This document shows, in pieces, positions 1 to 64,000 of a stretch of 64,000 bases of DNA; the stretch's first letter is position 1, and the number at the start of each line of letters is the position of its first letter. Location: the IMG/VR virus record IMGVR_UViG_3300026263_000200. One strand, written 5' to 3'. The notes under the pieces were generated by a model. That model saw nothing but the letters and a program-made list of their open reading frames with translations. It did not search any database and had not been told where the DNA came from. Made by a program: the position numbers and the translations under genes. This DNA comes from a virus.

Positions 1-141
1 ACTAACGCAATAACTATAACACCAGCAAATTTAAGAGGCGGAACAACCGTAACTTTAAATGCGCCAGGTGAAACAGTTACTTTATTATTTAAAAATTCAA
101 ATTGGAATGTAATCGCAGGTAACGGATACGTACTTGCATAA
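1..141 (+). CDS. C-terminal fragment of a beta-rich structural or fibre-like protein (partial)
   Basis: Frame 1 is open from the window start (TNAITITPANLRGGTTVTLNAPGETVTLLFKNSNWNVIAGNGYVLA) to TAA at 139-141. Confidence 0.55.
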   Translation, partial: TNAITITPANLRGGTTVTLNAPGETVTLLFKNSNWNVIAGNGYVLA

Positions 142-163
142 TATATTATAGAAGGAGATAATT

Positions 164-376
164 ATGGATATAAATTTGGAACAACTTACTTCGGAGAAAC
201 TTGGTCTACAAAAAGACTTTGAAACTTTAGGTAAGAATATAAAACAAGTTGAAACTGATTTGGGTCAGATGAAAGCAAATTTAAATGCAATCAATGGCGC
301 TATTCAACAAGTTAATAAGTTAATAGGAATGGCTGGTGGAGAACCAGTTAAGAAAGCAGATGATAAAAAAGTTTAA
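164..376 (+). CDS. small coiled-coil hypothetical protein
   Basis: RBS GAAGGAG upstream; heptad pattern. Confidence 0.7.
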   Translation: MDINLEQLTSEKLGLQKDFETLGKNIKQVETDLGQMKANLNAINGAIQQVNKLIGMAGGEPVKKADDKKV

Positions 377-488
377 GATTTTTTATGAAGATAAAGACTT
401 GGACGATTTTGAGGAAGAAGTAATCGCTGACTGTCCTGAAGAGGACACAGCAAAAGAAAAGGAAAAAACAAAAAATGAAAACGTTTAA
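360..488 (+). CDS. small acidic hypothetical protein (42 aa, not in the ORF track)
   Basis: MIKKFKIFYEDKDLDDFEEEVIADCPEE...; fills the gap between neighbours and overlaps both. Confidence 0.5.
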   Translation: MIKKFKIFYEDKDLDDFEEEVIADCPEEDTAKEKEKTKNENV

Positions 489-900
489 ACAACACATAAC
501 AGAAGACGGCAAGATGGCTGGAACAGCAACATCTAATGCAGTTGAAGATGGTAATTTAGGCGCTCATAACATTTCTGATCCAGAAGTATTAAATAGAGTT
601 AATGCTTTTGTAGGTTCTATTGCAGACGTAGAATTCATTAAACCACAACAAGCGGTAGATAGTTTGAGAGAAAAACTAAACCGTGTTGGTTTAACTGTTT
701 CTCCAGTTACAATGGAAGGAACATCAGGAAAAGTTAGTGCGAAAGTTAGTCAATTTGGTGGAAGATTTGGGAAAGATACCGACGGTTCGGATTTAAATGA
801 TGATGGAATATCACACAAAAAATCTGGCGGTCTAAATTTAGAAGTTAGTTATGAAACTTTAAAGAACGGTGCATCCAAGGTCTACGCTAAGTTAGTGTAG
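475..900 (+). CDS. hypothetical protein, possible capsid-internal protein
   Basis: N-terminus MKTFKQHITE resembles the T4 capsid-targeting sequence. Confidence 0.6.
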   Translation: MKTFKQHITEDGKMAGTATSNAVEDGNLGAHNISDPEVLNRVNAFVGSIADVEFIKPQQAVDSLREKLNRVGLTVSPVTMEGTSGKVSAKVSQFGGRFGKDTDGSDLNDDGISHKKSGGLNLEVSYETLKNGASKVYAKLV

Positions 901-905
901 GTCAA

Positions 906-1268
906 ATGTTTGAGAAAATAACCAAAGATAATTGGTTGCTTTTTGCTCAGCAAAATTATAGCAACCCTACATTGGAAACAAATGTAGAGTTTTTGGAAGA
1001 TATTAAAAGATTTAAATATCTTAAAAGGTTATTTCGCAAATATAAAACTACAGGTGAAGTTAAAATAAGATTAATTATTAATCACATTGTAGTATTACAA
1101 AATGTTTTTAGTGCAGATGTAGCGATAACTTTATTATTATTTAAGATAGATAGAGAATATTGGTCAGTATTAAAAACAGTATTGAACTATCTTAAATTAC
1201 TTTATCAACACGAACTAGGTGACGTTGATGAAGATGAAGATATAAAAGAAATGTTAAAGGAACTTTAA
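906..1268 (+). CDS. conserved T4-like phage hypothetical protein
   Basis: EDIKRFKYLKRLF...RLIINHIVVLQNVF motif recalled from marine T4-like phages. Confidence 0.65.
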   Translation: MFEKITKDNWLLFAQQNYSNPTLETNVEFLEDIKRFKYLKRLFRKYKTTGEVKIRLIINHIVVLQNVFSADVAITLLLFKIDREYWSVLKTVLNYLKLLYQHELGDVDEDEDIKEMLKEL

Positions 1269-1747
1269 TGGCTAATAGAGCAGTAGATATGTTAATAACT
1301 TACCGAGTAGTTAAACTATTGGTAACACCTTGGGAGAAGCAAGAAGCATTTAAACAAGGTATTATTGATAAGACAGGTAAAGTATTAAGACCTAATAAAA
1401 CATTAAAAACAAGTAAAGATAGGAAAGCATATACTTATTTACATAGATTTGTTTTTAATATGAAAAGACTATTTAAAAAAGTTGGATTGGGTAGTAGATT
1501 TGGTTCTTTTTTTGCTGCTATGGCAATGGTATTAAGGGAAGATAAACAGTTAATGATAAACAAAGACGCTATTGAAGCAGGTGTAGTTGAATATTTAAAA
1601 GAAACTAACCAATATGAAAATATGTTAAATGAAATAAGAGATATACCAGATATAGATGACGAACCAGTAATGACTTGTTTGGGTGTAGGTATCTATGAAC
1701 AAAATAAAAAATTAGTATCGGAGTATGAATATGCCAAAACATTATAA
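1268..1747 (+). CDS. conserved T4-like phage hypothetical protein
   Basis: YRVVKLLVTPWEKQEAFKQGIID...AYTYLHRFVFNMKR; coupled by TAATG. Confidence 0.65.
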   Translation: MANRAVDMLITYRVVKLLVTPWEKQEAFKQGIIDKTGKVLRPNKTLKTSKDRKAYTYLHRFVFNMKRLFKKVGLGSRFGSFFAAMAMVLREDKQLMINKDAIEAGVVEYLKETNQYENMLNEIRDIPDIDDEPVMTCLGVGIYEQNKKLVSEYEYAKTL

Positions 1748-2063
1748 AGATATGATGGATGAAATCATCAACAAGATTGATGAAGATGATAAAAAAGAAG
1801 TCAAAAAAGAAGACGCACCAGCAAATGCAGTAGCACACGGTGGTGTAGATATGAATCCAACTGGTAAGAAAAGAGTTATGGGTACTTTAAAAAGAAAAGT
1901 ACAAGAGAGTGATGATAACAACAATGTTGTATTGAAAGGTGTTTTTAAGGTACTAAATAAACTTGAAGATAAGATTGATGAAATAAGTGGAGTTGTAAAA
2001 GAAGAATTAAAAATTGAAACACCTAAAAGAAAAAAGACTATTAAAGAAAAAGCTAGAGTATGA
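1725..2063 (+). CDS. hypothetical protein (EDAPAN motif)
   Basis: ORF track; overlaps neighbours. Confidence 0.6.
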   Translation: MNMPKHYKDMMDEIINKIDEDDKKEVKKEDAPANAVAHGGVDMNPTGKKRVMGTLKRKVQESDDNNNVVLKGVFKVLNKLEDKIDEISGVVKEELKIETPKRKKTIKEKARV

Positions 2064-2353
2064 AAAGTTTTAAAGAATTTATAGGTACAACAGGAGTTAG
2101 AATAGGAAACTATTCAAATGTACAACCTATAGCAAGTTTAGGTGATGTACCACCTAAAAAAAGAGCAGGTGGTAAAAATGTTAGAGGTGTAGGATTACAC
2201 GCAGGTTATACAACATCAACTAATCAAAGACCATTTTTATCTGCTGATCCAAGAGTAGAACCAAAGACTAAAAAGAAAGAAAATACTATGGGTGGTATGG
2301 TTCACGTAAGAGGTGCCCAACCAACTGCTAGTATGAGAACAAGGAAAAAATAA
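2060..2353 (+). CDS. basic hypothetical protein, possible capsid-internal protein
   Basis: N-terminus MKSFKEFIG; Lys/Arg-rich. Confidence 0.6.
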   Translation: MKSFKEFIGTTGVRIGNYSNVQPIASLGDVPPKKRAGGKNVRGVGLHAGYTTSTNQRPFLSADPRVEPKTKKKENTMGGMVHVRGAQPTASMRTRKK

Positions 2354-2935
2354 ATGGAACTAATAATAAGTTTAGCAATAAAGTTTTGGATGTGGTCTAT
2401 AGTAATTTTAGTTATTATAGTAGGACTAATTATCAATTTATTTGATAAGAAGAAACCTAAATGTCATAACTTTAGTTATAAAAAAATGCCAGTAATGAGA
2501 GCTCTACCTATACGAACAAAAGGTAAAGGTTTCTTTAAGGGTATCTTAATGTGGATTCTCACTACAAGAAATTGGGAAATCGCAGAAGATTTTGACTACG
2601 AAATTAATGACGTTAAATACGTTATACCAGCAGGTTTTAAATTTGATGGTGCAAGTATACCAAAATTCTTGCATACATTTTTATCACCAGTTGGAGTACT
2701 TTTAATGGGTGGATTGGTACACGATTATGCTTATAAGTATCAGACACTATTAAAAATCAATAAGGCAGATACCCTAGGTGTTATATCTCAAAAAAGAGCA
2801 GACGAAATCTTTAGAGATATTAATATCGGAGTAAATGGTTTCTATCTTATGAACTACTTAGCATACTGGTCGTTAAGACTAGGTGGTTTTCTTGCGTGGA
2901 ACAAACACAGGAAAGTTAACGCTAAGATTAAGTAA
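2354..2935 (+). CDS. DUF1353-family membrane-anchored protein
   Basis: IPAGFKFDGASIP, VHDYAY and ADEIF motifs; N-terminal TM. Confidence 0.8.
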   Translation: MELIISLAIKFWMWSIVILVIIVGLIINLFDKKKPKCHNFSYKKMPVMRALPIRTKGKGFFKGILMWILTTRNWEIAEDFDYEINDVKYVIPAGFKFDGASIPKFLHTFLSPVGVLLMGGLVHDYAYKYQTLLKINKADTLGVISQKRADEIFRDINIGVNGFYLMNYLAYWSLRLGGFLAWNKHRKVNAKIK

Positions 2936-2952
2936 AAAAGGAGAAAAAATAA

Positions 2953-3111
2953 ATGGAGTTTATTACAGGAAGAATTAAAGAACTAACATCTTTACACGGT
3001 GGAGTATTAATCGGTTTAGGTGTTGTGGTTTTATTTTTTAGTCCACTAGCTAAAATTGCTGCTTGGGCAGCGATTGCTTACGGCGCTTGGGCTATATTAA
3101 AGAAGGACTAA
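2953..3111 (+). CDS. small two-TM protein, holin candidate (52 aa, not in the ORF track)
   Basis: RBS AAGGAG; MEFITGRIKELTSLHGGVLIGLGVVVLFFSPLAKIAAWAAIAYGAWAILKKD. Confidence 0.55.
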   Translation: MEFITGRIKELTSLHGGVLIGLGVVVLFFSPLAKIAAWAAIAYGAWAILKKD

Positions 3112-3115
3112 AACA

Positions 3116-3592
3116 ATGTTTGGCACAATGAAAATGGTTATGGTTGTAATAATGATAGGCGGACTTGCTGGAGCAGGTATGTATGTTATGAAATTACGAT
3201 CCGATAATGCTATTTTAAAAGCCAATCAAATTAAACTTGAAGAAGCGGTGAGTTCCCAAAAGGAACTCATTGCTAAACAGCAAGCAGACTTCAAAGAAAT
3301 TTTAGAAGCAAATAAAAAATTTAACGAATTAGTTACCGCTCTTAAAAAAGATATAGATGATTTAGATAATAGATTTAACAAAGGTGGAAGAGATTTTGGT
3401 AAACTTGCAATAGAAAAAACAGAAGCAATTGAAAGAATAATTAATGGCGCAAGTGATAAAGCATTAAGATGTGTTGAGATAGCAGGTGGGGCACCACTTA
3501 CTGAACAAGAACTTAACGCAACTGTAAAATCAGAAATCAATAGAGAGTGTCCGAGTATCGCTAACCCGAATTATGTACCGTATAATAATTAG
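3116..3592 (+). CDS. putative inner-membrane spanin (i-spanin)
   Basis: N-terminal TM, long coiled coil, C-terminal Cys; overlaps a downstream lipoprotein gene. Confidence 0.6.
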   Translation: MFGTMKMVMVVIMIGGLAGAGMYVMKLRSDNAILKANQIKLEEAVSSQKELIAKQQADFKEILEANKKFNELVTALKKDIDDLDNRFNKGGRDFGKLAIEKTEAIERIINGASDKALRCVEIAGGAPLTEQELNATVKSEINRECPSIANPNYVPYNN

Positions 3593-3941
3593 TATATTAG
3601 TAGTATTGTTTTTAACAAGTTGCTCAGGTGTTAAAAAGTTAAGTATCTTCAAAGAAGAAGTACCTAGACAGAAATTAGATTTAGTTAAACCTACTATGCC
3701 TGAACTAGAAAAGTTGAAATGGATTATTATTACTTCTGATAATGCAGAAGAAGTATTCCAAAAGATGGAAGCAGCAGGACTTGATCCAGTAATATTTGGT
3801 TTAAGTGATAAAGACTTCCAATTAATCGCAAAAAACTTTGCTCAAATAAGAGCACACTTGAAACACACTAATGATTTACTTGACCAATATAAAGAGTATT
3901 ATGAACCAGACGATAAGAAAAATGAAAAGGAGAAAGAGTAA
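3573..3941 (+). CDS. putative outer-membrane spanin lipoprotein (o-spanin)
   Basis: Lipobox FLTSC; Pro-containing linker; 20-nt overlap with the i-spanin candidate. Confidence 0.6.
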   Translation: MYRIIISILVVLFLTSCSGVKKLSIFKEEVPRQKLDLVKPTMPELEKLKWIIITSDNAEEVFQKMEAAGLDPVIFGLSDKDFQLIAKNFAQIRAHLKHTNDLLDQYKEYYEPDDKKNEKEKE

Positions 3942-4132
3942 TGTTTACATTTACAAGTCATAGATATGACACAAAACTAAAGAAAAAAGTTGACGAAAAG
4001 GTTAAAGCTCAAAAAATTTTAAGACCAGGACAGGAAAGTATTACAATTGTAAAACCTAAAGCGGCAGAATTATCTACTGAAGAAAAAATTGTAGAAAAGG
4101 TTAAGCCATTAATTACTACAGATAAAAAATAA
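3941..4132 (+). CDS. small basic hypothetical protein
   Basis: ORF track; TAATG coupling. Confidence 0.55.
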   Translation: MFTFTSHRYDTKLKKKVDEKVKAQKILRPGQESITIVKPKAAELSTEEKIVEKVKPLITTDKK

Positions 4133-4133
4133 A

Positions 4134-4271
4134 ATGGAAAATTGTAAGAACTGTAGTCACGAAGCACATTGTCCAGAAACTTGTTTTAAATGTGATTGTA
4201 AAAAATGTGATTGTTCAATTTGTGAGAAACCAAGACCTAATGTAAAAACAGGAGATGAAATAGTACAGTAA
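4134..4271 (+). CDS. Cys-rich metallothionein-like peptide (45 aa, not in the ORF track)
   Basis: MENCKNCSHEAHCPETCFKCDCKKCDCSICEKPRPNVKTGDEIVQ: 9 Cys and 2 His. Confidence 0.55.
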   Translation: MENCKNCSHEAHCPETCFKCDCKKCDCSICEKPRPNVKTGDEIVQ

Positions 4272-4435
4272 TGGATAGTGAAGCAGTATTAATGTTGAGT
4301 AGATTGTGGCCAATGCTAGTAGCATTTATATTATTAATAGTTACTTTAGCACAATCACACTATAGAATTAAAGTGTTGGAAGAGAAAATTAAAGTAGCAT
4401 TTGAACTTATTAATAAGTTAACAGACAAAAAATGA
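4271..4435 (+). CDS. small single-TM protein (54 aa)
   Basis: MDSEAVLMLSRLWPMLVAFILLIVTLAQSHYRIKVLEEK...; TAATG coupling. Confidence 0.55.
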   Translation: MDSEAVLMLSRLWPMLVAFILLIVTLAQSHYRIKVLEEKIKVAFELINKLTDKK

Positions 4436-4510
4436 ACACAATATATACCTTAGCAGGTGTTGTTGCAGTACTAACAATTGTTATAGTTATAAGTATTTTT
4501 ATAATTGTTT

Positions 4511-6139
4511 CTATTTAATAGAATAACAATTAATCTTTTCTTTTTTACCTTTAACAGTACAAATACCTAGTTTATAAAACTTAAAGTCTAAATCTTTTTT
4601 AGTATTTTGAGATATTACTATTGTAGTATTGAAATCTTTACTCTTACCTTCCAATCTACTTGCCAAATTAACAGCGTCACCAATAACAGAATAATCAAAA
4701 CGTTGTTCAGACCCCATATTACCTACAAGACACTCGCCAGTATTGATACCTATACCAATGTTTAAAGGTGGGTCAAACTCTCTACTCTTATTCATCTCCT
4801 TAACTGCTCTTCTCATTTGAAATGCAGATAGTACTGCTAGTTTTTTGTGTTCTGGATTATCAAGTGGTGCATTCCAAAATGCCATTATACAATCACCCAT
4901 ATACTTATCAATAGTACCACCATTTTTTAATATTATCCCCGTCATTGCAGTTAAAAATTTGTTAACATATCTGGTAAGTTTTTCTGGATTACCTTTCATA
5001 GATTCCGATATAGGAGTAAAGCCACGTATATCAGAAAATAAAAACGTCATTTCTTTTCTTTCACCACCAAGTTTTAATAGAGATGGATTGTTTTGTAGTT
5101 TCTTAACCATATCTGGAGATAGATAGTGTTCAAATTGTTTTTTAATTTGTAGTCTTAATTTATTTTCTTTTGAATAGTTATTGTATGTTAACTGACCCCA
5201 TATAATAGAACCTATTACAAGAGGACTAAACCAATCAGTTATGATTAAGTGTTGCGTCCATAGATAAGAACTTGCAAGTGTTAAATCAAATAAGTATCCA
5301 CCAAACCATATCGCAGACCACATCACACCACATCTAGGTATAACTATGAGAAAGAATAGAGTACCTAATAATATAAAACCAAATTCAGCATATGGTAACC
5401 AATAAGGTCTACTAATAAAATTACCTGACAATAAAGTTTCTGTACTGATTGCCATAATTTCGTGTGTGTTTTTTAAACCATTAGGAGTAGTTACAAACGT
5501 AGAACCTTTGAACGTAGTACCTATGAAAACTATTTTACCTTTTACAGACGACCAATCTTTATCAGTAAAATCTATTCTAGGAATATGGTGTCTGAAATCT
5601 ATCCAAATAGTATCTTCTGCTGATGTTTTTGCATTGATAACTTTTAAGATAACTTCAGGTATAGAATTATCAAGAGGTAATTTTCTTATAGTGCCATCTA
5701 TATCAACTGGCACACTTACGTTGCCTATTGCTATTGCTTTACGTGAGATACTTTGTAGATTTTTTACTTCATCCGTTTCAGTAAGTATGACTGGATATTT
5801 TGAAATCATTTTTAAAAACATTTCATCACCACCTAATCTATCTTTATGTGGGAAGACTACTTGAAGAACTACTAGAGCGGCACCATTTTTATAAGCATTA
5901 ATTATGACACGACCAAGTAAATCTCTCTTCCACGGCCATTGCCCATTCTTTTTTAATGCTTTGTCTGATATGTCTACTAGGACTAAACTCTTTGATTCAT
6001 AATTTGTACCAAATTTTTGGTAGAAATCAAAGGTGTTTAGTTTTGCTGTTTGTAGTAGTACTGGATTTGATAAGTATATTCCAAGTAATATAATCAAAGT
6101 CAAATATACAGTCCACGATTTAGCCAATATTTTAATCAT
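4511..6139 (-). CDS. CHASE2-domain class III adenylate cyclase
   Basis: CHASE2 motifs (VDISDKALKKNGQWPWKR, DIDGTIR, GKIVFIG); three TMs; intact cyclase motifs FSDIRGFT, DKYMGDCIMAFW, GINTG, DYSVIGDAVNLASRLEG. Confidence 0.93.
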   Translation of the reverse strand: MIKILAKSWTVYLTLIILLGIYLSNPVLLQTAKLNTFDFYQKFGTNYESKSLVLVDISDKALKKNGQWPWKRDLLGRVIINAYKNGAALVVLQVVFPHKDRLGGDEMFLKMISKYPVILTETDEVKNLQSISRKAIAIGNVSVPVDIDGTIRKLPLDNSIPEVILKVINAKTSAEDTIWIDFRHHIPRIDFTDKDWSSVKGKIVFIGTTFKGSTFVTTPNGLKNTHEIMAISTETLLSGNFISRPYWLPYAEFGFILLGTLFFLIVIPRCGVMWSAIWFGGYLFDLTLASSYLWTQHLIITDWFSPLVIGSIIWGQLTYNNYSKENKLRLQIKKQFEHYLSPDMVKKLQNNPSLLKLGGERKEMTFLFSDIRGFTPISESMKGNPEKLTRYVNKFLTAMTGIILKNGGTIDKYMGDCIMAFWNAPLDNPEHKKLAVLSAFQMRRAVKEMNKSREFDPPLNIGIGINTGECLVGNMGSEQRFDYSVIGDAVNLASRLEGKSKDFNTTIVISQNTKKDLDFKFYKLGICTVKGKKEKINCYSIK

Positions 6140-6145
6140 CTAGTA

Positions 6146-6153
6146 TATTTAGT
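6146..6153 (-). promoter_or_regulatory. T4-type late promoter variant (ACTAAATA) for the cyclase
   Basis: Reverse complement of TATTTAGT; 6 nt upstream of the cyclase ATG. Confidence 0.5.
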
Positions 6154-6163
6154 ACAGATATTT

Positions 6164-6171
6164 TATAAATA
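6164..6171 (+). promoter_or_regulatory. T4 late promoter TATAAATA for the csgF-csgG operon
   Basis: Exact consensus 23 nt upstream of the csgF start. Confidence 0.75.
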
Positions 6172-6194
6172 TATACATCAACGAGAGAGAGAAA

Positions 6195-6653
6195 ATGAGA
6201 TTAATTACCATTATTTTAACAGTATTATTGTTAGGTTCTAGTGCTTATGCAAGTGAATTAGGATTTAAATTCCATAGTCCATCATTTTCTGGTAATGGAA
6301 AGTCATCACACTATCTAACGATAGAGAACATAGAGAAAACTAGAAAAGACGCTATAAAAGCAGCAAATAAAGCGGCGGCAGATAAAGCGGCGGCAGATGC
6401 TAAATCAACATCTATAGCAAAATTCAAAGCAAATATAGAGTCAAGATTTTATACTGCTCTTGCAAAACAAATTACAGACAATGTATTTGGTACTGATGGT
6501 CTTCAACAAGACTCAGGTACATTTACAAATCCAGTTGGTGGAGAAACAGTTGAGTGGACAACACCATCAGGTACAGGTAATGTCGTAGTAACTGTCACGG
6601 AGTCCGATGGAACTGTAACGACATTTACAATGCCTAAAGAGGACAATTCGTAA
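6195..6653 (+). CDS. csgF: curli assembly protein CsgF-like
   Basis: Signal peptide, then ELGFKFHSPSFSGNG resembling the CsgF N-terminal FxFxNPxFGG; directly upstream of csgG. Confidence 0.8.
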   Translation: MRLITIILTVLLLGSSAYASELGFKFHSPSFSGNGKSSHYLTIENIEKTRKDAIKAANKAAADKAAADAKSTSIAKFKANIESRFYTALAKQITDNVFGTDGLQQDSGTFTNPVGGETVEWTTPSGTGNVVVTVTESDGTVTTFTMPKEDNS

Positions 6654-7807
6654 TGTTTAAATACATAAGTATATTTTTACTAACATTATTGTTAGTTGGA
6701 TGTGCAGGTAAACCAAAGTTTGATATAAGAACTCAAACAGTTGCTTATAAAGACTTGTCAGTTATATCAGCACCGAAAGGTGAACCAATTATAATTGCTG
6801 TCTATGACTTTTTAGATATGACAGGACAAAAGAAACCTGGTGGCAACTTTGCGTCTATGAGTACAGCAGTAACTCAAGGTTCATATCAGTTGTTGATTAA
6901 AGCATTACAAGACGCAGGCGAAGGCAAATGGTTTAGAGTAGTAGAACGAGCAAGTTTACCAAGTCTATTACAAGAAAGAAAATTAATACGTTCTACAAGA
7001 CAACAAGTTAATGGAGAAGGTGCAGAACCATTACCACCATTACTATTTGCAGGTGCATATATAACAGGTGGTATTGTAGGATATGATAGTGATATTAAAT
7101 CAGGTGGTTTAGGTGCTAGAATATTAGGTATTCAAAGCAACAAACAATTTAGACAAGATATAGTTACTATTATATTAAGACTAGTCAATGTACAAACTGG
7201 TGAAGTTGTACTATCAACAACAGTTGAAAAGACTATTGTATCAACAATGACTGGTGGAGATATATTCAAGTACTTTGATACTGATACAATGTTATTAGAA
7301 GTTGAAGCAGGATATGCTAAGAACGAACCAGTTACACTTGCAGTTAGAAAAGCAATTGAAAAAGGTGTAGTTGATGTTATTAATTTAGGTGCAAATAAAG
7401 GACTATGGGAGTTTGCTGTTGAAATAGTACCAACAAAAGATTTAAAAGTAGTACAAGATGATATTACAGTTGATATGGGCGAAGTAATGCCAGAAAAAAC
7501 TTATGAAGACTTTAAGAAAGAAAAGAAAGCTAGAAAAGAATTAAAGAAAGCACAAAAACTTGAAGTAAAAAATTATAATAAAGCAAATGGAACAAAGTTT
7601 AAAACTTGGGACGAATATCAAGCACATTTAGAACATTTAGCGGCACTTGAAGCTAAAGAAATAGAAAAAGAAGAACGTAAGAACGGTATACAAGATAAAA
7701 TAACAGAAGAAGAAGAGTGGAACCAAGTAGACGAAACAGTAGAGGAGAACAAGTCAGATGAAAAAGATAGTAATGGCAATAGTGATTCTTCTAGCGACAA
7801 CAATTAA
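6653..7807 (+). CDS. csgG: curli secretion channel CsgG lipoprotein with a charged C-terminal extension
   Basis: Lipobox LVGC; AVYDFLDMTGQKKP, STAVTQG, WFRVVER, LLQERKLIRSTR, GGIVGYD, NEPVTLAVRKAIE. Confidence 0.93.
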   Translation: MFKYISIFLLTLLLVGCAGKPKFDIRTQTVAYKDLSVISAPKGEPIIIAVYDFLDMTGQKKPGGNFASMSTAVTQGSYQLLIKALQDAGEGKWFRVVERASLPSLLQERKLIRSTRQQVNGEGAEPLPPLLFAGAYITGGIVGYDSDIKSGGLGARILGIQSNKQFRQDIVTIILRLVNVQTGEVVLSTTVEKTIVSTMTGGDIFKYFDTDTMLLEVEAGYAKNEPVTLAVRKAIEKGVVDVINLGANKGLWEFAVEIVPTKDLKVVQDDITVDMGEVMPEKTYEDFKKEKKARKELKKAQKLEVKNYNKANGTKFKTWDEYQAHLEHLAALEAKEIEKEERKNGIQDKITEEEEWNQVDETVEENKSDEKDSNGNSDSSSDNN

Positions 7808-8849
7808 TTGTTTCGCAGGTAATTCAGTTTATATCCAACAAGATAATCAAGACAGCGACGGATCAATCTTTATAAAACAAGATGGTTCAGGTAATACTTT
7901 TGGGTATTCAACATCATATCCATTTAAAGTAAGTGGAGAGAACATCACAATCGTTATAAAACAAATAGGTGATAATAATAAAACAGATTATTCAAATCAC
8001 TTGACTTTTTATGGTGAGGATATGACTTTAGATTATACAGCAACTGGTGATGGTAATAAATTAAGAATAGATAGTGATGATACGGATGCTACTGGACATT
8101 ATTTAGACCACGATATTACAGGTGATTCAAATGTAGTAGATTATGATACCTGGGGAGATGATTCAACAAATTTCAATGTTGATTTAGATATTACTGGAGA
8201 CTCAAATACATTTTGGGTACAGAATAGAGGAGATAATCACTTCTTATATGTTCTTATATCAGGTGATAGTAATACCGTAGAGTGGTATAGTACAACAGAT
8301 TCAGTAGGGTTTAATACAAACTCTAACAAGGCAATTGGTCCACAATCAACATCACACGGACAGTTTGCAGACAGTTCAGGTAGTGAAGGTGCAAGTGCAG
8401 ACATTTATATTATTGGTAACTCAAATGTAATACATACTTCAACATATGGTACAGGTAACTATCAACTACACGACATTATAGGTTCTTCAAACCTTTTAGA
8501 TATACACTCTAGTTACACTGGTTCTGATACAGACCCATATGGAGACTCAATGATTATATCAGGCGATAGTAATTATTTAAGGACTTATATATCTGGTGAT
8601 AGTAATACAATAAGATTACATATGGCAGGTGGAAATAATACTGCTAAAATTTATCTTTATACAGATAGTTCAGTAATAAACTTTGCTCAAACAGGTGGTG
8701 GCAACACAGGTCAAGTTACTATATCAGGTGATTCAATTTACGATTACACATTAAACTTTTCACAAAATGGATCCGATAATTGTACATATTCGTACAACAG
8801 AAACAATCAAACAGCAGATGTAACTGCTACAGTATCAAACGGATGTTAA
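7758..8849 (+). CDS. secreted curlin-like (CsgA/CsgB-like) beta-solenoid repeat protein
   Basis: Signal peptide; many repeats of type IxQxGxxN / ITGDSN / ISGDSN / QTGGGN. Confidence 0.7.
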   Translation: MKKIVMAIVILLATTINCFAGNSVYIQQDNQDSDGSIFIKQDGSGNTFGYSTSYPFKVSGENITIVIKQIGDNNKTDYSNHLTFYGEDMTLDYTATGDGNKLRIDSDDTDATGHYLDHDITGDSNVVDYDTWGDDSTNFNVDLDITGDSNTFWVQNRGDNHFLYVLISGDSNTVEWYSTTDSVGFNTNSNKAIGPQSTSHGQFADSSGSEGASADIYIIGNSNVIHTSTYGTGNYQLHDIIGSSNLLDIHSSYTGSDTDPYGDSMIISGDSNYLRTYISGDSNTIRLHMAGGNNTAKIYLYTDSSVINFAQTGGGNTGQVTISGDSIYDYTLNFSQNGSDNCTYSYNRNNQTADVTATVSNGC

Positions 8850-11033
8850 ATGAAACTATTTCATAATCCTTGGGAAAAATGGGCGATAATAATTTGTGTT
8901 ACTGTATTATTAGTATTAGGAATATCATCAGCTAAATCTCAAATAACAAGTCCAAAAGTTGGCGAAGTCATAGGTCAAATGGGTACGACTTGGAATGAAA
9001 GAGAAGGATCAACTCAAAATACCTCAATGGGTTATGAGTTGCAGATGAATGACTTTTTACAAACAGGTGAAGATGGTGGTATGATATTATCTTATGTTGA
9101 TAATACTAAATTTACAATGGGACCAAATACAGAATTAACTATTGATGAATTTGCTTTTGATACTTCTGTTGTACCAATAGAAATTGCAATGAACATATCG
9201 GTTAATGTTGGTACATTTACATATGAATCAGGTCAAGTATCTACATTAGGTGGAGAAGTTAATATTAATGCTGGTAATGCTACAATTACAGTACAAGGTA
9301 CTGCTTTTTCAGGTACGGTAACATCTTCAGGTCAAGCAACTATTACTTTGTTGCCAGATAGTTCTGGTGCAGTAGGACAAGTAACTGTATCCAATGACGC
9401 AGGTTCTCAAACAATAACTAACGCTTACAATTCAGTAACCGTTTTATCAAATGACTTAGCACCAACACCTCCAAAAATAGAAACTAATAAACAAGATATT
9501 ATTGAGTTAGATGAATTTGAAGAAGAAATAAAAGATGAAAGTCAAAAACATTTTGGTGATATGGATTCAAAATCTGAAATGTCTAAAGAAGAATCTGAAG
9601 CACAGGAGATGGAAGAGGCAATCATAAATGAAGAAGTAAGTATAGTAGAAGATAGTAATACAATTGTTGCTACAGATTTATCAGTTGGTGAAACAGACGC
9701 AATAGTTGAAACAAAATCAGCAGAAGAAACAGCATTAGTTGAAATAGAAGAAGTTGATACATCTTATTATGACGAATGGGAAAGTGATTTAAAAGATTGG
9801 GGTTATATAGATGAAGATAACCAGATTTCAGTTTGGGATGCCGAAGGTGAAAAAACTATGGATTGGGATGACGCAAAGAAAATGTATGCAGAAATGGATC
9901 AAGCATACTTTGACGCCATTGGTTGTTCAGATTGTACTTGGGATACTATTGATTGGGATACTATTGATTGGGATGAGGTAGATTGGGATGCTTATTCTGA
10001 CAAGTATAATGAACTATTAGAAGACTATGGTTTAACTTCTTGGAATGTAGAAGTAGAAGAGCAAGATGTAGTTGAAGATACAAAAGATGAAACAGAAGTA
10101 CAAGCAATTGAAGGATATACTTGGGAAGATTTTGCTTTAGATGATGACTACTATAACAATGCAGAATACAAAGCACAAGGTGGACCTCCAACATTAACTG
10201 TACAAAACTATTGTGAGTACAATGGATACGAAGACTACTGGTGCAACCAAGACTATGTTGATTACTTAAATGACTGGTACAAAGATGACTGGACTTTAAA
10301 AGTAACCAATGATAGTTGGACTAAAGAATCTAAAAAGATATTTGGTAAATTATATGGTTGGTGTGGATCGTGGCCGAATTATAAAATGTGTGATGACCAA
10401 CCTAAACCCTGGAAGATGAAAGACTTAAAGAAGACTTACATAACTGATTGGGAGTGGGCAGATTGGGACACATATTGGGACGCATTATACGATTGGTGGT
10501 ACACAGGTTACGATTACAATAATGAAGATGATGAGACCAATTGGGAAGATGAATATTCTTATGAAGATGACTATGATATAGACGCAGAATTAGAATTATT
10601 ATTAGCAAGTTATGATGAAGAAGAGTGTTTAAAATATGGATACTATTGGGACAATGCTAATCAATCTTGTGGTAGTGAATGGGTTGATAACGAAGGTAAT
10701 GAAACTTCGGTAACTGCTAGTGGTGAAACATTAAACTACTCTACTGGAGATGTAACTCAAACTCTAACTACAACAGATGGAGTAACAGGTGCGACTTCAA
10801 GTGCAACTTCCACTGGAAGAGTATCAACATTAGGCAATGATTTTGACGCAGATTCAAGTACAAGTGGCGATTACACAATCATAAATAGATATAACGATAA
10901 TCATAGAGCATATGTAAAGACTGAAACGAGTAAAGAGGCAGATATTCAGATTTTACAAGATAAAGAAGCTCAACACCTTGACGTAGGAAATTCTTCTACA
11001 CAAAATAATATTACAGTAATACAAACGGATTAA
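8850..11033 (+). CDS. FecR-domain secreted protein with a long acidic Trp/Tyr-rich region
   Basis: Signal/TM; FecR motifs (DFLQTGEDG, DNTKFTMGPNTELTIDEF, ATITVQGTAF); C-terminal curlin-like strands (ADIQILQD, NNITVIQTD). Confidence 0.8.
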   Translation: MKLFHNPWEKWAIIICVTVLLVLGISSAKSQITSPKVGEVIGQMGTTWNEREGSTQNTSMGYELQMNDFLQTGEDGGMILSYVDNTKFTMGPNTELTIDEFAFDTSVVPIEIAMNISVNVGTFTYESGQVSTLGGEVNINAGNATITVQGTAFSGTVTSSGQATITLLPDSSGAVGQVTVSNDAGSQTITNAYNSVTVLSNDLAPTPPKIETNKQDIIELDEFEEEIKDESQKHFGDMDSKSEMSKEESEAQEMEEAIINEEVSIVEDSNTIVATDLSVGETDAIVETKSAEETALVEIEEVDTSYYDEWESDLKDWGYIDEDNQISVWDAEGEKTMDWDDAKKMYAEMDQAYFDAIGCSDCTWDTIDWDTIDWDEVDWDAYSDKYNELLEDYGLTSWNVEVEEQDVVEDTKDETEVQAIEGYTWEDFALDDDYYNNAEYKAQGGPPTLTVQNYCEYNGYEDYWCNQDYVDYLNDWYKDDWTLKVTNDSWTKESKKIFGKLYGWCGSWPNYKMCDDQPKPWKMKDLKKTYITDWEWADWDTYWDALYDWWYTGYDYNNEDDETNWEDEYSYEDDYDIDAELELLLASYDEEECLKYGYYWDNANQSCGSEWVDNEGNETSVTASGETLNYSTGDVTQTLTTTDGVTGATSSATSTGRVSTLGNDFDADSSTSGDYTIINRYNDNHRAYVKTETSKEADIQILQDKEAQHLDVGNSSTQNNITVIQTD
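9939..9989 (+). repeat. 15-nt coding tandem repeat (WDTID)n
   Basis: TGGGATACTATTGAT x2, then TGGGATGAGGTAGAT and TGGGAT. Confidence 0.8.
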
Positions 11034-11035
11034 AT

Positions 11036-11128
11036 ATGGACTACGGAACTATCACTCTATTCTTAATATTTGGAATACTTATCTATATGAATTGGTCTAT
11101 TTACAGATGGATAGATAGAGAATTTTAA
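11036..11128 (+). CDS. small TM peptide (30 aa)
   Basis: MDYGTITLFLIFGILIYMNWSIYRWIDREF; coupled to the next gene. Confidence 0.45.
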   Translation: MDYGTITLFLIFGILIYMNWSIYRWIDREF

Positions 11129-11541
11129 TGCCTGATTTACAAGTAGATATAGCAAAACTCAAAAAAGACATAGAACAAGTCAATAATATCAATATACGTT
11201 TAGACACAGCAATAGACAAATTAACAGATGTATCAACATCTATTAAGTCTATGTTGGCGGTACACTCCGAAAAGATTGCTAGACAAGAACAAGTTGATGA
11301 AATTATATTTGAAAAATTGAAAGAAAGAGCAGGTGAAATTGACAATGTACATAGAGAATTAACTAGAGAAATAGAACAAAGTGAAAGACGTTTATTATTA
11401 GAAATTAAAGCAATAAGAAACGATATTGGTGCTAGAGTTGGTATGTTAGAAAAATATAGATGGATTATATTAGGTGCTGCTATAGTAATAGGATGGATAG
11501 TATCTGGCAATTTCTCCGAAATTGTTAGGATGATGAGCTAA
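11128..11541 (+). CDS. coiled-coil protein with a C-terminal TM
   Basis: Heptads followed by LEKYRWIILGAAIVIGWIV. Confidence 0.7.
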   Translation: MPDLQVDIAKLKKDIEQVNNINIRLDTAIDKLTDVSTSIKSMLAVHSEKIARQEQVDEIIFEKLKERAGEIDNVHRELTREIEQSERRLLLEIKAIRNDIGARVGMLEKYRWIILGAAIVIGWIVSGNFSEIVRMMS

Positions 11542-11563
11542 TAGGATACTCGTAGGTTTTACC

Positions 11564-11590
11564 CCTGGAAAACACCCAGGCATTTTTTTT
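11564..11590 (+). terminator. probable Rho-independent terminator
   Basis: CCTGG-N7-CCAGG followed by CA and T8. Confidence 0.55.
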
Positions 11591-11614
11591 GTTCAGGACC
11601 TTTTTCGTACAGAC

Positions 11615-11643
11615 TTGACTATTTTCGTGAAATGGTGTATATT
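11615..11643 (+). promoter_or_regulatory. sigma70-type promoter for the primase-nrd operon
   Basis: TTGACT-N17-TATATT. Confidence 0.7.
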
Positions 11644-11656
11644 ATGAGATAGTGTT

Positions 11657-12652
11657 ATGTCAAGTTTTATAGATTTAAAGTATATTAATGCTATCTCTTC
11701 AGCATTAAGTCAGTTTAAAAAGAAGACAGATTATCTTTTCAATTTCAGGTGTCCACATTGTGGAGACTCGCAGAAGAGTAAGACTAAAGCAAGAGCATAT
11801 CTTTATAGAGTAAAAAATGATATGTTCTTTAAATGCCACAATTGTGGTATGGGTCAGAATTTAGCAAATTTCATTAAATTCTTGGATCCTAAAAAATACG
11901 GAGAATACTTATTAGAGAGATACAAAGGATCGGCACCTTCCACGCCCCAACCTAAATTTGACTTTAAACCCACAAAATTTAAAGAAACAAATTTACTAGA
12001 TTCTTGTATTAAAGTAAGTACGTTAAAAGACGGACATCCTGTAAAGGAGTACGTAAAGAAAAGATTGATACCTCCACAATATTATGATATAATTTATTTT
12101 GTTGACAAATTTCATAATTTTGCCAATAAAGTGAAACCAGGAACTTTTAAAGAAAAATATGAACACCCTAGATTAATTATTCCTTTCTTTGATGTAACTG
12201 GTAAGTTGTTTGCATTTCAAGGCAGAGCATTTGGAAAAGAACAACCAAAATATATTACTATTAAACTTGATGAATCAAAACAAAAAGTATATGGACTTGA
12301 ACGTGTAAATTATCAAAAACATATTTACATAGTTGAAGGTCCACTTGATAGTTTGTTTTTAGATAATTGTTTAGCAGCAGGTGGTGCTGACTTAACATTG
12401 AGAGTGTCAAGTGACCAAGTTACATATATATTTGACAACGAACCTCGTAATAAAGAAATCATAAAAAGGATGTACGCAGTAGTTGAAAAGGATTATAATG
12501 TAGTAGTCTGGCCAAATGATGTGCAACTTAAAGATGTAAATGAAATGATAATGAATGGAATGAAAATAAGTGAACTAAAAGATATCATAAGTAATAATAC
12601 ATTTAGCAAATTAGAGGCATTAACGAAATTAAACTATTATAAAAAATGTTAG
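11657..12652 (+). CDS. gp61: DNA primase (T4 gp61-like)
   Basis: Zn finger FRCPHCGDSQKSKTKAR...CHNCG; TOPRIM motifs IVEGPLDSLF and FDNEPRN. Confidence 0.95.
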   Translation: MSSFIDLKYINAISSALSQFKKKTDYLFNFRCPHCGDSQKSKTKARAYLYRVKNDMFFKCHNCGMGQNLANFIKFLDPKKYGEYLLERYKGSAPSTPQPKFDFKPTKFKETNLLDSCIKVSTLKDGHPVKEYVKKRLIPPQYYDIIYFVDKFHNFANKVKPGTFKEKYEHPRLIIPFFDVTGKLFAFQGRAFGKEQPKYITIKLDESKQKVYGLERVNYQKHIYIVEGPLDSLFLDNCLAAGGADLTLRVSSDQVTYIFDNEPRNKEIIKRMYAVVEKDYNVVVWPNDVQLKDVNEMIMNGMKISELKDIISNNTFSKLEALTKLNYYKKC

Positions 12653-12659
12653 GAGAAAG

Positions 12660-14975
12660 ATGGTGAACGAAAATATAAGTGTAGTGAAACGTAATGGAAG
12701 AGGTAAAGAATCTCTTAACATTGAGAAGATACATCAAATGGTAGAATATGCGTGTGAAGACATAACGCAAGTTTCTGCTTCTTCTGTAGAAATGAATAGT
12801 GGTCTACAATTTTATGATGGTATATCAACAAACGAAATTCAACAAATCTTAATCAAGTCAGCAAACGACTTAATCACTTTAGAAAATCCAAATTATCAAT
12901 ATGTTGCCGCTAGACTATTACTCTATAGTTTAAGAAAACAATTATTTCATAAAATGTGGGATCATCCACATATTTTTACACACGTACAAAATAATATAGA
13001 AAAGGGTATCTATGATAAAGATATTTTAAATTGGTATGATAAAAAAGATTTTGATAGAATGGAAAATTGGTTAAATCACGAAAGAGATTATACATTTACA
13101 TATGCAGGTTTAAGACAAGTTATTGATAAGTACCTAGTGCAAGATAGAAGTACAGGACAAATTTATGAAACTCCACAATTTATGTATATGATGATAGCTG
13201 CTACATTATTTTCACAATATCCAAAGAGTAAGAGGATGAGTTATGTTAAAAGATATTATGACGCAATTTCAAGATTTAAAATTAATATTCCAACGCCTGT
13301 TATGGCAGGTGTTAGAACTCCCATTAGGCAATATGCGAGTTGTGTATTGGTTGATGTTGATGATACTTTACCTAGTATTTTTTCTAGTGATATGGCGATA
13401 GGTAAGTATGTTGCTCAAAGAGCAGGTATTGGTATCAATGCAGGACGTATTAGAGGAATTAATTCACGTATTAGAGGTGGTGAAGTACAACACACAGGTG
13501 TTATACCATTTCTAAAAAAATTTGAGGCAACTGTTAAGTGTTGTACTCAAAATGGAGTACGTGGTGGTAGTGCAACGGTTCACTTCCCTATTTGGCACAA
13601 AGAAATAGAAGATATAATTGTTTTAAAAAATAATAAAGGTAGTGAAGATAATAGAGTTAGAAAATTAGATTACTCTATACAGTTATCAAAATTATTTTAT
13701 GAAAGATTTATTAATGATGAAGAGATAACTTTATTTTCACCACACGAAGTACCAGAACTTTATGAAGCGTGGGGATCAAAAGAATTTGATAAACTTTATG
13801 AAACGGCAGAAAGAAAAACAAGTGTTTGGAAACATAAAATCAAAGCACAGGACTTGTTTATGGCAATTTTAAAAGAAAGAGCAGAAACAGGTCGTATTTA
13901 CATTATGAATATAGACCATTGTAATACTCATTCCTCTTTTAAAGATAGAGTTTATATGTCTAACTTATGTCAAGAGATTACTTTACCTACAGACCCTATA
14001 AGTCATATAGATGGTAATGGAGAAATTGCATTATGTATTCTATCAGCAATTAATGTAGGACTTTTAAAAGATTTAGATGAATTAGAATCCTTATGCGATT
14101 TAGCAGTAAGGTCATTAGACGAAGTTATAGACCATCAAAAATATCCAGTTAGAGCGGCAGAAATTTCTACAAAAAATAGAAGAAGTTTAGGAATTGGATA
14201 TATTGGTCTTGCTCATTACTTAGCAACATTAGGACTTGGTTATGAAACTAAAACTGCTTGGAAAGAAGTAGATAAGTTATCAGAAGCATTCCAATATTAT
14301 CTATTAAGAGCAAGTAATGAATTAGCAAAAGAAAAGGGAAAATGTGAATCCTTTTCTAAAACAAAGTATTCAGATGGTATCTTACCAATTGACACCTACA
14401 AAAAAGAAGTTGATGAGATTGTATCTCGGAAACTTTCATATAAATGGGAAGACTTGAGGAAAGATATTAAGGAATTTGGGTTAAGACATAGCACACTCAC
14501 GGCTCAAATGCCTTCTGAAAGCTCTAGCGTGGTTTGTAATGCCACAAACGGCATTGAACCACCTAGAGATTATATTTCAGTTAAGAAGAGTAAGAAAGGT
14601 ACTTTAAAACAAGTTGTACCTGATTATAAAAGATTAAAAAATAATTATACATTGTTATGGGATATGAAATCTAACGAAGGATATATAAACATAGTAGCAG
14701 TAATGCAGAAATATTTTGACCAATCAATTAGTGGAAATTGGTCATATAATCCTGAAAATTATGATGAAGGAGAAATACCATTATCAATAATGGCAGAAGA
14801 TTTATTGACAACTTATAAGTTAGGATGGAAGACTTCTTATTATCAGAATACATATGATAGTAAAAGAGATATAGAGGAACCTGTACATCCTATTGGTTGG
14901 AAAGATGATGTACCAGAAGCAAAGACTATAATGGAGAAAAAAGACGAAGAAGAATGTGAAACCTGTGTAATTTAA
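12660..14975 (+). CDS. nrdA: ribonucleotide reductase class Ia alpha subunit
   Basis: ATP cone (VVKRNG); PTPVMAG; SNLCQEI; KTSYY; C-terminal CETC. Confidence 0.98.
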   Translation: MVNENISVVKRNGRGKESLNIEKIHQMVEYACEDITQVSASSVEMNSGLQFYDGISTNEIQQILIKSANDLITLENPNYQYVAARLLLYSLRKQLFHKMWDHPHIFTHVQNNIEKGIYDKDILNWYDKKDFDRMENWLNHERDYTFTYAGLRQVIDKYLVQDRSTGQIYETPQFMYMMIAATLFSQYPKSKRMSYVKRYYDAISRFKINIPTPVMAGVRTPIRQYASCVLVDVDDTLPSIFSSDMAIGKYVAQRAGIGINAGRIRGINSRIRGGEVQHTGVIPFLKKFEATVKCCTQNGVRGGSATVHFPIWHKEIEDIIVLKNNKGSEDNRVRKLDYSIQLSKLFYERFINDEEITLFSPHEVPELYEAWGSKEFDKLYETAERKTSVWKHKIKAQDLFMAILKERAETGRIYIMNIDHCNTHSSFKDRVYMSNLCQEITLPTDPISHIDGNGEIALCILSAINVGLLKDLDELESLCDLAVRSLDEVIDHQKYPVRAAEISTKNRRSLGIGYIGLAHYLATLGLGYETKTAWKEVDKLSEAFQYYLLRASNELAKEKGKCESFSKTKYSDGILPIDTYKKEVDEIVSRKLSYKWEDLRKDIKEFGLRHSTLTAQMPSESSSVVCNATNGIEPPRDYISVKKSKKGTLKQVVPDYKRLKNNYTLLWDMKSNEGYINIVAVMQKYFDQSISGNWSYNPENYDEGEIPLSIMAEDLLTTYKLGWKTSYYQNTYDSKRDIEEPVHPIGWKDDVPEAKTIMEKKDEEECETCVI

Positions 14976-14985
14976 AAGGAATTTT

Positions 14986-15657
14986 ATGGCATTTTTATGT
15001 GCAAATGTACCACATACGGAAGTACTAGTTAAAAAACAATACCTTTATGATTTTAAAAAAGGTCACGGAGAATTTGAACCAGGTATCTGGTGTACTGTTA
15101 AAAGTATTCAAGGTAGAGCATTATACTTTGAAACTTATTTGTATGAAACAGGAGCATTATATGATAAACTTCCTATATCAGCATTTGTATGGAAAAAGAC
15201 AAAAGAAGATATAACATTACCAGAATTACAATTATGGGATTGTTTTGATTATGATATTACTATTATTGAAAAACAATTAGTAAGTGGTAATAGATGTACG
15301 TTTCTATCACCAAGTAAGAAATTATATGAAGGAAATTATATGTTTAGTATAGATAGTTGTCGTGCAACAAACAAAGAACTTAATGTAGGGTATAGTGAAA
15401 CTCCTTCACAACATAAATCATTTAACATATTAAAATTAGATAATGGACATTTTGCTGCTCAACCTAATAATAGAGTTTTGTTTTATGATAAATCATTAAC
15501 CCCTAGTAAAGTAAAAGTGCCAGATTATAAAGTATCTACTATAGAGTATAGTGTAGATAATATGGATAAATGGACAGCAGGTGATAGTGATGAACACCAT
15601 TATGAGTTAACAGAATCAGAAAGATTACAGAAAGAATTAGAACCGATAAATGACTAA
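14986..15657 (+). CDS. conserved phage hypothetical protein between nrdA and nrdB
   Basis: GALYDKLPISAF, LQLWDCF, NGHFAAQPNNR; RBS AAAGGA. Confidence 0.7.
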   Translation: MAFLCANVPHTEVLVKKQYLYDFKKGHGEFEPGIWCTVKSIQGRALYFETYLYETGALYDKLPISAFVWKKTKEDITLPELQLWDCFDYDITIIEKQLVSGNRCTFLSPSKKLYEGNYMFSIDSCRATNKELNVGYSETPSQHKSFNILKLDNGHFAAQPNNRVLFYDKSLTPSKVKVPDYKVSTIEYSVDNMDKWTAGDSDEHHYELTESERLQKELEPIND

Positions 15658-16753
15658 AAGTGTATTCAATACAGATAAAAAGTTAGATTATACTAAACAA
15701 CCTATGTTTTTTGGTAAAGATTTACAGGTACAAAGATATGATGAATTAAAATATCCTATCTTTAATAAATTGTTTCAACAACAATTAGGTTATTTCTGGA
15801 GACCTGAAGAAGTATCTTTACAAAAAGATATATCAGATTATAAAGAATTAAATGAACAAGGTAAGTTTATATTTACATCTAATTTAAAATATCAAACAAT
15901 GATGGATAGTGTGCAAGGTAGAGGACCTGCTTTAGCATTTTTACCTTTTGTTTCAATACCTGAATTAGAGAGTTGTGTTCTTGCGTGGGACTTCTTTGAA
16001 AACATACACTCACACTCTTATACATATATCATAAAAAATTTATATTCAAATCCTAGTGAAGTTTTTGATACTATAATTACAGATGAAAAAATTGAAAAAA
16101 GAGCAATTAGTATAACACAAAGATATGATGATATGATTAATTTAGGTTATAAATGGCAACTAACACCAGATAAAGTTGATATGTATGAATTGAAAAAGAA
16201 ATTATATTTAACATTGATGACTGTTAATATATTAGAAGGATTAAGATTTTATGTTTCTTTTGCGTGTTCGTTTGCATTTGGAGAACTAAAAATGTTAGAA
16301 GGTTCTGCTAAAATACTTTCTTTAATTGCAAGGGATGAAACTTTGCATTTATCAATCACACAAAGAATACTTAATAACTATCGTGATAATGAAAACGATA
16401 AAATTATGGATAAAGTGATTAAAGATTCAGAAAAAGAAGTTTATACAATGTATGAAAATGCAGTAGGACAAGAGAAACGTTGGGCAACTTATTTGTTCTC
16501 TAAAGGTTCTATGATAGGACTTTCAGAAAAACTATTACACCAATTTGTAGAGTATATGGCAAATAGACGTATGAGAGCAATAGGATTAGAACCAAGATAC
16601 GACCAAAAAGTAAATCCATTACCTTGGGTTGACCATTGGTTAAATAGTAGGTCATTACAAAATGCACCACAGGAAACAGAAATTGAAAGTTATGTTATAG
16701 GCGGAATTAAACAAGATGTACAAAAGGATCAGTTTAAAAAATTTAAATTATAA
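15650..16753 (+). CDS. nrdB: ribonucleotide reductase class Ia beta subunit
   Basis: FWRPEEV, DSVQGRGP, ENIHSHSY, LEGLRFYVSF, RDETLH, APQETE. Confidence 0.98.
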   Translation: MTKSVFNTDKKLDYTKQPMFFGKDLQVQRYDELKYPIFNKLFQQQLGYFWRPEEVSLQKDISDYKELNEQGKFIFTSNLKYQTMMDSVQGRGPALAFLPFVSIPELESCVLAWDFFENIHSHSYTYIIKNLYSNPSEVFDTIITDEKIEKRAISITQRYDDMINLGYKWQLTPDKVDMYELKKKLYLTLMTVNILEGLRFYVSFACSFAFGELKMLEGSAKILSLIARDETLHLSITQRILNNYRDNENDKIMDKVIKDSEKEVYTMYENAVGQEKRWATYLFSKGSMIGLSEKLLHQFVEYMANRRMRAIGLEPRYDQKVNPLPWVDHWLNSRSLQNAPQETEIESYVIGGIKQDVQKDQFKKFKL

Positions 16754-16765
16754 TACATATATATT

Positions 16766-16951
16766 ATGGACGAAGAGATAGGAAAGAGCATTAGGTTTAG
16801 TTGTGATAATTGTAAGGTAAGTTACACAATAAAATATGACGAAGACGAAACAGATATGAAACCTGAGTCTTGTCCATTTTGTAGTTATGAAGTAGAAGAA
16901 GAAGATGAAAATGAAGTTGGAGATGAAAATGAAGAAACTAGTTGGGATTGA
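16766..16951 (+). CDS. small Zn-ribbon protein with an acidic tail
   Basis: CDNC...CPFC. Confidence 0.7.
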   Translation: MDEEIGKSIRFSCDNCKVSYTIKYDEDETDMKPESCPFCSYEVEEEDENEVGDENEETSWD

Positions 16952-17486
16952 TTATAGTTTAACAAGTCCTGCCATATGTGTTACAGATAACTTTAAGTTT
17001 GAATATAGTCATTTTTATTTTCTTACTAATAAGAAAAAACATATGGGCAAATTTGGTAATATAATTGGTTATGAACATCAACCGTGGACAGACCCTATCC
17101 AAAGATTTACTCAAATTTCTGATTGGGTTTTAAAAGTCTTAAAATTAAATCACTCTAAAGACAATATAGATACACTAGCAATAGCAATAGAAAACTATTC
17201 TTATGGTTCTAAAGGTCAAGCATTATTTCAAATAGCAGAAAATTGTGGCATACTTAAATATAGATTAGCAGAACAAAAATACAAATATAGTGTTATTGTA
17301 CCAAGTGTTGTTAAGAAATTTGCTACAGGTAAAGGTAATGCAGATAAAGAAATGATGTACGAACAATTTTGTAAAGATACAAAAACAGATTTAAAGAAGT
17401 TATTAGATACAGCAAAGGCAGGTAATCCAGTATCAGATATAGTTGATAGTTGGTATATAGCAAAGGCACATTATGGGCGACTTTAA
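16905..17486 (+). CDS. RuvC-like Holliday junction resolvase (real start probably 16923 or 16929)
   Basis: VGIDYSLTSP, IENYSY, PSVVKKFATGKGNADK, DIVDS. Confidence 0.85.
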   Translation: MKMKLEMKMKKLVGIDYSLTSPAICVTDNFKFEYSHFYFLTNKKKHMGKFGNIIGYEHQPWTDPIQRFTQISDWVLKVLKLNHSKDNIDTLAIAIENYSYGSKGQALFQIAENCGILKYRLAEQKYKYSVIVPSVVKKFATGKGNADKEMMYEQFCKDTKTDLKKLLDTAKAGNPVSDIVDSWYIAKAHYGRL

Positions 17487-17790
17487 AATATTAATACTTG
17501 CATATTTAATTGGGCATAGTCCAATAGAAACACAACAAACTTTTCAAATGGAAGGTTGGTATAAAAGTATGGAAGAGTGTAAAAAAGAATTACTTTTACA
17601 AAAACCAGATGGAAGATACGAAGTGATGAACGAGTTTGTTGTAGATGGAGAGTTTAAATGGGATTGGTTAGTTGCAGGTTGCAAAAGTGATACAACAGGA
17701 GAAGAATTCCAGATTTGGCCAAGTTATCCTAAAGGCAAACCAAAGGAGTTAGAAGGCATTGAGTTTGATGTTTTTGAATTACAAGTATGA
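17473..17790 (+). CDS. hypothetical protein
   Basis: ORF track; overlaps neighbours. Confidence 0.6.
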   Translation: MGDFKILILAYLIGHSPIETQQTFQMEGWYKSMEECKKELLLQKPDGRYEVMNEFVVDGEFKWDWLVAGCKSDTTGEEFQIWPSYPKGKPKELEGIEFDVFELQV

Positions 17791-18230
17791 AATTATTAAA
17801 AGCAAGACAATATGTAACCTGTCAACACGCACCATTAAAAGGAATAAAACCTAAAGTTACAATAGTGCCTGTTAAAGATATAATGTTAACTGCTGATTAT
17901 GAATGGATGATAAAAAGATATCCTGCTTTTAAAACTAGTATTGAAAGTGCAGGTATGAAGTTTCCTATTATCTATACAGATTTAGAACATTATTGGTTGA
18001 AAAGAAGATGGAAGAAAGACGAAGAAGGAAATTGTATACCTGGTTTATCAGTACACACAGGTAATAAAAGAGTGTATTGGGCAAAGAGAAATGGGTTTAC
18101 CCATATAGAAGGATACTTTGTTAATAATAAAGATGAACAAGCGGCAATAGTTAGACAAACATTTTTAGCACCTGCTAGTTTTCCAACTACAAATGCTCGT
18201 GCATACCAAGAGGAGGTTAATAAAATATGA
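17787..18230 (+). CDS. ParB/Srx-like fold protein
   Basis: SIESAGMKFPII...GNKRVYWAKRNGFTHI. Confidence 0.5.
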   Translation: MKLLKARQYVTCQHAPLKGIKPKVTIVPVKDIMLTADYEWMIKRYPAFKTSIESAGMKFPIIYTDLEHYWLKRRWKKDEEGNCIPGLSVHTGNKRVYWAKRNGFTHIEGYFVNNKDEQAAIVRQTFLAPASFPTTNARAYQEEVNKI

Positions 18231-18877
18231 CTTTACCAGAATTAGCAAATTTTAAACCAGATGAATTAGACAATTTTGCTCAAAATAATTTTATGGTATA
18301 TAATTGGGCAATGCCAGTTGAAGATTGTAAAATGATTATTGAGAAATTTGAACAGGTAGTTAAATATGATATGTCCCAGGTAGATACATTTAAAACTGGT
18401 CATAAAGAATTTACAGAAATAGATATAGACAAATATGGTGATTCAGATTTTTGGAGAGAACCTAAAAAGAAATTTATTGCAATGATTAAAGAATATAAAG
18501 CAAGATTTATGAAAAATTTGAGTATTAAAGATTTAGATTTTCCACCAGTAATAGATATGGAAAATATAAGAATAAAAAAATATATGCCTAATGACAAAGA
18601 CCAATTTAAAGTCCACGTAGATGTTGTTCGTTCTATGGGTGATTCAGCTAAAAGATTTTTAGTTTTTGTATTATATCTTAATGATGTTGAACAAGGTGGT
18701 CATACATTGTTTCCAAAACCTAATATATGGGTAAAACCAAGAGCAGGAAGATTGTTAGTATTTCCACCCTTTTGGACTCACCCACACGCAGGATTAAAAC
18801 CATTAAGTGGTCCAAAATATATTATGATGTCTTATTTACATTATGGGGACGCAGAAGATCCGAGGTATAAAAAATAA
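18227..18877 (+). CDS. 2OG-Fe(II) oxygenase (prolyl 4-hydroxylase-like)
   Basis: HVD, YLNDVEQGGHT, FPPFWTHPH, KYI. Confidence 0.9.
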   Translation: MTLPELANFKPDELDNFAQNNFMVYNWAMPVEDCKMIIEKFEQVVKYDMSQVDTFKTGHKEFTEIDIDKYGDSDFWREPKKKFIAMIKEYKARFMKNLSIKDLDFPPVIDMENIRIKKYMPNDKDQFKVHVDVVRSMGDSAKRFLVFVLYLNDVEQGGHTLFPKPNIWVKPRAGRLLVFPPFWTHPHAGLKPLSGPKYIMMSYLHYGDAEDPRYKK

Positions 18878-19176
18878 TGTATCAACCATTACCAGACGAA
18901 TTATATATTAGAAGAAGTGCCATTGAAGGTATGGGTTTATTTGCTAAAGAAGATATTGATGGTAATGTTAATTTAGGTTTAAGCCATATAGTTGTTGATG
19001 GTGAGCTTATAAGAACACCATTAGGAGGTTTTGTTAATCATAGTGATGAACCTAATTGTATAAAAATTAAAGAAGGTGATAGGTATAGTTTATTTACCTT
19101 GCGTGATATAAAAGCGGAAGAAGAAATAACATTGGAATATACTTTTTATAATGTAAATGAACTTGGAACAAAGTAA
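18877..19176 (+). CDS. minimal SET-domain methyltransferase
   Basis: SAIEGMGLFAKEDI, FVNHSDEPNC, RDIKAEEEITLEY. Confidence 0.9.
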   Translation: MYQPLPDELYIRRSAIEGMGLFAKEDIDGNVNLGLSHIVVDGELIRTPLGGFVNHSDEPNCIKIKEGDRYSLFTLRDIKAEEEITLEYTFYNVNELGTK

Positions 19177-20035
19177 AGAACTATTTAAAAAAAATATATA
19201 TTCAGTAGAGATAGGTATTCATAACTATTGTAATAGAACTTGTACATTTTGTCCTTTATCAAGAAAAGATGTAAATAGAAGAGTGAAAAGAAATATGACC
19301 TTTATGACGGATGCAATGTATTTAAGTATATTAAATCAATTAGCAGAAATAGATTTTAATGGTCGTATAGATTTTACAAGATATCACGAACCACTTTCAG
19401 ATAAAGAAGCAATATTAGAAGCAGTAAGAGCAGCTAAAAGAATTATACCTAAAGCAAAGATTAATATTAATACCAATTCAGATTATCTTAATAAAGAGTA
19501 CATACAAGAGTTGATAGAAGCAGGCGTAGATAATATAGCAATGCAAGCGTATTTAAAAAATGGTGCAACTGTTTATAATGAAAACGAAGTATTTGAACGT
19601 ATTAACCATATATGTGATAGAATAGGTGTAGAAAGAATTAATCCAGATGAACATAAAAATAAAGATTGGATTATATACAGACTGCCACAATTTAAAGGTT
19701 CTATTCACGCAAGAAATTATTGGAAGAATGGAACTAATAGAGCAGGTAGTGTGCCAATAGATTTAGGTTATACACGAACACAACCTTGTACTAGTATGAA
19801 TAAAGGAATTTTTATAGAGTTTGATGGTTCAATGACTATCTGTTGTGATATGTTGACACCAGAAGTCCATAGTAAATGGGCAGTAGGTAATTTAAAAAAA
19901 GAACCTAGTTTGTTTTTAAACTATACTAGTGATTACTATACAGAATGGAGAGAAAGAATTAATAGAGCAGATTGGTTTAAAGGTTCTCCTTGTATAGTTT
20001 GTAAAAGGGATGTAAGAGGTAAAGAGGCAAGATAA
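19157..20035 (+). CDS. radical SAM protein with a SPASM/twitch-like C-terminus
   Basis: CNRTCTFC; C-terminal PC...DGSMTICC...GNL...CIVC. Confidence 0.88.
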   Translation: MNLEQSKELFKKNIYSVEIGIHNYCNRTCTFCPLSRKDVNRRVKRNMTFMTDAMYLSILNQLAEIDFNGRIDFTRYHEPLSDKEAILEAVRAAKRIIPKAKININTNSDYLNKEYIQELIEAGVDNIAMQAYLKNGATVYNENEVFERINHICDRIGVERINPDEHKNKDWIIYRLPQFKGSIHARNYWKNGTNRAGSVPIDLGYTRTQPCTSMNKGIFIEFDGSMTICCDMLTPEVHSKWAVGNLKKEPSLFLNYTSDYYTEWRERINRADWFKGSPCIVCKRDVRGKEAR

Positions 20036-21849
20036 TGTGTGCGATACACGGAATATTATATAGGTCTAAAGAGTTAATGGATGAAATGTTGTGCCAAGCA
20101 CATCATAGAGGACCTGATGGTAATGGTCAATGGAGTGATGAAGATATTACTTTAGGTCATAATCTATTATCAATTATAGACACTACAGAAAATTCAAAAC
20201 AACCTTGGTTTCATAATGATTGGGTATTAGTTTATAATGGAGAGATATATAATTATAAAGAATTAGGTTTTAAAACTAAAACTAATACAGATACAGAAGT
20301 TTTAATTAGAGGTTTGGAAAAAGAAGGTTCATCATTTATTAAAAAATTAGATGGTATGTTTGCCTTTGCCGCTTATAATAAAAAGAAAAAAGAATTAATA
20401 CTTGCTAGAGATAGTAATGGTGCAAAACCTTTATATTATGGTTATATAAATGATAAGTTAGCATTTTCTTCTGAAATTAAAAGTTTATTAGCAATAGGAT
20501 TTGAAAGAAAAGTAGATAAAGAAGCATTTAAACATTATTATAAACAAGGATATAATTCTGGTTATTTAACTTTATTCAAAGGTATAAAGAAATTAGTACC
20601 AGGTGAGTATGTTAAAATTAATATTAGAACAAAACGAAGAACATCATCCAATCTTAATAATATACCTGTAAAACAAATACCAGTTAAAAATGTAGGTAAG
20701 ATTTCAGAAGAAGTTAGAAATAGATTATATCAGGCGACTAAACAGACTTTAATGGGACGTAGAGAGATTGGTTTATTTTTAAGTGGTGGTATTGATAGTA
20801 CATCTATATTATATGAAATGACACAATCATTAGATACAAAACCAAATACATTTAGCTCCAGATTTATATTAAAAGATAGAAAAAGTAGACTTAATCAAGA
20901 CCCCGATTTGGCAAAATCAACATCAGCATTATATGGTGGTATACATAAAGAGCTACTTATAGATGAGAAAAATTATGTAGATACTATGAGAGATACAATA
21001 TTAGCTTTAGAAGAACCTAGACAAAGTAAAAGTCTACCTGTGTATTATAATGTAAATAAATTTATAAAACAAAATGGTATAACAGTAACTTTAAGTGGTG
21101 ATGGAGGAGATGAATTATTATGTGGTTATAAACATCATAGAAAACCAGAATGGAGAACTAAATTAAAAGCATTATCTTCTGAACATAAAGAATTACAAAA
21201 TAAAGAGTTATGGGCAAGTCTTGATGAACAAATGACATATTTTGATAGTTGGTTTCCTACAGGTGGATTACAAGGTGATAAGATAAATGATTTTATGTTC
21301 ATAGAATGCTTGAATACATTATCAGAAGATTTTTTAATTAGAAATGATAAGTTAGGTATGAGATTTAGTTTAGAAGGAAGATTTCCTATGTTGAATAAAA
21401 CATTTAGAGATTATATAAGAAGTGTACCTAGTGAGTTTAAAGTTAATAAGGAATATATGACAGGTGATTGGTCTAGGCACAATAAACCATTATTAAAAAC
21501 TGCTTACTTTAGTAGATTGCCACACTATATATTAAAAAGAGCAAAGACAGGTTGGAGATTTCCTACAGACGAAGGTATAATAGGAAGATTTTCTAATCCA
21601 GCTCCAAATAATAGTACATTGAAAGATTATATTAGACATTTATTAATGAATAAGGAAATGCAAGAAATTTTTGAATATACCCCTGCTGATATAGATAATA
21701 AATATATGAGTACGAAAGGATGGGAAAAAGGTTTTAATAAAAGTGGTAAAGAAACTATATTGGCAAATATAGGACAAAAATCACAAAAACAATTATTTAC
21801 TATACTATCCTTTGCCGTGTGGTATGATGTATTTAAAATGAGTATATAG
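20035..21849 (+). CDS. asnB: asparagine synthase (glutamine-hydrolysing)-like amidotransferase
   Basis: N-terminal MC; HRGPD; NGEIYN; LSGGIDS; SGDGGDE. Confidence 0.92.
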   Translation: MCAIHGILYRSKELMDEMLCQAHHRGPDGNGQWSDEDITLGHNLLSIIDTTENSKQPWFHNDWVLVYNGEIYNYKELGFKTKTNTDTEVLIRGLEKEGSSFIKKLDGMFAFAAYNKKKKELILARDSNGAKPLYYGYINDKLAFSSEIKSLLAIGFERKVDKEAFKHYYKQGYNSGYLTLFKGIKKLVPGEYVKINIRTKRRTSSNLNNIPVKQIPVKNVGKISEEVRNRLYQATKQTLMGRREIGLFLSGGIDSTSILYEMTQSLDTKPNTFSSRFILKDRKSRLNQDPDLAKSTSALYGGIHKELLIDEKNYVDTMRDTILALEEPRQSKSLPVYYNVNKFIKQNGITVTLSGDGGDELLCGYKHHRKPEWRTKLKALSSEHKELQNKELWASLDEQMTYFDSWFPTGGLQGDKINDFMFIECLNTLSEDFLIRNDKLGMRFSLEGRFPMLNKTFRDYIRSVPSEFKVNKEYMTGDWSRHNKPLLKTAYFSRLPHYILKRAKTGWRFPTDEGIIGRFSNPAPNNSTLKDYIRHLLMNKEMQEIFEYTPADIDNKYMSTKGWEKGFNKSGKETILANIGQKSQKQLFTILSFAVWYDVFKMSI

Positions 21850-21857
21850 GAGAAATT

Positions 21858-23060
21858 ATGAAATATCCATTAGCTAGTGATACTTGGGATCATAAAGAGT
21901 TACACGCAATACAAGAAGTCATAAAAGGTGGACGATATACAATGGGTCCTTACGTCAAGAAGTTTGAGCAAGAGTTTGCCAAATATTTTAGATGTAATGA
22001 GGCAGTTATGGTTAATAGTGGGTCAACTGCTAATCTATTAATGATAGCACTATTGAAATTAAAATATAAAAGAGGTGGTAATATAATTGTGCCTGCTGTA
22101 TCTTGGTCAACAACATATTTTCCATTACAACAATACGGTTTCAAATTAAATTTTGTAGATGTAGATAGAGAAACTTTAAATATAGACCCTAATAAAGTTA
22201 GAGAAGCAATTAATGATGATACTTGCGCTATATTTGCAGTTAATCTTTTAGGTAACTCCTGTGACCATTATTCATTAATGCATATTGCTAGAGATAATGG
22301 ACTTATGTTAATAGAGGACAATTGTGAGAGTTTAGGTGCTCAGACATATAACTTTGAATATTGTGGAACGTTTGCTGATTTAGGTAGTTTTTCTTTCTTC
22401 TTTTCACATCACTTACAAACAATGGAAGGTGGTATGATTGCTTGTAGAAATAAAGATGACGCTGATTATTTAAGGTCATTAAGAGCACACGGTTGGTGCC
22501 GAGATTTACCAGACGACAATAAGATTTATAAGAAGACTGGAGATAAATTTAAAGATAGTTTTACGTTTGTAACTCCAGGTTATAGTGTAAGACCATTAGA
22601 AATGAGTGGTGCAATAGGTAGTGTGCAACTTAAAAAAGAAATGGAAATGAGAACTCAAAGAATTCGTAATGCAAAATATTTTCAACATAAATTTAAAGAT
22701 AATAAAGATATTTTATTACAGAAAGAAATAGGAACGTCTAGTTGGTTTGGATTCTCATTAGTATTACAAAATGATTTATATGGTTGGCGTGATGTAATTG
22801 TTAATAGACTTACTAAAGCAGGAGTAGAGTGTAGACCTATTGTTGCAGGTAATTTTATGAACAATCCTGTAATAGATTATCTTGATTATTATAATAATAG
22901 TTGTCCAAATGCAGATTACATACACGAAAATGGTTTGTTTATAGGAAACGATATAAGAGATTTAAAAGAAAATATTGATATGGTTTATGATTTGATTAAT
23001 AAACCAGTAACTAGATTAGAACAAATGGAAACATTAACACACGATCCTATTGTGGATTAA
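21858..23060 (+). CDS. DegT/DnrJ-family PLP enzyme, ColD-like GDP-4-keto-6-deoxymannose 3-dehydratase
   Basis: VNSGSTANL; EDNCES; SFFFSHHLQTMEGG with His at the usual PLP-Lys position; next to gmd. Confidence 0.8.
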   Translation: MKYPLASDTWDHKELHAIQEVIKGGRYTMGPYVKKFEQEFAKYFRCNEAVMVNSGSTANLLMIALLKLKYKRGGNIIVPAVSWSTTYFPLQQYGFKLNFVDVDRETLNIDPNKVREAINDDTCAIFAVNLLGNSCDHYSLMHIARDNGLMLIEDNCESLGAQTYNFEYCGTFADLGSFSFFFSHHLQTMEGGMIACRNKDDADYLRSLRAHGWCRDLPDDNKIYKKTGDKFKDSFTFVTPGYSVRPLEMSGAIGSVQLKKEMEMRTQRIRNAKYFQHKFKDNKDILLQKEIGTSSWFGFSLVLQNDLYGWRDVIVNRLTKAGVECRPIVAGNFMNNPVIDYLDYYNNSCPNADYIHENGLFIGNDIRDLKENIDMVYDLINKPVTRLEQMETLTHDPIVD

Positions 23061-23072
23061 TTAAGGAGAAAA

Positions 23073-24122
23073 ATGAAAAGAGCATTAATAACAGGTATAA
23101 CTGGACAAGACGGCGCTTATCTTGCTAAATTGTTATTAGAAAAAGGTTATAAAGTATTTGGTGGACAAAGACGAAGTACATCACCAAAACATTGGCGATT
23201 AGATGAAATGGGTATTACAGACCAAATAGAGTTTGTTGAACTTGATGTAATAGACCAGGCAAATATAAGAAGAGCTATAGAAGAAACTCAACCAGATGAA
23301 GTGTATAATTTAGCTGCTCAATCTTTTGTATGGTTATCATTTAAACAACCAGAACTTGCTACTTTAATAGACGCAATGGGTCCTTTGAGAATACTAGAAA
23401 GTATAAGACAAGTAAATCCTAAAATAAAATTTTATCAAGCAAGTACAAGTGAAATGTATGGAAAAGTATTTGAAACACCACAAAAAGAAACAACGAAGTT
23501 TTGGCCGAGGTCACCATATGGTGTTGCAAAACTATATGCTCATCACATAACAGTAAATTATAGAGAGGCATATGATATGTTTGCTTGTTGTGGTTTATTA
23601 TTTAATCACGAAAGTCCACATAGAGGTGAGGACTTTGTAACTAGAAAGATATCAAAAGGTTTAGCACATTGGTTGCAAGAAGGAAGACCAATTGTTTTAG
23701 GAAATTTAAATGCAAAAAGAGATTGGGGACACGCTGAGGATTTTGTTAGAGGTATGTGGCAAATGCTACAACACGATAAACCAGATGATTATGTATTAGC
23801 AACTGGTGAAATTCATACAGTAAAAGAATTTGCAGATATGGCATTAGATTATAAAGATATAAAACATTATTGGAAAGATGGTCAATGTTTTACAGACGGC
23901 AATCAGTTAATTATTACTACTGATAAGAAACATTTAAGACCTGCTGAGGTAGATGTATTACAAGGGGATGCTAGTAAGGCAAGAGAAGTATTAGGTTGGG
24001 AACATAAACATAATGTAGAGAGTTTAATGAAACAAATGGTTGACGCAGATGTTGGTAGATTTTGTAGTGACCATCAATCAGGAGTACCAAGACTTTGGGA
24101 TGCTCCAGAGAATTGTATATAA
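23073..24122 (+). CDS. gmd: GDP-mannose 4,6-dehydratase
   Basis: ITGITGQDG, YQASTSE, SPYGVAK, FNHESP, FVTRKI, RDWG. Confidence 0.96.
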   Translation: MKRALITGITGQDGAYLAKLLLEKGYKVFGGQRRSTSPKHWRLDEMGITDQIEFVELDVIDQANIRRAIEETQPDEVYNLAAQSFVWLSFKQPELATLIDAMGPLRILESIRQVNPKIKFYQASTSEMYGKVFETPQKETTKFWPRSPYGVAKLYAHHITVNYREAYDMFACCGLLFNHESPHRGEDFVTRKISKGLAHWLQEGRPIVLGNLNAKRDWGHAEDFVRGMWQMLQHDKPDDYVLATGEIHTVKEFADMALDYKDIKHYWKDGQCFTDGNQLIITTDKKHLRPAEVDVLQGDASKAREVLGWEHKHNVESLMKQMVDADVGRFCSDHQSGVPRLWDAPENCI

Positions 24123-24877
24123 TGGCTGATTACGTATTTTGTACAACATTTAATAAAAAACTTTATGATGACTATGCTCATCAATTAATTGACACGTTTA
24201 TAGCAACAAAACAAATACCAATGATGTATGTTTATGTGGAAGATAATCCAGACTGGTATCCTAAAATACCTAGAGTACATTATTATAATATATTTGATTA
24301 TGAACCAGCTTTAAAAGATTTTATTGAAAGAAATAAACATAGAAAAGCAAATACTTTCTATGAAGAAGCGATAAGATTTAGTTATAAAGTATTTGCTCAA
24401 TCAGCGGCAAGAAATAGGGGAGAAAAAATATTTTATGTAGATAGTGATTGTAAGTTTATGGGCACAATACCTGAAGAGTGGTACAACCAATGTTTACCAG
24501 ATGATACGTTAATATCGTTTTATGATAGACCATCACAATATACAGAAACAGGTTTTGTTGCATTTAATAATACACCAAACAATAATCATAGCATATGCAA
24601 CCAGTTTTTTAATGCATATAGAGATTGGTATGTAACAGATAAAGTATATACAATAAACAAATTAGAAAAGAATTTTTGGACAGATTGCCACACATTGGAC
24701 GGTACTAGGCAAATGTTTAAGGACAATCCAGCTTATATTGAAAAAATACTAGGGGATGGTAAAAATGGACATATAATGGCAAGAGATAAGTTTATTAATC
24801 CTTATATAGACCATAGAAAAGGACCAAGAAAAAAACAATCAAATAGTCCAGAATGGAGAAAAAATAATGACAGATAA
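24095..24877 (+). CDS. putative glycosyltransferase (GT-A, DxD)
   Basis: RFSYKVFA, YVDSD, YTETGF, DHRKGPRK; real start probably near 24122. Confidence 0.6.
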   Translation: MGCSRELYIMADYVFCTTFNKKLYDDYAHQLIDTFIATKQIPMMYVYVEDNPDWYPKIPRVHYYNIFDYEPALKDFIERNKHRKANTFYEEAIRFSYKVFAQSAARNRGEKIFYVDSDCKFMGTIPEEWYNQCLPDDTLISFYDRPSQYTETGFVAFNNTPNNNHSICNQFFNAYRDWYVTDKVYTINKLEKNFWTDCHTLDGTRQMFKDNPAYIEKILGDGKNGHIMARDKFINPYIDHRKGPRKKQSNSPEWRKNNDR

Positions 24878-25124
24878 AGATGAACTAAAAAAAGCTTTAG
24901 ATGGTGAAATGGCTATACCAACAGAAACATCTAACGAAAATGATAAAACTTATGAGAATGAAAGTACAAGAGATTATTCTCCAATGGTACAACTTTCAGT
25001 TAGAGAATATGATAAGTTAAAAGAACAAAGTAAATATATTACAGACCCTACTTTAATTGGTATGATAGATAAGTTAGAGTTTTTTGTAAAAGAGTTGAGA
25101 AAACATATAGTAAGAAAATTATAA
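24867..25124 (+). CDS. hypothetical protein
   Basis: ORF track. Confidence 0.6.
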   Translation: MTDKDELKKALDGEMAIPTETSNENDKTYENESTRDYSPMVQLSVREYDKLKEQSKYITDPTLIGMIDKLEFFVKELRKHIVRKL

Positions 25125-25798
25125 TGATTAACATTTTTATAGGATATGATAGTAAAGAAAAGGTAGCATTTAATGTACTTGCATATAGTATATTAAAAAA
25201 TAGTACAAGACCTGTATCTATTACACCTATTTATTTACCAAATATAAAAGATAACTTTACAAGAGAACGTAGTAATATAGAATCAACTGAATTTAGTTTT
25301 AGTAGATTTATAGTACCTCACCTTATGAACTATAAAGGTTGGGCATTATTTTTAGATTGCGACCAATTAATGACAGGTGATGTTGCTGAATTATGGAGAT
25401 TACGTGATGAGAAGTATGCCGTACAAGTATGTAAGCACGATTACCAACCAATAGAAAGTAAAAAGTTTTTAGGTCAAGTACAAACAAAATATGTTAAGAA
25501 AAATTGGTCAAGTTTTATGTTAATGAATTGTGATAAGTGTACAGCATTAACACCTGATTATGTTAATAGTGCAACAGGATTACAATTACACCAATTCAAA
25601 TGGTTAGAAAATGATGATAAGATTGGTGAACTACCATTAGAGTGGAATTGGTTAGTTGGGGAACCTGGATATAATTATAAACAAGATGTAAAAAATATAC
25701 ATTATACAAAAGGTGGACCTTGGTTTAATGAATATAGAGATTGTGATTATTCAAAAGAGTGGTTGAAATTATATGATGAGTGTTGTGATATAGAGTAA
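25124..25798 (+). CDS. glycosyltransferase (GT8-like)
   Basis: IFIGYD, STEFSFSRF, FLDCD, KNWSS, HYTKGGPWF. Confidence 0.85.
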   Translation: MINIFIGYDSKEKVAFNVLAYSILKNSTRPVSITPIYLPNIKDNFTRERSNIESTEFSFSRFIVPHLMNYKGWALFLDCDQLMTGDVAELWRLRDEKYAVQVCKHDYQPIESKKFLGQVQTKYVKKNWSSFMLMNCDKCTALTPDYVNSATGLQLHQFKWLENDDKIGELPLEWNWLVGEPGYNYKQDVKNIHYTKGGPWFNEYRDCDYSKEWLKLYDECCDIE

Positions 25799-26556
25799 TG
25801 GTACAAGGATTATTAACTAGACCAGCGACAGATGAAGTTGTAAAACCTTTTGTTGAAAGTGCAAAGGGAACATTACATACGGTTGACAATGTTGATATTA
25901 ATAAACCCATTGCTTGTTTTGGAATATTAAGAGGCACAGGCGAACTTCTGAAACAAAGTAAAGAGTTTTATTATTTTGACCACGCTTACTTATATGGTAA
26001 TAGACATAAACCATCAAAGGTATCTGGTGAGAGAATATATAGATTAACAAAAAATCATTATCATATACAAACTATACAAGCATTAACAGATGAAGACCAC
26101 GAAAGAATTAAAAAGTATAAACAGTATATAAAATTAAAACCTTGGAAAACTGGTAAAGAAGGTGGTTATATATTAATTATAGCACCTTCTCATTTTCAAA
26201 TAGCATATCATAATATAGGTAGTTGGGTTGATGATACTATAAAGATTTTAAAACAACATACAGATAGACCTATTAAAGTAAGAGATAAAAAAAGTATGAA
26301 ACCATTAAGAGAAGAAGTAGAAGGTGCATATGCTGTAGTATCTCATAATTCAGCAGTTGTAGTTGACGCTATTATAAATGGAGTACCTATATTTTGTGAT
26401 AAAATGAATATGGGTGTACCAATGGGGTTAACAGATTTTAGTAAAATAGAACAACCTATAAAACCTGGTAGATTGAACTGGATATATAGTTTACTAGCAA
26501 ACCAATTTACTATGACAGAAATAAAAGATGGAACAGCGTGGAGAAAAGTACAATGA
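25798..26556 (+). CDS. putative glycan-modifying protein, paralog of 28055..28876
   Basis: YFDHAY, VSHNSAVVVDAIINGVPIF, LANQFTMTEIKDGTAW. Confidence 0.55.
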   Translation: MVQGLLTRPATDEVVKPFVESAKGTLHTVDNVDINKPIACFGILRGTGELLKQSKEFYYFDHAYLYGNRHKPSKVSGERIYRLTKNHYHIQTIQALTDEDHERIKKYKQYIKLKPWKTGKEGGYILIIAPSHFQIAYHNIGSWVDDTIKILKQHTDRPIKVRDKKSMKPLREEVEGAYAVVSHNSAVVVDAIINGVPIFCDKMNMGVPMGLTDFSKIEQPIKPGRLNWIYSLLANQFTMTEIKDGTAWRKVQ

Positions 26557-27038
26557 AAGTATTAAAAAGTAAATTATCAGATTTTTTTAAATGGGTAAAG
26601 GGTACTGAACTTGTTGAGTTAGATAATATAGACGTATCGGAAGATCCAGTTAGACCTGAATTAACTTTAGGTTGGCGAATAACAAATGGTCGTAAGATAT
26701 TTGGTTTAAAATATGATGATGAAATTGAAGGTATTATATGTATAGCATTTACCAATGATGTGCCTTCAAGTATAAAAGAATTAGATATTATGAGTGAGTT
26801 AGCACATATTAAAAACGAAAAGAAAATTGCTATTGCATATACAGTATGGTCAAGAAAAAGAGGTGCAGGTAAAGAGATAGTAAATAAAGTAATAGAATAT
26901 GCTAAAAAGAATAAAATTGAAAGAGTAATAACGTTGTCCCCATTAACACCTATGGCGACACACTTTCATATTAGAAATGGTGCAAAACAAATTAACATAA
27001 ATGAGGTAACCCAAAATTTTGAGTATGCAATTAGATAA
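26538..27038 (+). CDS. GNAT-like hypothetical protein
   Basis: AYTVWSRKRGAGKEI...TLSPLTPMATHFHIRNGA. Confidence 0.55.
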   Translation: MEKSTMKVLKSKLSDFFKWVKGTELVELDNIDVSEDPVRPELTLGWRITNGRKIFGLKYDDEIEGIICIAFTNDVPSSIKELDIMSELAHIKNEKKIAIAYTVWSRKRGAGKEIVNKVIEYAKKNKIERVITLSPLTPMATHFHIRNGAKQININEVTQNFEYAIR

Positions 27039-28080
27039 CGAAATAAAATTAGATTATAAAGACGTATTGTTAAAACCTAAAAGGTCAACATTATCATCAA
27101 GACGTGATGTAGAAATGACACGTAAATTTACATTTAGAAATTCTGGTGAAACATATGAGTGTTGTCCTATAATGGCATCCAATATGGATGGAGTAGGAAC
27201 ATTTAGTATGGCGAAAGTTATACAAGAGTATAAGATGATGACCACTATTACAAAGACAACTACAGTAGACCAATGGAAGACAGCAGTTGGGGAAGGTATT
27301 AAATTAAAGTATCTATCAGTATGTACAGGCACAGGTAAGTTATGGGATAATGACGCTGAAGATTATTCTACAATGCAAAAAGTATTAAAGAACTATCCAG
27401 ATATTAAATTTATTACAATAGATGTAGCAAATGGATATCATACAAATTTTTCAGATTTTGTTGGTGCAGTTAGAGAAGAATATCCAGATAAAACTATTAT
27501 TGCAGGTAATGTAGTAACTGCTGAAATGACAGAAGAATTAATTATACAAGGTGCAGACGTAGTTAAAGTAGGTATTGGACCAGGTAGTGTATGTACAACA
27601 AGAACAATGGCAGGTGTAGGTGTACCTCAATTTAGTGCAGTAATGGAATGTGCTGACGCTGCTAATGGTGTAGGTGGGCATATAGTTGCAGATGGTGGTT
27701 GTAATATGCCAGGAGATATTGCGAAAGCATTTGGTGCTGGTGCTCATTTTGTTATGTTAGGTGGTATGTTAGCAGGACACAACGAAAGTGAAGTACAATC
27801 AAAAGATGGTAAAAGAGAATTTTATGGTATGTCTTCTGATAGAGCAAGAGAAGTACACGGTAAACGAAAAGATGGTTATAGAGGTAATGAAGGAAGAAAA
27901 GTAATATTACCTGATAGAGGACCTGTTAAAGAAACGATAGAAGATTTATTAGGAGGTGTTCGTTCAAGTTGTACATATATTGGTGCAAGAAGATTAAAAG
28001 ATATTCCTAAATGTGCAAGTTTTGTTAGATGTAACCAACCATTAAATACAGTATTTGAATCGTATGATAATAACTCATAA
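27019..28080 (+). CDS. guaC: GMP reductase
   Basis: LDYKDVLLKPKRSTL, IDVANGY, KVGIGPGSVCTTR, ADGGC, FYGMSS. Confidence 0.95.
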   Translation: MSMQLDNEIKLDYKDVLLKPKRSTLSSRRDVEMTRKFTFRNSGETYECCPIMASNMDGVGTFSMAKVIQEYKMMTTITKTTTVDQWKTAVGEGIKLKYLSVCTGTGKLWDNDAEDYSTMQKVLKNYPDIKFITIDVANGYHTNFSDFVGAVREEYPDKTIIAGNVVTAEMTEELIIQGADVVKVGIGPGSVCTTRTMAGVGVPQFSAVMECADAANGVGGHIVADGGCNMPGDIAKAFGAGAHFVMLGGMLAGHNESEVQSKDGKREFYGMSSDRAREVHGKRKDGYRGNEGRKVILPDRGPVKETIEDLLGGVRSSCTYIGARRLKDIPKCASFVRCNQPLNTVFESYDNNS

Positions 28081-28876
28081 TATACCTTGGGATAAATGTT
28101 TAAGTAAGCAGTTGTTTCCTGCTATAGAAAAGGGTTGGACTGATTCAGATAAACCTATACATTTCTTTTGGGGACTTGGAAGTAAAAATATACCAGAGAT
28201 TGCAATGTGCGAAGCACAAGGTGATGAGTGGTGGTATGTAGATGTTGGTTATTTAACACAACAAATTACAAGATATCCAGAACCTATTATACACGATTAC
28301 GATAAGACATATTTTAGAATATGTAAAGGTAATTTACATACGATTAGGTGCAAAGTTGGACCAGGTGCAAGATTACAGAAACTAGAGCATCAAGGGATTG
28401 ATGTACAGTTTAAAGGGTGGAATACTGGAGAAACAACTCATATACTATTAGCACCTTCTTCTCAAACGGTAACCTACCATATTAATGGCATTAGTCAAGA
28501 TGATTGGATTAAACAGGTTACAGAAGAGATTAAACAACATACAGATATACCTATTAAGTTTAGAAACAAACCTAGACCAGGTAATGAGTGGTGGAAAACT
28601 GACATAAAAGATGATTTGAAAAATGCCCATTGTTTGGTAACTAATATGAGTTTAGGTACTGTTGACGCAATATTAAATCAAGTACCTGTTATATGCCATC
28701 AAAGAAACATTGCGTCATTTGTTTCATCAAAAGATATAAAGTATATTAAGAAACCTATGAGACCTGGAAGAAAAACTATAAATGAGTGGTTAAAAATGAT
28801 TGCAGAAAATCAATTTACAATAAAAGAAATTGAAGATGGAACTGCTTATAGAACATTACAGGAACAAAACGTATGA
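28055..28876 (+). CDS. putative glycan-modifying protein, paralog of 25798..26556
   Basis: YVDVGY, VTNMSLGTVDAILNQVPVI, AENQFTIKEIEDGTAY. Confidence 0.55.
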   Translation: MNRMIITHNIPWDKCLSKQLFPAIEKGWTDSDKPIHFFWGLGSKNIPEIAMCEAQGDEWWYVDVGYLTQQITRYPEPIIHDYDKTYFRICKGNLHTIRCKVGPGARLQKLEHQGIDVQFKGWNTGETTHILLAPSSQTVTYHINGISQDDWIKQVTEEIKQHTDIPIKFRNKPRPGNEWWKTDIKDDLKNAHCLVTNMSLGTVDAILNQVPVICHQRNIASFVSSKDIKYIKKPMRPGRKTINEWLKMIAENQFTIKEIEDGTAYRTLQEQNV

Positions 28877-29451
28877 TAATTAAACCATTTGGAGAAGAAG
28901 GCATTTCTATGTTGCAAGGCAATATGATAGACGTTCCTATAACAGATTATATTTGTAATTTGTTAAAAGAAGAAGGTGATGATATTGTTATAAAAGGAGA
29001 TTTTTTAAAAGAGATACAAAATGCAACTATTCAAAATGGAAAATTGAAAAGTGTTCCTCATAATGCAACAGTAGTTGATATTATTAATAAGATACAAAAC
29101 GAATTTTCAAAAAATAGAAAAGTAGTAGAAATATGGGCAGTTATAATGAGAGAAGGAGATTTCCATATGCTACATAACCATTCAAGTGGTATTCCTTCAG
29201 AACATTTAGATTACTTAATTGCTAATGATAAACCTGGTAGAGAAGCACCAGTAATATCTGGAGCTCTTTATCTAAAAGTGCCTGAAATGAAACCACCACA
29301 AGGTAATGTAAATTTTGTATCAAATGGTGAAGTGTTTAGTTGGACTCCAAAAGATGGAGATTACTTTGTTTGGCCGAGTCATTTAGTACACGGAGTTTAT
29401 CCTTTTAAAGGGTCAGGAAGTAGGATAATGATTTCTTGGAATAGTATATGA
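28873..29451 (+). CDS. putative 2OG-Fe(II) oxygenase
   Basis: HNH, SGALYL, WPSHLVHGV, RIMISWN. Confidence 0.75.
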   Translation: MIIKPFGEEGISMLQGNMIDVPITDYICNLLKEEGDDIVIKGDFLKEIQNATIQNGKLKSVPHNATVVDIINKIQNEFSKNRKVVEIWAVIMREGDFHMLHNHSSGIPSEHLDYLIANDKPGREAPVISGALYLKVPEMKPPQGNVNFVSNGEVFSWTPKDGDYFVWPSHLVHGVYPFKGSGSRIMISWNSI

Positions 29452-30125
29452 TAAATTTTTGCTGTGTATATTATGGAACAAAGTATTCATTAGATTATGT
29501 ACAAGTGCTATACAATATGGTACAACGACATTTAACCGTACCTCATAAGTTTATATGTTTTTCAGACCACGTAAAACCTCAAAAGATATTAAAAGGTAAT
29601 ATAGAGTTTAGAAAGTTTAGATTTCACGACTATAATGGTTGGTGGAATAAAATGCAACTTTTTAGTGAAGAAGCAGACCTAAAAGGACCTTGTTTATATA
29701 TGGATTTAGATGTAGTTATTTTAGATAACATTAATGAATTAGCGACATTTGGTGATGATATGACATTTGGTGTAATAAACGATTTCAACATATTGACAAA
29801 AGAGTATAATTCAAGTATAATGAAATTTAATAATGAAGTTGCAACAGATTTAGTATGGAAACCATTTCTACAACAAAAGACAGAATTGATGAAATTGCAA
29901 GGCGACCAAAACGCAATGTCCAAATTAGTTAAAGGTAGTCAATACCTAAAAGTTATGCCAGACGAATGGTCATATTCGTACAAATGGTTCAGCAGACAAG
30001 ACCCTAGATTTGATAAGAGTAAATGGACATTTGAAAAGAAAGAATCAGCCAAGGTTGCAGTATTTCACGGTACACCTTTACCACACGATTCAGACCAGGA
30101 TTGGGTCAAAAAAGAGTGGAATTAG
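29448..30125 (+). CDS. glycosyltransferase (GT-A)
   Basis: GTKYSLDYV, GWWNKMQLF, YMDLD, NSS, GDQ, VFHG. Confidence 0.8.
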   Translation: MINFCCVYYGTKYSLDYVQVLYNMVQRHLTVPHKFICFSDHVKPQKILKGNIEFRKFRFHDYNGWWNKMQLFSEEADLKGPCLYMDLDVVILDNINELATFGDDMTFGVINDFNILTKEYNSSIMKFNNEVATDLVWKPFLQQKTELMKLQGDQNAMSKLVKGSQYLKVMPDEWSYSYKWFSRQDPRFDKSKWTFEKKESAKVAVFHGTPLPHDSDQDWVKKEWN

Positions 30126-30139
30126 AACAAAACGAGAAC
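30125..30139 (+). promoter_or_regulatory. alphaproteobacterial LexA-type box GAAC-N7-GAAC
   Basis: GAAC AAAACGA GAAC; starts 56 nt before TTGACT. Confidence 0.6.
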
Positions 30140-30180
30140 AAATATCTCTAAAAATCGCATAAAATAAGTGTTTTTTTTTC

Positions 30181-30209
30181 TTGACTTTTAAGTAAAAAAC
30201 CTGTATAGT
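30181..30209 (+). promoter_or_regulatory. sigma70-type early promoter
   Basis: TTGACT-N17-TATAGT. Confidence 0.8.
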
Positions 30210-30220
30210 ATACACATACT

Positions 30221-30676
30221 ATGAAAAAAAACACTATGAACAAATCAAAAAAAGTTAAATTAAATGACGTTGACTATACTTTTAATGTAGTTTATTTAAG
30301 AGAATATATTGATCCAGATGACCAAGAATTCTTTTATGCATACGAAACTATCTATAGAAACGTTCCATATAAATTCAAAGACAAATTCAAAACAAAATCT
30401 ATGAAGATGAAAATTCTTAAATTTTGTGATTGGAATTATAAAGAACCTGCTGTTAACTTTCAAAACGTAACTAAAGTTGAATTAATAGACCAAGACGAAT
30501 ACTATAAAAATTATGAACAAGTATTTGGCGATACTGCCAAAGATAATAAAGATATGTTTAATGATTACGGTCAATCTTATGACAGACAATCTTTCAGAAA
30601 AGATTTTAATAAAGAATTAACATATAAATTAAACCCAATTAAGAAAAAAATAGAACAAATGAAAGGACTACACTAA
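30221..30676 (+). CDS. hypothetical early protein
   Basis: ORF track; first gene after the promoter. Confidence 0.65.
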   Translation: MKKNTMNKSKKVKLNDVDYTFNVVYLREYIDPDDQEFFYAYETIYRNVPYKFKDKFKTKSMKMKILKFCDWNYKEPAVNFQNVTKVELIDQDEYYKNYEQVFGDTAKDNKDMFNDYGQSYDRQSFRKDFNKELTYKLNPIKKKIEQMKGLH

Positions 30677-30867
30677 TGAGTAAAGTAAAACAATGGGCAG
30701 CAGACGTTGCCGAAAAAGCAGTTGATGATATTCTTACAAAAGTTAAGAATAAAATAATTGACTTAAAAACTGCTAAAGACGATATCTTAAAAATAGAAAA
30801 TCTTGCTTTAGTTGATATTGACGAAGATAATATAGATGAAGTATTAGAAATGGAGTTGAAAATATGA
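30676..30867 (+). CDS. hypothetical protein
   Basis: ORF track; coupled. Confidence 0.65.
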   Translation: MSKVKQWAADVAEKAVDDILTKVKNKIIDLKTAKDDILKIENLALVDIDEDNIDEVLEMELKI

Positions 30868-31331
30868 GCCAATTAACAGACGTATATGTAAATAAAGACG
30901 ATATCGGTAAAAACCTATATAGAAAAAAAACATACTATACATTATGCATAGAGCAAGATGTATTAGCAAAAGATAAAGATGAAGCAGATAAATTGCTTTC
31001 AGATTGCGGAATAGACCACGCAAAAATCAATAAAGACTTAACAGAAGAAAAAAACGGTGTTGAAACTTATATGACAGACGCTAACTATACAGATTCAGAT
31101 ACAACCAAGTATATTGCAAAAGTTGTTTATGATGACTATGACGGTTTAGAAAACGCCAAAGAAAACGGTGATGTTGAGTTAGATACTTATGCTTTAGAAG
31201 ATGATACAATTGATCCAGAAACAGGAGAGTGTATGAGTAAACCACTTGATGATTTACACGAAGCATTAAATCCAAATAACAAATATGTTTTAAAAGACGG
31301 TGAATTAAAAATCGTGAAAGAGAATCAATAA
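30864..31331 (+). CDS. acidic hypothetical protein
   Basis: ORF track; ATGA overlap. Confidence 0.65.
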   Translation: MSQLTDVYVNKDDIGKNLYRKKTYYTLCIEQDVLAKDKDEADKLLSDCGIDHAKINKDLTEEKNGVETYMTDANYTDSDTTKYIAKVVYDDYDGLENAKENGDVELDTYALEDDTIDPETGECMSKPLDDLHEALNPNNKYVLKDGELKIVKENQ

Positions 31332-31497
31332 TGCAAAGTGAACTATTATTATTGGGAGTGATTGGAATGCTTTTAACTATAATTGGATTCGGTATTGCTT
31401 ACCATATTGGAAGTAAATCAAATGAACCAGAAGTAAAATTAACAGAAGTACAAAAATCATTAAAAGATTTACATAACTTAAATGGAAAGGACGATTA

Positions 31498-31767
31498 ATG
31501 AAATATAATGAAGATAAAATATTAAAAGAAGTTTTAGACTATGTTAAAGGCACATACTCAAAACACTATTCTACTACTAAAGAAGGATTCCAAGTACAAG
31601 ATTTATTAAGACATTTAAAGATAGATAAAGATTTCAGTTTATCAAATGCAATTAAATACCTTTGCAGATACGGTAAAAAAGAAGGAAAAAACAAATTAGA
31701 TTTATATAAAGCAATACACTATATTGTATTGTTAATTAATAGTGAAGAAAATGAAAAAGAAAACTAA
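31498..31767 (+). CDS. DUF3310-family protein
   Basis: HYS...SNAIKYLCRYGKKEGKNKLDLYKAIHY. Confidence 0.8.
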   Translation: MKYNEDKILKEVLDYVKGTYSKHYSTTKEGFQVQDLLRHLKIDKDFSLSNAIKYLCRYGKKEGKNKLDLYKAIHYIVLLINSEENEKEN

Positions 31768-31794
31768 AAAACTTATATTAGAATTATTAGATTT

Positions 31795-32259
31795 TTGGCC
31801 AATGACAATAGTTGTGCCAATAATGATTATTTTAATTTTAACAGCAAATATATGGTAAGTAATAAAATTATATACAATAAAATGAATTTCTATTATGATG
31901 TAAATGATATGAACATATCAATTTACGGTAAAGATTGGAAACCAGTTGAGTATTTAAGTGATTCAGAAAGAAGAGAGAAAGTAAGACAGCATATATTAAA
32001 AAAAGACTTAACACAAAGAATAGGAGGAAAAAAGTATATGACATTATTAACAGAAAATCAAACAATCAACGGATTTGATAATACAGCAGATGTATTAATC
32101 TCTATTAAAGAGAACGTTGAAAACGGTAATAAAGATACAGCAATTGATATGCTAAATCAATTAATTGATAATGAGAAGTTAGAATCAGATATTGATGTTT
32201 CTATGAATTTAGAAAATGAGAGTTGTGATTGCTCTACTTGTAGAATTGGAAATAACTAA
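31795..32259 (+). CDS. hypothetical protein(s); strong internal RBS AGGAGG before the ATG at 32038
   Basis: ORF track; start uncertain. Confidence 0.5.
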   Translation: MANDNSCANNDYFNFNSKYMVSNKIIYNKMNFYYDVNDMNISIYGKDWKPVEYLSDSERREKVRQHILKKDLTQRIGGKKYMTLLTENQTINGFDNTADVLISIKENVENGNKDTAIDMLNQLIDNEKLESDIDVSMNLENESCDCSTCRIGNN

Positions 32260-32375
32260 AATGAGTGGAAACCACCCTATAGCAGACTATCAAAACACTT
32301 GGAAAAGCTCACCAGCGACCCTGCTAGAGCGTTGGAAATGCAGAAAAGTGAGTAAAATAGGGACTAATTTAGGGA

Positions 32376-32404
32376 TTGACATTAGCAACGATTTATGTTA
32401 TTAT
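32376..32404 (+). promoter_or_regulatory. sigma70-type promoter
   Basis: TTGACA-N17-TATTAT with an extended -10 TG. Confidence 0.75.
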
Positions 32405-32432
32405 TAATACAATTGAGAAAGGAAAATACATT

Positions 32433-32807
32433 ATGAGTACAGTAATATACAATAAAGAGAACATCTATAAAGAGTTTGATGTAGCAAAACAAAAAGACAT
32501 TGAACTATCAGACAAGAAAACACTAGAAGAAAAAGAGAACGATATCCATACAAACAGGTTACAGTTTTGTAAAGAACATAAAGAACTGAATGAGAAAGAC
32601 CCAGGATTGTATGATGTTGATATTAAGTGGGACAGTTTAATACTTGCCTACTCATCACCTAGTCCGAGAGACCATTTCTATAAAACAGTATTCGGTAGAA
32701 CTTATGCCGAACAAGTTGCCTTTGAAACTTCTGAATCAGAAGGAGATGACGGAGGAGAAGATTCGTATTATAGAAGTAGAAGAAAGAATAGAAACTACAA
32801 AAGATAA
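32433..32807 (+). CDS. hypothetical protein
   Basis: RBS GAAAGGA; ATG at 32433. Confidence 0.65.
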   Translation: MSTVIYNKENIYKEFDVAKQKDIELSDKKTLEEKENDIHTNRLQFCKEHKELNEKDPGLYDVDIKWDSLILAYSSPSPRDHFYKTVFGRTYAEQVAFETSESEGDDGGEDSYYRSRRKNRNYKR

Positions 32808-32826
32808 CATTAACAAAGAGGAGAAT

Positions 32827-33042
32827 ATGATGAAAACTTTGATGTCTATACTAGTATTAATTATACTATCAACTTCTGCTAACGCAGGAAAAGTTGAAGA
32901 TAAGATTAGTGCTGTAAATACGTGGTTAGCTAATGAGAAGCAAACTACTGTAGAATTTCAAAAAGTAAAATGGCAAGAAGGTAAAAACCAAATTGCTAGT
33001 ACTATTGCGAAATTTAAAAAAATGTTTAATTGGAGTAACTAA
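32827..33042 (+). CDS. small secreted protein
   Basis: RBS GAGGAG; signal peptide MMKTLMSILVLIILSTSANA. Confidence 0.65.
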   Translation: MMKTLMSILVLIILSTSANAGKVEDKISAVNTWLANEKQTTVEFQKVKWQEGKNQIASTIAKFKKMFNWSN

Positions 33043-33248
33043 TGTACGGAGATTTTGTTTGTACAAGTGCCAATGACGGTACACATTATTTCAGACCTGT
33101 AACTGCTAAAGCACATACGCTTTGGCAGGAAAAAGGTTTTAGTAAATATGTGATTGATAATAACGAAGACTATTACATTGTTAAGAGTGTTGATAGTCAG
33201 AAAATATGTAATGAGATACGCAAAAATAATTTGGATTTTACTAGTTAG
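33042..33248 (+). CDS. hypothetical protein
   Basis: ORF track; coupled. Confidence 0.6.
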   Translation: MYGDFVCTSANDGTHYFRPVTAKAHTLWQEKGFSKYVIDNNEDYYIVKSVDSQKICNEIRKNNLDFTS

Positions 33249-33699
33249 TTTATTATTAACTAATTGTGCTAACAGGTCACATACAGGTGCCGTGTTAGGT
33301 GCAGGAACAGGAACAGCAGTATGTTTAGAGTACATAGGAGATAATCCTTACTTAATTGCTACGTGTGCTGTTGGCGCCGCTTTTGCAGGTGCAGAAATTT
33401 TATATAAGAGTGATAAAGATGTTCACAATGCAGTATTTGTTGACCATTTGAATACAAGTGGTTCATCTTCATCTTATACAAATTGGTATAATGCAGAAAC
33501 AGGTAATAATGGAATTATACACATAACAAAATCTTATACTGTAGGTCCACTTAAATGTAAAGATTATGACCATACAGTTGATATAACTAGTCAATGGCCG
33601 TTAATTGGAATTGGTAATGTTAATAGAGAAATAGTGTTTGGAACTGCTTGTCAGTTGCCAGACGGTAGATGGATTGAAAAACCAGTAGGAGTGAATTAA
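33211..33699 (+). CDS. glycine-zipper lipoprotein resembling the Rickettsia 17-kDa surface antigen
   Basis: Lipobox LTNC; GAVLGAGTG; WYNAETGNNG...CKDY...GTACQLPDGRW. Confidence 0.8.
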   Translation: MRYAKIIWILLVSLLLTNCANRSHTGAVLGAGTGTAVCLEYIGDNPYLIATCAVGAAFAGAEILYKSDKDVHNAVFVDHLNTSGSSSSYTNWYNAETGNNGIIHITKSYTVGPLKCKDYDHTVDITSQWPLIGIGNVNREIVFGTACQLPDGRWIEKPVGVN

Positions 33700-33700
33700 T

Positions 33701-34201
33701 ATGGATCCAAAAAATTATAAAATTTATATGTATGCAACATTAATTATGATAACAGTATTGTTATGTATGGAAATGGCTTGGGGTTGTGTAGATTGTGATT
33801 TAAATAAAAAAGAATTTGAAAAAACTGCTCCAGTAATGGAAATAGAGTGGCATAATCCAGATGGAACTGTACACCGTAGTACTAAAGTTGTAGATGGTTC
33901 TCAAAAGATATTATATGACAATGTTAAACCAGTAACTAAAAACGATACTGACCAATTTTGTTATGTCAAAATTATTATTAAACAAGAAGCAAATGGAAAC
34001 ATTTCTAAAGAAGAGAAATTATATTGTTCCGATGGAAGAAGTGGTGTAGATACTCCTTCTTATTGGGAACTTTTTGCCCAGTTTTATTACCGTGATGTCT
34101 ATACACCAGAGTATTGTAGATATTATAGTCGTAAAAATCACGCTTTTAAATCGTACGGAAAAGTGTGTTTAAATGAGTACGGAGAATGGAAGGTAAAATA
34201 A
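33701..34201 (+). CDS. secreted Cys-containing hypothetical protein
   Basis: N-terminal hydrophobic segment; C-terminal CRYY...GKVCLNEYGEW resembles the tail of the preceding gene. Confidence 0.6.
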   Translation: MDPKNYKIYMYATLIMITVLLCMEMAWGCVDCDLNKKEFEKTAPVMEIEWHNPDGTVHRSTKVVDGSQKILYDNVKPVTKNDTDQFCYVKIIIKQEANGNISKEEKLYCSDGRSGVDTPSYWELFAQFYYRDVYTPEYCRYYSRKNHAFKSYGKVCLNEYGEWKVK

Positions 34202-34344
34202 TGATTAAAAATATAATCATAATTGCTCTCCTATTGGTTATTGTATATGGAGTTACTGCTGATGAATTTTTGAGCTATGCTCAATCCAGCGTTGACTTAT
34301 TGCAAGAACTATTATATAATGTACAAAGGAGTGTGAAAAACTAA
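34201..34344 (+). CDS. small TM protein (47 aa)
   Basis: MIKNIIIIALLLVIVYGVTADEFLSYAQ...; coupled on both sides. Confidence 0.55.
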   Translation: MIKNIIIIALLLVIVYGVTADEFLSYAQSSVDLLQELLYNVQRSVKN

Positions 34345-34967
34345 TGAACAAATACATTAAGATTTTATCAGTTGCTGTCTTTGGTCTATTGTTGACTAAT
34401 TGTGCAGGTAATTATAAAATCAAAAGTGAAAAAGGTAAGGTAGTTAATACTGTTCCAAAATGGTATATGGCTGATTTTTCTGAAACTAAAGCTTGTGATA
34501 TAGCAAGATTTGGTAAAGCGAAAGAAAAGCAATGTATATTTGGAGTTGGTACTAGCGTTTCACCAGACTTAAATCTCGCAATTGAGAAAGCTAAAATGAT
34601 AGCGAAAGCTGAATTAGCAGACATTATCAAAGGGGAGATGAACAAAGAGTCTAAACAGTTTATAACGGAGATTGGAAAATCTAATACGAAAACTGTTGTT
34701 AGTGAAGTAGAATCTGTATTGGTCAATATTATTAAAGATACACCAGTTAGAGGATATGAGATATTTGAGCAAGATGTAACCTTGACAAAGAACGGTTACT
34801 ATAGAGCTTGGATAGGTTTGAGATTGCCATTAGGTGAATATAATAAAATGTTCAACTATACAATTGAACAAGCTACAGACGCTTATAACTTAAAGTATCA
34901 CGCTAATAAGTCATTTGAGAAACTTATGAAAAAAGAAGAGGTTTCAGATGGACAAGTTAGTAATTAA
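34344..34967 (+). CDS. LPP20-like lipoprotein
   Basis: Lipobox LTNC; VPKWY; GVGTSVSPDLNLAIEKAKMIAKAELA. Confidence 0.7.
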   Translation: MNKYIKILSVAVFGLLLTNCAGNYKIKSEKGKVVNTVPKWYMADFSETKACDIARFGKAKEKQCIFGVGTSVSPDLNLAIEKAKMIAKAELADIIKGEMNKESKQFITEIGKSNTKTVVSEVESVLVNIIKDTPVRGYEIFEQDVTLTKNGYYRAWIGLRLPLGEYNKMFNYTIEQATDAYNLKYHANKSFEKLMKKEEVSDGQVSN

Positions 34968-35232
34968 AGATATCACAGTATATACGAAACAAAATTGTGT
35001 ATACTGTGTGAAGGCAAAGTCCCTTCTAAAGGGACTTGGTCTAACTTGGACGGAGAAGAAGTTAGAAGAATTTGCTTCTGTTGAAGCAATGATAGAGGAC
35101 ATTGGTAAAAAAGTAAGAGCAATGCCTCAAATAAAAATTGACGGTAAACTAGTCGGTGGATATAATCAACTTATAGAATATTTTAATAATAAAGGTTTAG
35201 TAAATTTTAAAGGTGAGATTGTCCGTGATTAA
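34948..35232 (+). CDS. glutaredoxin
   Basis: YTKQNCVYCVKAK, MPQI, GGY. Confidence 0.93.
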   Translation: MDKLVIKDITVYTKQNCVYCVKAKSLLKGLGLTWTEKKLEEFASVEAMIEDIGKKVRAMPQIKIDGKLVGGYNQLIEYFNNKGLVNFKGEIVRD

Positions 35233-35764
35233 AGATAAAGAGAAAAAAGGAAAGATAATTATATTTCCTGAAAACAGAATTAAAAAAAGAATTACAAAAC
35301 CACAAGAATCCCCATTTACAAAACGATTAAAAGAGCAACAAACTAGAGAGTTTATTGAACATAGTGTAGATGAAATTGGATTTGAATTATTAAGAAAATT
35401 TAGTGATATGGGTTTAAAGACTTCAAAGGAATCATTTACTAAAGACCTTGCGTTAGTTATTGATTGTATAAGAGGATTGATTTATAGAGATTTTGATATG
35501 GCACACGCCGCTCAATTAATGGCAAATAAAATGGTTGCAATAAAATTTAATAGAGGTGGTAAAGCAAGTGCCGCTAGGATAGACTATTCAGATTTTATGA
35601 AAGCAAAACCAAACAAACAAAGAAATATTTTTAATAAAGAATTTAAAGAAGAGTTAAATGATTTACAAGATGGATCAGATATGTTTGAATCTGATTTGGA
35701 TTTGAACGGTGATGATGATAATATCATCCCACCACCTTGGAACGGTAATGATGATAAAAAATAG
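35213..35764 (+). CDS. hypothetical protein
   Basis: KIIIFP motif; ORF track. Confidence 0.6.
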   Translation: MRLSVIKDKEKKGKIIIFPENRIKKRITKPQESPFTKRLKEQQTREFIEHSVDEIGFELLRKFSDMGLKTSKESFTKDLALVIDCIRGLIYRDFDMAHAAQLMANKMVAIKFNRGGKASAARIDYSDFMKAKPNKQRNIFNKEFKEELNDLQDGSDMFESDLDLNGDDDNIIPPPWNGNDDKK

Positions 35765-35900
35765 TTTAATGATATTAATAATGCTTACTTTTATGGGTTG
35801 TGCAAAAGATAAACCTACACTCAATTCAATGGAGAAATTTTTTGATTGTTTAGGGGATAGTAGTAAGTGTGAGAAATTAAAGAATTCCGTAAAGGAGTAG
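35709..35900 (+). CDS. small lipoprotein
   Basis: ILIMLTFMGC lipobox-like; start probably near 35748. Confidence 0.5.
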   Translation: MMMIISSHHLGTVMMIKNSLMILIMLTFMGCAKDKPTLNSMEKFFDCLGDSSKCEKLKNSVKE

Positions 35901-35945
35901 TCCAATGCAGACTTTAAAAAGCAAAACAAAGGAGGAAGAAACATT

Positions 35946-36242
35946 ATGTTTTTTTCAAAAAGTAAGGTTGCAGTAGCAACTAAAGGCAGAAAAAGACTGT
36001 CTAAAACTCAAAAAGTATTAAACTTATTTGAGAAAGGTGAACCAGTTTCTTGGAAACATTTAAGAAACAGATATGACCTAATATCACCAAGAGCGATGGT
36101 TGACAAACTACGTTCAAAAGGTCATATGATTTATGTAAATAAATCATCTTCAGGTACATCTTATAGATTGGGTACTCCTACAAAAGCTATTATAGCTGCT
36201 GGGATAACTAAACTATACGGTACTGAATACGCATATAACTAA
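35946..36242 (+). CDS. winged helix-turn-helix protein
   Basis: LSKTQKVLNLFEKG...SPRAMVDKLRSKGHMIY...YRLG; RBS GGAGG. Confidence 0.7.
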   Translation: MFFSKSKVAVATKGRKRLSKTQKVLNLFEKGEPVSWKHLRNRYDLISPRAMVDKLRSKGHMIYVNKSSSGTSYRLGTPTKAIIAAGITKLYGTEYAYN

Positions 36243-36307
36243 TTGCGTAATTGAATCGTAACCAATACGATTGACACAGGCGACCATATATAAAATTCGC
36301 CTGTGTC
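36228..36307 (+). other. three tandem stem-loops after the wHTH gene
   Basis: TACGCA/TGCGTA; AATCGTA/TACGATT; GACACAGGCGA/TCGCCTGTGTC (perfect 11 bp). Confidence 0.65.
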
Positions 36308-36474
36308 TTAATAAAAGGAAATTATGATAGAAGAAGAACTTAAATTAAGTAAAGAACAAAAAGAGTGGATAAAAGAGTTTATAAAAAAACACACAGCAAG
36401 AGGTTCACATAGGTGGGCATTTTGGTGTGAAGGAATTATAATAGGATTAATAATAGGAATGATAATATAATATT

Positions 36475-36810
36475 ATGAAAGAAGATAAATTTGTAAAATT
36501 AAACGATAAAATAAAAGCATTAAATTCAACAAGAGTATTTAAAAAGATAACACCAAAGTATGACCTATCTTGGTATATAAAATGGGTAGCAAGTTTAATG
36601 TTAATGGTTGCAGTTTGCTTTAGAGCAGCTGACTTTAATCATATGTTTGATTTATATTTTAGTTTTTGTGGAACTACTGGTTGGTTAGTAGTTGGATTTT
36701 TATGGCACGATAGAGCATTAATATATTTAAATGCTGTATTATCAACAGTATTATTAATAGGTATATTAAAAGAAATAACAACTTGTTCTACTTGTATGAT
36801 ACCATTATAA
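36475..36810 (+). CDS. small multi-TM membrane protein
   Basis: SWYIKWVAS...GWLVVGFLWHDRALIYLN. Confidence 0.75.
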   Translation: MKEDKFVKLNDKIKALNSTRVFKKITPKYDLSWYIKWVASLMLMVAVCFRAADFNHMFDLYFSFCGTTGWLVVGFLWHDRALIYLNAVLSTVLLIGILKEITTCSTCMIPL

Positions 36811-36811
36811 T

Positions 36812-37696
36812 ATGAAGACAACTGATTTAACACCAGTAGAAATTCATAATAAAATTTATTACAAAAGGGACGATTATTACACTCCTTATGGTAAAGAAAA
36901 TGTTAATGGAGGAAAAACAAGACAGGCAATTTGTTTGTTTAGAGAATTAAAAGATGAGATTAAAAACAAATATAATGGTGGAGTAGTTACAGGTTCATCT
37001 GTTAATAGTCCACAAGCACCTATCATAGCGGCAGTTGCTCAAGACTTTGGTTTTAAATGTGTCATAGGTGTGGGTGGTACAACACCTAAAACAATAGATA
37101 CCCACCATATGATGAGATTATCAAGACACTATGGTGCTGATATTGAAAATGTTGCAGGTCACGGATATACAGTTGCAATAGATAGTGGATTAAAAAAGAA
37201 AGTAATATCTAAAAAAGGTTATATGTTAATTAAATTTGGTAATAGTGCTGCTACAAATCCTGAATCAATATTTGATAGTGTTGCTAATCAAGTTGAAAAC
37301 ATACCTGACAAGTTAGATAACCTAGTAATTGCAGTAGGTAGTGGTATACAGTTTGCAGGTATAATAAAAGGTATAGAGAAGTTTAAGAAAAAGGTAAAAA
37401 GAATTATAGGGGTCACGTTTGTTGACCGTAGTAAAAAGATTGATGAGTACTTAAATCAATTTAGTAATCTTGAATCAGGTTTTAAGAAGTTTCAAGATTA
37501 TGAAATGTACAAAACACCTTTACCATATTCAAAATCAGTATGGGAAGATGTGGGTAATGGCTTTATTGACGATATATACGAAGGTAAAGCACATAAATGG
37601 ATGAGAGAGAATATAGATACTACAAAAGAAAAGACGCTATTTTGGAGTATAGGGAGAAGATTAACAGCGGAACAAGTAGATAAGTTATATAAATAG
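36812..37696 (+). CDS. PLP-dependent enzyme, fold type II (ACC deaminase / D-cysteine desulfhydrase-like)
   Basis: LTPVE...KRDD...GGKTR; SVNSPQ; VGSG; DDIYEGK. Confidence 0.8.
   Translation: MKTTDLTPVEIHNKIYYKRDDYYTPYGKENVNGGKTRQAICLFRELKDEIKNKYNGGVVTGSSVNSPQAPIIAAVAQDFGFKCVIGVGGTTPKTIDTHHMMRLSRHYGADIENVAGHGYTVAIDSGLKKKVISKKGYMLIKFGNSAATNPESIFDSVANQVENIPDKLDNLVIAVGSGIQFAGIIKGIEKFKKKVKRIIGVTFVDRSKKIDEYLNQFSNLESGFKKFQDYEMYKTPLPYSKSVWEDVGNGFIDDIYEGKAHKWMRENIDTTKEKTLFWSIGRRLTAEQVDKLYK
37688..37695 (+). promoter_or_regulatory. T4 late promoter TATAAATA
   Basis: Exact consensus upstream of the gene at 37730. Confidence 0.65.
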
Positions 37697-37729
37697 ATAT
37701 ATGATTAAATTAATAAATTGGAGTATAAA

Positions 37730-38254
37730 ATGGCAGAAGAACCAAAACAACATCCATCATTAATTAGTAAGTCTTCAATGCAAGCAATGGCTGCTACAAG
37801 CGGTTCACAGGACTTGTTATTTTCAGAAGTCTTAACTAAAGTAAATAACGCAAAAGATAAAGCTAAAAAGATAGAGGTTTTAAAAAAATATAACCATCCA
37901 TCTTTGAGAAGTATATTAAAAGGATCATTTGATCCTAGTATTGAGTGGGAATTACCAGAAGGCACACCACCTTTTATGGAAAATCCAGCACCGAAAGGTA
38001 GCGAACATACAATGCTTAAAACTGAAGCAAAACGTTTGTGGCATTTTATTAAAGGCGCAGATACTAAAACTACAAAAACTCAAAAAGAAACTATGTTTAT
38101 CCAAATGTTAGAAGGATTACATAGTGATGAAGCAAGATTATTGCTTAATACAAAAGATAAAACTTTACATAGAGTTTATAAAGGGTTAAGCGACTCTGTA
38201 GTTAAAGAAGCGTTTGGTTGGAATGATTTGTACCAAAAATTAGAACAAAAATAG
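37730..38254 (+). CDS. conserved T4-like phage hypothetical protein
   Basis: FDPSIEWELPEGTPPF, ETMFIQMLEGLH; RBS GGAG. Confidence 0.75.
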   Translation: MAEEPKQHPSLISKSSMQAMAATSGSQDLLFSEVLTKVNNAKDKAKKIEVLKKYNHPSLRSILKGSFDPSIEWELPEGTPPFMENPAPKGSEHTMLKTEAKRLWHFIKGADTKTTKTQKETMFIQMLEGLHSDEARLLLNTKDKTLHRVYKGLSDSVVKEAFGWNDLYQKLEQK

Positions 38255-38257
38255 AAC
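38243..38257 (+). promoter_or_regulatory. alphaproteobacterial LexA-type box GAAC-N7-GAAC
   Basis: GAAC AAAAATA GAAC; starts 56 nt before TTGACT. Confidence 0.6.
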
Positions 38258-38265
38258 ACTTTGTT

Positions 38266-38294
38266 AAAAAACCCTTATAAAACAAGGGTTTTTT
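38266..38294 (+). terminator. terminator-like hairpin
   Basis: AAAAAACCCTT-ATAAAAC-AAGGGTTTTTT. Confidence 0.55.
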
Positions 38295-38298
38295 GTGC

Positions 38299-38327
38299 TT
38301 GACTTTCCTTGTGGATTTGTGTATAAT
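38299..38327 (+). promoter_or_regulatory. sigma70-type early promoter
   Basis: TTGACT-N17-TATAAT with a TG extension. Confidence 0.85.
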
Positions 38328-38367
38328 AGACACATATAAACAATAAATATTAGGAGAGAAATATATT

Positions 38368-38697
38368 ATGAAAAAAGTGATGTTTATTATATTATTGAAT
38401 TTAGCATTATGGTTTGGACTAACAAGTCTATCCAATGTTGCTAATGCAAGTGAATATAATAAAGCAGTTATAGCACACGTTATCAAAGAAAATGTGAGTG
38501 GTAACGGTGTAGACCATACTGCTTTAATGGAGCAAGAACTACACAGGTTAGTATACGTTATGATAAATGAATTTAGTGGCGTATTACAAGCACACCTACC
38601 AAATATACTAGATAGTCTTGCTAGTGAAATCAGACAAAAAAATGATAAAGAGTTTAAATGTGCTCTTTTAAAAGGTTCAAATTATGAATGTGATTGA
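38368..38697 (+). CDS. secreted hypothetical protein
   Basis: RBS AGGAG; signal peptide ending ANA. Confidence 0.7.
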   Translation: MKKVMFIILLNLALWFGLTSLSNVANASEYNKAVIAHVIKENVSGNGVDHTALMEQELHRLVYVMINEFSGVLQAHLPNILDSLASEIRQKNDKEFKCALLKGSNYECD

Positions 38698-38878
38698 GAA
38701 CATAGTTTATACTTTGGATTGGATATATCAATATATTCCTAAAGAATTAGTATTGATTATATTAACGAGTCTTGTAATGTTTATTTTTTTAGAAATAGGA
38801 GATAGAAAAAGGAAGAAGCAATGGCTAAAAGAGTTAGAACCAAAACCAGTAAAAGGCAGAAAGTCAAAAAAAGACTAA
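38684..38878 (+). CDS. small TM protein
   Basis: One TM and a basic tail. Confidence 0.6.
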   Translation: MNVIENIVYTLDWIYQYIPKELVLIILTSLVMFIFLEIGDRKRKKQWLKELEPKPVKGRKSKKD

Positions 38879-39258
38879 AGATGGAACTGGCCGAAGTGAA
38901 AACTCGTAAGTATAAAACTACCTACACAGATATTAAAAAGTATTTTAAACTTATTAATCAACACGTATTTGATAATAAACTATCCCCATTTAATGATATT
39001 AAAATTAAACAAATAAAGGATAGACAATATCCTAGAGTATGGGGTCAAGTTGTTATTAATGACCAAGAAAGAAAAGGAACTAGAAATTACGTATTAGAAA
39101 TGATACCTAGTTATAAGAACAAAAAAGAATTTGTGGACACATTAGGACACGAAATGATACACCTGTTTCAAATGAGTAATTTAGGGGATACAGGAAATCA
39201 TAATGATATGTTTTATAGCTTTAGACCTAAACTAAATGCTATAGGATTAGATATATAA
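38821..39258 (+). CDS. SprT-like zinc metalloprotease
   Basis: TLGHEMIH...HNDMF. Confidence 0.8.
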   Translation: MAKRVRTKTSKRQKVKKRLKMELAEVKTRKYKTTYTDIKKYFKLINQHVFDNKLSPFNDIKIKQIKDRQYPRVWGQVVINDQERKGTRNYVLEMIPSYKNKKEFVDTLGHEMIHLFQMSNLGDTGNHNDMFYSFRPKLNAIGLDI

Positions 39259-39277
39259 TAATAAAAAGGATATAATT

Positions 39278-39559
39278 ATGGGTGAGGTGAGAAAAACAAA
39301 AGAACTAGACCACTATTTAAAGAGAATAATCTTAAAAGTTCCAGACAAAATTCAACAGTTTATAGATAATGCAGACGGTGAATTCTCTATGATTTATTAT
39401 ACTGGTGATTGGTCAAAAGACATATATGATAACTTTACTGAACTACAAGCAGAAAAGATATTTAAACGTATGGCACAATTTCAAAGTAAAATAAGTTTTC
39501 TCCAAAAGAAAAATGAACCATCAATCGGTGGTTATGAGTACAAAGTAGCGAGGTTTTAG
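39278..39559 (+). CDS. hypothetical protein
   Basis: ORF track; RBS AAAGGA. Confidence 0.6.
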   Translation: MGEVRKTKELDHYLKRIILKVPDKIQQFIDNADGEFSMIYYTGDWSKDIYDNFTELQAEKIFKRMAQFQSKISFLQKKNEPSIGGYEYKVARF

Positions 39560-40287
39560 TGAAAATCAAAGCAAGTACATCTAATTTTTTAAGAAAATCA
39601 TATTGGTGGTTAAAAGCAACATTATTAGTTGTTGCAATATCAACTATAACATATGGTATAGGAACATTTACACCTAATCCACTTGCAGTTAAGAAAGCAA
39701 CAGAAGAAGTTAGAATAGAACACGCTGAATGGGCAGAAAAATTAGGGTTAAATGAACCTAGTTTTGAATATACTAACTCAAAAGAATTTATAATAGAACT
39801 TAACAAGTGTGTTGATTTTTTAAATTATCATACACCACCAGATAAAAGAGTACCTATTCAAATGGTGACAGCACAAGCCGCTTTAGAGAGTGCTTGGGGT
39901 CAAAGTAGATTTGCAGTTAAGGCAAATAACTTATTTGGTATTAGAGTATTCAAAAGTACAAAACCACATTTATTACCAGAAGGTGTTGAAAAGTGGCCAG
40001 GTTGGGGAGTTAGAGTATTTGAAACAAAATGTAATTCAGTTAAAGAATACATAAGAATATTAAATGAACACCCAGCATATAAAGAGTTTAGAGCATTAAG
40101 AGCAAAATTACTAAAAGATGGTGAACTACTAGACGCAAAAGCACTAGTAAGAACTTTAGATAAATTTTCTACTACAGAAGATTATGATGAAAGAGTTATT
40201 AATATAATGAGTAAAGTAGAAAAAGTATTAAACGATATTCAAGAGGAAGATAAGCAAGTTAAAATCTTGCCAGAAACTAAACCATAA
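39559..40287 (+). CDS. membrane-anchored GH73 glucosaminidase (Bax-like)
   Basis: AQAALESAWGQSRFA...NNLFGIR; LNEHPAYKEFR. Confidence 0.88.
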   Translation: MKIKASTSNFLRKSYWWLKATLLVVAISTITYGIGTFTPNPLAVKKATEEVRIEHAEWAEKLGLNEPSFEYTNSKEFIIELNKCVDFLNYHTPPDKRVPIQMVTAQAALESAWGQSRFAVKANNLFGIRVFKSTKPHLLPEGVEKWPGWGVRVFETKCNSVKEYIRILNEHPAYKEFRALRAKLLKDGELLDAKALVRTLDKFSTTEDYDERVINIMSKVEKVLNDIQEEDKQVKILPETKP

Positions 40288-41345
40288 TGAGAAATTTGTT
40301 TTTCATTTTAGTAGTACTAGCTAGTGCCATATCTATATCAGGTATTGCTGCCGCTTATAGTATTATAGGACTAGCAACTTTATTTGCAGGTGCTAAAGTA
40401 GCAATTATTGCTATGGGTACTTCATTAGAAGTTGGTAAGTTAGTTGCCGCCAGTTGGTTATATCAAAACTGGAAGAATCCAAATCTACCACAATCAATAA
40501 GGGCATATTTAACTACGTCTGTTATTGTATTAGTATTTGTAACTAGTATGGGTATCTTTGGTTTCTTATCAAAGGCACACCTAGACCAAGTAAGACCTAC
40601 AAGTGATAATGCAGTACAAATAACATTAATAGATAAACAAATATTATCACAAAATGTTATTATAGATAGAGCAGAAAATACATTAAACTTATTAGACAAA
40701 GCATTAGAGGTATATATAGATAAGGAATATGTTAGTAGAGGACTAAAAGAACGTAAGAAACAAAAAGAAGAAAGAGATTTTTTAAATAATGAAATAAGAG
40801 TTGCAATGGATAAGATTGCAGAATTGACATTAAAGAAAGGTAATATAGAATTAGACCAATTAAAGATAGAAGCAGATGTTGGTCCACTTAAATATGTTGC
40901 AGAATTAATATATGGTGAAGACGCAAAAGACCATTTTGATGAAGCAGTTAGATGGATTATTATTGTATTAATATTTGTATTTGATCCATTAGCAGTATTG
41001 TTATTGATTGCCGCTAACATATCATTAAGAGAAAGAAAATTACAAAATGAAGCGAAGAGTAAGAAAAAAGAAAAAGAGATTAATTGGCAAAGGGAAGCGA
41101 CTAGAGCGAAAACTATATCGCAAGGTCTCCGAGATAAGCAAAAGTTTTACAAAACATTTTTTGCAAAATTAGGTAAAAGAGATTTAAAGAATAGAGATTA
41201 TGAAGAGTTTTTTAAGAGTATGGGTACGGAAGAGTTAATGAAATTAGGTTTAGATCCAGATGAGATAAGAATTAAACTAGACCAGATAATGGAATGGAAT
41301 GAAAAACCTGGTAAACCGTATTTAGAATCAGGAGTTAAGAAATGA
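40287..41345 (+). CDS. multi-TM coiled-coil membrane protein
   Basis: AAAYSIIGL, LEVGKL, TSMGIFGFLSKAH, VGPLKYVAE, VFDPLAV. Confidence 0.75.
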   Translation: MRNLFFILVVLASAISISGIAAAYSIIGLATLFAGAKVAIIAMGTSLEVGKLVAASWLYQNWKNPNLPQSIRAYLTTSVIVLVFVTSMGIFGFLSKAHLDQVRPTSDNAVQITLIDKQILSQNVIIDRAENTLNLLDKALEVYIDKEYVSRGLKERKKQKEERDFLNNEIRVAMDKIAELTLKKGNIELDQLKIEADVGPLKYVAELIYGEDAKDHFDEAVRWIIIVLIFVFDPLAVLLLIAANISLRERKLQNEAKSKKKEKEINWQREATRAKTISQGLRDKQKFYKTFFAKLGKRDLKNRDYEEFFKSMGTEELMKLGLDPDEIRIKLDQIMEWNEKPGKPYLESGVKK

Positions 41346-41644
41346 GAAAGATAGCAATACTATTATTACTACTTTTAAATGCGTGTGGTACAGCACCTGC
41401 TTGGTTAGCAACATCAGGTGGTGCATATTCAGAATATAAAGTAACTTCACTTATTAAAACAGGTACAGATTTGGCATTATCAGCTGCTGATTTACCTACA
41501 ACTAACGATTGGGCGTTATCAAAGATAACAGGTTATGATTGTAAAGTAACTAGAGCAATTAAAGAAGGAGTTGAGTATATTTGTAAGAACGTTGAAGTAC
41601 ACGTACCTACTAATACTACCATTGACAAAGATGAAAAAAAGTGA
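41342..41644 (+). CDS. lipoprotein
   Basis: Lipobox LNAC. Confidence 0.7.
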   Translation: MRKIAILLLLLLNACGTAPAWLATSGGAYSEYKVTSLIKTGTDLALSAADLPTTNDWALSKITGYDCKVTRAIKEGVEYICKNVEVHVPTNTTIDKDEKK

Positions 41645-41650
41645 TATTAT
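41622..41650 (+). promoter_or_regulatory. sigma70-type promoter
   Basis: TTGACA-N17-TATTAT. Confidence 0.7.
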
Positions 41651-41865
41651 GATACTTATGAAAACACATTATAATGCTTGCAACAGATGTGCTGAAAAAT
41701 TGATTAACAATGCTGAAAAAGCAATGTCTAGGTCAGAAACAGATTGGTCAAAGAACTTTTGGCACGGTGTATGGAAGAAATTAAGAAGTAAATATAAACA
41801 AGAAAAGGTAACCTATCATTAATATGAAACAGGCAATAATAGAAGCAATTTATTTTGGAGAATAA

Positions 41866-42441
41866 ATGTTAGACTATGTGTTAAGTGGTGGAATATTAAC
41901 TCTTCCAGGTTTCTTTCCAGCAGATAAGTATTGGGATATTAAAAAAGATTTAGATAATAATTTACAATGGCGTGAATCACACCAACCATTTAAAAATCAA
42001 TATGGAAATAGATTACAGGCGTTTCCTTGTTATGAAAGTCCATATGATAAAGAGAATGATTTTATTATAAACAAGATAGAAAGTATATTAGGAAATAAAA
42101 TTCGTGATTTCAAGACACTTGCTAGAAAAATTGTATTGAGTGAGATAAAACAATCTCCACAAAACTTTGGTAAATATGGTTTTATACATAGAGATACTTC
42201 TACAGAAGATAAAGAACCTTTAATGGCAGCAGTTATGTATTTTGCCCAGGCATATGATGGAGGTACGGCATTTTTTCATACTCAAATGGAAAAAACACCA
42301 GACATATATATAAGTTCCATTCCAAATAGATTGGTTTTATATAGTGGTGCCTTACAACACGCACCTTGTTTAGATTATACTTTTAAAGAAAGAAAAACAA
42401 TAACTTTCTTTTTTAGATTACAGAAAAAAGGAAATGAATAG
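41866..42441 (+). CDS. putative 2OG-Fe(II) oxygenase
   Basis: HRD, GGTAFF, PNRLVLY...H, R. Confidence 0.7.
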   Translation: MLDYVLSGGILTLPGFFPADKYWDIKKDLDNNLQWRESHQPFKNQYGNRLQAFPCYESPYDKENDFIINKIESILGNKIRDFKTLARKIVLSEIKQSPQNFGKYGFIHRDTSTEDKEPLMAAVMYFAQAYDGGTAFFHTQMEKTPDIYISSIPNRLVLYSGALQHAPCLDYTFKERKTITFFFRLQKKGNE

Positions 42442-42494
42442 AGGAACTATAGCACCATTGTTGAAAAAATACTTTGGTAGATTAGATAAAAAAG

Positions 42495-42710
42495 ATGAGC
42501 GTAAAGAGATTAAAAGATTTGAAGAGAAAAAGAGAACAAATAATATTAGCAGGAATGACATCAAAAAAACAATTAAAAGTAGATAAAACAGATTATCAAG
42601 ATGTTGCTGATTGTATCAGAAGCGACCAAGTACCTGCCTCGGCAGTAGTTGAATATTTTTCTGATAAACTTTTTTATAAGTGGTACAAGAAGAGATATCT
42701 CAATGCCTAG
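42495..42710 (+). CDS. hypothetical protein
   Basis: DCIRSDQVP motif; ORF track. Confidence 0.6.
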   Translation: MSVKRLKDLKRKREQIILAGMTSKKQLKVDKTDYQDVADCIRSDQVPASAVVEYFSDKLFYKWYKKRYLNA

Positions 42711-43023
42711 ATACACGTTTGAAAATAAGAAGACAGGTAAGCAGTGGACTGATATGATGATGATTTCAGAAATGGAAGAATATCTAAAAAAGAATAAGCA
42801 TATTAGACAAGTACCTGTACCCATAAATATAGTTGGAGGGGTTGCTGGCATTTCTTATAGAGAAGACGGTGGTTGGAAAGATGTTAAACAAAAAATAGCA
42901 GAAGCACATCCAAATAGCTCTTTTGCTCAACATCATAGACGTAGAGGCATAAAAGAAATTAAAACAGACCAAGCGATTAAGAGAGCCAGAACACGAAACA
43001 GACGAAAAGGAGTAGCAGATTAA
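42703..43023 (+). CDS. FmdB-like small protein lacking Zn ligands
   Basis: MPRYTFENKKTG...MISEMEEYLKKN; GWKDVKQKIAEAHP. Confidence 0.65.
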   Translation: MPRYTFENKKTGKQWTDMMMISEMEEYLKKNKHIRQVPVPINIVGGVAGISYREDGGWKDVKQKIAEAHPNSSFAQHHRRRGIKEIKTDQAIKRARTRNRRKGVAD

Positions 43024-43415
43024 TGGCAGACAAAGACATACCAGACTTTATGCGTGGGTTTGATTTAGATAACGATTGGGGTTTTACTCCAGTATCATCT
43101 AAACCATCAGACACACCGAGCATTGATCCTAAAGTAGTAGAAGGAACAAACATTGAACTATCTAAAGTTAAGTCAGATGTTTCTACTATCAAAAGTATGA
43201 TGAACGAAATTATGCAAATAGTGAACGATAAAGAAACGATAACAAAAGAGATTAGTGATGAAGAAACTCAAGCAAGGTTTAAAGATATTGAAAAGATTGT
43301 GTTACCGTTTTTATATAATTTACAAAAAAGTGATGAACCTTATATACATTGGCCGAATAGAGGTCCAATTATTAAGGCGCAAATAGAGAAACTTTTAAAA
43401 CTAACAAGAGGATAA
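43023..43415 (+). CDS. conserved phage hypothetical protein
   Basis: DWGFT, LPFLYNL, YIHWPNR. Confidence 0.7.
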   Translation: MADKDIPDFMRGFDLDNDWGFTPVSSKPSDTPSIDPKVVEGTNIELSKVKSDVSTIKSMMNEIMQIVNDKETITKEISDEETQARFKDIEKIVLPFLYNLQKSDEPYIHWPNRGPIIKAQIEKLLKLTRG

Positions 43416-43418
43416 TAA

Positions 43419-43889
43419 ATGAAATTAACCGAAAATTTTTCGTTGAAGGAGATGACCAAAAGTCAGACGGCTGAAAGGCACGGAATTAGTAATAATCCTA
43501 GTGAAGACCATCAAGAGAACTTGAAAAAATTATGTGATGAAATATTACAACCGATTAGAACTCATTATGGTAAGGTAGTATCAGTATCAAGTGGGTATCG
43601 TTCTCCAGAATTATGTGTTAAGATAGGTTCAAGTTTAAAATCACAGCACGCCAAGGGGCAAGCCGCTGATTTTGAAATATTTGGGATACCAAATGCTGAA
43701 CTAGCAAAATACATAATTGATAATTTAGATTTTGACCAACTGATATTGGAATACCACAATGTGGATGAACCGAATAGCGGTTGGATCCATTGCTCATATA
43801 AGAATTCAGAAGATAATAGAAAGCAGATATTAAGAGCTTATAGAAATTCTGATGGAAAGACGATATATGAGCCATACGACCCTAGTTGA
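43419..43889 (+). CDS. peptidase M15A (Zn D-Ala-D-Ala peptidase family), endolysin candidate
   Basis: NFSLKEM, SSGYRS, SQHAKGQAADF, DQLILE, WIHCS. Confidence 0.88.
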   Translation: MKLTENFSLKEMTKSQTAERHGISNNPSEDHQENLKKLCDEILQPIRTHYGKVVSVSSGYRSPELCVKIGSSLKSQHAKGQAADFEIFGIPNAELAKYIIDNLDFDQLILEYHNVDEPNSGWIHCSYKNSEDNRKQILRAYRNSDGKTIYEPYDPS

Positions 43890-43973
43890 GAGGTAAATAC
43901 TCTTAATAATGAGCGAGAAGAGGAACGTAAGAAACTTACTGACCACTATATGCTCCATAGGTCTATTTAAGCA

Positions 43974-44002
43974 TTGACAAATTGCTAATATAATGTTATT
44001 AT
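43974..44002 (+). promoter_or_regulatory. sigma70-type promoter
   Basis: TTGACA-N17-TATTAT. Confidence 0.75.
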
Positions 44003-44159
44003 AAGAGTATGAGTATAAAAAAACAGATTGAAGTATTAAAAGAAACAATCAAGTGGTTCAGGACTCAAATTGAACCACACGATTGTGGATGGATGTACAC
44101 AACAATAGACGGTATCAAACACCGAATAAGTGATTTGAGAAAGAAATTGAGGAAACAAA

Positions 44160-44852
44160 ATGGCAAGTAAATTTACTTGGGTTGATATAGATAAAACTAA
44201 ACTCCCAAACACAAAAGGCAGACGTATAGACGGTTTCCGTTTTTATGAAGTTGATGGTAAAAACTATCCATCTATTACAACAGTTTTAGGTGTACAGAAA
44301 AAAGAAGGATTAGAGAAGTGGAGAAGAGCAGTTGGTGAAGAAGCAGCCAATTGGGAAATGGGTAGAGCAGCACGAAGAGGCAAAGCAACTCATACACTTG
44401 TTGAACAATATTTAAAAGGTGAAACACCGAGTATTCGTGATGTGTTGCCATTAGGTATGTTTAGATTAATGCTACCTTACATAGACCAAATTAATAATAT
44501 ACATATGTTAGAAACAATAATGTATAGTCATAAATTGACCCTTGCAGGTCAAGTTGATTGTATTGCTGAGTATAATGGTAAGTTATCAGTAATAGATTTC
44601 AAGACAGCAAATAAAGAACGTAAAGAAGATTGGATAGAGAACTATTTTGTTCAGACTACCGCCTATGCAATGATGTACGAGGAGTTATTCGGAAAACGAA
44701 TAGACCAATTAGTCATATTAATGGCTGGTGAAGATGGTACAATGCGTTCTTTTGTCAAAGACAGAAAAGAATTTGAACCTAAACTTGAAGAATCTATAAA
44801 GTATTTTTATAAATACTATGAAGAACTGAACAAAGATAAAATCAAGCAATAA
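44160..44852 (+). CDS. PD-(D/E)XK exonuclease
   Basis: YPSITTVL, RGKATH, AGQVDCI, IDFKT, QTTAY. Confidence 0.88.
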   Translation: MASKFTWVDIDKTKLPNTKGRRIDGFRFYEVDGKNYPSITTVLGVQKKEGLEKWRRAVGEEAANWEMGRAARRGKATHTLVEQYLKGETPSIRDVLPLGMFRLMLPYIDQINNIHMLETIMYSHKLTLAGQVDCIAEYNGKLSVIDFKTANKERKEDWIENYFVQTTAYAMMYEELFGKRIDQLVILMAGEDGTMRSFVKDRKEFEPKLEESIKYFYKYYEELNKDKIKQ

Positions 44853-44894
44853 CATTAATGAAGTGGCCTAAATTTTATCCACGAAAGGTCACTT

Positions 44895-45296
44895 ATGTTA
44901 AAATACTTAATATCAATAATATTTGCAACAGCACTCTTAATGAGTCCTGTTGTTGGAGCAGTATCAGATTCACCAACTCCTGATACAATTGAACCTTTAC
45001 AACCTGAAGCACAACCAAAACTTTATTGGATGCAAATGCCAGTAATGTGTGGTCAGCAAGTCTATATTGAAGAATATTTAAAGACATATAAATTTAATAT
45101 GGCTAATATGTCTGTTGGTAAAGTTGGTGCAAGGGAAGATGGTGAGATAGTCTATTATGTTACCTATTGGGTGTCAGAAGATTTTAAACAATCAATAGCA
45201 GTAGTAACTAATATGAAAGGTACGGAATCTTGTATGATGTACAAGTCGTTTAATTTACAATGGACAGAACCTCCAAAACCAAAAACTGATTTATAA
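44895..45296 (+). CDS. secreted hypothetical protein
   Basis: Signal peptide; PVMCG...ESC. Confidence 0.65.
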   Translation: MLKYLISIIFATALLMSPVVGAVSDSPTPDTIEPLQPEAQPKLYWMQMPVMCGQQVYIEEYLKTYKFNMANMSVGKVGAREDGEIVYYVTYWVSEDFKQSIAVVTNMKGTESCMMYKSFNLQWTEPPKPKTDL

Positions 45297-45311
45297 TGAA
45301 TTTGACGTTGA

Positions 45312-45551
45312 AGGGTAGATAATAATTAGTGAGGACGTGGGTGCGATTCCCACCACCTCCACCAATTCAAAACACATTTTTGTGTGCTTTAAGGGGGTGA
45401 GTTAGATTCGACTACTAACTAAAACTATCTGGAGTTAAATCGCTGACAGCGTACTGTTAATTTTAAATGGCGAAGGAAACTTTGCTCTTGCTGCCTAGTT
45501 AATAGGTAACGGCGTTTGTGTAGTTTTCGTGGCAACAGAAAAATTACACAC
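45312..45551 (+). ncRNA. ssrA: circularly permuted two-piece tmRNA (alphaproteobacterial type)
   Basis: Acceptor piece with T-arm GTGGG-TGCGATT-CCCAC and CACCTCCACCA (ends 45364); intervening hairpin; coding piece starting GGGGGTGA...GATTCGAC (45393); G3:U70 pair; tag GEGNFALAA-stop at 45469-45498; terminal hairpin containing GGCAACAGAA. Confidence 0.92.
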
Positions 45552-45580
45552 TTTACATTTGCTAATAAATATGTTATAGT
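45552..45580 (+). promoter_or_regulatory. sigma70-type promoter for gp33-thyX-gp59
   Basis: TTTACA-N17-TATAGT. Confidence 0.65.
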
Positions 45581-45586
45581 AACACA

Positions 45587-45802
45587 ATGAACTCAAAAGA
45601 ATTTTCACTAATAATAGAGGACATAGTAAAGAAGCATAAAGAACTATCATATGTGGATGCTATTGTCAAATATTGTGATGATAACAATATTGAAATTGAA
45701 ACTACAGCACGTTTAATTACAAAACAACTCAAAGAAAAAATACAACATCAATCAGCACAACTAAACCTGTTAAAAGGTGGTAAACCTGGAATGCTACCAT
45801 AA
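45587..45802 (+). CDS. gp33: late promoter transcription coactivator (T4 gp33-like)
   Basis: FSLIIEDIV...SYVDAIVKYCDDNNIEIE...LKEKI...LNLLK. Confidence 0.85.
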   Translation: MNSKEFSLIIEDIVKKHKELSYVDAIVKYCDDNNIEIETTARLITKQLKEKIQHQSAQLNLLKGGKPGMLP

Positions 45803-46002
45803 TGAAAGAACCTAAATTAGATTTTGGACCTACAAAGAAAGACCACGGTTGGTTCTATTATGTTTGGAACTGGAAAACTTATGTGTTCTATGCATTATTA
45901 ATTGTTGGTTCAATACTTGCATTTATAGACCAAGGTATAACAGGTACTCTTTCTGTTATAGGTATATTATATGGACTTAAATTGTTAGGGAAGTTATTTT
46001 AA
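45802..46002 (+). CDS. small two-TM protein
   Basis: Hydrophobic segments; coupled. Confidence 0.65.
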   Translation: MKEPKLDFGPTKKDHGWFYYVWNWKTYVFYALLIVGSILAFIDQGITGTLSVIGILYGLKLLGKLF

Positions 46003-46616
46003 TGAATATACAAATTATAGATAAAATGGGTAGTGACCTATCAGTAGTAAATGCTGCTAGAGTATCATTTTCAAAAACAAAAGAAGTACTTGATGAAAAA
46101 GATGATAAGTTAATTAAGTATTTGGCTAAACATAATCATTGGTCTCCATTTGCTCACGCCTTTTTATCATTTAGAATTAAGGCACCTGTATTTGTAGCAA
46201 GACAATTAGTTAAACATCAAGTAGGTTTAAGTTGGAACGAAGTGAGTAGAAGATATGTAGATGATAAACCAGAATTTTATATACCATTTATGTGGAGAAA
46301 GAGACCAGAAGAAAATATTAAACAAGGTTCAAGTAAAGAAGAGATTGAATTTGATATTATGGAGTTAATAGATACTTGTAAAGGAACATACCATTATATG
46401 TTAGAGGAAGGTATTGCACCTGAAATGGCACGTATGGTATTGCCTCAATGTATGATGACCGAGTGGATATGGTCAGGTAGTGTATATGCCTTTAGTAGAG
46501 TTTGTAATTTAAGAAATAAGGAGAATGCTCAAGAGGAAACTAGAATGGTCACTCATCAATTATCAAAACATATAAAAGACCATTTTCCAATTTGTTATAA
46601 GTATTTGATTGATTAA
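46002..46616 (+). CDS. thyX: FAD-dependent thymidylate synthase
   Basis: VVNAARVSF, HWSPF, RQLVKHQ...NEVSRRY, ARMVLP. Confidence 0.95.
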   Translation: MNIQIIDKMGSDLSVVNAARVSFSKTKEVLDEKDDKLIKYLAKHNHWSPFAHAFLSFRIKAPVFVARQLVKHQVGLSWNEVSRRYVDDKPEFYIPFMWRKRPEENIKQGSSKEEIEFDIMELIDTCKGTYHYMLEEGIAPEMARMVLPQCMMTEWIWSGSVYAFSRVCNLRNKENAQEETRMVTHQLSKHIKDHFPICYKYLID

Positions 46617-47241
46617 TATGGCGTATGGTGGATTTGACGTATATAAGATATATCTAGGAGTTAAGTTGCATTTTACAACAGACACTTATGACTATCATAA
46701 ATATACAGGTAAAGTAAATGCAACATTGGATTCATTTACTAAAAGAAAAGATAGATACTTCTTCTATAAGTTATCTACAAGATATAGTCCAAGTGAAGTG
46801 CTTGATTTTTTTGTAAGTAATTTTATTGACGATAGTAAAAAATGGATAGGAAATTTATTAAATGACGATGGACACAAAACCTACCTCAATTACAGAAAAT
46901 ATTTTGAGTCTTTTGACTACAGTTTACGAAACAGTATTAATAGTATTGTTTATGACTTTAGCAGGAGGGGCATTTCTTTTGATGACGGTTTCAGCGTGGT
47001 TAATGGGCAACATCCTAGAATGCTACGATTACTTATTCAACGGAAAGTTTCATACTCAACCGCCATCATACTTGATTCGGTTCTTGGTTTTATTAAAAAC
47101 TGGGATAAACAAATTACTGAAAAAGTTGTGTGGTCTGATATGTCCAGAAAACTTAAAAAAATGAAACCATTTATATCATTTAATAGAACTAAAGCAAAAT
47201 TAATAATGAAGGAGATTATAACAAGTGAACTCAAATCTTAA
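46609..47241 (+). CDS. gp59: helicase loader (T4 gp59-like)
   Basis: YKIYLGVKLHFT..YDY, FTKRKDRYFF, HP, KPF. Confidence 0.88.
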   Translation: MINMAYGGFDVYKIYLGVKLHFTTDTYDYHKYTGKVNATLDSFTKRKDRYFFYKLSTRYSPSEVLDFFVSNFIDDSKKWIGNLLNDDGHKTYLNYRKYFESFDYSLRNSINSIVYDFSRRGISFDDGFSVVNGQHPRMLRLLIQRKVSYSTAIILDSVLGFIKNWDKQITEKVVWSDMSRKLKKMKPFISFNRTKAKLIMKEIITSELKS

Positions 47242-47303
47242 AAAGAAAATAAATGGTACGTGGACAGTACAAGAAATATTAGAAGCGATGGAGGTTATAT
47301 TAA

Positions 47304-47858
47304 ATGGAAGAGTTAAATAGAAGATATGAAGTCATAGACAATTTCTTACAACCAAATGTGTTTGAGAAATTAAAGAAAACGATAATGGGTACCTACTTTC
47401 CTTGGTTTCATTATGATACAATAATATTACCAGGTGAACATAAAAAAGATATGACATTTTATTCAATGCATATGTTATACGATAATGACAGACCAACATT
47501 TACTAATTCTTTTGAATTAATGGATCCAGTATTGGGTGAGTTAATGAAACTTGATGATCCTAAATTTCGTATGAATACTTTAATAAGGTCAAAAATTAAT
47601 AACTATCCTAATCAAGGTACATTTAGGGAACATACTATGCATACAGATTGGCCGAGTAAAGGTGATTTAAACCGTAAGGCGTGTTTATTTGGAATAAACA
47701 CTTGCGATGGATATACCAAGTTTGATGATGGAAAAGAGTCAGTTAAAATTGATAGTAAAGCAAATAGAGCAATATTATTTGATTCAACTATACCACATTG
47801 CAGTACAAATACAACAAACGATACAAGGAGAGTTAATATAAACTTTAACTATTTTTAA
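47304..47858 (+). CDS. putative 2OG-Fe(II) oxygenase
   Basis: IDNFL, FPW, HTD, NTCDGYT, NRAILFD..PH, RVNINFNYF. Confidence 0.75.
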   Translation: MEELNRRYEVIDNFLQPNVFEKLKKTIMGTYFPWFHYDTIILPGEHKKDMTFYSMHMLYDNDRPTFTNSFELMDPVLGELMKLDDPKFRMNTLIRSKINNYPNQGTFREHTMHTDWPSKGDLNRKACLFGINTCDGYTKFDDGKESVKIDSKANRAILFDSTIPHCSTNTTNDTRRVNINFNYF

Positions 47859-47859
47859 T

Positions 47860-48397
47860 ATGAAAACTATAATACTAGATAATTTTTTAAATAAAACACA
47901 TTTTGATGAATTACAAGCAAAGGTAATGGGTAGATACTTTCCCTGGTTCTATTATGAATACAATAGTAAAAGAAGCAGAAAGAGGACAAATAGGTAATCA
48001 ATTCTTTAATATGCATATGTTATATGATAATGATAGACCAACATTTAATACATCTTTTGAATTAATGGAACCAATTTTGAATAAATTATATGAACGTGAT
48101 GATGATTATAAGTTGAAATCTTTAGTAAGAGTAAAAATAAATTCATATCCTAATCAAAATAAATTTATTGAACATAGTATGCACCAAGATTTTCCACCTA
48201 GTGACTTACATACTATTACATATAAGTCGTGTCTTTTTTGTTTAAACACGTGTGATGGTTATACAAAACTTGAAGATGGTACTAAAATTGATAGTATTGC
48301 AAATAGAGCAATACTATTTGATACAACTAAACCACATTGCAGTACAAACACAACAGACCAACCACGGAGAGTTAATATAAATTTTAATTATTTTTAA
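47860..48397 (+). pseudogene. tandem paralog of the preceding oxygenase with a +1 frameshift near 47957 (pseudogene or sequencing error)
   Basis: MKTIILDNFL...YFPWFYY in one frame continues as (D)TIVKEAE... in the next frame; GAATACA stands where GAT ACA is expected. Confidence 0.75.
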
Positions 48398-48398
48398 T

Positions 48399-49304
48399 AT
48401 GATAATGACAGATAAAGACGCTGAAGACTATTACAAAATGATAGGAGAACTAAAAGAAGAAAAAAGGTCTGCTAGAGTATTCTGTATTGGTAATGGCGAA
48501 AGTAGAATTGGTTTAGATTTAAACAAGTACAAAGAATTTGGTAAGATATATGGTTGCAATGCCATATATAGAGATTATCCTAATTTATGTGATGTGTTAA
48601 CTGGTGTAGACCACGGTATAGTCCACGAAATGTACCACGCAGGTATGGCACAAAAGATACCTTGTTATTTTAGAAATTGGACTAAAGTGCCTACTCAAAC
48701 ATATGACGCAATTATACAAGATGGTTTACCTAAAGAAGATTTAGAATGGGCAAAACAAAATGGTGGTATAATTAGTAATGAACGTGGCGATAGTAAAGAA
48801 TATGTTTTACACGGTGCTAACTTAAAAGGTATAGTGAGTATATTAAAAAAAGATGGTGCAGTTACTAAACAAAATGCTATTAATTCAACAATCAAAGTTA
48901 GTTGGATAAAAGAACCAGATTACTCACACTCAATAGACGATATAAGCGACCCTAGAGACCACGGTTGGGCGTGTGGACCTTCTTCTGGATTGGTTGCAAT
49001 TAAGAGAGAGAATCCTTGTGAAGTGTATATAATGGGACACGATTTATATAGTCATAATGATAAGATTAATAACATATACAAGAGTACTAAGCATTATACA
49101 GCAAAAGATAACAGTCCAACACCAGCTATCAATTGGATTAATCAATGGAAGACGTTAGTGGAGTGGTATCCAAAGATAAATTTTTATAAGGTTAATAGAT
49201 ATAATGACGGTAGGGATAAGGTCAACGGTCCTATTGAAGAGTGGAAGAATCTATCAAATATTAAGTACATAGATTATACCACAGTTGACAAAATGCTCAA
49301 ATAA
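48399..49304 (+). CDS. hypothetical protein with a Maf/DUF115-like transferase N-terminus
   Basis: CIGNGESR, YGCNAIYRD, GWACG, MGHD, NIYK. Confidence 0.55.
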   Translation: MIMTDKDAEDYYKMIGELKEEKRSARVFCIGNGESRIGLDLNKYKEFGKIYGCNAIYRDYPNLCDVLTGVDHGIVHEMYHAGMAQKIPCYFRNWTKVPTQTYDAIIQDGLPKEDLEWAKQNGGIISNERGDSKEYVLHGANLKGIVSILKKDGAVTKQNAINSTIKVSWIKEPDYSHSIDDISDPRDHGWACGPSSGLVAIKRENPCEVYIMGHDLYSHNDKINNIYKSTKHYTAKDNSPTPAINWINQWKTLVEWYPKINFYKVNRYNDGRDKVNGPIEEWKNLSNIKYIDYTTVDKMLK

Positions 49305-49335
49305 TGTTATATTAGACATAATGAGTGTATAAATA
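49285..49335 (+). promoter_or_regulatory. tandem sigma70 (TTGACA-N17-TATATT) and late (TATAAATA) promoters for gp32
   Basis: TTGACA 49285-90; TATATT 49308-13; TATAAATA 49328-35. Confidence 0.75.
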
Positions 49336-49401
49336 ATAATGAACCCGATAATATAGGGTACACAAATACAACGAATATGTTAATACAAGGAGAAAATACA
49401 T

Positions 49402-50292
49402 ATGGATTTTGAAACATTAAAATCATCATCAAGTAACTTTGATAAGATTACAAAGGCACTTGAAAAGAACCTCGGTCCCGAGGATCAAGCAAACAAAAAC
49501 AAGTATCAAGACGACAGACTTTGGAAACCAGAGTTAGATAAAACTGGTAACGGTTATGCTGTTATTAGATTTTTACCTGCGTCTAACAACGAAGAAATGC
49601 CTTGGCAAAGAGTATGGTCACACGCATTTCAAGACAAAGGCGGTTGGTACATTGAAAATTCATTAACAACTTTAAATACTAAAGATCCAGTTAGTGAAGA
49701 TAATACTAGATTATGGAATACAGGTGTAGATAGTGATAAAGATATTGCTCGTAAGAGAAAAAGAAAATTATCATACTATTCTAACATCTATATTGTTAGT
49801 GATCCAAAACATCCCGAAAATGAAGGCAAAGTTTTCTTATACAAATTTGGTAAAAAGATATTTGATAAGATATCAGAAGCAATGCAACCTCAATTTGCGG
49901 ATGAAAAAGCAATCAACCCATTTGATTTTTGGAAAGGTGCAAACTTTAAACTAAAAATTAGAAAAGTTGATGGTTATTGGAACTACGACAAATCTGAATT
50001 TGAAGGTGTTACGCCAGTAGCAAAAGAAGACGCTACTATCAAAGAAATTTGGGCGAAACAATACCCTTTGAAACCTTTTGTAGACCCTAGTAATTTTAAA
50101 TCTTATGACGAACTCAAAGAGAAACTGAATAGGATAATTATGGGTACACGAAGCACCGAAACTGTTGAAACAGTTGACCTCCCACAACAGACCAATGGTC
50201 AGGTGAAAAGTACTAACGTTGTGAACTCTAAACCTGCTAGCGAGGAAGACGATACGTTGTCTTATTTTAGTAAATTGGCAGACGAAGAGTAA
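49402..50292 (+). CDS. gp32: single-stranded DNA-binding protein (T4 gp32)
   Basis: DDRLWKP.LDKTGNGYAVIRFLP, WYIENSLTT, GKKIFDKI, GANFKLK, YDKSEF; acidic tail. Confidence 0.97.
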   Translation: MDFETLKSSSSNFDKITKALEKNLGPEDQANKNKYQDDRLWKPELDKTGNGYAVIRFLPASNNEEMPWQRVWSHAFQDKGGWYIENSLTTLNTKDPVSEDNTRLWNTGVDSDKDIARKRKRKLSYYSNIYIVSDPKHPENEGKVFLYKFGKKIFDKISEAMQPQFADEKAINPFDFWKGANFKLKIRKVDGYWNYDKSEFEGVTPVAKEDATIKEIWAKQYPLKPFVDPSNFKSYDELKEKLNRIIMGTRSTETVETVDLPQQTNGQVKSTNVVNSKPASEEDDTLSYFSKLADEE

Positions 50293-50323
50293 ACCTTTCT
50301 CTCTCAAATAAACGTTAAAACTT

Positions 50324-50354
50324 AAAGGGCACCTAGTAATAGGTGCCCTTTTTC
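50324..50354 (+). terminator. Rho-independent terminator
   Basis: AAAGGGCACCTA-GTAA-TAGGTGCCCTTT followed by more T. Confidence 0.9.
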
Positions 50355-50356
50355 AT

Positions 50357-50364
50357 TATAAATA
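50357..50364 (+). promoter_or_regulatory. T4 late promoter TATAAATA
   Basis: 5 nt before the ATG at 50370. Confidence 0.8.
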
Positions 50365-50369
50365 GTAGT

Positions 50370-50924
50370 ATGGCAAATATATTTGGACCAATAAAAGATA
50401 GACAAGCAGGTGTACTTAAATCAGCACAATGGTATAGAAATGCTGTACAAGGTATAGCTAATAAGGCAACTTCTACTGGTCTTATGCGACAAGGTAAATT
50501 AAATCAAAGACCTAGCGCAGGACGTTTAAATATGTTCTTTTATGATCCTAAAACTAAAAAGAAACTACCATATTATGACACATTTCCATTAATTTTGCCA
50601 GTAGACACATTTAAAGGTGGTTTTGTAGGGTTAAATTTTCACTACTTACCATATATAATGAGATTTAGATTATTACAAGACATACAAAAATATGCTAGTA
50701 ATACACAATTTGACAGTACAACAAAAATAATGGCAACATATACAACACTTAAAAATATACCTATGATTAAACCAACAATTAAAAAATATTTGTGGCGACA
50801 CGTAAGGTCAAACTTTTTAAGAGTAGACGCAGACGAAATGGCGATTGCAGTATATCTTCCATTACAACAATTTAAGAAGGCACCAGCTAGTAAAGTCTGG
50901 TCCGACAGTAGGAAAGCAATTTGA
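50370..50924 (+). CDS. gp2: DNA end protector protein (T4 gp2-like)
   Basis: MFFYDPKTKKKLPYYDTFPL, GLNFHYLP, IKKYL. Confidence 0.88.
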   Translation: MANIFGPIKDRQAGVLKSAQWYRNAVQGIANKATSTGLMRQGKLNQRPSAGRLNMFFYDPKTKKKLPYYDTFPLILPVDTFKGGFVGLNFHYLPYIMRFRLLQDIQKYASNTQFDSTTKIMATYTTLKNIPMIKPTIKKYLWRHVRSNFLRVDADEMAIAVYLPLQQFKKAPASKVWSDSRKAI

Positions 50925-50933
50925 TAAAAGACT

Positions 50934-51071
50934 ATGGCAAAGAGAACATTATGGAGAGTTATGATAGTTAAGTTAAGGATGTGGTATGCCGACATTAGAG
51001 GACACCACGGACATAAATGGAACTACGAACCATCCGAGCATTATATGGGTATGCATAAAAAAAGGAAGTAA
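50934..51071 (+). CDS. small His-rich basic protein (45 aa)
   Basis: MAKRTLWRVMIVKLRMWYADIRGHHGHKWNYEPSEHYMGMHKKRK. Confidence 0.55.
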   Translation: MAKRTLWRVMIVKLRMWYADIRGHHGHKWNYEPSEHYMGMHKKRK

Positions 51072-51073
51072 AT

Positions 51074-52039
51074 ATGGCAATATTTAGAGCAGGCAAACGT
51101 ATCGGTAATATGGATATCCGAGTAGGACTTCCAAGAGATAGAACTTTAGATAACGTTGAAGGAGATGAAAGAATTACACAACACCAACCTGGTGTTAATA
51201 GAAAAACAACTATTGGAAGATTTATAAGTGAAATTAATAGAGGTGAAGGTGTTGCTAGAGCAAATAGATTTTTAATTAGATTATTTCCACCAAGGGATGT
51301 AACTACAGTAGATGAAGTTGGATCTGATTTTGCTGGTTTTGATAAAGATAGTCTTCTTAATGAAGCAGGAATGAAAGGTAATGTAGAGTTGATGTGTACT
51401 CAAGCAAAATTACCTCATAGGGATGTATTAACACAAAATTTTGTAACTTATGGACCAGGTAGAAAAATGCCTTATGCATATGGATATGGTTCAAATATTG
51501 AGTGTATGTTTATGGGAGATAAGTTTTTAAGACAAAGAGCATTTTTTGAAACTTGGCAAGGCAAAATGCATAGTCTTGATACACACAATTTAAAATACTA
51601 TGATGATTATGTAGGTAGTATGGAAATTTATCAGTTAGGACAATATAGAGAATCAGACAAAGAAAATCCTGATGATAATTATAGAATGACCTATGGTATA
51701 AGATTGCACGAAGTATATCCAGAAACAATTGGTGAAGTACAATATCAATCATTAACGGATGATGTGATACCTATGGATATACCAATAACATTTGCATTTA
51801 GAACTTGGGAGAATATAACACTAGACGCAGTAAACGGTGTTGAATATGGTAAACATATTCCAGATATGCCTAACATTAAACCTGCTAAGAACTATGGAAT
51901 ATTTGGTGGAATATTAGCAAAAATGCCACCAGAGATTAAAAGAGCAAGTAAACAAGTTATTGATAAAGTTAAAAGAGATATGCCTATTGGTAAGGGCACA
52001 GGAGGCAGGGTGTTCCCACCTTTTGAGATAAATAAGTAA
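51074..52039 (+). CDS. gp54: baseplate-tail tube initiator (T4 gp54-like)
   Basis: GVARANRF, MCTQAKLP, FFETWQ, YYDDYVG, LHEVYP, TFAFRTW; position before gp26. Confidence 0.7.
   Translation: MAIFRAGKRIGNMDIRVGLPRDRTLDNVEGDERITQHQPGVNRKTTIGRFISEINRGEGVARANRFLIRLFPPRDVTTVDEVGSDFAGFDKDSLLNEAGMKGNVELMCTQAKLPHRDVLTQNFVTYGPGRKMPYAYGYGSNIECMFMGDKFLRQRAFFETWQGKMHSLDTHNLKYYDDYVGSMEIYQLGQYRESDKENPDDNYRMTYGIRLHEVYPETIGEVQYQSLTDDVIPMDIPITFAFRTWENITLDAVNGVEYGKHIPDMPNIKPAKNYGIFGGILAKMPPEIKRASKQVIDKVKRDMPIGKGTGGRVFPPFEINK
52027..52034 (+). promoter_or_regulatory. late promoter variant GATAAATA
   Basis: Upstream of gp26. Confidence 0.55.
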
Positions 52040-52061
52040 TATAATATAAAAGGAGTAAATT

Positions 52062-52802
52062 ATGGCATTACCTATATTAGAAACAGCGACATATGAATTG
52101 ACATTACCATCTAAAGATGTTAAGGTTAAATTTAGACCTTTTCTAGTAAAAGAAGAAAAGATATTATTACAGGCATTAGAGTCTGGTGATAATAAAGATA
52201 TGACTAGTGCTTTGAAACAAATAGTACACGCTTGTACATTTGGAACTATAGATATTAATACACTACCTATATTTGATGTAGAGTATATATTTTTACAGAT
52301 AAGAGCAAAGTCAGTTGGTGAAATAACAAAACTTAAATTGTTATGTCCTGACGATAGGAAATCTTACGCAGAAATTGAAATAGATTTGTCTAAAGTGGAA
52401 GTCCACGTAGATGAAGACCATACTAATAATATTGTGATTGATGAAAAGAAAAAGATAGGATTGGTTATGAGTTATCCTACCATAAATTCAGTTGATCCAG
52501 AAGCAGGTAGTAAAGAAGGTATGAAAACCAAGCAAATGTTTGAAATGCTGGCGAATACCGTCCATCAAGTGTATGAAGGTGATAAAATACACCCTGCTGG
52601 TGACTATAGTAAAGCCGAAATGCATAAGTTTTTAGAGAGTTTAGACGCAAAAACGTATCAAAAAATCAATAATTTTTTCAATACTATGCCTAGACTAAAG
52701 CAAGACGTAGAAATAGAGAATCCTAACACGAAAGTTAAGAGTAAACTTACGTTGCAAGGAATAGCTGATTTTTTCGTATTGCCCTCTCTCACGAATCGTT
52801 AG
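52062..52802 (+). CDS. gp26: baseplate hub assembly protein (annotated as gp26 in marine T4-like phages)
   Basis: MALP, YELTLPS, FRPFLVKEEK, FDVEYIFLQIRAKSVGE, FFNTMP, GIADFF. Confidence 0.9.
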   Translation: MALPILETATYELTLPSKDVKVKFRPFLVKEEKILLQALESGDNKDMTSALKQIVHACTFGTIDINTLPIFDVEYIFLQIRAKSVGEITKLKLLCPDDRKSYAEIEIDLSKVEVHVDEDHTNNIVIDEKKKIGLVMSYPTINSVDPEAGSKEGMKTKQMFEMLANTVHQVYEGDKIHPAGDYSKAEMHKFLESLDAKTYQKINNFFNTMPRLKQDVEIENPNTKVKSKLTLQGIADFFVLPSLTNR

Positions 52803-52969
52803 AGAATTACTATCAAGTGAATTTTGCATTAATGCAACATCATAAATATTCATTGACTGAATTGGAGAATATGGTGCCTTGGGAGAGGGAAATATATGTG
52901 AGTTTATTAACTAATTATATCAAGGAAGAGAATGATAGAGTTAGATTAAAACAAGCAGGTCAAAAATAA
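52769..52969 (+). CDS. gp51: baseplate hub assembly catalyst (gp51-like); no start codon before the conserved N-terminus, probably reached by a -1 frameshift
   Basis: The -1 frame reads RIALSHESLENYYQVNFALMQHHKYSLTELENMVPWEREIY...; it opens exactly at T TTT TTC. Confidence 0.75.
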   Translation, partial: FFRIALSHESLENYYQVNFALMQHHKYSLTELENMVPWEREIYVSLLTNYIKEENDRVRLKQAGQK

Positions 52970-52978
52970 AAGGGAGTT

Positions 52979-53297
52979 ATGGCAGACGATTTAATAAAAG
53001 TAAAAAAGACTACTGAAGAGTATGAAGTAGCAAAGAGTGATTTGATACCTAGTGAAGGTGAAGACGCCGCTACTTGGTACAATAAAACAAGGTCTATTAG
53101 ACAAATTTAGGGTTATACCTAGACTAGTAATGTTGGCATATATCTATGCCTTCTATAAATCAGTAACTTGGTTTATGACATTACCCGATCCAACCAATTC
53201 ACAGGCAATGTACATATCAACTATAGTTGGTGCTGGTGCTGCCTTCTTTGGATTATATGTTGGCAAACCAGGTGCGAAGTTACCTAAAAAGAAATAG
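52979..53297 (+). pseudogene. two-TM membrane protein with a +1 frameshift near 53090 (pseudogene or sequencing error)
   Basis: RBS GGGAG and ATG at 52979 give MADDLIKVKK...ATWYNKT; continues as GLLDKFRVIPRLVML... in the next frame. Confidence 0.6.
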
Positions 53298-53299
53298 TT

Positions 53300-53755
53300 A
53301 TGGCAAAGAATAGATTAGACATATCAGACCAAACGGCAGTAAGTATGCCTATGAAGAATTTAATTGCCATAGTCGGAGCAGTTGCTATGGGAGTGTGGGC
53401 TTACTTCGGTGTGATTGAGCGATTAAATAAATTGGAAACCAATACTACATTATTAGAAAAAGATTTAAACCAAGCAGAAGAAGCTTTAACTGCTGACATA
53501 GAGAAGAACAACGAATTTAGAATTAAGTGGCCGAGAGGTGATTTAGGTTCACCACCTGCTGATTCTGAGCAATTTATGTTGATAGAATTTTTAAGTGGAC
53601 AAGTGGAATCAATATCAAAACAACTTGAAGGTATGATGAACAATAAAGTGAACATTGAAAGGTTGCAGACTGATATGGAGAAGGTTTTACAGGATATAGA
53701 AAAATTAAAGGACAAATTTAGAAGTGTCAAAAATGGACACACAACAGGAGAATAA
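53300..53755 (+). CDS. TM plus coiled-coil hypothetical protein
   Basis: SMPMKNLIAIV, WPRG, PADSEQFMLIE. Confidence 0.7.
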   Translation: MAKNRLDISDQTAVSMPMKNLIAIVGAVAMGVWAYFGVIERLNKLETNTTLLEKDLNQAEEALTADIEKNNEFRIKWPRGDLGSPPADSEQFMLIEFLSGQVESISKQLEGMMNNKVNIERLQTDMEKVLQDIEKLKDKFRSVKNGHTTGE

Positions 53756-53758
53756 GGT

Positions 53759-54058
53759 ATGGACGCAACAACACTAATTACCATTATAACAATGTTTATT
53801 GTGACCGATACTTCAAGCGAATTCGTTAAGTACGATGGATTAATGGATTGCTTGAAAGAGAAGAGAGCAATAGAAAAGTTAAAAGATGGTCGTAGAGTTA
53901 TTTGTGGTCCATCTTTAGCAGAAGTTGATGCTGATGGCAATATCATTAGTATTAAAAACAAAATGCCTGACCAATCAGGTAGTTTGAAACTAGGTGGTAC
54001 TGCTAAATCATTATCAGAAAAGAAAAAACAAAAGAAAATTAAAGTATTAACACAATAG
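53759..54058 (+). CDS. hypothetical protein
   Basis: DCLKEKR motif shared with 55150..55632 (DCLKTKR). Confidence 0.6.
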   Translation: MDATTLITIITMFIVTDTSSEFVKYDGLMDCLKEKRAIEKLKDGRRVICGPSLAEVDADGNIISIKNKMPDQSGSLKLGGTAKSLSEKKKQKKIKVLTQ

Positions 54059-54065
54059 GATTATT

Positions 54066-55142
54066 ATGAAATTTAAATTTAAAAACAATATACAAAACAT
54101 TATTGGTGTTGTGATGTTAGTTGCTGTATTATTAGCAGTAGCTTTTACTAGCAATACTAAAAAAGGTGATAAAATTGAAGTAGTTAAAGAAATAGGATTA
54201 CTTCAACAAGTTAAAGAACGAGGTTATATTATATGTGGAGTTAATGCTAACTTACCAGGATTTTCTGCTCAAGACGAGAGTGGAACTTGGAGTGGTTTAG
54301 ATGTTGATTTCTGTAAGGCAGTTTCAGCTGCTATATTTGGTGATTCAAATCAAGTAGAATTTGTAGGATTAAATGCTGCTCAAAGATTTCCAACATTAGC
54401 GTCAGGTAATATTGATGTACTTGCAAGAAACACAACGTGGACAATAAGTCGTGATGTTAACTTGATGTTTGAATTTGCAGGTGTAAACTATTATGATGGA
54501 CAAGGGTTTTTAATACCAACAGAATTAGGAATTAAAAGTGCTAAAGGTTTAGATGGTGCGTTTGTATGTATTACAAAAGAAACTACAAGTGAATTAAATC
54601 TAAATGATTATTTTGCAGAAAACAATATGGCATATAAACCAATATATGTTGAAGGTAATAAAGAAGCAAAAGCAAAACTATTTGGTGGTGAGTGTGATGT
54701 ATTCACAACAGACGCCTCTGGTTTAGCAAGTGCTAGGTCTGGTGCAGACGATCCAAGTAAATGGATAGTATTACCAGAAATTATATCTAAAGAACCATTA
54801 GGTCCACTTGTAAGACAAGGCGACCAAGAGTGGGAAGACGTAGTTAGATGGACACATTTTATAATGGTTAATGCTGAAGAAGCAGGAATCACTAGTAGAA
54901 ATGTTGATGAAATGTTAACTGCTAAATCAAAAGAAGTTAAAAGAATATTAGGTGTTGAAGGTTATATCGGTCCTATGTTAGGATTAGGTATGAAGTTTGG
55001 TTATAATATTATTAAACAAGTAGGAAACTATGGGGAATCATTTGAGAGAAATGTAGGACCTGATACTCCACTTGCATTAGAACGAGGATTAAATAATCTT
55101 TGGAATAACGGTGGCGTAATGTACGTACCACCAATTAGATAG
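54066..55142 (+). CDS. aapJ: general L-amino acid ABC transporter substrate-binding protein (AapJ/BztA-like)
   Basis: LPGFS, GLDVDFCKAV, RNTTWT.SRD, YYDGQGF, ISKEPLGP.VRQGD, VGNYGESFERN, RGLNNLW. Confidence 0.92.
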   Translation: MKFKFKNNIQNIIGVVMLVAVLLAVAFTSNTKKGDKIEVVKEIGLLQQVKERGYIICGVNANLPGFSAQDESGTWSGLDVDFCKAVSAAIFGDSNQVEFVGLNAAQRFPTLASGNIDVLARNTTWTISRDVNLMFEFAGVNYYDGQGFLIPTELGIKSAKGLDGAFVCITKETTSELNLNDYFAENNMAYKPIYVEGNKEAKAKLFGGECDVFTTDASGLASARSGADDPSKWIVLPEIISKEPLGPLVRQGDQEWEDVVRWTHFIMVNAEEAGITSRNVDEMLTAKSKEVKRILGVEGYIGPMLGLGMKFGYNIIKQVGNYGESFERNVGPDTPLALERGLNNLWNNGGVMYVPPIR

Positions 55143-55149
55143 GGGAACT

Positions 55150-55632
55150 ATGTTTAAAAAACTAATAGACAAAATAGGATTTAAAAACGGCGATACTAGA
55201 TGGATGATTAAGATTTTAGCAGGTATATTTTTAATTGCTATAGTATTTGGTGTTCTTAAACACAACGCAATGGCTGATTGTACAGGTTGCGGAGAAGACG
55301 GACATCAACAATGTCCTTTAGAAGGTGCTGAACACACACACGATAAACCAGAAGTAGTATTTGCAGTATGTGTATTTTCAGACGGAACATTAATTGACCA
55401 TAAAGGTGCAAATAATATGTCCGATTGCTTAAAGACCAAAAGAGAAGTTGAAAAGGCGTGGAGAAATAGAGCAGATGAAACAGACAGCGTTGAGATTAAC
55501 GGAATTACATATAAGATAGACGGAGAAAGTCTAGCATTTATGTGTGATTTAGTTGACGCCAATGTACATCACTATGAAGATGGTACTTGGGAAATTGTTA
55601 AGATATTAGGCAAACACAAAAAAGAAGAGTAA
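55150..55632 (+). CDS. membrane-anchored Cys/His-containing hypothetical protein
   Basis: TM; CTGCGEDGHQQC. Confidence 0.6.
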   Translation: MFKKLIDKIGFKNGDTRWMIKILAGIFLIAIVFGVLKHNAMADCTGCGEDGHQQCPLEGAEHTHDKPEVVFAVCVFSDGTLIDHKGANNMSDCLKTKREVEKAWRNRADETDSVEINGITYKIDGESLAFMCDLVDANVHHYEDGTWEIVKILGKHKKEE

Positions 55633-55635
55633 TAA

Positions 55636-57543
55636 ATGGCAGATTCAGTAGTAGTTGGTGACAACGTAGAGTTGGTAGCAAATAATATACAATCTAAAGT
55701 CGGGTCTTCACTTGTAGGGTTAAAGAGTGCTGCTCAAGAATCTGCTACAGGTATAAGTGAACCATCTATGGGAGTATTAGATGGTATTAAAACTTTACAA
55801 CAAAAAACTGTTGATAAGGTACATCACGTTTGGGAAATATTAAAATCAACATTAGATTTTGAAAAAGACGAAGCACGTAAAGCAAGAGAAAGAGCTGGTG
55901 ATCCAGAAGGTGGACTTGGTAAGCGTGGTAAAGGTAAGGGTGTTCCTGGTGGTTTAGAAAAAGCAACCGAAGAAGCTGCTGGTGGTTGGGGACAAAGACT
56001 TATGGATATGGCAATGGGTGCTGGTGCTACTTTATTTTCAATGGCAGGATTAACTAGAATTGCAAGTCTTATATTTAAATCGGGTTTAATTTTATTGTTA
56101 GCAGGATTTGTTGGTGACGCCATAGTTAACCATTTTGAAATTGAAAGTGAATCAGCAAAAACAGCATTAAAATTTGGATTACCTGCTGTAGCAGCATTAA
56201 TGCCATTGTTGTGGCCAATGCTTGGAATTAAAGGACTATTAATGATAGCGATACCTGCTATTATTGGTATGGGATTCGCTTCAGTTATATCTTGGTTAAA
56301 AGGTGATAAGACTATGGATGAAGTGAGTGGATTTGATTGGGGTTCTGTTGCATTGACAGGTCCAGCAGTAATGTTATTAGGTAAATATGCAGGACTACTT
56401 GGTGCAAAAGGATTAACTTTAGGAGGACTTGCAATAGGTTGGCCAGTATTACTTGCAGGTTCATTAGCAATAGCTCTTGCCGCTGGTATTGGTTATTTGT
56501 TTTCTAAAGTAGCTGAAACTGAAAGAGAAACTTTAGACCATTTAAGTGAAATGACAGATTTATCGCAAAATGAATTTGAAAGAAGATTAGATGAACAAAA
56601 AGCAGGTTTCCTTGCTTCAATATCGCCTGGATTAGCAAAAACATTTGGTATGGAAACTACACAACTAGCTGACGCATATATGGCAACAAAAGCTGCTAAA
56701 AAAATAGTAAACACAAAAGATGGAAAACTTTCAGAACAACAGGTAACAGATTTAACTGCTAGTGTAGATATGTTTGCTAAAATGGATGAACAAACATTAA
56801 GAGCAGTACTTGATGATAAAGATAATGCAGATGATTTGATGAAAAGTATCCATAATATGTATCAAGTAGCACAATCAGGACAATTAGGAGATAATTCAGC
56901 AAAAGTAATTAAACAATTAGCAGCATTATCACAAAATATTCAACAAGTTGCTGGAGATATGTACAAAAAAAAAGAGGATGCAGGTGAGACCTCTTGGGGT
57001 AAAGAAAATTATTTAAAAATGATTGCTTCTGATAGCACTAAAAATGCTGATGGTGGAGATGTGTTTGAAAGATATGCCAACTTAATCGCTAATCCAAAAT
57101 ATCAAAAATTTGTTCAAGAAAAAGAAGCTATAGAAAATGATCCTAGATATCAAGAATTAAAAAGTATGGATTCTGATAAAATGGATAGAAATGATAGAAT
57201 GGAGATGAATGAATTTAATAATAAATTGGCAAAAGTAAATAAATCAATGCATTATATGGATAGAGCTGGAATGGGTAGTATGGGTCAGATAAAAATGATA
57301 GATATGTTAAAATTATTAACACCTGAAGAACAAGCACAATTATTAGAACAAGCACTATCAGATAAAAAAGTATTATTAATGGCAGCTAAAAAACTTGAAA
57401 AAGATGAAAAACATTTTGCTCCTGTTTCTAACTTTACTAAAGTTGATGGCTCTCCACAAATTATAACTAAAAGCTCAGCTGCTATTTCAGCGTCAGCTAT
57501 CTATGAAGTTGATGGTGCATTGCAAAGAGCATTAACTGATTAA
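55636..57543 (+). CDS. tape-measure-like / baseplate hub protein (gp29-like)
   Basis: Long helical protein with Gly/Ala-rich hydrophobic segments; downstream of gp26/gp51. Confidence 0.55.
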   Translation: MADSVVVGDNVELVANNIQSKVGSSLVGLKSAAQESATGISEPSMGVLDGIKTLQQKTVDKVHHVWEILKSTLDFEKDEARKARERAGDPEGGLGKRGKGKGVPGGLEKATEEAAGGWGQRLMDMAMGAGATLFSMAGLTRIASLIFKSGLILLLAGFVGDAIVNHFEIESESAKTALKFGLPAVAALMPLLWPMLGIKGLLMIAIPAIIGMGFASVISWLKGDKTMDEVSGFDWGSVALTGPAVMLLGKYAGLLGAKGLTLGGLAIGWPVLLAGSLAIALAAGIGYLFSKVAETERETLDHLSEMTDLSQNEFERRLDEQKAGFLASISPGLAKTFGMETTQLADAYMATKAAKKIVNTKDGKLSEQQVTDLTASVDMFAKMDEQTLRAVLDDKDNADDLMKSIHNMYQVAQSGQLGDNSAKVIKQLAALSQNIQQVAGDMYKKKEDAGETSWGKENYLKMIASDSTKNADGGDVFERYANLIANPKYQKFVQEKEAIENDPRYQELKSMDSDKMDRNDRMEMNEFNNKLAKVNKSMHYMDRAGMGSMGQIKMIDMLKLLTPEEQAQLLEQALSDKKVLLMAAKKLEKDEKHFAPVSNFTKVDGSPQIITKSSAAISASAIYEVDGALQRALTD

Positions 57544-57851
57544 TGATAACAATATTAGATAACGCATATAAAAGATTAAAAGAATTAAAAGCAAAACACA
57601 ATAAGAAATTTGTTAGACTTGATGTAAAGGGTGGTGGTTGTGCTGGTTTTAATTATGAGTGGTCATTTTCAAATGAAGAACAAAGAAATGACGCTGTAAT
57701 AGATGATATGTTATTAGTGAGTAGAGATTATGAACCATATCTTATGGGTATGGAATTAGATTATACTTATGATGACTTTGAGTCTGCCTTTGTATTTAAT
57801 AATCCAAAAGCTACATCTTCTTGTGGATGTGGAACTAGTTTTTCTATTTAA
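57543..57851 (+). CDS. iscA: iron-sulfur cluster assembly protein (IscA/HesB)
   Basis: GGGCAGF; NPKATSSCGCGTSF. Confidence 0.93.
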   Translation: MITILDNAYKRLKELKAKHNKKFVRLDVKGGGCAGFNYEWSFSNEEQRNDAVIDDMLLVSRDYEPYLMGMELDYTYDDFESAFVFNNPKATSSCGCGTSFSI

Positions 57852-58275
57852 ATCCTAATTCTTTTTCAGTAATCAATTTAAATTCCATACTATTATTTAA
57901 ACAGTATGCCTTGGCTGCTGACCACTTTGCTTTATTCTTAATGAACTCAAAAGACTCACGCATATAAGATTTAGTTTTTAATTTAGGTTTTTTAGGTTTA
58001 ACACATTGTCTTGATGGTTTAATTTCAATCATATACTTTTTATCGTTAGTTGTTTTGATAACAAAGTCTGGAAAGTATCTATGAAATTTCTTATCTAATG
58101 GATTATAGTATCTGACAGGTAATTCTTCACTTGCCCAAACTAATATGTCAGGATTTAGGTCGCAATAACGCATAAACCTACGCTCTAATAGTGACCTATA
58201 CACTATCATATTTGGGTTGCCTATATACTTTCTAGGGTATGTTGGTCTGTATATTCCTTTGTAACTCTTCTTCAT
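57844..58275 (-). CDS. gp4: head completion nuclease (T4 gp4-like)
   Basis: YKG.YRP..P.KY.G, YRS..E, WASEE, RYFPDF, EIKP, NKAKW, ITE. Confidence 0.9.
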   Translation of the reverse strand: MKKSYKGIYRPTYPRKYIGNPNMIVYRSLLERRFMRYCDLNPDILVWASEELPVRYYNPLDKKFHRYFPDFVIKTTNDKKYMIEIKPSRQCVKPKKPKLKTKSYMRESFEFIKNKAKWSAAKAYCLNNSMEFKLITEKELGFK

Positions 58276-58292
58276 AAACTACCTATAAATCA

Positions 58293-58314
58293 TATAAATA
58301 TAATAGTATTTATA
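58293..58314. promoter_or_regulatory. face-to-face T4 late promoters (TATAAATA + strand 58293-300; - strand 58307-14)
   Basis: Exact consensus on both strands between divergent gp4 and gp48. Confidence 0.8.
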
Positions 58315-58332
58315 AAAAGGATTAATAAACAT

Positions 58333-59565
58333 ATGTACGGTTACGGATCATCACAAAAGCACTATAGAACTATGAAGGTTAAGAACTTTATGAAGAATGC
58401 TGTAAAAGGTGTTAAGAGTTTTATAGTTAATAAGGCGGTTGGTAATATCAATCCATCATCACTTGTTTCTAGTTTTGTTTCAGGTAAAACTGTAAATTTA
58501 GGTAATACTTCAGGCATTAATAAAATGCTGAATAAATCACCATTTGAAATTAAAGCAGATAGAAAAAGTTGGAAAGATGATCCTTTAGGTTTTAAACATC
58601 TACAATATCCATCAGATTTAACTGGTCAAGAACTAGGTAATTGGATACTATTCTTTACAATAACATCAAACATTGGTAAGAACCCAGCAGAAAATCCAGA
58701 TTTAGAAATAGCAAGAAATATGGGATTAAGTCCAGGTATGAATGATGTAGACCCTATGAGTACGACTCAAACTTCAACCGATATAGATAATATAAGAGCA
58801 ATGTATAAAAAAAGAGGCATTACTATACCTAGAGTTAATAAAACAAATACTGTATTACGTGATGTTCCAAGTAAAGATATGGTATCTGGTGCAATTGCTT
58901 TATATATGCCACCAGATGTTAAAGTTAGTTATGGTGCAGGTTGGGGAGAGGAAGATATGGGTATTTCTGGAGATATAGCAGAAGCATATAAATCTATAAA
59001 AGATAAAGACCTTGGTTTTATGGATGCAGTTATAGAAGCACGTCAACACGGTACAGGTATAGCAGTAGAGAAAACAAAACAATTTGTAAGTGCTATAACA
59101 TCAGGTGCAGGTCTAGGAGATTGGGCTAAATTAATGGGTAAGGGTATGGGATTGGCAATTAACAATCACGCTGAAATGTTATACGAAGGTCCTGGCTTTA
59201 GAGAATTCACTTATGATTTTAGGTTCTGGCCGAGAAATCCAGATGAAACTAAAAAAGTATTAGATATAATTACAATGTTTAAATATCATATGCACCCAGG
59301 TAAGAATAAAAATGCTTGGCATAAAGGTCGTATGTTTGATTATCCTTCAGAATTTGAAATACACTATTTAAATAATAGTGGAATTAATACTAGTTTAAAT
59401 AAAATATCAAGATGTGCTTTATCAAAATGTGATGTGAGTTATGTACCATCTGAATCTAGTAATTTCAAAACATTTGAAGACCACACACCAGTTACATATG
59501 GCGTTTCTTTAACATTTAAAGAATTAGAATATATGACTAAAGATAAAATTAAAGAAGGATTTTAA
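58333..59565 (+). CDS. gp48: baseplate tail tube cap (T4 gp48-like)
   Basis: LQYP, IALYMP, FREFTYDFRFWPRN..E, YPSEFEI, LTFKE. Confidence 0.85.
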   Translation: MYGYGSSQKHYRTMKVKNFMKNAVKGVKSFIVNKAVGNINPSSLVSSFVSGKTVNLGNTSGINKMLNKSPFEIKADRKSWKDDPLGFKHLQYPSDLTGQELGNWILFFTITSNIGKNPAENPDLEIARNMGLSPGMNDVDPMSTTQTSTDIDNIRAMYKKRGITIPRVNKTNTVLRDVPSKDMVSGAIALYMPPDVKVSYGAGWGEEDMGISGDIAEAYKSIKDKDLGFMDAVIEARQHGTGIAVEKTKQFVSAITSGAGLGDWAKLMGKGMGLAINNHAEMLYEGPGFREFTYDFRFWPRNPDETKKVLDIITMFKYHMHPGKNKNAWHKGRMFDYPSEFEIHYLNNSGINTSLNKISRCALSKCDVSYVPSESSNFKTFEDHTPVTYGVSLTFKELEYMTKDKIKEGF

Positions 59566-60104
59566 TGGCTAGATATTTTGAACAGTTTCCGTTAATGTTA
59601 TACGACATCAAGGCAAATGGATATCACAAATTGGTGCCTGATATATTTCGTAGAATAAAAACAAAAGAAAAAATTAAAAATAATTTAACTTTATTAGATG
59701 TGTATGATGTTGAAGATGGTGAAAAACCAGAACACGTAGCATATAAAATATATGGTGAAACAGATTTATTTTGGGTTGTATGTATGATAAACAATATTGA
59801 AAATATATATTACGATTGGCCGTTATCTAATTTACAATTTGAAAGTTATATGAAAGACAAATACGACAATCCAGAAGCAGTACATCATTATGAAAGAATA
59901 CAATCAAGTGGACCTAAAATAGGTGATGGACCTGATGATTATTCTCATATGATAGGATGCAATTCAACAGACGCAGGCGCAGGTCCTGTTACTAATTTTG
60001 AATATGAAAGAAGATTACAAGATAATAAAAGACAAGTAAAAATAATTAGTCCAGATTATCTTGATATATTTTTAAACGAATTTAGCGCATTGATTAGAAA
60101 ATGA
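59565..60104 (+). CDS. gp53: baseplate wedge protein (T4 gp53-like)
   Basis: YFEQFP, DGEKPE.VA..IYG, WV..INNI, DWP, HHYE, NFEYE. Confidence 0.9.
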   Translation: MARYFEQFPLMLYDIKANGYHKLVPDIFRRIKTKEKIKNNLTLLDVYDVEDGEKPEHVAYKIYGETDLFWVVCMINNIENIYYDWPLSNLQFESYMKDKYDNPEAVHHYERIQSSGPKIGDGPDDYSHMIGCNSTDAGAGPVTNFEYERRLQDNKRQVKIISPDYLDIFLNEFSALIRK

Positions 60105-60105
60105 T

Positions 60106-61695
60106 ATGGTACAAAGTAAAGACAGACTTACAAAAGCAGGCGATTACAATTTAGAAACCGCCGAAATATTATCTTATAAGATATCAGGTGGAGCACCTGG
60201 TCAACAACAACCTTATAGGGTTGATATTCAAAATATCATAATTGCTATAGAACTTCAAGAAGGTATATTTAATCATACAATGGTTGGTAGAATACAAGTG
60301 TATGATACTAAAGATGTACGTACCTTATTACCTATTGTTGGTTTAGAAAGATTAAATTTAAAATTTAGTACACCTGGTCAATCAGGTATTAACGCAACTG
60401 CCAACGAAGGTCACCCATTTCACATATACAAAATTGAGAGTGTAGCACCTGATGTAAAAACAGTTGGTTCAGGTAGTCAAGCATATGACATATTCTTTTG
60501 TTCAAGAGAATCTTATTTTAATAATTTACGAAAAGTTAGTAAGGCATATGAAGGTCCTGTTGAAATAGGTGTTGAAGATATATTTGTAAATAAAAAATAT
60601 CTCAATGCAAGAAAAGATTTATATGTAGAACCTACAAAATATTTAACTAAAATGGTTATGCCAAACGTAAGACCATTTAAGGCAATTGATATGTTGGCGA
60701 AGAAGGCAGTATCAAAGAAATATCAAAATGGTGGATATCTATTCTATGAAACAAAAGAAGGATATCAATTTAGAAGTATTGAATCATTATTAGCAGTAGG
60801 TGGTGCAATAGCAAGACCTGCCAAATGGGCATATAGATATCAACAACAAAATGTTAGACATCATAGTGGTGTAAAAGATATTGTTGAAGATATGCACGGT
60901 GTATTATCTTGGAATTTAGTTAAACCAGTTAACACATTAAATCATATTGAAAAGGGTGGATATGCAAGTAAATTAATTGAACACGATATGTTTAATAAAA
61001 CTATTACAGAAACAGCATATGATTATGCAAAAGATTTTGGTAATCATTTTCATACTGAACATAGTGATGGAGGTAAAACTACTGTTAAGACACCATTACC
61101 TAAAACAAAATTTGAAGATACAAATATGTCCTTTAGTGAAGAGTATGACCAAAAGATAATGTTAAAATCTAGTACTGATTACATACACGAAATGACAGAT
61201 TCAAATAATGCTGTTATTGCAGACGCATTAGCAGGTGGCATACCAGTACCTTTACCACACGTGAGTGCAAAAAATACAACACAAAAGGCATTATCACAAA
61301 GACAGTTATTAACAAGTGGATTATTAGAACTAAAAGTACCTGGCAATTCATTAATACAAGCAGGGGATATTATTACGTTTGATATGCCTATTATGGAGCC
61401 AACAGGACATAATAAAACAATACAATCTAGTCCATATTGGTCAGGCAGATATTTAGTATATGATATGAAACATATTATTAATAGAGCAGATGATGTATAC
61501 CATATGGTGTTGAAGTGTGTTAAAGATAATGTGGCAAAACCATATGTTGCTGAGCATAATAGTTGGACTCATTATGGTAAGGGTGGAAGAAAAACACACA
61601 ACCTATACGAAGTAGATAACGAATTACTAGGTAGAATTAGAACATCTGGAGTATTAGATGGAGAGAAATTACCGAATAGAGGACATCACTCATAA
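60106..61695 (+). CDS. baseplate hub protein (gp27-like)
   Basis: LPIVGLE, YLFYET..GY.FRS, VPGNS...AGD, SGRYLV..MKH; position between gp53 and gp5. Confidence 0.7.
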   Translation: MVQSKDRLTKAGDYNLETAEILSYKISGGAPGQQQPYRVDIQNIIIAIELQEGIFNHTMVGRIQVYDTKDVRTLLPIVGLERLNLKFSTPGQSGINATANEGHPFHIYKIESVAPDVKTVGSGSQAYDIFFCSRESYFNNLRKVSKAYEGPVEIGVEDIFVNKKYLNARKDLYVEPTKYLTKMVMPNVRPFKAIDMLAKKAVSKKYQNGGYLFYETKEGYQFRSIESLLAVGGAIARPAKWAYRYQQQNVRHHSGVKDIVEDMHGVLSWNLVKPVNTLNHIEKGGYASKLIEHDMFNKTITETAYDYAKDFGNHFHTEHSDGGKTTVKTPLPKTKFEDTNMSFSEEYDQKIMLKSSTDYIHEMTDSNNAVIADALAGGIPVPLPHVSAKNTTQKALSQRQLLTSGLLELKVPGNSLIQAGDIITFDMPIMEPTGHNKTIQSSPYWSGRYLVYDMKHIINRADDVYHMVLKCVKDNVAKPYVAEHNSWTHYGKGGRKTHNLYEVDNELLGRIRTSGVLDGEKLPNRGHHS

Positions 61696-61822
61696 TATGA
61701 TAACAACTGAAAGAATCTCGGAGAATCGCAAAATTTTTGGGTTCGCTAACGCTAGACGTGTATGGCAACCATTACAGCAGGCATTTATAGAGAATACGAC
61801 AGGTTAATCACAATGAATATAA

Positions 61823-61837
61823 GAACAAACTACGAAC
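61823..61837 (+). promoter_or_regulatory. alphaproteobacterial LexA-type box GAAC-N7-GAAC
   Basis: GAAC AAACTAC GAAC upstream of TTGACA. Confidence 0.5.
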
Positions 61838-61855
61838 AAATACGAGCATTGCCTA

Positions 61856-61884
61856 TTGACACCGTGAGTGGAATAGTGTATAAC
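61856..61884 (+). promoter_or_regulatory. sigma70-type promoter inside the late cluster
   Basis: TTGACA-N17-TATAAC. Confidence 0.55.
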
Positions 61885-62188
61885 GCAGTTTTACTATGTA
61901 ATAACGCAGATGAACTGAGCAATCCACATCAAGGTCGCCAGGCACACTATGGTATGAGTGCGAAGCCATCCAGGTGTCCGACAGTAATGTTGTTTCGGAA
62001 TATGTTATTAGGTATATTTCTACCTTTTACATATCTTACGCAAAGGGTCGCAAGAGGTACGCAAACCCGCCTGCGTAAAGATAATATTACACGCTATCCT
62101 CACACGAAGGTGCGTAAAGGTATTCTAAATAGTCTTGAAATGCGTAAGTCGTGTTCTTTAAAAGAAAAACAATATGGGAAAAAACTAA

Positions 62189-63259
62189 ATGGCTGACAAT
62201 AATTTTTTAGGGTTTAATAACTTTATCTGGTTTACTGGCGTTGTTGAAGATAGAAACGATCCTCACAAAGTAGGCCGAGTGCGAGTGCGTTGCGTGGGCA
62301 TACATACACACGACAAAGAAGTTTTGCCAACTGCTGACTTGCCTTGGGCGCAAGTGATACTGCCAGTTACATCACCAGGCATTTCAGGTTTAGGTTCATC
62401 GCCAAGTTTTCTATTACAAGGCAGTTGGGTCTTCGGTTACTTTAGAGATGGCACGAACTGTCAAGAACCTTGCGTAATAGGTTCTCTACCTGGGCGACCA
62501 GTTGAAACGGCTAATCCTGAAAAAGGTTTTTATGATCCAGATGGCATTTATCCTACATATGTTTCTGATAGTGATGTGAATATGTTGGCGACCAATGATG
62601 TTAATACGCATCCACATTTAGAGGCACGTAGTAATGTCGCAACAGGTATTGCCACAGCAGACTTTAACGCAACAACAAATGCCAAAGGCGACCAGATAGC
62701 CGCTTCAGATGGCACGATATGGAATCAGCCAGCGATTACCTATAATGCAACTTACCCTTACAACAAAGTTTATGAAAGTGAAGCGGGCCACATTTTTGAA
62801 GTAGATGATACGCCTGGCGCAGAAAGAATTTACGAAAGCCATTTTAGAGGCACGTCAAGAGAAATTGATCCTGTCGGTAATATTACTTACATTAACACTT
62901 ATGACAAATATGAATTAACAACTGGACACCAACGTTACAGTATCGGCGGCAATAGTGACATTACTATAGATGGTCGCCATAAGATTTACATTAACAAGAG
63001 AGGTATGCCAGGCAACAACTATGACATACAGGTCGGCCCGAATGCAAACATCAACATACAAGTAGATAAAGGCAACATCAATCTAGTGACCGTTGATGGA
63101 GATGTAAATATGAATGTTGGTGGCAATTACAATCTAAAAGTAAAAGGTGATTATTATAGTGATATAGAAGGCAGTAAGAATGAAACTATTGCAGGCAGTA
63201 AAATATCAAATACAACTCAAAGTGTATTTCATAGAGGTTACACAATTGATTTAAACTAA
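62189..63259 (+). CDS. gp5: baseplate hub / central spike (T4 gp5-like, no lysozyme domain)
   Basis: OB fold (WFTGVVEDRNDP..GRVRVR, LPWA, WVFGYF.DG); YPYN.VYESEAGH..EVDDTPGAERI; beta-helix repeats. Confidence 0.92.
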   Translation: MADNNFLGFNNFIWFTGVVEDRNDPHKVGRVRVRCVGIHTHDKEVLPTADLPWAQVILPVTSPGISGLGSSPSFLLQGSWVFGYFRDGTNCQEPCVIGSLPGRPVETANPEKGFYDPDGIYPTYVSDSDVNMLATNDVNTHPHLEARSNVATGIATADFNATTNAKGDQIAASDGTIWNQPAITYNATYPYNKVYESEAGHIFEVDDTPGAERIYESHFRGTSREIDPVGNITYINTYDKYELTTGHQRYSIGGNSDITIDGRHKIYINKRGMPGNNYDIQVGPNANINIQVDKGNINLVTVDGDVNMNVGGNYNLKVKGDYYSDIEGSKNETIAGSKISNTTQSVFHRGYTIDLN

Positions 63260-63439
63260 CAATAACATATATATCAATTACGAAAATAAACCAAACAGAA
63301 ATCTGAAAAACGGCCAGCGAAAACGACTTTTGTTAAAATTTGTATATTATTAAAACTATAAATGCAATTACAACTTTAACATATATCGTTATTTCATTTT
63401 TTTCCTACCAGTACCATTACGTATCTAGTATTACATTTA

Positions 63440-63447
63440 TATAAATA
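63440..63447 (+). promoter_or_regulatory. T4 late promoter TATAAATA
   Basis: 5 nt before the HNH ATG. Confidence 0.75.
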
Positions 63448-63452
63448 CTTAT

Positions 63453-63869
63453 ATGAAAACTTGTAAGAAATGCGGTAGTAAAAGATTTGCAAAAGTCATA
63501 AGAAAAAATCCCTGGTCAGGAAATCCCTATGAAACCTCCAAGTGTATGGATTGTTCAAATAAGATAAACAAAATACCAGTTGCAAAATGGCAGGTAAATA
63601 ACAAACAACATTTACGTGAATATCAAAGAAAATATTACGGAGCAGAAAATCGTTATAGAATACGTAATAGTAAAGGCAATCTAACTTACAAACAACGTAC
63701 TATCGGCGACAAGTCTTCTATTACAGAATTTTACAAAAACACTCCAAAAGGTTATGAAGTAGACCATATCATACCTATCAATGGTAAAAACGTTAGTGGT
63801 CTTCATACACGTTCTAATTTACAATATCTTACAAAACATAACAATAGAGTTAAGTCAAATAAAATTTGA
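63453..63869 (+). CDS. free-standing HNH endonuclease with an N-terminal Zn finger
   Basis: CKKC...CMDC; EVDHIIP...SGLH...NLQ.L...N..KSN. Confidence 0.88.
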   Translation: MKTCKKCGSKRFAKVIRKNPWSGNPYETSKCMDCSNKINKIPVAKWQVNNKQHLREYQRKYYGAENRYRIRNSKGNLTYKQRTIGDKSSITEFYKNTPKGYEVDHIIPINGKNVSGLHTRSNLQYLTKHNNRVKSNKI

Positions 63870-63937
63870 ATCTCTTACATTACTTAATGTTTGGGCGGCC
63901 AGCTAGAAAATTCGCCAGGATCATAAATAGTCCTATA

Positions 63938-64000
63938 ATGCCGATAACAAAACAATCATATACAGACTTAAAAGAGTATTGGGACTTTCAACGTAAGATA
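63938..64000 (+). CDS. partial hypothetical protein
   Basis: CATAAATA at 63922-29, then MPITKQSYTDLKEYWDFQRK runs off the window. Confidence 0.5.
   Translation, partial: MPITKQSYTDLKEYWDFQRKI

Follow-up and report, generated by a model that had tools for sequence, protein, structure and literature searches.

A pelagiphage-type curli secretion module with a FecR-domain protein and a CHASE2 adenylate cyclase that may report cell-surface events as cAMP

We analyzed a window of 64,000 nucleotides of viral DNA (IMGVR_UViG_3300026263_000200), in which five abutting open reading frames (ORFs) occupy positions 4511–11033. All five were confirmed at exactly the coordinates of a first-pass annotation, and ORF, domain, and fold checks bear out its gene list: (i) a CHASE2 adenylate cyclase; (ii) CsgF; (iii) CsgG; (iv) a CsgA-like solenoid protein; and (v) a FecR-fold protein. 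As that annotation had also noted, none of the five fits csgC, csgD, or csgE. The locus thus brings together, in a marine phage genome, genes for CsgF, CsgG, an adenylate cyclase, a FecR-domain protein, and at least one curlin-repeat protein. It belongs to the pelagiphage-type type VIII (curli) secretion modules, with a synteny common to the window, phages HTVC008M and Melnitz, and 158 viral contigs. Primase and RNR genes downstream of the module, together with TATAAATA promoters, give it a T4-like myophage-type context; Kyanoviridae phages are the closest named relatives.

The gene set is not new and has already been published for SAR11 phages. The first-pass annotation was right that curli genes had been noted there, but Wittmers et al. 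(2022; PMC9599517) had already described pelagiphage T8SS clusters that include FecR and adenylate cyclase genes. The term CHASE2 has no occurrence in the papers on these clusters (PMC9599517, PMC7029224, PMC9004378), and a FecR–CHASE2 sensor pair is likewise unmentioned in them. New here are the constant flanking by CHASE2, the FecR neighbors of bacterial cyclases, the apparently chimeric origin of the module, the tracking of FecR with CsgG, and a search of four related phage genomes that found no cAMP-binding domain.

The minus-strand gene (4511–6139) encodes a 542-residue CHASE2–TM–class III adenylate cyclase, with Pfam matches to CHASE2 (E = 1.2e-27) and Guanylate_cyc (E = 6.8e-25). An N-terminal TM segment is followed by a periplasmic CHASE2 domain (~nt 5360–6097), a hydrophobic TM block (aa 247–318, ~nt 5186–5401), and the class III catalytic domain (~nt 4517–5056). 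The set of six class III catalytic residues is complete, with D370 and D416 for metal binding, K412 and T467 for substrate specificity, and N491 and R495 for the transition state, so that the enzyme looks catalytically intact by sequence, as first proposed. Its best solved relatives are adenylate cyclases (6fht, E = 1e-35; Pseudomonas aeruginosa CyaB, 3r5g, E = 2e-33); in class IIIb cyclases, the Lys and Thr residues specify ATP, as in CyaB. Two deletions have reduced the window-type CHASE2 domain, which is shorter than in HTVC008M, Melnitz, and Bradyrhizobium. Melnitz-type cyclases have Ser in place of the catalytic Asn, and cAMP output may therefore not be universal. No cNMP-binding domain was found in four related phage genomes (two complete relatives, HTVC008M, and Melnitz).

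A 55-nt spacer (6140–6194) separates the divergent cyclase and csgF genes; the first-pass annotation had placed late promoters in it, and each strand carries a late-promoter motif. The plus strand carries an exact T4-type late promoter, TATAAATA (6164–6171), 23 nt upstream of the csgF ATG; of 56 distinct related sequences, 47 have the same motif no more than 80 nt upstream of csgF (background, 1%). The minus strand has only CTAAATA (6146–6152), 6 nt before the cyclase ATG. In the T4-like phage Aeh1, this heptamer serves as the late-promoter consensus (PMC1524935), and among 37 distinct relatives, (A/G)(A/C)CTAAATA precedes the cyclase ATG by 5–6 nt in 34, with examples in both gene arrangements (background for TAAATA, 4.9% per 80 nt). 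It is a candidate variant late promoter that would give a near-leaderless cyclase mRNA, and the cyclase looks late-expressed. A weak Sigma70_r2 match (~190 aa) occurs once in each related genome, at a large distance from the module, and we read it as a putative gp55-like late sigma factor.

On the plus strand, csgF (6195–6653) encodes a 152-residue protein that matches Pfam CsgF (E = 1.8e-12, profile positions 5–132 of 132) and phrog_35372 (E = 8e-36). Behind the signal peptide, the mature N-terminus, SELGFKFHSPSFSGNG, contains an F-x-F-x-x-P-x-F-x-G-N stretch, which together with the Pfam profile identifies a CsgF that carries a CsgG-binding peptide at its N-terminus; compared directly, E. 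coli CsgF gives a weak match (E = 0.89, residues 5–42). The adjoining csgG (6653–7807) encodes a 384-residue lipoprotein similar to Pfam CsgG (E = 1.4e-49) and to E. coli CsgG across residues 8–260 (E = 3e-49). The full CsgG core and the lipobox Cys are both present, the latter aligned with that of E. coli (LLVGC versus LLSGC). The constriction loop, in which E. coli CsgG has Tyr, Asn, and Phe as constriction residues, appears to differ, with a gapped alignment (KPGGNFASM versus KPYP-ASNF) in which an N-F pair is present but shifted. The core (aa 1–256) is followed by a charged C-terminal extension (aa 257–384; nt 7421–7804) that is missing in HTVC008M and Melnitz. Its length differs from one relative to another, the CsgG ORFs of relatives being 305–474 aa long.

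The csgG ORF overlaps by 50 nt with the next gene (7758–8849), which encodes a 363-residue protein with a signal peptide. By itself, this protein has no Pfam match, Curlin_rpt remaining below threshold; at the family level, Curlin_rpt matches 9 of 21 members, and the family profile matches E. coli CsgA (8enq) with E = 2.2e-4. The protein has ~12 tandem strand-turn-strand repeats with G-x-x-N turns, which can be seen in the family alignment, and a Cys pair at the C-terminus. The AF2 model (pTM 0.75) is a β-solenoid whose best fold match is Pontibacter CsgA (8c50; Z = 24.8, 284 aligned residues, 22% identity), the next best having a Z of 18.8. Judged by this modelled fold and the family-level similarity, the protein is a CsgA-like curlin subunit, which would polymerize as amyloid outside the cell. 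A full-length solenoid of this type, with a signal peptide, adjoins csgG in every locus.

The last gene (8850–11033) encodes a 727-residue protein composed of a signal peptide (aa 1–33), a FecR β-sandwich (aa 34–210; nt 8949–9479), an acidic disordered linker (aa 211–300), a domain that is acidic, rich in Trp, Tyr, and Cys, and contains four close Cys pairs (aa 301–600), and a β-rich C-terminal part (aa 601–727; nt 10650–11030) ending in NNITVIQTD. It has no Pfam match by itself, and Pfam FecR matches 17 of the 25 members of its family; its N-terminal part shares 29% identity with the FecR protein of Melnitz (E = 2e-19). The AF2 model resembles PupR (6ovk; Z = 15.5, rmsd 2.1 Å over 128 residues, for residues 65–210) and BDI_1681 (4m0n; Z = 15.3), and these fold matches, with the family-level Pfam hits, define a FecR-fold periplasmic domain. 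In PupR, this fold docks on the periplasmic domain of an outer-membrane protein (title of 6ovk). A FecR-type anti-sigma factor was considered and rejected, the signal peptide directly preceding the FecR domain, with neither a cytoplasmic anti-sigma domain nor a TM anchor. Related complete phage genomes encode no TonB-dependent receptor or transducer and, apart from the ~190-aa Sigma70_r2 match, no ECF-type sigma factor. The C-terminal strand motif (..ITIIQTD) is conserved in long and short forms of the protein alike. Of the curlin-like tail originally proposed, this conserved strand stands; as for homology to curlin, a profile comparison with the curlin family is non-significant (P about 0.2).

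A CHASE2 cyclase is adjacent to or near the csg/FecR genes in all 95 informative viral contigs, in two arrangements. All 58 informative loci of window-type modules have it, in 33 of them upstream in divergent orientation and in 25 downstream in the same orientation as the module, and HTVC008M/Melnitz-type modules have it in 37 of 37, with 3.4 kb of other genes between module and cyclase in some lineages. An independent distribution of cyclase and csg genes, which had been set as one of the outcomes that would refute the proposed signaling system, is contradicted by these contigs. The cyclase relocated once, and on at least three occasions the alleles of csgFG, curlin, and FecR were reshuffled relative to it, the cyclase never being lost. 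The arrangement label changes seven times on FecR trees versus once on the CHASE2 tree, and the cyclase thus behaves as an exchangeable cassette. Distances of the FecR N-terminal domain correlate with those of CsgG (r = 0.84), and FecR and CHASE2 distances are weakly correlated (r = 0.36 overall, 0.32 where the genes abut), with no co-inheritance of FecR and CHASE2 alleles. Evolution of FecR with CsgG fits a channel-associated role.

Among 51 loci with bacterial relatives of the cyclase, mostly from Alphaproteobacteria, 29 have a FecR-like ORF no more than 10 kb away, and in 12 it is directly adjacent (the assignment is Pfam-confirmed in five of the neighbors). The first-pass annotation had stated that such cyclases often sit beside both a FecR protein and an outer-membrane barrel; the FecR part holds, but barrels were not common in the sampled neighborhoods (OEP 2 and DUF481 2 among 130 ORFs). 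The link between barrels and CHASE2 cyclases comes from literature on Sinorhizobium meliloti NsrA, an outer-membrane barrel that, according to a passage in PMC13001267 citing Garnerone 2018, the CHASE2 cyclases of this bacterium require. Similar pairings have been described for CHASE2 kinases with LysM-FecR proteins (PMC5192318) and for Campylobacterota, in which a CHASE2 cyclase clusters with a FecR and a TPR protein (PMC9239204). We also found Bradyrhizobium-type clusters that combine a CHASE2 cyclase and T1SS genes with a BTLCP protease and a giant protein in which cadherin and RTX modules accompany an N-terminal FecR domain. None of 80 loci of bacterial cyclase relatives contains csgG, csgF, or curlin, and CsgG is absent genome-wide from five genomes with such relatives. 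Conversely, neither FecR nor a CHASE2 cyclase occurs within 9 kb of seven bona fide alphaproteobacterial csgFG–curlin loci. Thus, the phage module looks chimeric, joining two units that bacteria keep separate.

A signaling reading of this chimera is plausible. In the first unit, csgF–csgG and the CsgA-like curlin would be expressed from the T4-type late promoter; once exported by Sec, the CsgG lipoprotein and CsgF would assemble into a channel in the outer membrane, by which the 363-residue solenoid would leave. The second unit, in bacteria a recurrent pair of periplasmic partner and sensor, would comprise the Sec-exported FecR-fold protein and the inner-membrane CHASE2 cyclase with its own putative CTAAATA promoter. 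The FecR protein may reside at, or partly within, the CsgG/CsgF channel or the nascent fiber, held by its conserved C-terminal β tail, and its N-terminal FecR domain could contact periplasmic CHASE2 and signal the state of the channel, fiber, or surface. CHASE2 would then switch cytoplasmic cAMP synthesis late in infection, acting on a target that is host-encoded or of a type not yet known. We favor this combination of a curli unit and a FecR/CHASE2 sensor unit tentatively, rating it somewhat short of an even chance. Counting against it are the weak FecR–CHASE2 correlation, the exchangeability of the cyclase, the reduced window-type CHASE2 domain, a tail that is not significantly curlin-like, the lack of a cNMP-binding domain in related phages, the lack of a CsgE-like factor, the Ser at the catalytic Asn position of the Melnitz-type cyclase, and Melnitz cultures in which aggregation was not observed (PMC9004378). 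Lysis timing and superinfection sensing as uses of cAMP are speculation.

Broadly, the published view is that the module makes curli-like fibers only, for aggregation (‘sibling capture’) or as a superinfection shield (PMC7029224, PMC9599517), regulatory roles for FecR and the cyclase being suggested by analogy only. The FecR protein would then be a structural accessory, e.g., a CsgB-like nucleator or anchor, or a CsgE stand-in, and the cyclase a constitutive host-reprogramming enzyme that is merely co-expressed. This account draws on the clear CsgA-like fold of the solenoid, the co-inheritance of FecR with CsgG/CsgF and not with the cyclase, the cassette-like behavior of the latter, and a FecR C-terminal strand suited to docking by β-strand addition. 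However, every informative locus keeps a cyclase with a periplasmic CHASE2 sensor domain, not a soluble cyclase, FecR–CHASE2 pairing recurs in bacteria without any curli genes, and no aggregation or clumping was seen in Melnitz cultures (PMC9004378). We regard fibers alone as an unlikely explanation, though one to be taken seriously.

Distinctly less probable is that the cyclase is functionally independent, e.g., acting in host takeover via CRP, interference with nucleotide-based defense, or ATP drain, and lies beside the curli genes only through a shared hypervariable island. Its own promoter, its discordant phylogeny, the up to 3.4 kb of unrelated genes that can intervene, and the presence of cyclases in unrelated phages (Acinetobacter phage matches) are consistent with this, but no informative locus lacks the cyclase, which remained adjacent even after moving to the other side and strand. 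Moreover, the same cyclase family has FecR neighbors in bacteria, FecR travels with the cyclase in phages, and the whole cluster was transferred together between podophages and myophages (PMC9599517). Finally, CsgG/CsgF as an outer-membrane pore put to another use (as a channel for uptake or a lysis timer resembling a pinholin or secretin, with the repeat and FecR proteins as gates or plugs; proposed in PMC9004378 and PMC7029224) is very improbable, for despite the absent CsgE gate, the apparently altered constriction loop, and late expression, the conserved signal-peptide-bearing solenoid beside every csgG points to ordinary substrate secretion, and a pore alone leaves the cyclase unexplained.

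A bolder form of the sensor reading, which we consider quite doubtful, is a trans-envelope ‘outside-in’ device with the FecR protein lodged in the CsgG/CsgF channel. Its FecR domain would face CHASE2 in the periplasm, with the acidic linker and C-terminal part extending to the surface or the curlin fiber; pulling, capping, or loss of the surface part through contact, a superinfecting phage, or fiber assembly would switch cAMP synthesis. If so, Bradyrhizobium-type clusters would represent the cellular equivalent, with type I secretion as its basis, and their FecR domain would serve as a periplasmic retention module, as in LapA-like adhesins.

Compared to known systems, the window is closest to the pelagiphage T8SS clusters (PMC9599517, PMC7029224, PMC9004378), with which it shares the same five gene families in marine T4-like phages, the lack of CsgE, CsgC, and CsgD, and a variable region beside replication genes. 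HTVC008M and Melnitz have the order csgF–csgG–curlin–FecR–curlin–cyclase, whereas in the window the cyclase is inverted and divergent from csgF, and there is one curlin gene instead of two. The window FecR protein is twice as long as in the cultured phages (727 versus about 370 aa) owing to an acidic Cys/Trp-rich insert, the window CsgG has a 128-aa charged tail, the window CHASE2 domain is shortened, and protein identities to the cultured phages are only 29–46%. Relative to curli of E. coli and Alphaproteobacteria, the CsgG core, a signal-peptide CsgF, and a CsgA-like β-solenoid with G-x-x-N turns are shared. The phage versions differ in lacking CsgE, CsgC, and CsgD, in the apparently altered CsgG constriction loop, in the solenoid (363 aa, ~12 repeats, terminal Cys pair), and in the attached FecR protein and cyclase, both absent from the seven sampled alphaproteobacterial curli loci.

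The bacterial FecR–CHASE2 pairs likewise set an exported FecR-fold protein beside an inner-membrane protein with periplasmic CHASE2 and a cytoplasmic output, for instance, the Burkholderia LysM-FecR protein with a CHASE2 kinase, the Campylobacterota clusters, and S. meliloti CyaD1/CyaD2/CyaK with NsrA. The phage cyclase aligns full-length with alphaproteobacterial members at 28–33% identity, many of which have a FecR neighbor. Unlike the phage module, these pairs come without csgG, csgF, or curlin; where the phage FecR protein has its C-terminal part, the bacterial ones have LysM, TPR, or cadherin plus RTX modules, and some pairs neighbor cNMP-binding or phosphodiesterase (HD) genes that the phages lack. 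With FecIRA/PupIRB, the phage protein shares the periplasmic fold of PupR, a domain that relays the signal of an outer-membrane protein. It has a cleavable-looking signal peptide only, in place of a cytoplasmic anti-sigma domain and membrane anchor, and its output would be cAMP instead of the release of a sigma factor.

The module at 4511-11033 lies in a window of ~31% G+C whose long ORFs are almost all on the plus strand, and its five ORFs fall exactly where the first-pass annotation had placed them. A 542-aa CHASE2-class III adenylate cyclase (Pfam; 4511-6139) is the sole minus-strand gene; csgF (6195-6653), csgG (6653-7807, with a lipobox that aligns with E. coli CsgG, E 3e-49), a 363-aa repeat protein (7758-8849, overlapping csgG by 50 nt), and a 727-aa FecR-fold protein (8850-11033) occupy the plus strand, where all four abut or overlap. 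We regard these identities as close to certain. The gene set is already known, since Wittmers et al. (2022; PMC9599517) described the full cluster in podophages and myophages, counted FecR, an adenylate cyclase, and (in podophages) a histidine kinase among its genes, and argued for selection on the whole cluster. Curli genes of pelagimyophages were published in 2020 (PMC7029224) and those of Melnitz, an OM43 phage, in 2022 (PMC9004378), in neither case with mention of the cyclase or FecR. PMC9599517 gave FecR a role in iron regulation and, for the cyclase, drew an analogy with CsgD control; CHASE2 and transmembrane segments are not mentioned there. The modules' function is called a mystery by three papers, and the idea of a periplasmic FecR–CHASE2 sensor pair in a phage module was not found in the literature searched.

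Neither the 363-aa nor the 727-aa protein has a Pfam match of its own. The former carries a signal peptide and, in the family alignment, an invariant G-x-x-N every ~22-25 residues; Curlin_rpt matches 9 of its 21 relatives, and the family profile matches E. coli CsgA (E 2.2e-4). The nearest fold to its AF2 model (pTM 0.75) is Pontibacter CsgA (8c50; Z 24.8, runner-up 18.8; 284 aligned residues, 22% identity), found by a wide VIA search alone, as Foldseek with the same model gave no significant match. Together, the repeats, the matches in relatives, the profile match, and the fold match mark the protein as a CsgA-like solenoid. The neighboring CsgG bears a 128-aa C-terminal extension (7421-7804), Lys/Glu-rich and then Ser/Asp/Asn-rich, that CsgG of the cultured marine T4-like phages HTVC008M and Melnitz lacks; across relatives, the CsgG ORF varies from 305 to 474 aa. 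In E. coli CsgG, the C-terminus is on the periplasmic side.

The 727-aa protein begins with a signal peptide, and its relatives have A-x-A-like cleavage sites. Residues 65-210 form a β-sandwich that, in the AF2 model, superposes on the periplasmic signaling domain of the FecR-family regulator PupR (6ovk; Z 15.5, rmsd 2.1 Å over 128 residues) and nearly as well on BDI_1681 (Z 15.3); Pfam FecR matches 17 of 25 relatives. Next come an acidic disordered linker (aa 211-300, 34% D+E) and an acidic, aromatic-rich region (aa 301-600) with four close Cys pairs, which suggest an oxidizing compartment. The C-terminal part is β-rich and closes with a strand, (I/V)T(I/V)IQ(T/I)(D/N/K), whose conservation extends to the shorter HTVC008M and Melnitz proteins (370 aa). 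This tail resembles a curlin strand, as the first-pass annotation had it, but is not significant as a curlin homologue in profile–profile comparison (hhalign P 0.2-0.24). Nor is the protein a fusion of FecR with a second curlin, its match to the second Melnitz curlin being insignificant (E 0.23); what lengthens it is an insert, acidic and Cys/Trp-rich. An ESM Atlas search with residues 300-727 returned no usable match. Model residues 34-131 resemble a cell-surface anchoring domain (5ix9; Z 7.7, 74/76 residues), a likeness that we take as a possible lead and give no weight as evidence.

In the cyclase, CHASE2 (aa 15-260; Pfam, E 1.2e-27) precedes a class III catalytic domain (aa 362-541; Pfam, E 6.8e-25), with one N-terminal transmembrane segment and a hydrophobic block (aa 247-318) after CHASE2, as seen from hydropathy and the translation. 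Its closest solved structures are adenylate cyclases (6fht, E 1e-35; P. aeruginosa CyaB 3r5g, E 2e-33). All six catalytic positions are filled (D370, D416, K412, T467, N491, and R495); in class IIIb enzymes, Lys and Thr are the ATP-specifying pair. In Melnitz-type cyclases (L002:8935-10986, L180:14066-16114, and L197:14296-16350), Ser replaces the transition-state Asn of the catalytic site (GDSVSTAARIE vs GDAVNLASRLE) and the IKYIGDASMHIHNAP motif is altered, so their activity may differ. They also have a C-terminal extension of ~70 aa that is common to bacterial homologues and absent from the window type.

The divergent units share a 55-nt spacer for which late promoters had been proposed. 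On the csgF side this stands: one exact TATAAATA lies 23 nt 5′ of csgF, and 47 of 56 distinct related sequences carry the element upstream of their csgF (background, 1%). The cyclase side lacks TATAAATA; instead, CTAAATA is found 6 nt before the ATG. It recurs with unchanged spacing in 34 of 37 distinct relatives, including HTVC008M and Melnitz, with the cyclase divergent and with the cyclase downstream of FecR alike. CTAAATA is the late-promoter consensus of the T4-like phage Aeh1 (PMC1524935), and each related genome has one weak Sigma70_r2 match of ~190 aa that we read as a candidate gp55-like late sigma factor. Taken together, TATAAATA, the conserved CTAAATA, the Aeh1 consensus, and the candidate sigma factor make late expression of both transcription units likely. 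Scans for sigma-70 promoters and terminators gave chance-level results only. In same-strand loci (e.g., L013:14190-14215), the FecR stop is a TAA within a conserved GACTAAATA before the cyclase ATG, so the FecR end (..IQTD and stop) overlaps the cyclase promoter; recombination also seems to have its boundary at this junction. Around the module, the upstream ORFs (475-4435) matched only DUF7207 and DUF1353. Downstream, the primase region (11128-12652) is split by a 115-nt gap, holding a terminator-like hairpin (11564-11580), into a 137-aa ORF (DUF7201; phrog_451 positions 7-108) and a 331-aa DNA primase ORF (phrog_451 positions 132-460).

Searches found upwards of 590 relatives of CsgG in IMG/VR, together with no fewer than 4900 clusters of FecR proteins, and the modules occur at all 65 GOV2 stations (PMC9599517). 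Among the best 80 of 297 relatives from a CsgG-seeded scan, used for mapping the five families, the window-type module (one curlin and a long FecR protein) takes two arrangements, with the cyclase divergent upstream (33 loci) or on the same strand downstream of FecR (25 loci), and every locus covered on both flanks has the cyclase. When a short-type CsgG was the seed of a second scan (more than 590 relatives), the order was csgF-csgG-curlin-FecR-curlin-(0 to 3.4 kb)-cyclase, with the cyclase in 37 of 37 informative loci. Thus, the cyclase and csg genes co-occur in every informative viral locus, as the first-pass annotation expected, rather than being distributed independently. Both scans yielded myophage context only. 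In one abundant lineage (L242:11098-14561), the second curlin is separated from the cyclase by an insertion of eight small genes, one of them for an Fe-type superoxide dismutase, and HSP20, ClpS, heme oxygenase, and bilin reductase are encoded upstream of csgF.

The gene histories differ within the module. The divergent arrangement forms a single clade in the trees of the cyclase and of CHASE2 (1 change, SH-aLRT 88); the arrangement label requires 5 changes on the CsgF+G tree (at least 3 forced by well-supported branches), 8 for curlin, and 7 for either of two FecR trees. Distances of the FecR N-domain (30 loci) correlate with those of CsgG (r 0.84), CsgF (0.73), and curlin (0.72), and weakly with those of CHASE2 (r 0.36; 0.32 in loci with abutting genes), values to which recombination and physical linkage may contribute. 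From these tree changes and correlations, the cyclase is an obligatory yet exchangeable cassette, and the FecR protein moves with the channel; the CsgG correlation supports a putative FecR–CsgG functional link. Allele-specific FecR–CHASE2 co-inheritance was not found in the correlations and trees, and the correlations lend no support to a presumptive allele-specific interface. Curlin is the least congruent part in 14 divergent window-type loci (r about 0.3 to all others), suggesting rapid diversification or frequent exchange of a presumed surface-exposed protein.

Most of the cyclase's nearest relatives in cells come from Alphaproteobacteria (28-33% identity, full length). With phage-derived HMMs, a FecR-like ORF was found within 10 kb of the cyclase in 29 of 51 loci with 5-kb flanks, directly adjacent in 12, which bears out the proposed bacterial pairing. 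An outer-membrane barrel, put forward as a frequent third partner, was infrequent in the bacterial sample; the barrel link of CHASE2 cyclases rests on S. meliloti NsrA. The same HMMs found csgG, csgF, and curlin in none of 80 bacterial cyclase loci, CsgG was absent altogether from five of these genomes, and neither FecR nor a CHASE2 cyclase lay within 9 kb of seven genuine alphaproteobacterial csgF-csgG-curlin loci. On the strength of these two sets of loci, we read the phage module as a combination of two units kept separate in sampled bacteria. The cyclase-adjacent protein is FecR plus TPR in Rhizobium. In Bradyrhizobium and Methylobacterium contigs (L093:3446-12172, L107:2130-15250, and L140:6024-12121), it is a giant protein (1200-2100 aa) in which an N-terminal FecR domain is combined with repeats of the cadherin-like and Big_9 kinds and with motifs of the RTX or serralysin-C kind. 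Its gene is flanked by one for a BTLCP (LapG-like) protease, to which L107 alone adds type I secretion genes (HlyD and ABC). The literature searched does not connect FecR to retention modules or to BTLCP, and these clusters point to an undescribed class of bacterial surface proteins with an N-terminal FecR, encoded beside CHASE2 cyclases.

As to output, cNMP-binding proteins account for 5 cases among 130 neighbor ORFs of the bacterial cyclases. PF00027 (cNMP-binding) has no match in HTVC008M or Melnitz, in either of two relatives with complete genomes (177 and 171 kb), or in a relative's contig that is 33% complete, which rules against a phage-encoded cAMP receptor there; any cAMP target must be host-encoded or of an unfamiliar type. 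The two complete relatives, HTVC008M, and Melnitz also have no TonB-dependent receptor and no histidine kinase (HATPase_c).

In the best-supported reading, a curli-type secretion channel would be built late in infection, the FecR protein would associate with it, and the CHASE2 cyclase would turn the periplasmic or envelope state into cAMP. The signaling coupling, the core of the transmembrane sensor first proposed, is a tentative suggestion that may well prove wrong; actual threading of the FecR protein through CsgG is improbable, and lysis timing, superinfection sensing, and aggregation as roles are speculation. Since FecR and CHASE2 form a recurrent bacterial sensor pair, in phages seemingly grafted on a curli channel, the mystery of modules very common in ocean viromes becomes testable. 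Late in infection, does a lytic phage that infects streamlined marine bacteria monitor the cell envelope or its surroundings, and is cAMP its answer? The window carries a rearranged version of the pelagiphage T8SS-FecR-cyclase module known from published work, distinguished by its long FecR protein, CsgG tail, single curlin, and reduced CHASE2.

Follow-up and report, generated by a model that had tools for sequence, protein, structure and literature searches.

The closest described counterpart of the cassettes studied here is the promoter-early stem-loop (PeSL) of T4-like phages (Arbiol 2010, PMC2839356; Comeau 2014, PMC4122927). Both PeSLs and our cassettes join an A/T-rich tract, sigma70-like early promoter, Shine-Dalgarno sequence and start codon to a stem-loop, which is clear in one of the two cassettes studied; copies recur within a genome and border blocks of small ORFs without assigned function. 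A second counterpart is the operator of alphaproteobacterial LexA, GTTC-N7-GTTC, described in Caulobacter, Rhodobacter and Sinorhizobium (PMC3323433, PMC9578287). LexA has been co-opted by temperate phages and mobile elements, with CTXphi, GIL01 and coliphage 186 among the cases (Fornelos 2016, as cited in PMC9437464; for GIL01 also PMC4551915). In such phages, as putatively here, host SOS boxes in phage DNA tie transcription to DNA damage; however, their boxes overlap promoters of lysis-lysogeny switch genes, while our phage, of T4-like type, is not known to lysogenize and carries its boxes far from the promoter. Host regulators are also read in lytic growth, as exemplified by phi29 with its Spo0A sites and by alphaproteobacterial phages with their CtrA sites (PMC9437464). 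There, and putatively here, the sites let a phage sense the state of its host, but in our case the putative reader is LexA and the putative signal DNA damage. The PhoB-controlled genes of cyanomyophages are a further example of a host regulator at work in lytic phages.

While temperate phages are known to carry host SOS boxes, none are known to have been described for lytic T4-like phages or in a remote, apparently phased position, and our literature search found no paper describing LexA-type boxes in such phage cassettes. We analyzed a stretch of 64,000 nucleotides (the window) of the virus record IMGVR_UViG_3300026263_000200, a pelagimyophage related to the Pelagibacter phages Mosig and HTVC008M. 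SAR11, the commonest bacterium of the ocean, is the host of this group of T4-like phages, and the cultured relatives are lytic by description; Mosig and HTVC008M are cultured phages with HTCC1062 as their host. Three independent pelagimyophage genomes were compared (G006, a close relative of the window, Mosig and HTVC008M), and three cyanomyophages (P-RSM1, S-SSM4 and DSL-LC03) served as controls. In our preferred reading, to which we give a probability of about 0.5, the boxes are host LexA operators added to PeSL-like cassettes, through which host LexA would act on neighboring transcription.

LexA operators of the SAR11 host

SAR11 possesses lexA, recA and umuDC (PMC12753301, PMC2864753). In Pelagibacterales, all 35 of 35 genomes have GAAC-N7-GAAC ahead of lexA, at a distance of 30-48 nt, and the motif is found directly upstream of umuD, confirmed as encoding Peptidase_S24, in all 25 of 25; upstream of recA, AGAACAAAATGTGTACA of the form GAAC-N7-GTAC is found in 5/5 genomes. 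The SOS box of SAR11 is therefore the direct repeat GAAC-N7-GAAC, with the extended form AGAAC-N6-AGAACA, and, like the phage boxes, it shares with the alphaproteobacterial LexA operator the two tetranucleotides, the 7-nt spacing and the direct-repeat arrangement. A further host box is located between nrdA and a PGM/PMM gene. Overall, a host genome of 1.0-1.5 Mb has only ∼4-5 intergenic operators, and the motif GAAC-N7-GAAC is rarer in the host than its reversed control (54 vs. 126 occurrences in five genomes). Comparative genomics defines a small SAR11 LexA regulon, comprising lexA, umuDC, recA, the site beside nrdA and one further locus. The host operators were used to build a LexA matrix, with which they score 17.0-26.9 bits; strong matches were defined by a cut-off of 17 bits, and the reversed pattern CAAG-N7-CAAG was the composition-matched control for GAAC-N7-GAAC.

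Boxed cassettes and other sites in the window

The first-pass annotation had reported two intergenic regions with a shared layout, and this layout was confirmed (Table 1): a box overlapping the upstream stop codon, ATAAAA at +34, TTGACT at +56, N17, a -10 box and ACACATA. In cassette 1, the first G of GAACAAAACGAGAAC is the last base of the stop TAG (30123-30125), ATAAAA starts at 30159, and the -10 box is TATAGT. In cassette 2, GAACAAAAATAGAAC (38243-38257) encloses the stop TAG (38252-38254), ATAAAA starts at 38277, and the -10 box is TATAAT. The two share a longer block than first noted, AATTAGAACAAAAnnAGAACA, and are paralogous from one end to the other, down to the promoter and the ATAAAAY loop of the hairpin. 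They flank an 8-kb run of ∼25 small ORFs without assigned function; a family search of its first gene found no family. The gene before cassette 1 is the final one of a glycan-modification block, and the gene after cassette 2, the first of its unit, is the neighbor in Mosig too (Mosig_00161).

Table 1. Features at the two cassettes and at the additional box-like sites of the window.
Feature	Position	Strand	Basis or remark
Candidate extra box ATAGAACATTACAGGAACAAA at gene junction, without promoter	28848..28868	+	Host matrix
Upstream gene of cassette 1, glycosyltransferase-like, phrog_1962	29448..30125	+	ORF list, PHROG
LexA-type box 1 TTAGAACAAAACGAGAACAAA	30122..30142	+	GAAC-N7-GAAC at 30125-30139
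Degenerate hairpin, loop ATAAAAT, then T-run	30150..30180	+	Fold
Sigma70-like early promoter TTGACT-N17-TATAGT	30181..30209	+	10/12 matches, alignment
First gene of unit downstream of cassette 1	30221..30676	+	ORF list
Upstream gene of cassette 2, DUF6433 / phrog_461	37718..38254	+	ORF list, PHROG
LexA-type box 2 TTAGAACAAAAATAGAACACT	38240..38260	+	GAAC-N7-GAAC at 38243-38257
Intrinsic-terminator-like hairpin AAAAAACCCTT-ATAAAAC-AAGGGTTTTTT	38266..38294	+	Fold
Sigma70-like early promoter TTGACT-N17-TATAAT	38299..38327	+	11/12 matches
Downstream gene, small protein, signal-peptide-like N-terminus	38368..38697	+	ORF list
Third GAAC-N7-GAAC	61823..61837	+	N-terminal codons of ORF 61762-62196, tail-gene region

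The order is gene stop, box, terminator hairpin, A/T-rich tract and sigma70-type early promoter. The stem-loop expected of a PeSL just upstream of the promoter is clear in cassette 2 (-12.5 kcal/mol, z = -2.15); in cassette 1 the fold (-5 kcal/mol, z = -0.54) is no better than in shuffled sequences, and this hairpin is a decayed copy of the cassette 2 terminator. In relatives, a CCC/GGG stem is retained at the position of the cassette 1 hairpin. What had been called a fixed architecture is largely a PeSL-type terminator and early-promoter cassette with a box added; described PeSLs hold no host-regulator site, whereas a subset of the present cassettes is preceded by a LexA-type box. The promoters of the boxed cassettes come close to the consensus and do not require an activator, which counts against a role of the box in activation.

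That the motif is of the LexA operator type, as first proposed, is borne out by the sites upstream of lexA, umuD and recA in Pelagibacterales. Box 2 scores 20.5 bits with the host matrix and box 1, at 16.3 bits, just under the weakest host site, while box 1 orthologues score 21.5-23.5 bits. In L124, L131, L133, L137 and HTVC008M (133406) the orthologue is GAACAAAACAAGAAC, identical to the host umuD 15-mer, which also occurs unchanged at Mosig 13985. The extended AGAAC-N6-AGAACA form is common to phage and host, as is the GTAC half-site, for which the phage variants in L157 and L174 correspond to the operator of host recA.

The enrichment of the motif was confirmed as well. The window contains seven GAAC-N7-GAAC vs. 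1.13 expected, a number matched by 0 of 100 dinucleotide shuffles, and one CAAG-N7-CAAG. In or beside the 26 intergenic regions (4.4% of the window), only boxes 1 and 2 reach at least 5 bits with the host matrix. The extended motif occurs 11 times in the three pelagimyophage genomes, vs. two for its reversed control and one in the three cyanomyophages; the raw GAAC-N7-GAAC count does not separate the two groups, and only the extended motif does. Eight matches reach at least 17 bits (four in G006, two each in Mosig and HTVC008M) vs. ∼0.7 expected (Poisson 1e-6), with none in P-RSM1, S-SSM4 and DSL-LC03, and six of the eight are placed between a gene end and a hairpin followed by an early promoter (binomial ∼1e-7). 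The A-rich sense strand of the phage favors GAAC-type words.

Only a minority of early promoters bear a box, and a third cassette of the window (11542-11656) has none. The third GAAC-N7-GAAC, at 61823, had been placed before another promoter; the motif exists, but it lies inside codons 3-8 of a genuine ORF of the late tail-gene region, scores below 12 bits with the host matrix, and lacks both a hairpin and the cassette architecture. Its substitutions relative to G006 are of the coding type, and a search for a counterpart in Mosig found none. The box-like site at 28848 scores 15.9 bits in the window and 17.5 bits in G006, and coding and site conservation are inseparable there; it lies at the edge of gene 28873-29451, which G006 lacks.

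Box-like sites away from promoters, namely the one at 28848 and a phased triple GAAC within an ORF at Mosig 121171 and in relatives, would suit boxes that simply bind LexA to titrate it. A few such boxes of high affinity, multiplied by replication and facing a small SAR11 LexA pool, would derepress recA, umuDC and possibly nrdA without damage, e.g., to aid the repair or replication of UV-damaged phage DNA, and would occupy the few non-coding gaps for want of other room. As the host has so few intergenic operators, the sites brought in by one phage genome equal them in number; moreover, the phage boxes resemble the best host operators, one host box lies beside nrdA, and SOS genes are upregulated during infection by one pelagiphage (PMC12753301). 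However, that phage is a podophage and the induction may just reflect DNA damage, each genome has just 2-4 strong, unclustered sites, and titration needs no constant order of box, hairpin and promoter, no constant orientation and no helical phasing. We consider titration as the sole function unlikely.

Conservation and spacing across pelagimyophages

Conservation of position in related phages, the other check proposed at the outset, was observed, and the motif is kept in three pelagimyophage lineages. At the end of the DUF6433 gene, the box is retained in 36 of 53 distinct orthologous versions, while the stop register shifts (TAGAAC, TAG-AGAAC, TAA-AGAAC, or a stop that precedes the box) and the spacer is variable. 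Since the stop codon moves and the spacer changes while the box is kept, selection appears to act on DNA and not on protein. A second clade has the repeat at this place too, but turned round (GTTC-N7-GTTC). Mosig and HTVC008M both have the box ahead of the peptidase gene, despite different upstream genes. Boxes have also been gained or lost between lineages: there is none at the Mosig orthologue of cassette 1 and none at the G006 peptidase gene.

The box invariably occupies the sense strand in the interval from stop codon to hairpin, as could be expected of an A-rich repeat at the 3' end of the upstream mRNA that served in processing, stability or protein binding. Such an RNA element is very improbable, given the reversed orientation in the second clade and the boxes at Mosig 90683 and G006 56678, which lie upstream of units diverging from the neighboring genes. 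Moreover, the host copies are promoter-operator DNA, and no structure predicted at the cassettes involves the box.

The paralogy of cassettes 1 and 2 over their whole length also raises the question of whether PeSL-type cassettes are alike merely by duplication or recombination, with a GAAC repeat that nothing reads. PeSLs are known repeated terminator/promoter modules of T4-like phages (PMC4122927, PMC2839356), and one indel relative to G006 begins beside the site at 28848; the cassettes themselves are free of indels relative to G006, which fall within the 8-kb small-ORF run and at 28882. In distant phages, however, nothing but the half-sites is retained, the hairpin, the distance, the spacer and the flanks all being different, and most cassettes elsewhere are boxless like the one at 11542-11656. 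Homology of cassettes also leaves the identity with host operators unexplained, and we regard it as an improbable account on its own.

The +56 offset holds only for the two paralogous cassettes and their close relatives and is not general: in relatives at large the box lies 25-117 nt upstream of -35, in steps of ∼10 bp. Over 23 cassette families these distances have a period of ∼10.25 bp (R = 0.65, p ∼1e-5); after related cassettes are collapsed (n = 12), R is 0.61, a value reached by 8% of random sets. Helical phasing of box and -35 is suggestive, is weaker after this collapse, and could stem from 10-bp A-tract indel units.

Possible action of host LexA

In the host, operators coincide in part with the promoter or directly adjoin the start codon, whereas the phage boxes precede the terminator hairpin and are distant from -35. 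As anticipated by the first-pass annotation, this placement makes simple repression unlikely. Repression by occlusion would call for a box that overlaps the promoter or transcription start, but the box starts 56 nt before -35 in the window with the hairpin in between. Nor do the cassettes resemble the LexA-controlled lysis-lysogeny switch of temperate phages: the boxes are remote from the promoters, and the genes downstream of boxed cassettes are small ORFs without assigned function, a membrane protein and a peptidase. No observation made here bears on the pseudolysogeny suggested in the first-pass annotation.

No LexA-type DNA-binding domain was found in three complete pelagimyophage genomes, which favors host LexA as the reader. 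The boxes could instead be read by a phage protein or another host regulator, e.g., of the OmpR/PhoB type, their SOS likeness being convergent or incidental. Response regulators typically bind direct repeats of 11-bp period, an upstream phased position suits an activator better than LexA, and many nearby phage ORFs have no assigned function. Still, the match to the lexA, umuD and recA operators extends to the flanks and to the GAAC/GTAC half-site variation, and no alternative reader was identified; a different reader seems improbable.

If the boxes are operators of host LexA, the protein would bind incoming phage DNA at them; such binding is likely. Whether bound LexA would act in cis on neighboring transcription is an even call. 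With the boxes 25-117 nt upstream of -35 at roughly helical-turn steps, LexA would probably not occlude the promoter, and from an upstream position on the same face it could modulate or activate the adjacent early promoter or form a barrier between transcription units. RecA-triggered cleavage would remove the factor from the boxes; as LexA is lost on cleavage, a few early operons would become coupled to the DNA-damage state of the host. We propose only tentatively, as the less probable version, that in this lytic T4-like phage LexA is a phased class-I-type activator or a boundary element (in long cassettes perhaps with an IHF-type bend), so that a subset of early operons differs between undamaged and SOS-induced cells, and that replicated sites in addition deplete LexA, so that the repair and translesion genes of the host are turned on to the advantage of the phage. 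In this version, there would be an SOS-sensing program that involves no lysogeny, in a virus-host pair among the most abundant of the sea.

The near-exact host LexA sites at the upstream edges of two cassettes mean that the phage probably reads or disturbs the SOS state of its host. In the surface ocean, SAR11 and its phages rank with the most abundant biological entities and face UV damage every day, and there is hardly any knowledge of how pelagiphages regulate transcription. If LexA binds the boxes, the DNA-damage state would influence either early expression in pelagimyophages or the SOS response of the host. This would bear on the outcome of infection, on diel viral production and on viral decay and repair in sunlit water.

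Identity of the phage and its relatives

Almost all genes of the window lie on the plus strand, and its G+C content is ~31%. They include a T4-type baseplate hub (gp5), a tail protein, NrdA and sugar-modifying enzymes, and there is a permuted tmRNA. The gp5 homologue is 59% identical to that of the cultured Pelagibacter myophage Mosig (EXVC030M), and NrdA is 83% identical to Mosig and 78% to HTVC008M, another cultured Pelagibacter myophage; the gene order is that of the Mosig minus strand. Judged by the gp5 and NrdA identities and the gene order shared with Mosig, the window is a pelagimyophage, i.e. a T4-like phage of SAR11. Since megablast of window positions 28-40 kb against phage records gave no match, relatives were reached via protein comparison. 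The complete 177-kb IMG/VR genome G006 (loci L310-L318), which has terminal repeats, is collinear with the window at 85-90% nucleotide identity.

Coordinates of boxes, cassettes and other features in the window and related phages
Genome	Feature	Position (strand)	Remark
Window	Late-promoter-like words, T4-type (TATAAATA)	~6170, 49340, 58290, 63440	Intergenic, ahead of structural/late genes
Window	Third cassette	11542-11656	Without box
Window	tRNA-Thr(tgt), 91 nt (ARAGORN)	11915-12005 (-)	Antisense within primase-like ORF 11657-12652; probably a false positive
Window	Box-like site	28848	Off promoters
Window	2OG-Fe(II) oxygenase gene	28873-29451	Missing from otherwise collinear G006; indel begins directly after 28848
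Window	Box 1	30125-30139	Cassette 1
Window	DUF6433 gene	37718-38254 (+)	Stop codon inside box 2
Window	Box 2	38243-38257	Cassette 2
Window	Promoter-like pair with TTGCTAATA	~43974, ~45555	Flanking the tmRNA region
Window	tmRNA (ARAGORN)	45269-45589 (+)	Two-piece, tag GEGNFALAA
Mosig	SsrA, annotated	111467-111805	Syntenic with window tmRNA
Mosig	Triple GAAC (GAACAAAAATAGAACAATTAGAGAAC)	121157-121190 (-)	Inside coiled-coil ORF
L139, L183, L148, L170	Triple GAAC	3981, 1932, 540, 2911	Respectively
Mosig	Box	13985	Ahead of peptidase gene
HTVC008M	Box	87259	Ahead of peptidase gene; upstream gene differs from Mosig
HTVC008M	Box	133406	End of glycan-gene block, as box 1
Mosig	Stem-loop	13950	
HTVC008M	Stem-loops	87280, 133425	

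Boxes at early-promoter cassettes

The first-pass annotation had described one layout behind two intergenic GAAC-N7-GAAC repeats (boxes 1 and 2), and all its elements are found at the positions given there: ATAAAA at +34, TTGACT at +56, N17, a -10 hexamer and ACACATA. By alignment, the two cassettes are paralogous along their whole length, with the common block AATTAGAACAAAAnnAGAACA, and they bracket an 8-kb run of ~25 small ORFs of unknown function. The stretch from box 2 to the promoter holds a terminator-like hairpin (-12.5 kcal/mol, z = -2.15), and the equivalent stretch of cassette 1 is a decayed copy of it. The cassettes resemble the PeSL cassette of Comeau, Arbiol and Krisch, comprised of a stem-loop, an A/T-rich tract, a sigma70-like early promoter, a Shine-Dalgarno sequence and ATG (PMC4122927, PMC2839356).

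Counted against shuffles, as had been suggested, GAAC-N7-GAAC occurs seven times in the window with 1.13 expected, a number reached in 0/100 shuffles; the composition-matched reversed control, CAAG-N7-CAAG, occurs once. A third site reported ahead of a promoter, at 61823, does carry the motif but not the cassette architecture: it occupies codons 3-8 of an ORF, has no hairpin, and scores <12 bits in the window with the host-operator matrix described below. This ORF (61762-62196) is real and lies upstream of gp5, with only synonymous or conservative changes relative to G006. A homologue is missing from the matching place in Mosig, and conservation of the site can be compared in close relatives only.

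Positional conservation of the boxes, another check proposed at first pass, was borne out by orthologues in Mosig, HTVC008M and IMG/VR loci. Of the four GAAC-N7-GAAC in Mosig, three directly follow a stop codon and precede an early promoter, and among them is the box 2 orthologue; four of the eight in HTVC008M, 87259 and 133406 included, have the same layout of stop, box and early promoter. An exact-pattern IMG/VR scan with AGAACAAAANNAGAACA returned >117 unrelated contigs, and these loci were left out of the analysis, as the pattern is too A-rich for specificity. For the DUF6433 gene, we compared 80 IMG/VR relatives with 60-93% protein identity, in which the 120 nt around the stop comprise 53 distinct versions. 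The forward GAAC-N7-GAAC is kept at the gene end in 36 of these, nine have GTTC-N7-GTTC within the hairpin's 3' arm, three have GTAC half-sites, and five have no such repeat. The spacer is variable, and so is the register between box and stop: TAGAAC, TAG-AGAAC and TAA-AGAAC occur, as do boxes that follow or precede the stop. Coding constraint as the source of conservation at 38243 is ruled out by this shifting register and the use of both TAA and TAG; what is conserved, as the compared sequences indicate, is the DNA repeat itself rather than a C-terminal protein sequence.

A second clade (L140, L163, L166, L175, L177, L179, L184, L189, L193) lacks the forward box downstream of the DUF6433 gene; there GTTCACCCTTTGTTC, the repeat in the opposite orientation, makes the 3' arm of the terminator hairpin and scores 8.6-13.1 bits with the host matrix. 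The boxes could in principle act at the RNA level, a role that we consider less likely than one in LexA binding. Homology of the cassettes alone could also account for the boxes, again with lower likelihood. Boxes are gained and lost between lineages.

Host LexA operators and the phage boxes

The established alphaproteobacterial LexA motif is GTTC-N7-GTTC (PMC3323433, PMC9578287), and lexA, recA and umuDC are present in SAR11 (PMC12753301, PMC2864753). Pelagibacter genomes were reached via the PstS gene of Mosig and then searched. All 121 Pelagibacterales genomes sampled carry lexA, 114 of them above the curated cut-off; the tally takes in one unpublished genome, G089, none of whose sequence was used. 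Upstream of lexA, (A/G)GAAC-N5-TAGAAC(A/G) is found in 35/35 regions, 30-48 nt before the start codon and in the sense orientation. In 25/25 regions upstream of umuD, confirmed by its Peptidase_S24 domain, AGAACAAA(A/G/T)(C/T)AAGAACA adjoins the start, and recA has AGAACAAAATGTGTACA in 5/5 genomes. Further intergenic boxes lie between nrdA and a phosphoglucomutase/phosphomannomutase gene (L297/L306) and at one unknown locus; those conserved in Pelagibacter (G001/G004) are the nrdA one and an intergenic one ~2.3 kb from pstS (L296/L304), whose 15-mer is identical to that of the lexA operator. There are only 7-15 GAAC-N7-GAAC per host genome of 1.0-1.5 Mb, and the motif is ~2.3-fold under-represented relative to the reversed control (54 vs 126 in five genomes).

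Exact copies of the host umuD 15-mer GAACAAAACAAGAAC are found at Mosig 13985, HTVC008M 133406 and the box 1 orthologues L124, L131, L133 and L137, and box 1 itself differs from it by one spacer base. The GTAC half-site variants in phages parallel the host recA operator. A transferred host promoter fragment is ruled out, because beyond the operator plus 2-3 flanking bases the phage sequence no longer resembles the umuD region.

By raw GAAC-N7-GAAC counts, pelagimyophages cannot be told from cyanomyophages (8 in HTVC008M vs 0-8 in cyanophages), so a host-operator matrix (21 nt, built from 37 distinct host sites scoring 17.0-26.9 bits) and an extended motif were adopted. Whole genomes were scanned with the matrix, and order-2 Markov simulations supplied the null expectation.

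Matches to the host-operator matrix at a threshold of 17 bits
Genome	Hits at or above 17 bits	Expected
Window	1	0.13
G006	4	0.2
Mosig	2	0.13
HTVC008M	2	0.4
P-RSM1 (cyanomyophage)	0	0.13
S-SSM4 (cyanomyophage)	0	0.13
DSL-LC03 (cyanomyophage)	0	0.27

Together, the three independent pelagimyophages G006, Mosig and HTVC008M have 8 matches vs 0.73 expected (Poisson 1e-6). Of these eight, six map to junctions of gene end, hairpin and early promoter, sequence that accounts for no more than 4% of a genome (binomial 1e-7). The extended motif AGAAC-N6-AGAACA occurs 11 times in pelagimyophages vs 2 for its reversed control, and once vs 2 in cyanomyophages. On this comparative evidence, there is good support for reading the phage boxes as host LexA operator copies, and we put the probability that host LexA binds them at roughly three in four. 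That a different regulator reads them is less likely; no phage-encoded LexA-type DNA-binding domain was found in the complete genomes of Mosig, HTVC008M and G006.

Spacing and possible effects on transcription

In every boxed cassette, the upstream gene is followed first by the box and then in turn by the hairpin, the A/T-rich tract and the promoter. The +56 offset, noted at first pass as fixed, holds for both window cassettes, but the distance ranges over 25-117 nt across 52 distinct cassettes. Distances from box start to -35 cluster at ~25, 44, 55, 65, 76, 85, 96, 107 and 117 nt, with a period of 10.25 bp (Rayleigh test, R = 0.65, p ~1e-5, 23 cassette families; reached in 0/5000 random sets). 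Helical phasing is suggestive but not proven, as collapsing possibly related families to 12 distance classes gives R = 0.61, matched by 8% of random sets in a scan over periods; insertion or loss of 10-bp A-tract units could also produce it. Assuming a transcription start 35 nt downstream of the first base of the -35 hexamer, the boxes are centred near -53, -72, -84, -94, -105 and further upstream, and would share their helix face with classical upstream activator sites.

A perfect IHF consensus, WATCAANNNNTTR, is present in 11/52 cassettes, all with distances of at least 76 nt, and is absent from the window's own cassettes. It starts 51-52 nt before -35 in eight of the 11 and 41 or 62 nt before it in the others; shuffles give it at 0.8%, and the 11 cassettes are related to one another. 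They include L134, L147, L150, L154, L139 and HTVC008M 87259; on the minus strand the consensus reads AATCAACGATTTA/G. Three DNABII genes are present in Pelagibacter, but none of them passes the curated ihfA cut-off; among the controls, E. coli alone does. Between box and promoter, relatives (among them Mosig, HTVC008M, L147, L161 and L165) have G+C-rich stem-loops with the palindromic core GGTGYGNC...GNCRCACC and no T-run directly after; these may be more than simple terminators.

Most promoter-like sites in closed-frame regions have no box; those that do number 1-4 per genome. Promoter occlusion by LexA is unlikely, because the box is distant from the promoter. The main alternative to a local effect, and a plausible one, is titration of LexA by the phage boxes: the host LexA regulon is very small, and box-like sites also lie off promoters, at 28848 and as the phased triple GAAC that Mosig and relatives carry within an ORF. 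The latter has an exact 11-bp spacing, a period that codon periodicity cannot yield. We nevertheless favour an effect in cis, since the elements keep a constant order and orientation and may be phased. LexA at the box would then modulate or activate the neighbouring early unit from upstream, or alternatively act as a boundary where the preceding unit ends.

Our literature search on LexA with Pelagibacter, SAR11 and pelagiphages found no account of these boxes, nor any report of LexA boxes from pelagiphages or other lytic T4-like phages. SOS boxes are well known in temperate phages and other mobile elements (PMC9437464, PMC4551915), whereas here SOS-type boxes are found in a T4-like pelagimyophage. 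Host regulators are read by phages in lytic growth, as with Spo0A in phi29 and CtrA in alphaproteobacterial phages (PMC9437464); in the pelagimyophages, the candidate regulator would be LexA.

Follow-up and report, generated by a model that had tools for sequence, protein, structure and literature searches.

Does the gp26-like gene of a marine T4-like phage specify one tail assembly chaperone, or is it decoded into two? The question is raised by a 64,000-nucleotide stretch of viral DNA (IMG/VR record IMGVR_UViG_3300026263_000200, hereafter the window), in which a homolog of T4 gene 26 runs directly into gp51-like sequence in the −1 reading frame. The window is from an uncultured marine T4-like myophage; among cultured phages, Pelagibacter phage Mosig EXVC030M (Kyanoviridae) is nearest to it, with 72% nucleotide identity at the locus. 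A −1 frameshift is conserved in the chaperone genes of long-tailed phages (Levin 1993; Xu, Hendrix and Duda 2004, 2013, 2014; see PMC5009743). In the model for lambda, the tape measure is coated by G, and the T portion of GT brings in the tube protein (PMC5009743, Atkins et al. 2016).

A preliminary description of the window, made from its sequence alone, proposed that gp26 and gp51 are joined here as a G/GT-type pair by programmed −1 frameshifting with a long-range RNA stimulator, and added that such an event was not known to be described for the T4-like genes. The addition has to be withdrawn. Two later papers, PMC10885494 and PMC12846349, cite a study by Vladimirov, Gautam and Davidson (Virology 2022, 566:9-15), which is considered here through them. 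PMC12846349 refers to it for −1 signals of the poly-T type in TAC-N genes of T4-like phages and for the TAC-N/TAC-NC nomenclature, which we follow; PMC10885494 refers to it for the summary that some T4-like phages, in place of a frameshift, have one short gene and one long fused gene. As represented in these two citing papers, the frameshift in T4-like chaperone genes appears to have been published already in 2022. For the window, we consider it very probable that a single chaperone gene yields proteins of 246 aa and 302 aa through a −1 slip on T_TTT_TTC. The grounds for this reading, and the alternatives to it, are set out below.

A slippery heptamer near the end of the gp26-like gene

All features described here are on the plus strand. 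The gp26-like gene (52062..52802) encodes the short chaperone form, TAC-N, a 0-frame protein of 246 aa that ends at a TAG stop (52800-02). Its product matches PF12322 (T4_baseplate) above the curated cut-off (E value of 3.7e-60; 203.8 bits versus 24.5) over profile positions 2-218 of 219. It also matches phrog_150 (E value of 3e-64), in which the 0-frame protein reaches position 234 of 282 only.

Around the proposed shift site the 0-frame reads ...GCT GAT TTT TTC GTA TTG CCC TCT CTC ACG AAT CGT TAG. The slippery heptamer T_TTT_TTC (52769..52775) is formed by the 0-frame codons GAT TTT TTC and stands in the X_XXY_YYZ register, and the −1 frame is closed directly before it by a TGA (52766..52768); both observations of the preliminary description held when the coordinates were rechecked. 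The gene had also been said to end at the TTC, which is incorrect, as the 0-frame has eight further codons (VLPSLTNR) before the TAG at 52800-02, and the distance from heptamer to 0-frame stop is 9 codons in the window. The window is AT-rich, and TTTTTTC occurs in it 48 times versus 45 expected. The heptamer is thus no rarer than chance would have it, and its significance derives from its conservation only.

Read from the heptamer, the −1 ORF (FFRIALSHESLENYYQVNFALMQHHKY...) comprises 66 codons and ends at a TAA (52967-69). A slip would add 64 residues to the common part, resulting in a long form of 302 aa (TAC-NC). The −1 extension (52775..52969) is a gp51-like C domain: it matches phrog_634, “baseplate hub assembly catalyst” (E value of 6e-30), as well as the C-terminal end of phrog_150 (positions 231-279 of 282). 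A tblastn search with the extension returned 603 phage records, nearly all of them aligned from residue 1.

Conservation of the site and of both reading frames

Conservation was assessed in the best 80 of at least 598 IMG/VR loci (gp26 identity of 40-82%), together with Mosig and the window. Of these 82 distinct sequences, 70 have the heptamer TTTTTTC, 11 have TTTTTTT and 1 has TGTTTTC, so that TTTTTTY is found at the same codon register in 81. The TGTTTTC exception is relative L013. In all 78 IMG/VR loci that are long enough, in Mosig and in the window, the extension occupies the −1 frame and overlaps by exactly 7 nt. Conservation of the heptamer and of the −1 register, which the preliminary description had listed among its checks, is found with an invariant offset. 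The stops on either side are placed less strictly, with the 0-frame stop 0, 1 or 8 codons past the site and the upstream −1 stop 0-14 codons ahead of the heptamer.

The bases of the heptamer are retained beyond what the encoded residues ask for. Its first position is T in 82 of 82 sequences versus a baseline of 76%, while the residue itself varies (Asp, Ser, Asn), and of its two Phe codons the first is TTT in 81 of 82. A second conserved Phe-Phe, located 32 codons upstream in the same gene, is an internal control for codon bias: it is slippery in only 9 of 67 sequences, its first codon is TTC in 23 of 67, and the base preceding it may be G, A, T or C.

Codon periodicity changes frame at the heptamer. 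Upstream of it, the variability entropy per codon position is 0.94/0.61/1.58, with the variable third position following the 0-frame; downstream, the corresponding values are 0.73/0.51/1.27 and the third position follows the −1 frame. Both frames are under purifying selection. Cyanophages S-CAM1, S-MbCM7 and P-SSM2, the KVP40-like Vibrio phage ValKK3, Sinorhizobium phage phiM12 and Caulobacter phage Cr30 share this arrangement, including the heptamer. Sequence error at the locus (a T7 misread as T6, which would make it a simple fusion) or decay through a recent frameshift mutation has a negligible probability: T-runs are error-prone and the window is a single uncultured sequence, but the identical −1 offset recurs across many metagenomes (82 distinct sequences) and in isolates of several genera that were sequenced independently, which excludes a sequencing error, and selection on both frames argues against decay.

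Candidate RNA stimulators

Some stimulator acting on the ribosome is likely to be present at the site, and several elements are candidates. Upstream, the SD-like AAGGA of the preliminary description was found at 52756..52760, 8 nt ahead of the heptamer, where it is a possible stimulator. In the relatives, 72% of the SD-like sites 7-20 nt upstream pair with the anti-SD at −4 kcal/mol or lower, versus 8.7% of background windows, an excess that is confounded by the overlap of the element with an invariant Gly codon.

Downstream, a candidate long-range helix would bring together a 5′ arm, CCCTCTCTCA (52782..52791), which starts 6 nt after the heptamer and consists of rare codons, and a 3′ arm, TGGGAGAGGG (52880..52889). 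The two arms form 10 bp, one of them G-U, and the helix is present in the MFE fold (−31.7 kcal/mol, z −2.75). The RNAalifold consensus computed on 82 sequences is the same long-range helix. Statistics on the helix were obtained within the window's clade, defined by the peptide “ALSH” and represented by 37 distinct sequences. In this clade 92.4% of the cells are paired, compared with at most 65% for slid registers, and the covariation score was reached by 0 of 500 shuffles (n = 37).

The covariation rests on one base pair, 18-117, which joins the third base of a Leu codon to the third base of a Glu codon and occurs as CG in 20 sequences, UA in 13, UG in 1 and A-A in 3, with no C-A. On the gp26 tree there are about three switches between CG and UA, two of them on well-supported branches; the sign test is not significant, and the independent-contrast test yields 2-4 contrasts, which are too few for significance. 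The compensatory changes that the preliminary description had suggested looking for are thus seen as CG<->UA doubles, but at a single pair, and the A-A mismatch occurs in three related sequences. Synonymous codon choice in both arms favors codons that are rare in these genes. In the 5′ arm, Ala is GCC in 37 of 37 sequences versus a baseline of 7.4%, and Leu is CTC or CTT (baselines of 1.2% and 8.8%) instead of TTA or TTG; in the 3′ arm, Arg is AGG in 37 of 37 versus 12.8%. The arms also encode the conserved peptides ALSH and PWERE. The long-range stimulator put forward at the outset is a candidate: its helix is the consensus fold in the window's clade and is kept by rare codons, and its covariation, with about three independent changes, is suggestive and not decisive.

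A sister clade (28 sequences) is without the long-range helix and has instead a weak local hairpin of 5 bp, GCCTC/GAGGC, at a spacing of 6 nt. This hairpin is paired in 100% of the sequences, two of which have switched to GCCTG/CAGGC. A His3-Pro3 pair extending a CCCA/TGGG contact of the sister clade was also considered and was dropped, as its pairing was mixed by eye. It is possible, although we hold this with some doubt, that clade-specific RNA stimulators embedded in rare codons drive the slip, namely, CCCTYTC pairing with GARAGGG about 98 nt downstream in the window's clade and the local hairpin in the sister clade.

The layout can be compared with that of E. coli dnaX, where an A_AAA_AAG heptamer is accompanied by an upstream SD-like element and a downstream hairpin. 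The same three parts may be present in the window: an SD-like element lies 8 nt ahead of the tandem-slippery heptamer, and a structure would begin 6 nt after it. Unlike the local hairpin of dnaX, the helix in the window has its partner some 98 nt away; the heptamers differ as well, and the upstream element may be just a Gly codon.

Possible slippage during transcription

The long form could also be generated without any recoding by the ribosome. If RNA polymerase added one U on the T6 run, a minority of mRNAs would carry the extension in frame, and the product would be the identical ...DFFRI... protein. Since the product is the same by either route, conservation at the protein level cannot separate ribosomal from transcriptional slippage. 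A “mechanism other than frameshifting” is mentioned in connection with the 2022 study, but the citing text accounts for it by the two-gene arrangement of T4. The site is a homopolymer, and longer runs do occur among the relatives (T7 in 8 of 82 and T8 in 3 of 82). Bacterial RNA polymerase, however, usually needs runs of about 8-9 or more to slip usefully, and the run is only T6 in the window and in 70 of the 82 distinct relatives. Nor have the runs been lengthened, although the position after Phe-Phe accepts Ser, Leu or Tyr in 11 of 82. Moreover, the rare-codon helix at its canonical 6-nt spacing and the SD-like element are signals of the ribosomal type. We regard transcriptional slippage as unlikely for these reasons and favor a −1 slip by the ribosome.

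The extension lacks a start of its own

A further alternative to ribosomal slippage is that gp26 is followed by a separate small gp51 of 44-58 aa, translated from an internal start or by termination-reinitiation. Annotation practice agrees with it, in that a small ORF labeled “gp51 / baseplate hub assembly catalyst” follows gp26 in the records. Most loci also possess a conserved ATG at codon 21 of the extension, where it encodes the Met of LMQHH, and in a few an ATG occurs as early as codons 4-5. The 16-21 residues ahead of any such start are, however, among the best conserved of the extension (FFRIALSH.SLENY..NFAL) and show −1-frame periodicity; being conserved, they are not accounted for by an independent start of a small gp51, which could not produce them.

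The distribution of start codons leads to the same point. In the window, the −1 ORF offers no possible start before a GTG at 52817, codon 17 of the extension, and so the gp51-like frame does lack a start for its N-terminal part, as had been noted. No start codon was found before extension codon 3 in any of 83 loci, and in 78 of the 83 the first one is at codon 10 or later, which places it within the conserved block FFRIALSH.SLENY..NFAL. A frame offset that varied among relatives, or a proper ATG in them, had been named as evidence against frameshifting; what was found is a constant offset, with the 7-nt overlap, and no start before codon 3 in the 83 loci. The annotated starts of the small gene vary among phages, and several records annotate nothing. 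In addition, the extension is fused in frame to PF12322 in about 1385 T4-type records. Taken together, an independently translated small gp51 is very improbable, and we retain the −1 frameshift as the preferred reading.

T4 has two genes where recoding is proposed here

The two predicted products of the window have counterparts in T4 that are encoded separately. PF12322 is shared by the window's gene and by both T4 gp26 (208 aa) and T4 gp51 (249 aa): T4 gp26 consists of PF12322 alone (9e-64, residues 1-206), and T4 gp51 carries it over residues 1-201 (4e-55). About 50 further residues of T4 gp51 align with the −1 extension of the window (hhalign, gp51 200-244, E value of 4e-5), making the C terminus of T4 gp51 the counterpart of the extension, and phrog_150 covers gp51 to position 282. 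In T4 and Aeromonas phage 25, gp51 (249 aa) combines PF12322 and the extension in a single frame, and gp26 is PF12322 alone. The homology between the window's 0-frame domain and T4 gp26 extends end to end (hhalign, probability of 97%, E value of 1e-10).

T4 gp26 terminates in ...GLKEFFELL, the same motif at which the window's gene shifts frame, so that T4 gp26 and the window's short form have a common G-L-x-[DE]-F-F end motif. The T4 codons at this motif are GAG TTC TTT and those of Acinetobacter phage Kimel are GAA TTT GTT; both are non-slippery. Transcription of genes 26 and 51 is divergent in both T4 and Aeromonas phage 25. A long gene with PF12322 and the extension in frame was found in about 1385 T4-type records. 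T4 and these records thus have two divergent paralogous genes and no slippery run, whereas the phage of the window has one gene and would need recoding. This contrast is reflected in gene number, as the complete genomes of Mosig, P-SSM2, ValKK3 and phiM12 contain one PF12322 gene each and that of T4 contains two. Given one gene by recoding here and two genes in T4, the short and long forms represent a conserved pair. Leiman et al. (2010, PMC3004832) count T4 gp26 and gp51 among the hub assembly chaperones, and in the GenBank entry of Kimel gp26 and gp51 are both labeled “tape measure protein assembly chaperone.” What the analysis shows directly is that the signals stand in the sequence, that they are conserved and that the gene is homologous to those of T4 gp26 and gp51.

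The N-terminal domain and neighboring genes

An AF2 model of the 238-residue common part was obtained with a pLDDT of 84.9 and a pTM of 0.79. In an exhaustive VIA-align search, the top rows over model residues 1-95 were 3fgx (Z 8.0), 2ob9 (Z 7.4) and YqbN, 3klu (Z 6.7), followed by 5ir0 (Z 5.1), with unrelated rows at 4.4 or below. The HK97 tail assembly chaperone 2ob9 aligns with model residues 1-90 at Z 7.4 and an rmsd of 4.1 over 84 aligned residues. Past residue 90 the model has an extra alpha/beta part. A Foldseek search of the PDB with the gp26 model gave nothing at an E value of 0.001 or below, and when the alignments of gp26 and of the extension were used as sequence profiles against the PDB, only rows at chance level came back. 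The Z scores are middling, but the top rows agree and the whole domain is covered, and the model supports assignment of a TAC fold to the N-terminal 90 residues.

Upstream of the chaperone gene is a tail-tube-like protein, a gp54-type tube initiator (51074..52039), which matches phrog_45, “tail tube” (E value of 2e-21); the syntenic gene of Mosig is annotated as “baseplate tail tube initiator.” Downstream, a 635-aa ORF (55636..57543) is a putative tape measure, the equivalent of gp29, as judged from its size, its position and its Gly/Ala-rich hydrophobic stretches. It had no Pfam or PHROG match and no BLASTP similarity to the tape-measure candidates of Cr30 and ValKK3. A syntenic large ORF follows the chaperone gene in Mosig, ValKK3, phiM12 and Cr30, directly or past one or two small genes, and is annotated as tape measure in Cr30 and phiM12. 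The tape-measure-like gene that the preliminary description had placed at 55636 thus exists as an ORF, but its identity comes from size, position and composition only, and it is separated from the chaperone gene by 2.7 kb and not adjacent to it.

The chaperone gene of the window comes after a tube-type gene and before a gene of tape-measure size, an order that would match that of lambda. In contrast to lambda, 2.7 kb of other genes intervene between chaperone and putative tape measure. The window's protein is also larger (246 aa) than lambda-type chaperones, which have no detectable sequence similarity to it. A complex prediction for the 66-aa extension and the gp54-like tube protein scored 0.00, with the partner's own fold being uncertain, and counts neither for nor against an interaction.

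Two proposed products from one chaperone gene

The invariant direction and site of the shift, the switch in codon periodicity, the lack of a start codon, the presence of one PF12322 gene and the TAC fold together lead to a G/GT-type reading of the locus. The pairing proposed in the preliminary description is supported by the same evidence: site invariance, frame periodicity, copy number and the fold of the N domain. The gp26-like gene would then be a tail (tape-measure) assembly chaperone gene that is decoded two ways. The majority of ribosomes would continue in the 0-frame to the TAG at 52800-02 and produce the 246-aa TAC-N, the equivalent of T4 gp26. In a minority, both Phe-tRNAs would move back one base on U_UUU_UUC (52769-75), and the slipped ribosomes would read the −1 frame to 52969, producing the 302-aa TAC-NC, the equivalent of T4 gp51. 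The slip is probably promoted by the GC-rich helix, whose 5′ arm is 6 nt downstream and pairs with 52880-89, and the SD-like AAGGA 8 nt upstream may add to it. From the sequence we infer that slipping occurs, its rate, its stimulators and the binding partners of the products.

As with lambda gpG and gpGT, a short product and a −1 extended product with a common N-terminal domain are predicted here. By analogy, the tape measure would be coated through the N-terminal domain common to both forms, and the additional C domain of the long form would recruit a tail or hub component. The lambda heptamer is G_GGA_AAG, not U_UUU_UUC.

We conclude that the −1 site is real and strongly conserved and that it is very probably functional. 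It is unannotated in the public records examined: no slippage join is annotated in the database records of Mosig, ValKK3, phiM12, Cr30 and the other relatives examined, and in records of frameshift-type phages gp26 is succeeded by a “gp51” of 44-58 aa whose start is arbitrary, or no ORF is annotated there. If the frameshift operates as proposed, hundreds of GenBank/RefSeq records contain a meaningless 44-58-aa “gp51,” or nothing, where a ribosomal-slippage join should stand. The abundant marine groups sampled, cyanophages and pelagiphages of Kyanoviridae, would recode their tape-measure chaperone pair, and in T4 the slip would have been replaced by a duplicated gene. An apparent gap of the T4-type phages in the near-universal tail-chaperone frameshift would thereby be closed. 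The present instance is a further example of biology that appears to be published already, to which it adds, at most, candidate RNA stimulators.

At the junction the long form is expected to read ...LQGIADFF-RIALSHESLENYY..., and the predicted tryptic junction peptide in the window is LTLQGIADFFR, versus LTLQGIADFFVLPSLTNR in the 0-frame.

Phe-Phe heptamers in the chaperone gene and its relatives

The gp26-like chaperone gene (52062-52802, + strand) contains, besides the proposed −1 frameshift heptamer at 52769-52775, an additional TTTTTTC at 52673-52679, which also lies in the X_XXY_YYZ register (AAT TTT TTC, encoding N-F-F, residues 204 to 206). This second Phe-Phe site served as an internal control for the frameshift heptamer within the same gene. 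A −1 slip there would lead to a stop five codons later, and the site is not conserved among the relatives, being slippery in only 9 of 67. Across the whole window, TTTTTTC displays a strong strand bias, with 40 of the 48 occurrences on the − strand and 8 on the + strand, which bears nearly all genes; the bias probably reflects a purine-rich coding strand.

The gp26 protein ends in ...GLKEFFELL in T4 (L089:818-1444), where the codons GAG TTC TTT are non-slippery, and in ...GFKEFVEVL in Kimel phage (L090:783-1427). Where no shift is needed, the Phe-Phe motif is kept as protein but the T-run is not. One IMG/VR relative carries TGTTTTC as its heptamer (L013:2199-2205), which reads Cys-Phe in the −1 frame. 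Apart from this heptamer the locus is near-identical to another relative, L012, and TGTTTTC could be either a sequencing error or a disabled-site variant.

In the minimum free energy fold, GUAUU/AAUAU (52776-52780 with 52891-52895) lengthens the candidate long-range helix (52782-52791 with 52880-52889) outward. This predicted pairing would extend the structure directly to the heptamer.

Public annotation of the extension

In seven phage records (MT647606, AY939844, KP671755, KF381361, KF301602, KU686194, and KF156338), the gp51-like extension is either annotated as “gp51” or “baseplate hub assembly catalyst” of 44 to 58 aa or left unannotated. The “gp51” starts are arbitrary and vary between records, and a slippage join is absent from all seven.

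Auxiliary-type genes near the putative tape measure

The interval that separates the chaperone gene from the putative tape measure gene (55636-57543) contains a gene (54066-55142) whose 358-aa product has a hydrophobic N-terminus and carries a family-3 solute-binding domain (PF00497, E = 2e-13). This gene resembles an auxiliary gene of host origin that was inserted into the tail module. A second auxiliary-type gene, encoding a HesB/IscA-type iron-sulphur cluster assembly protein of 102 aa (57543-57851; PF01521, E = 4e-15), immediately follows the putative tape measure.
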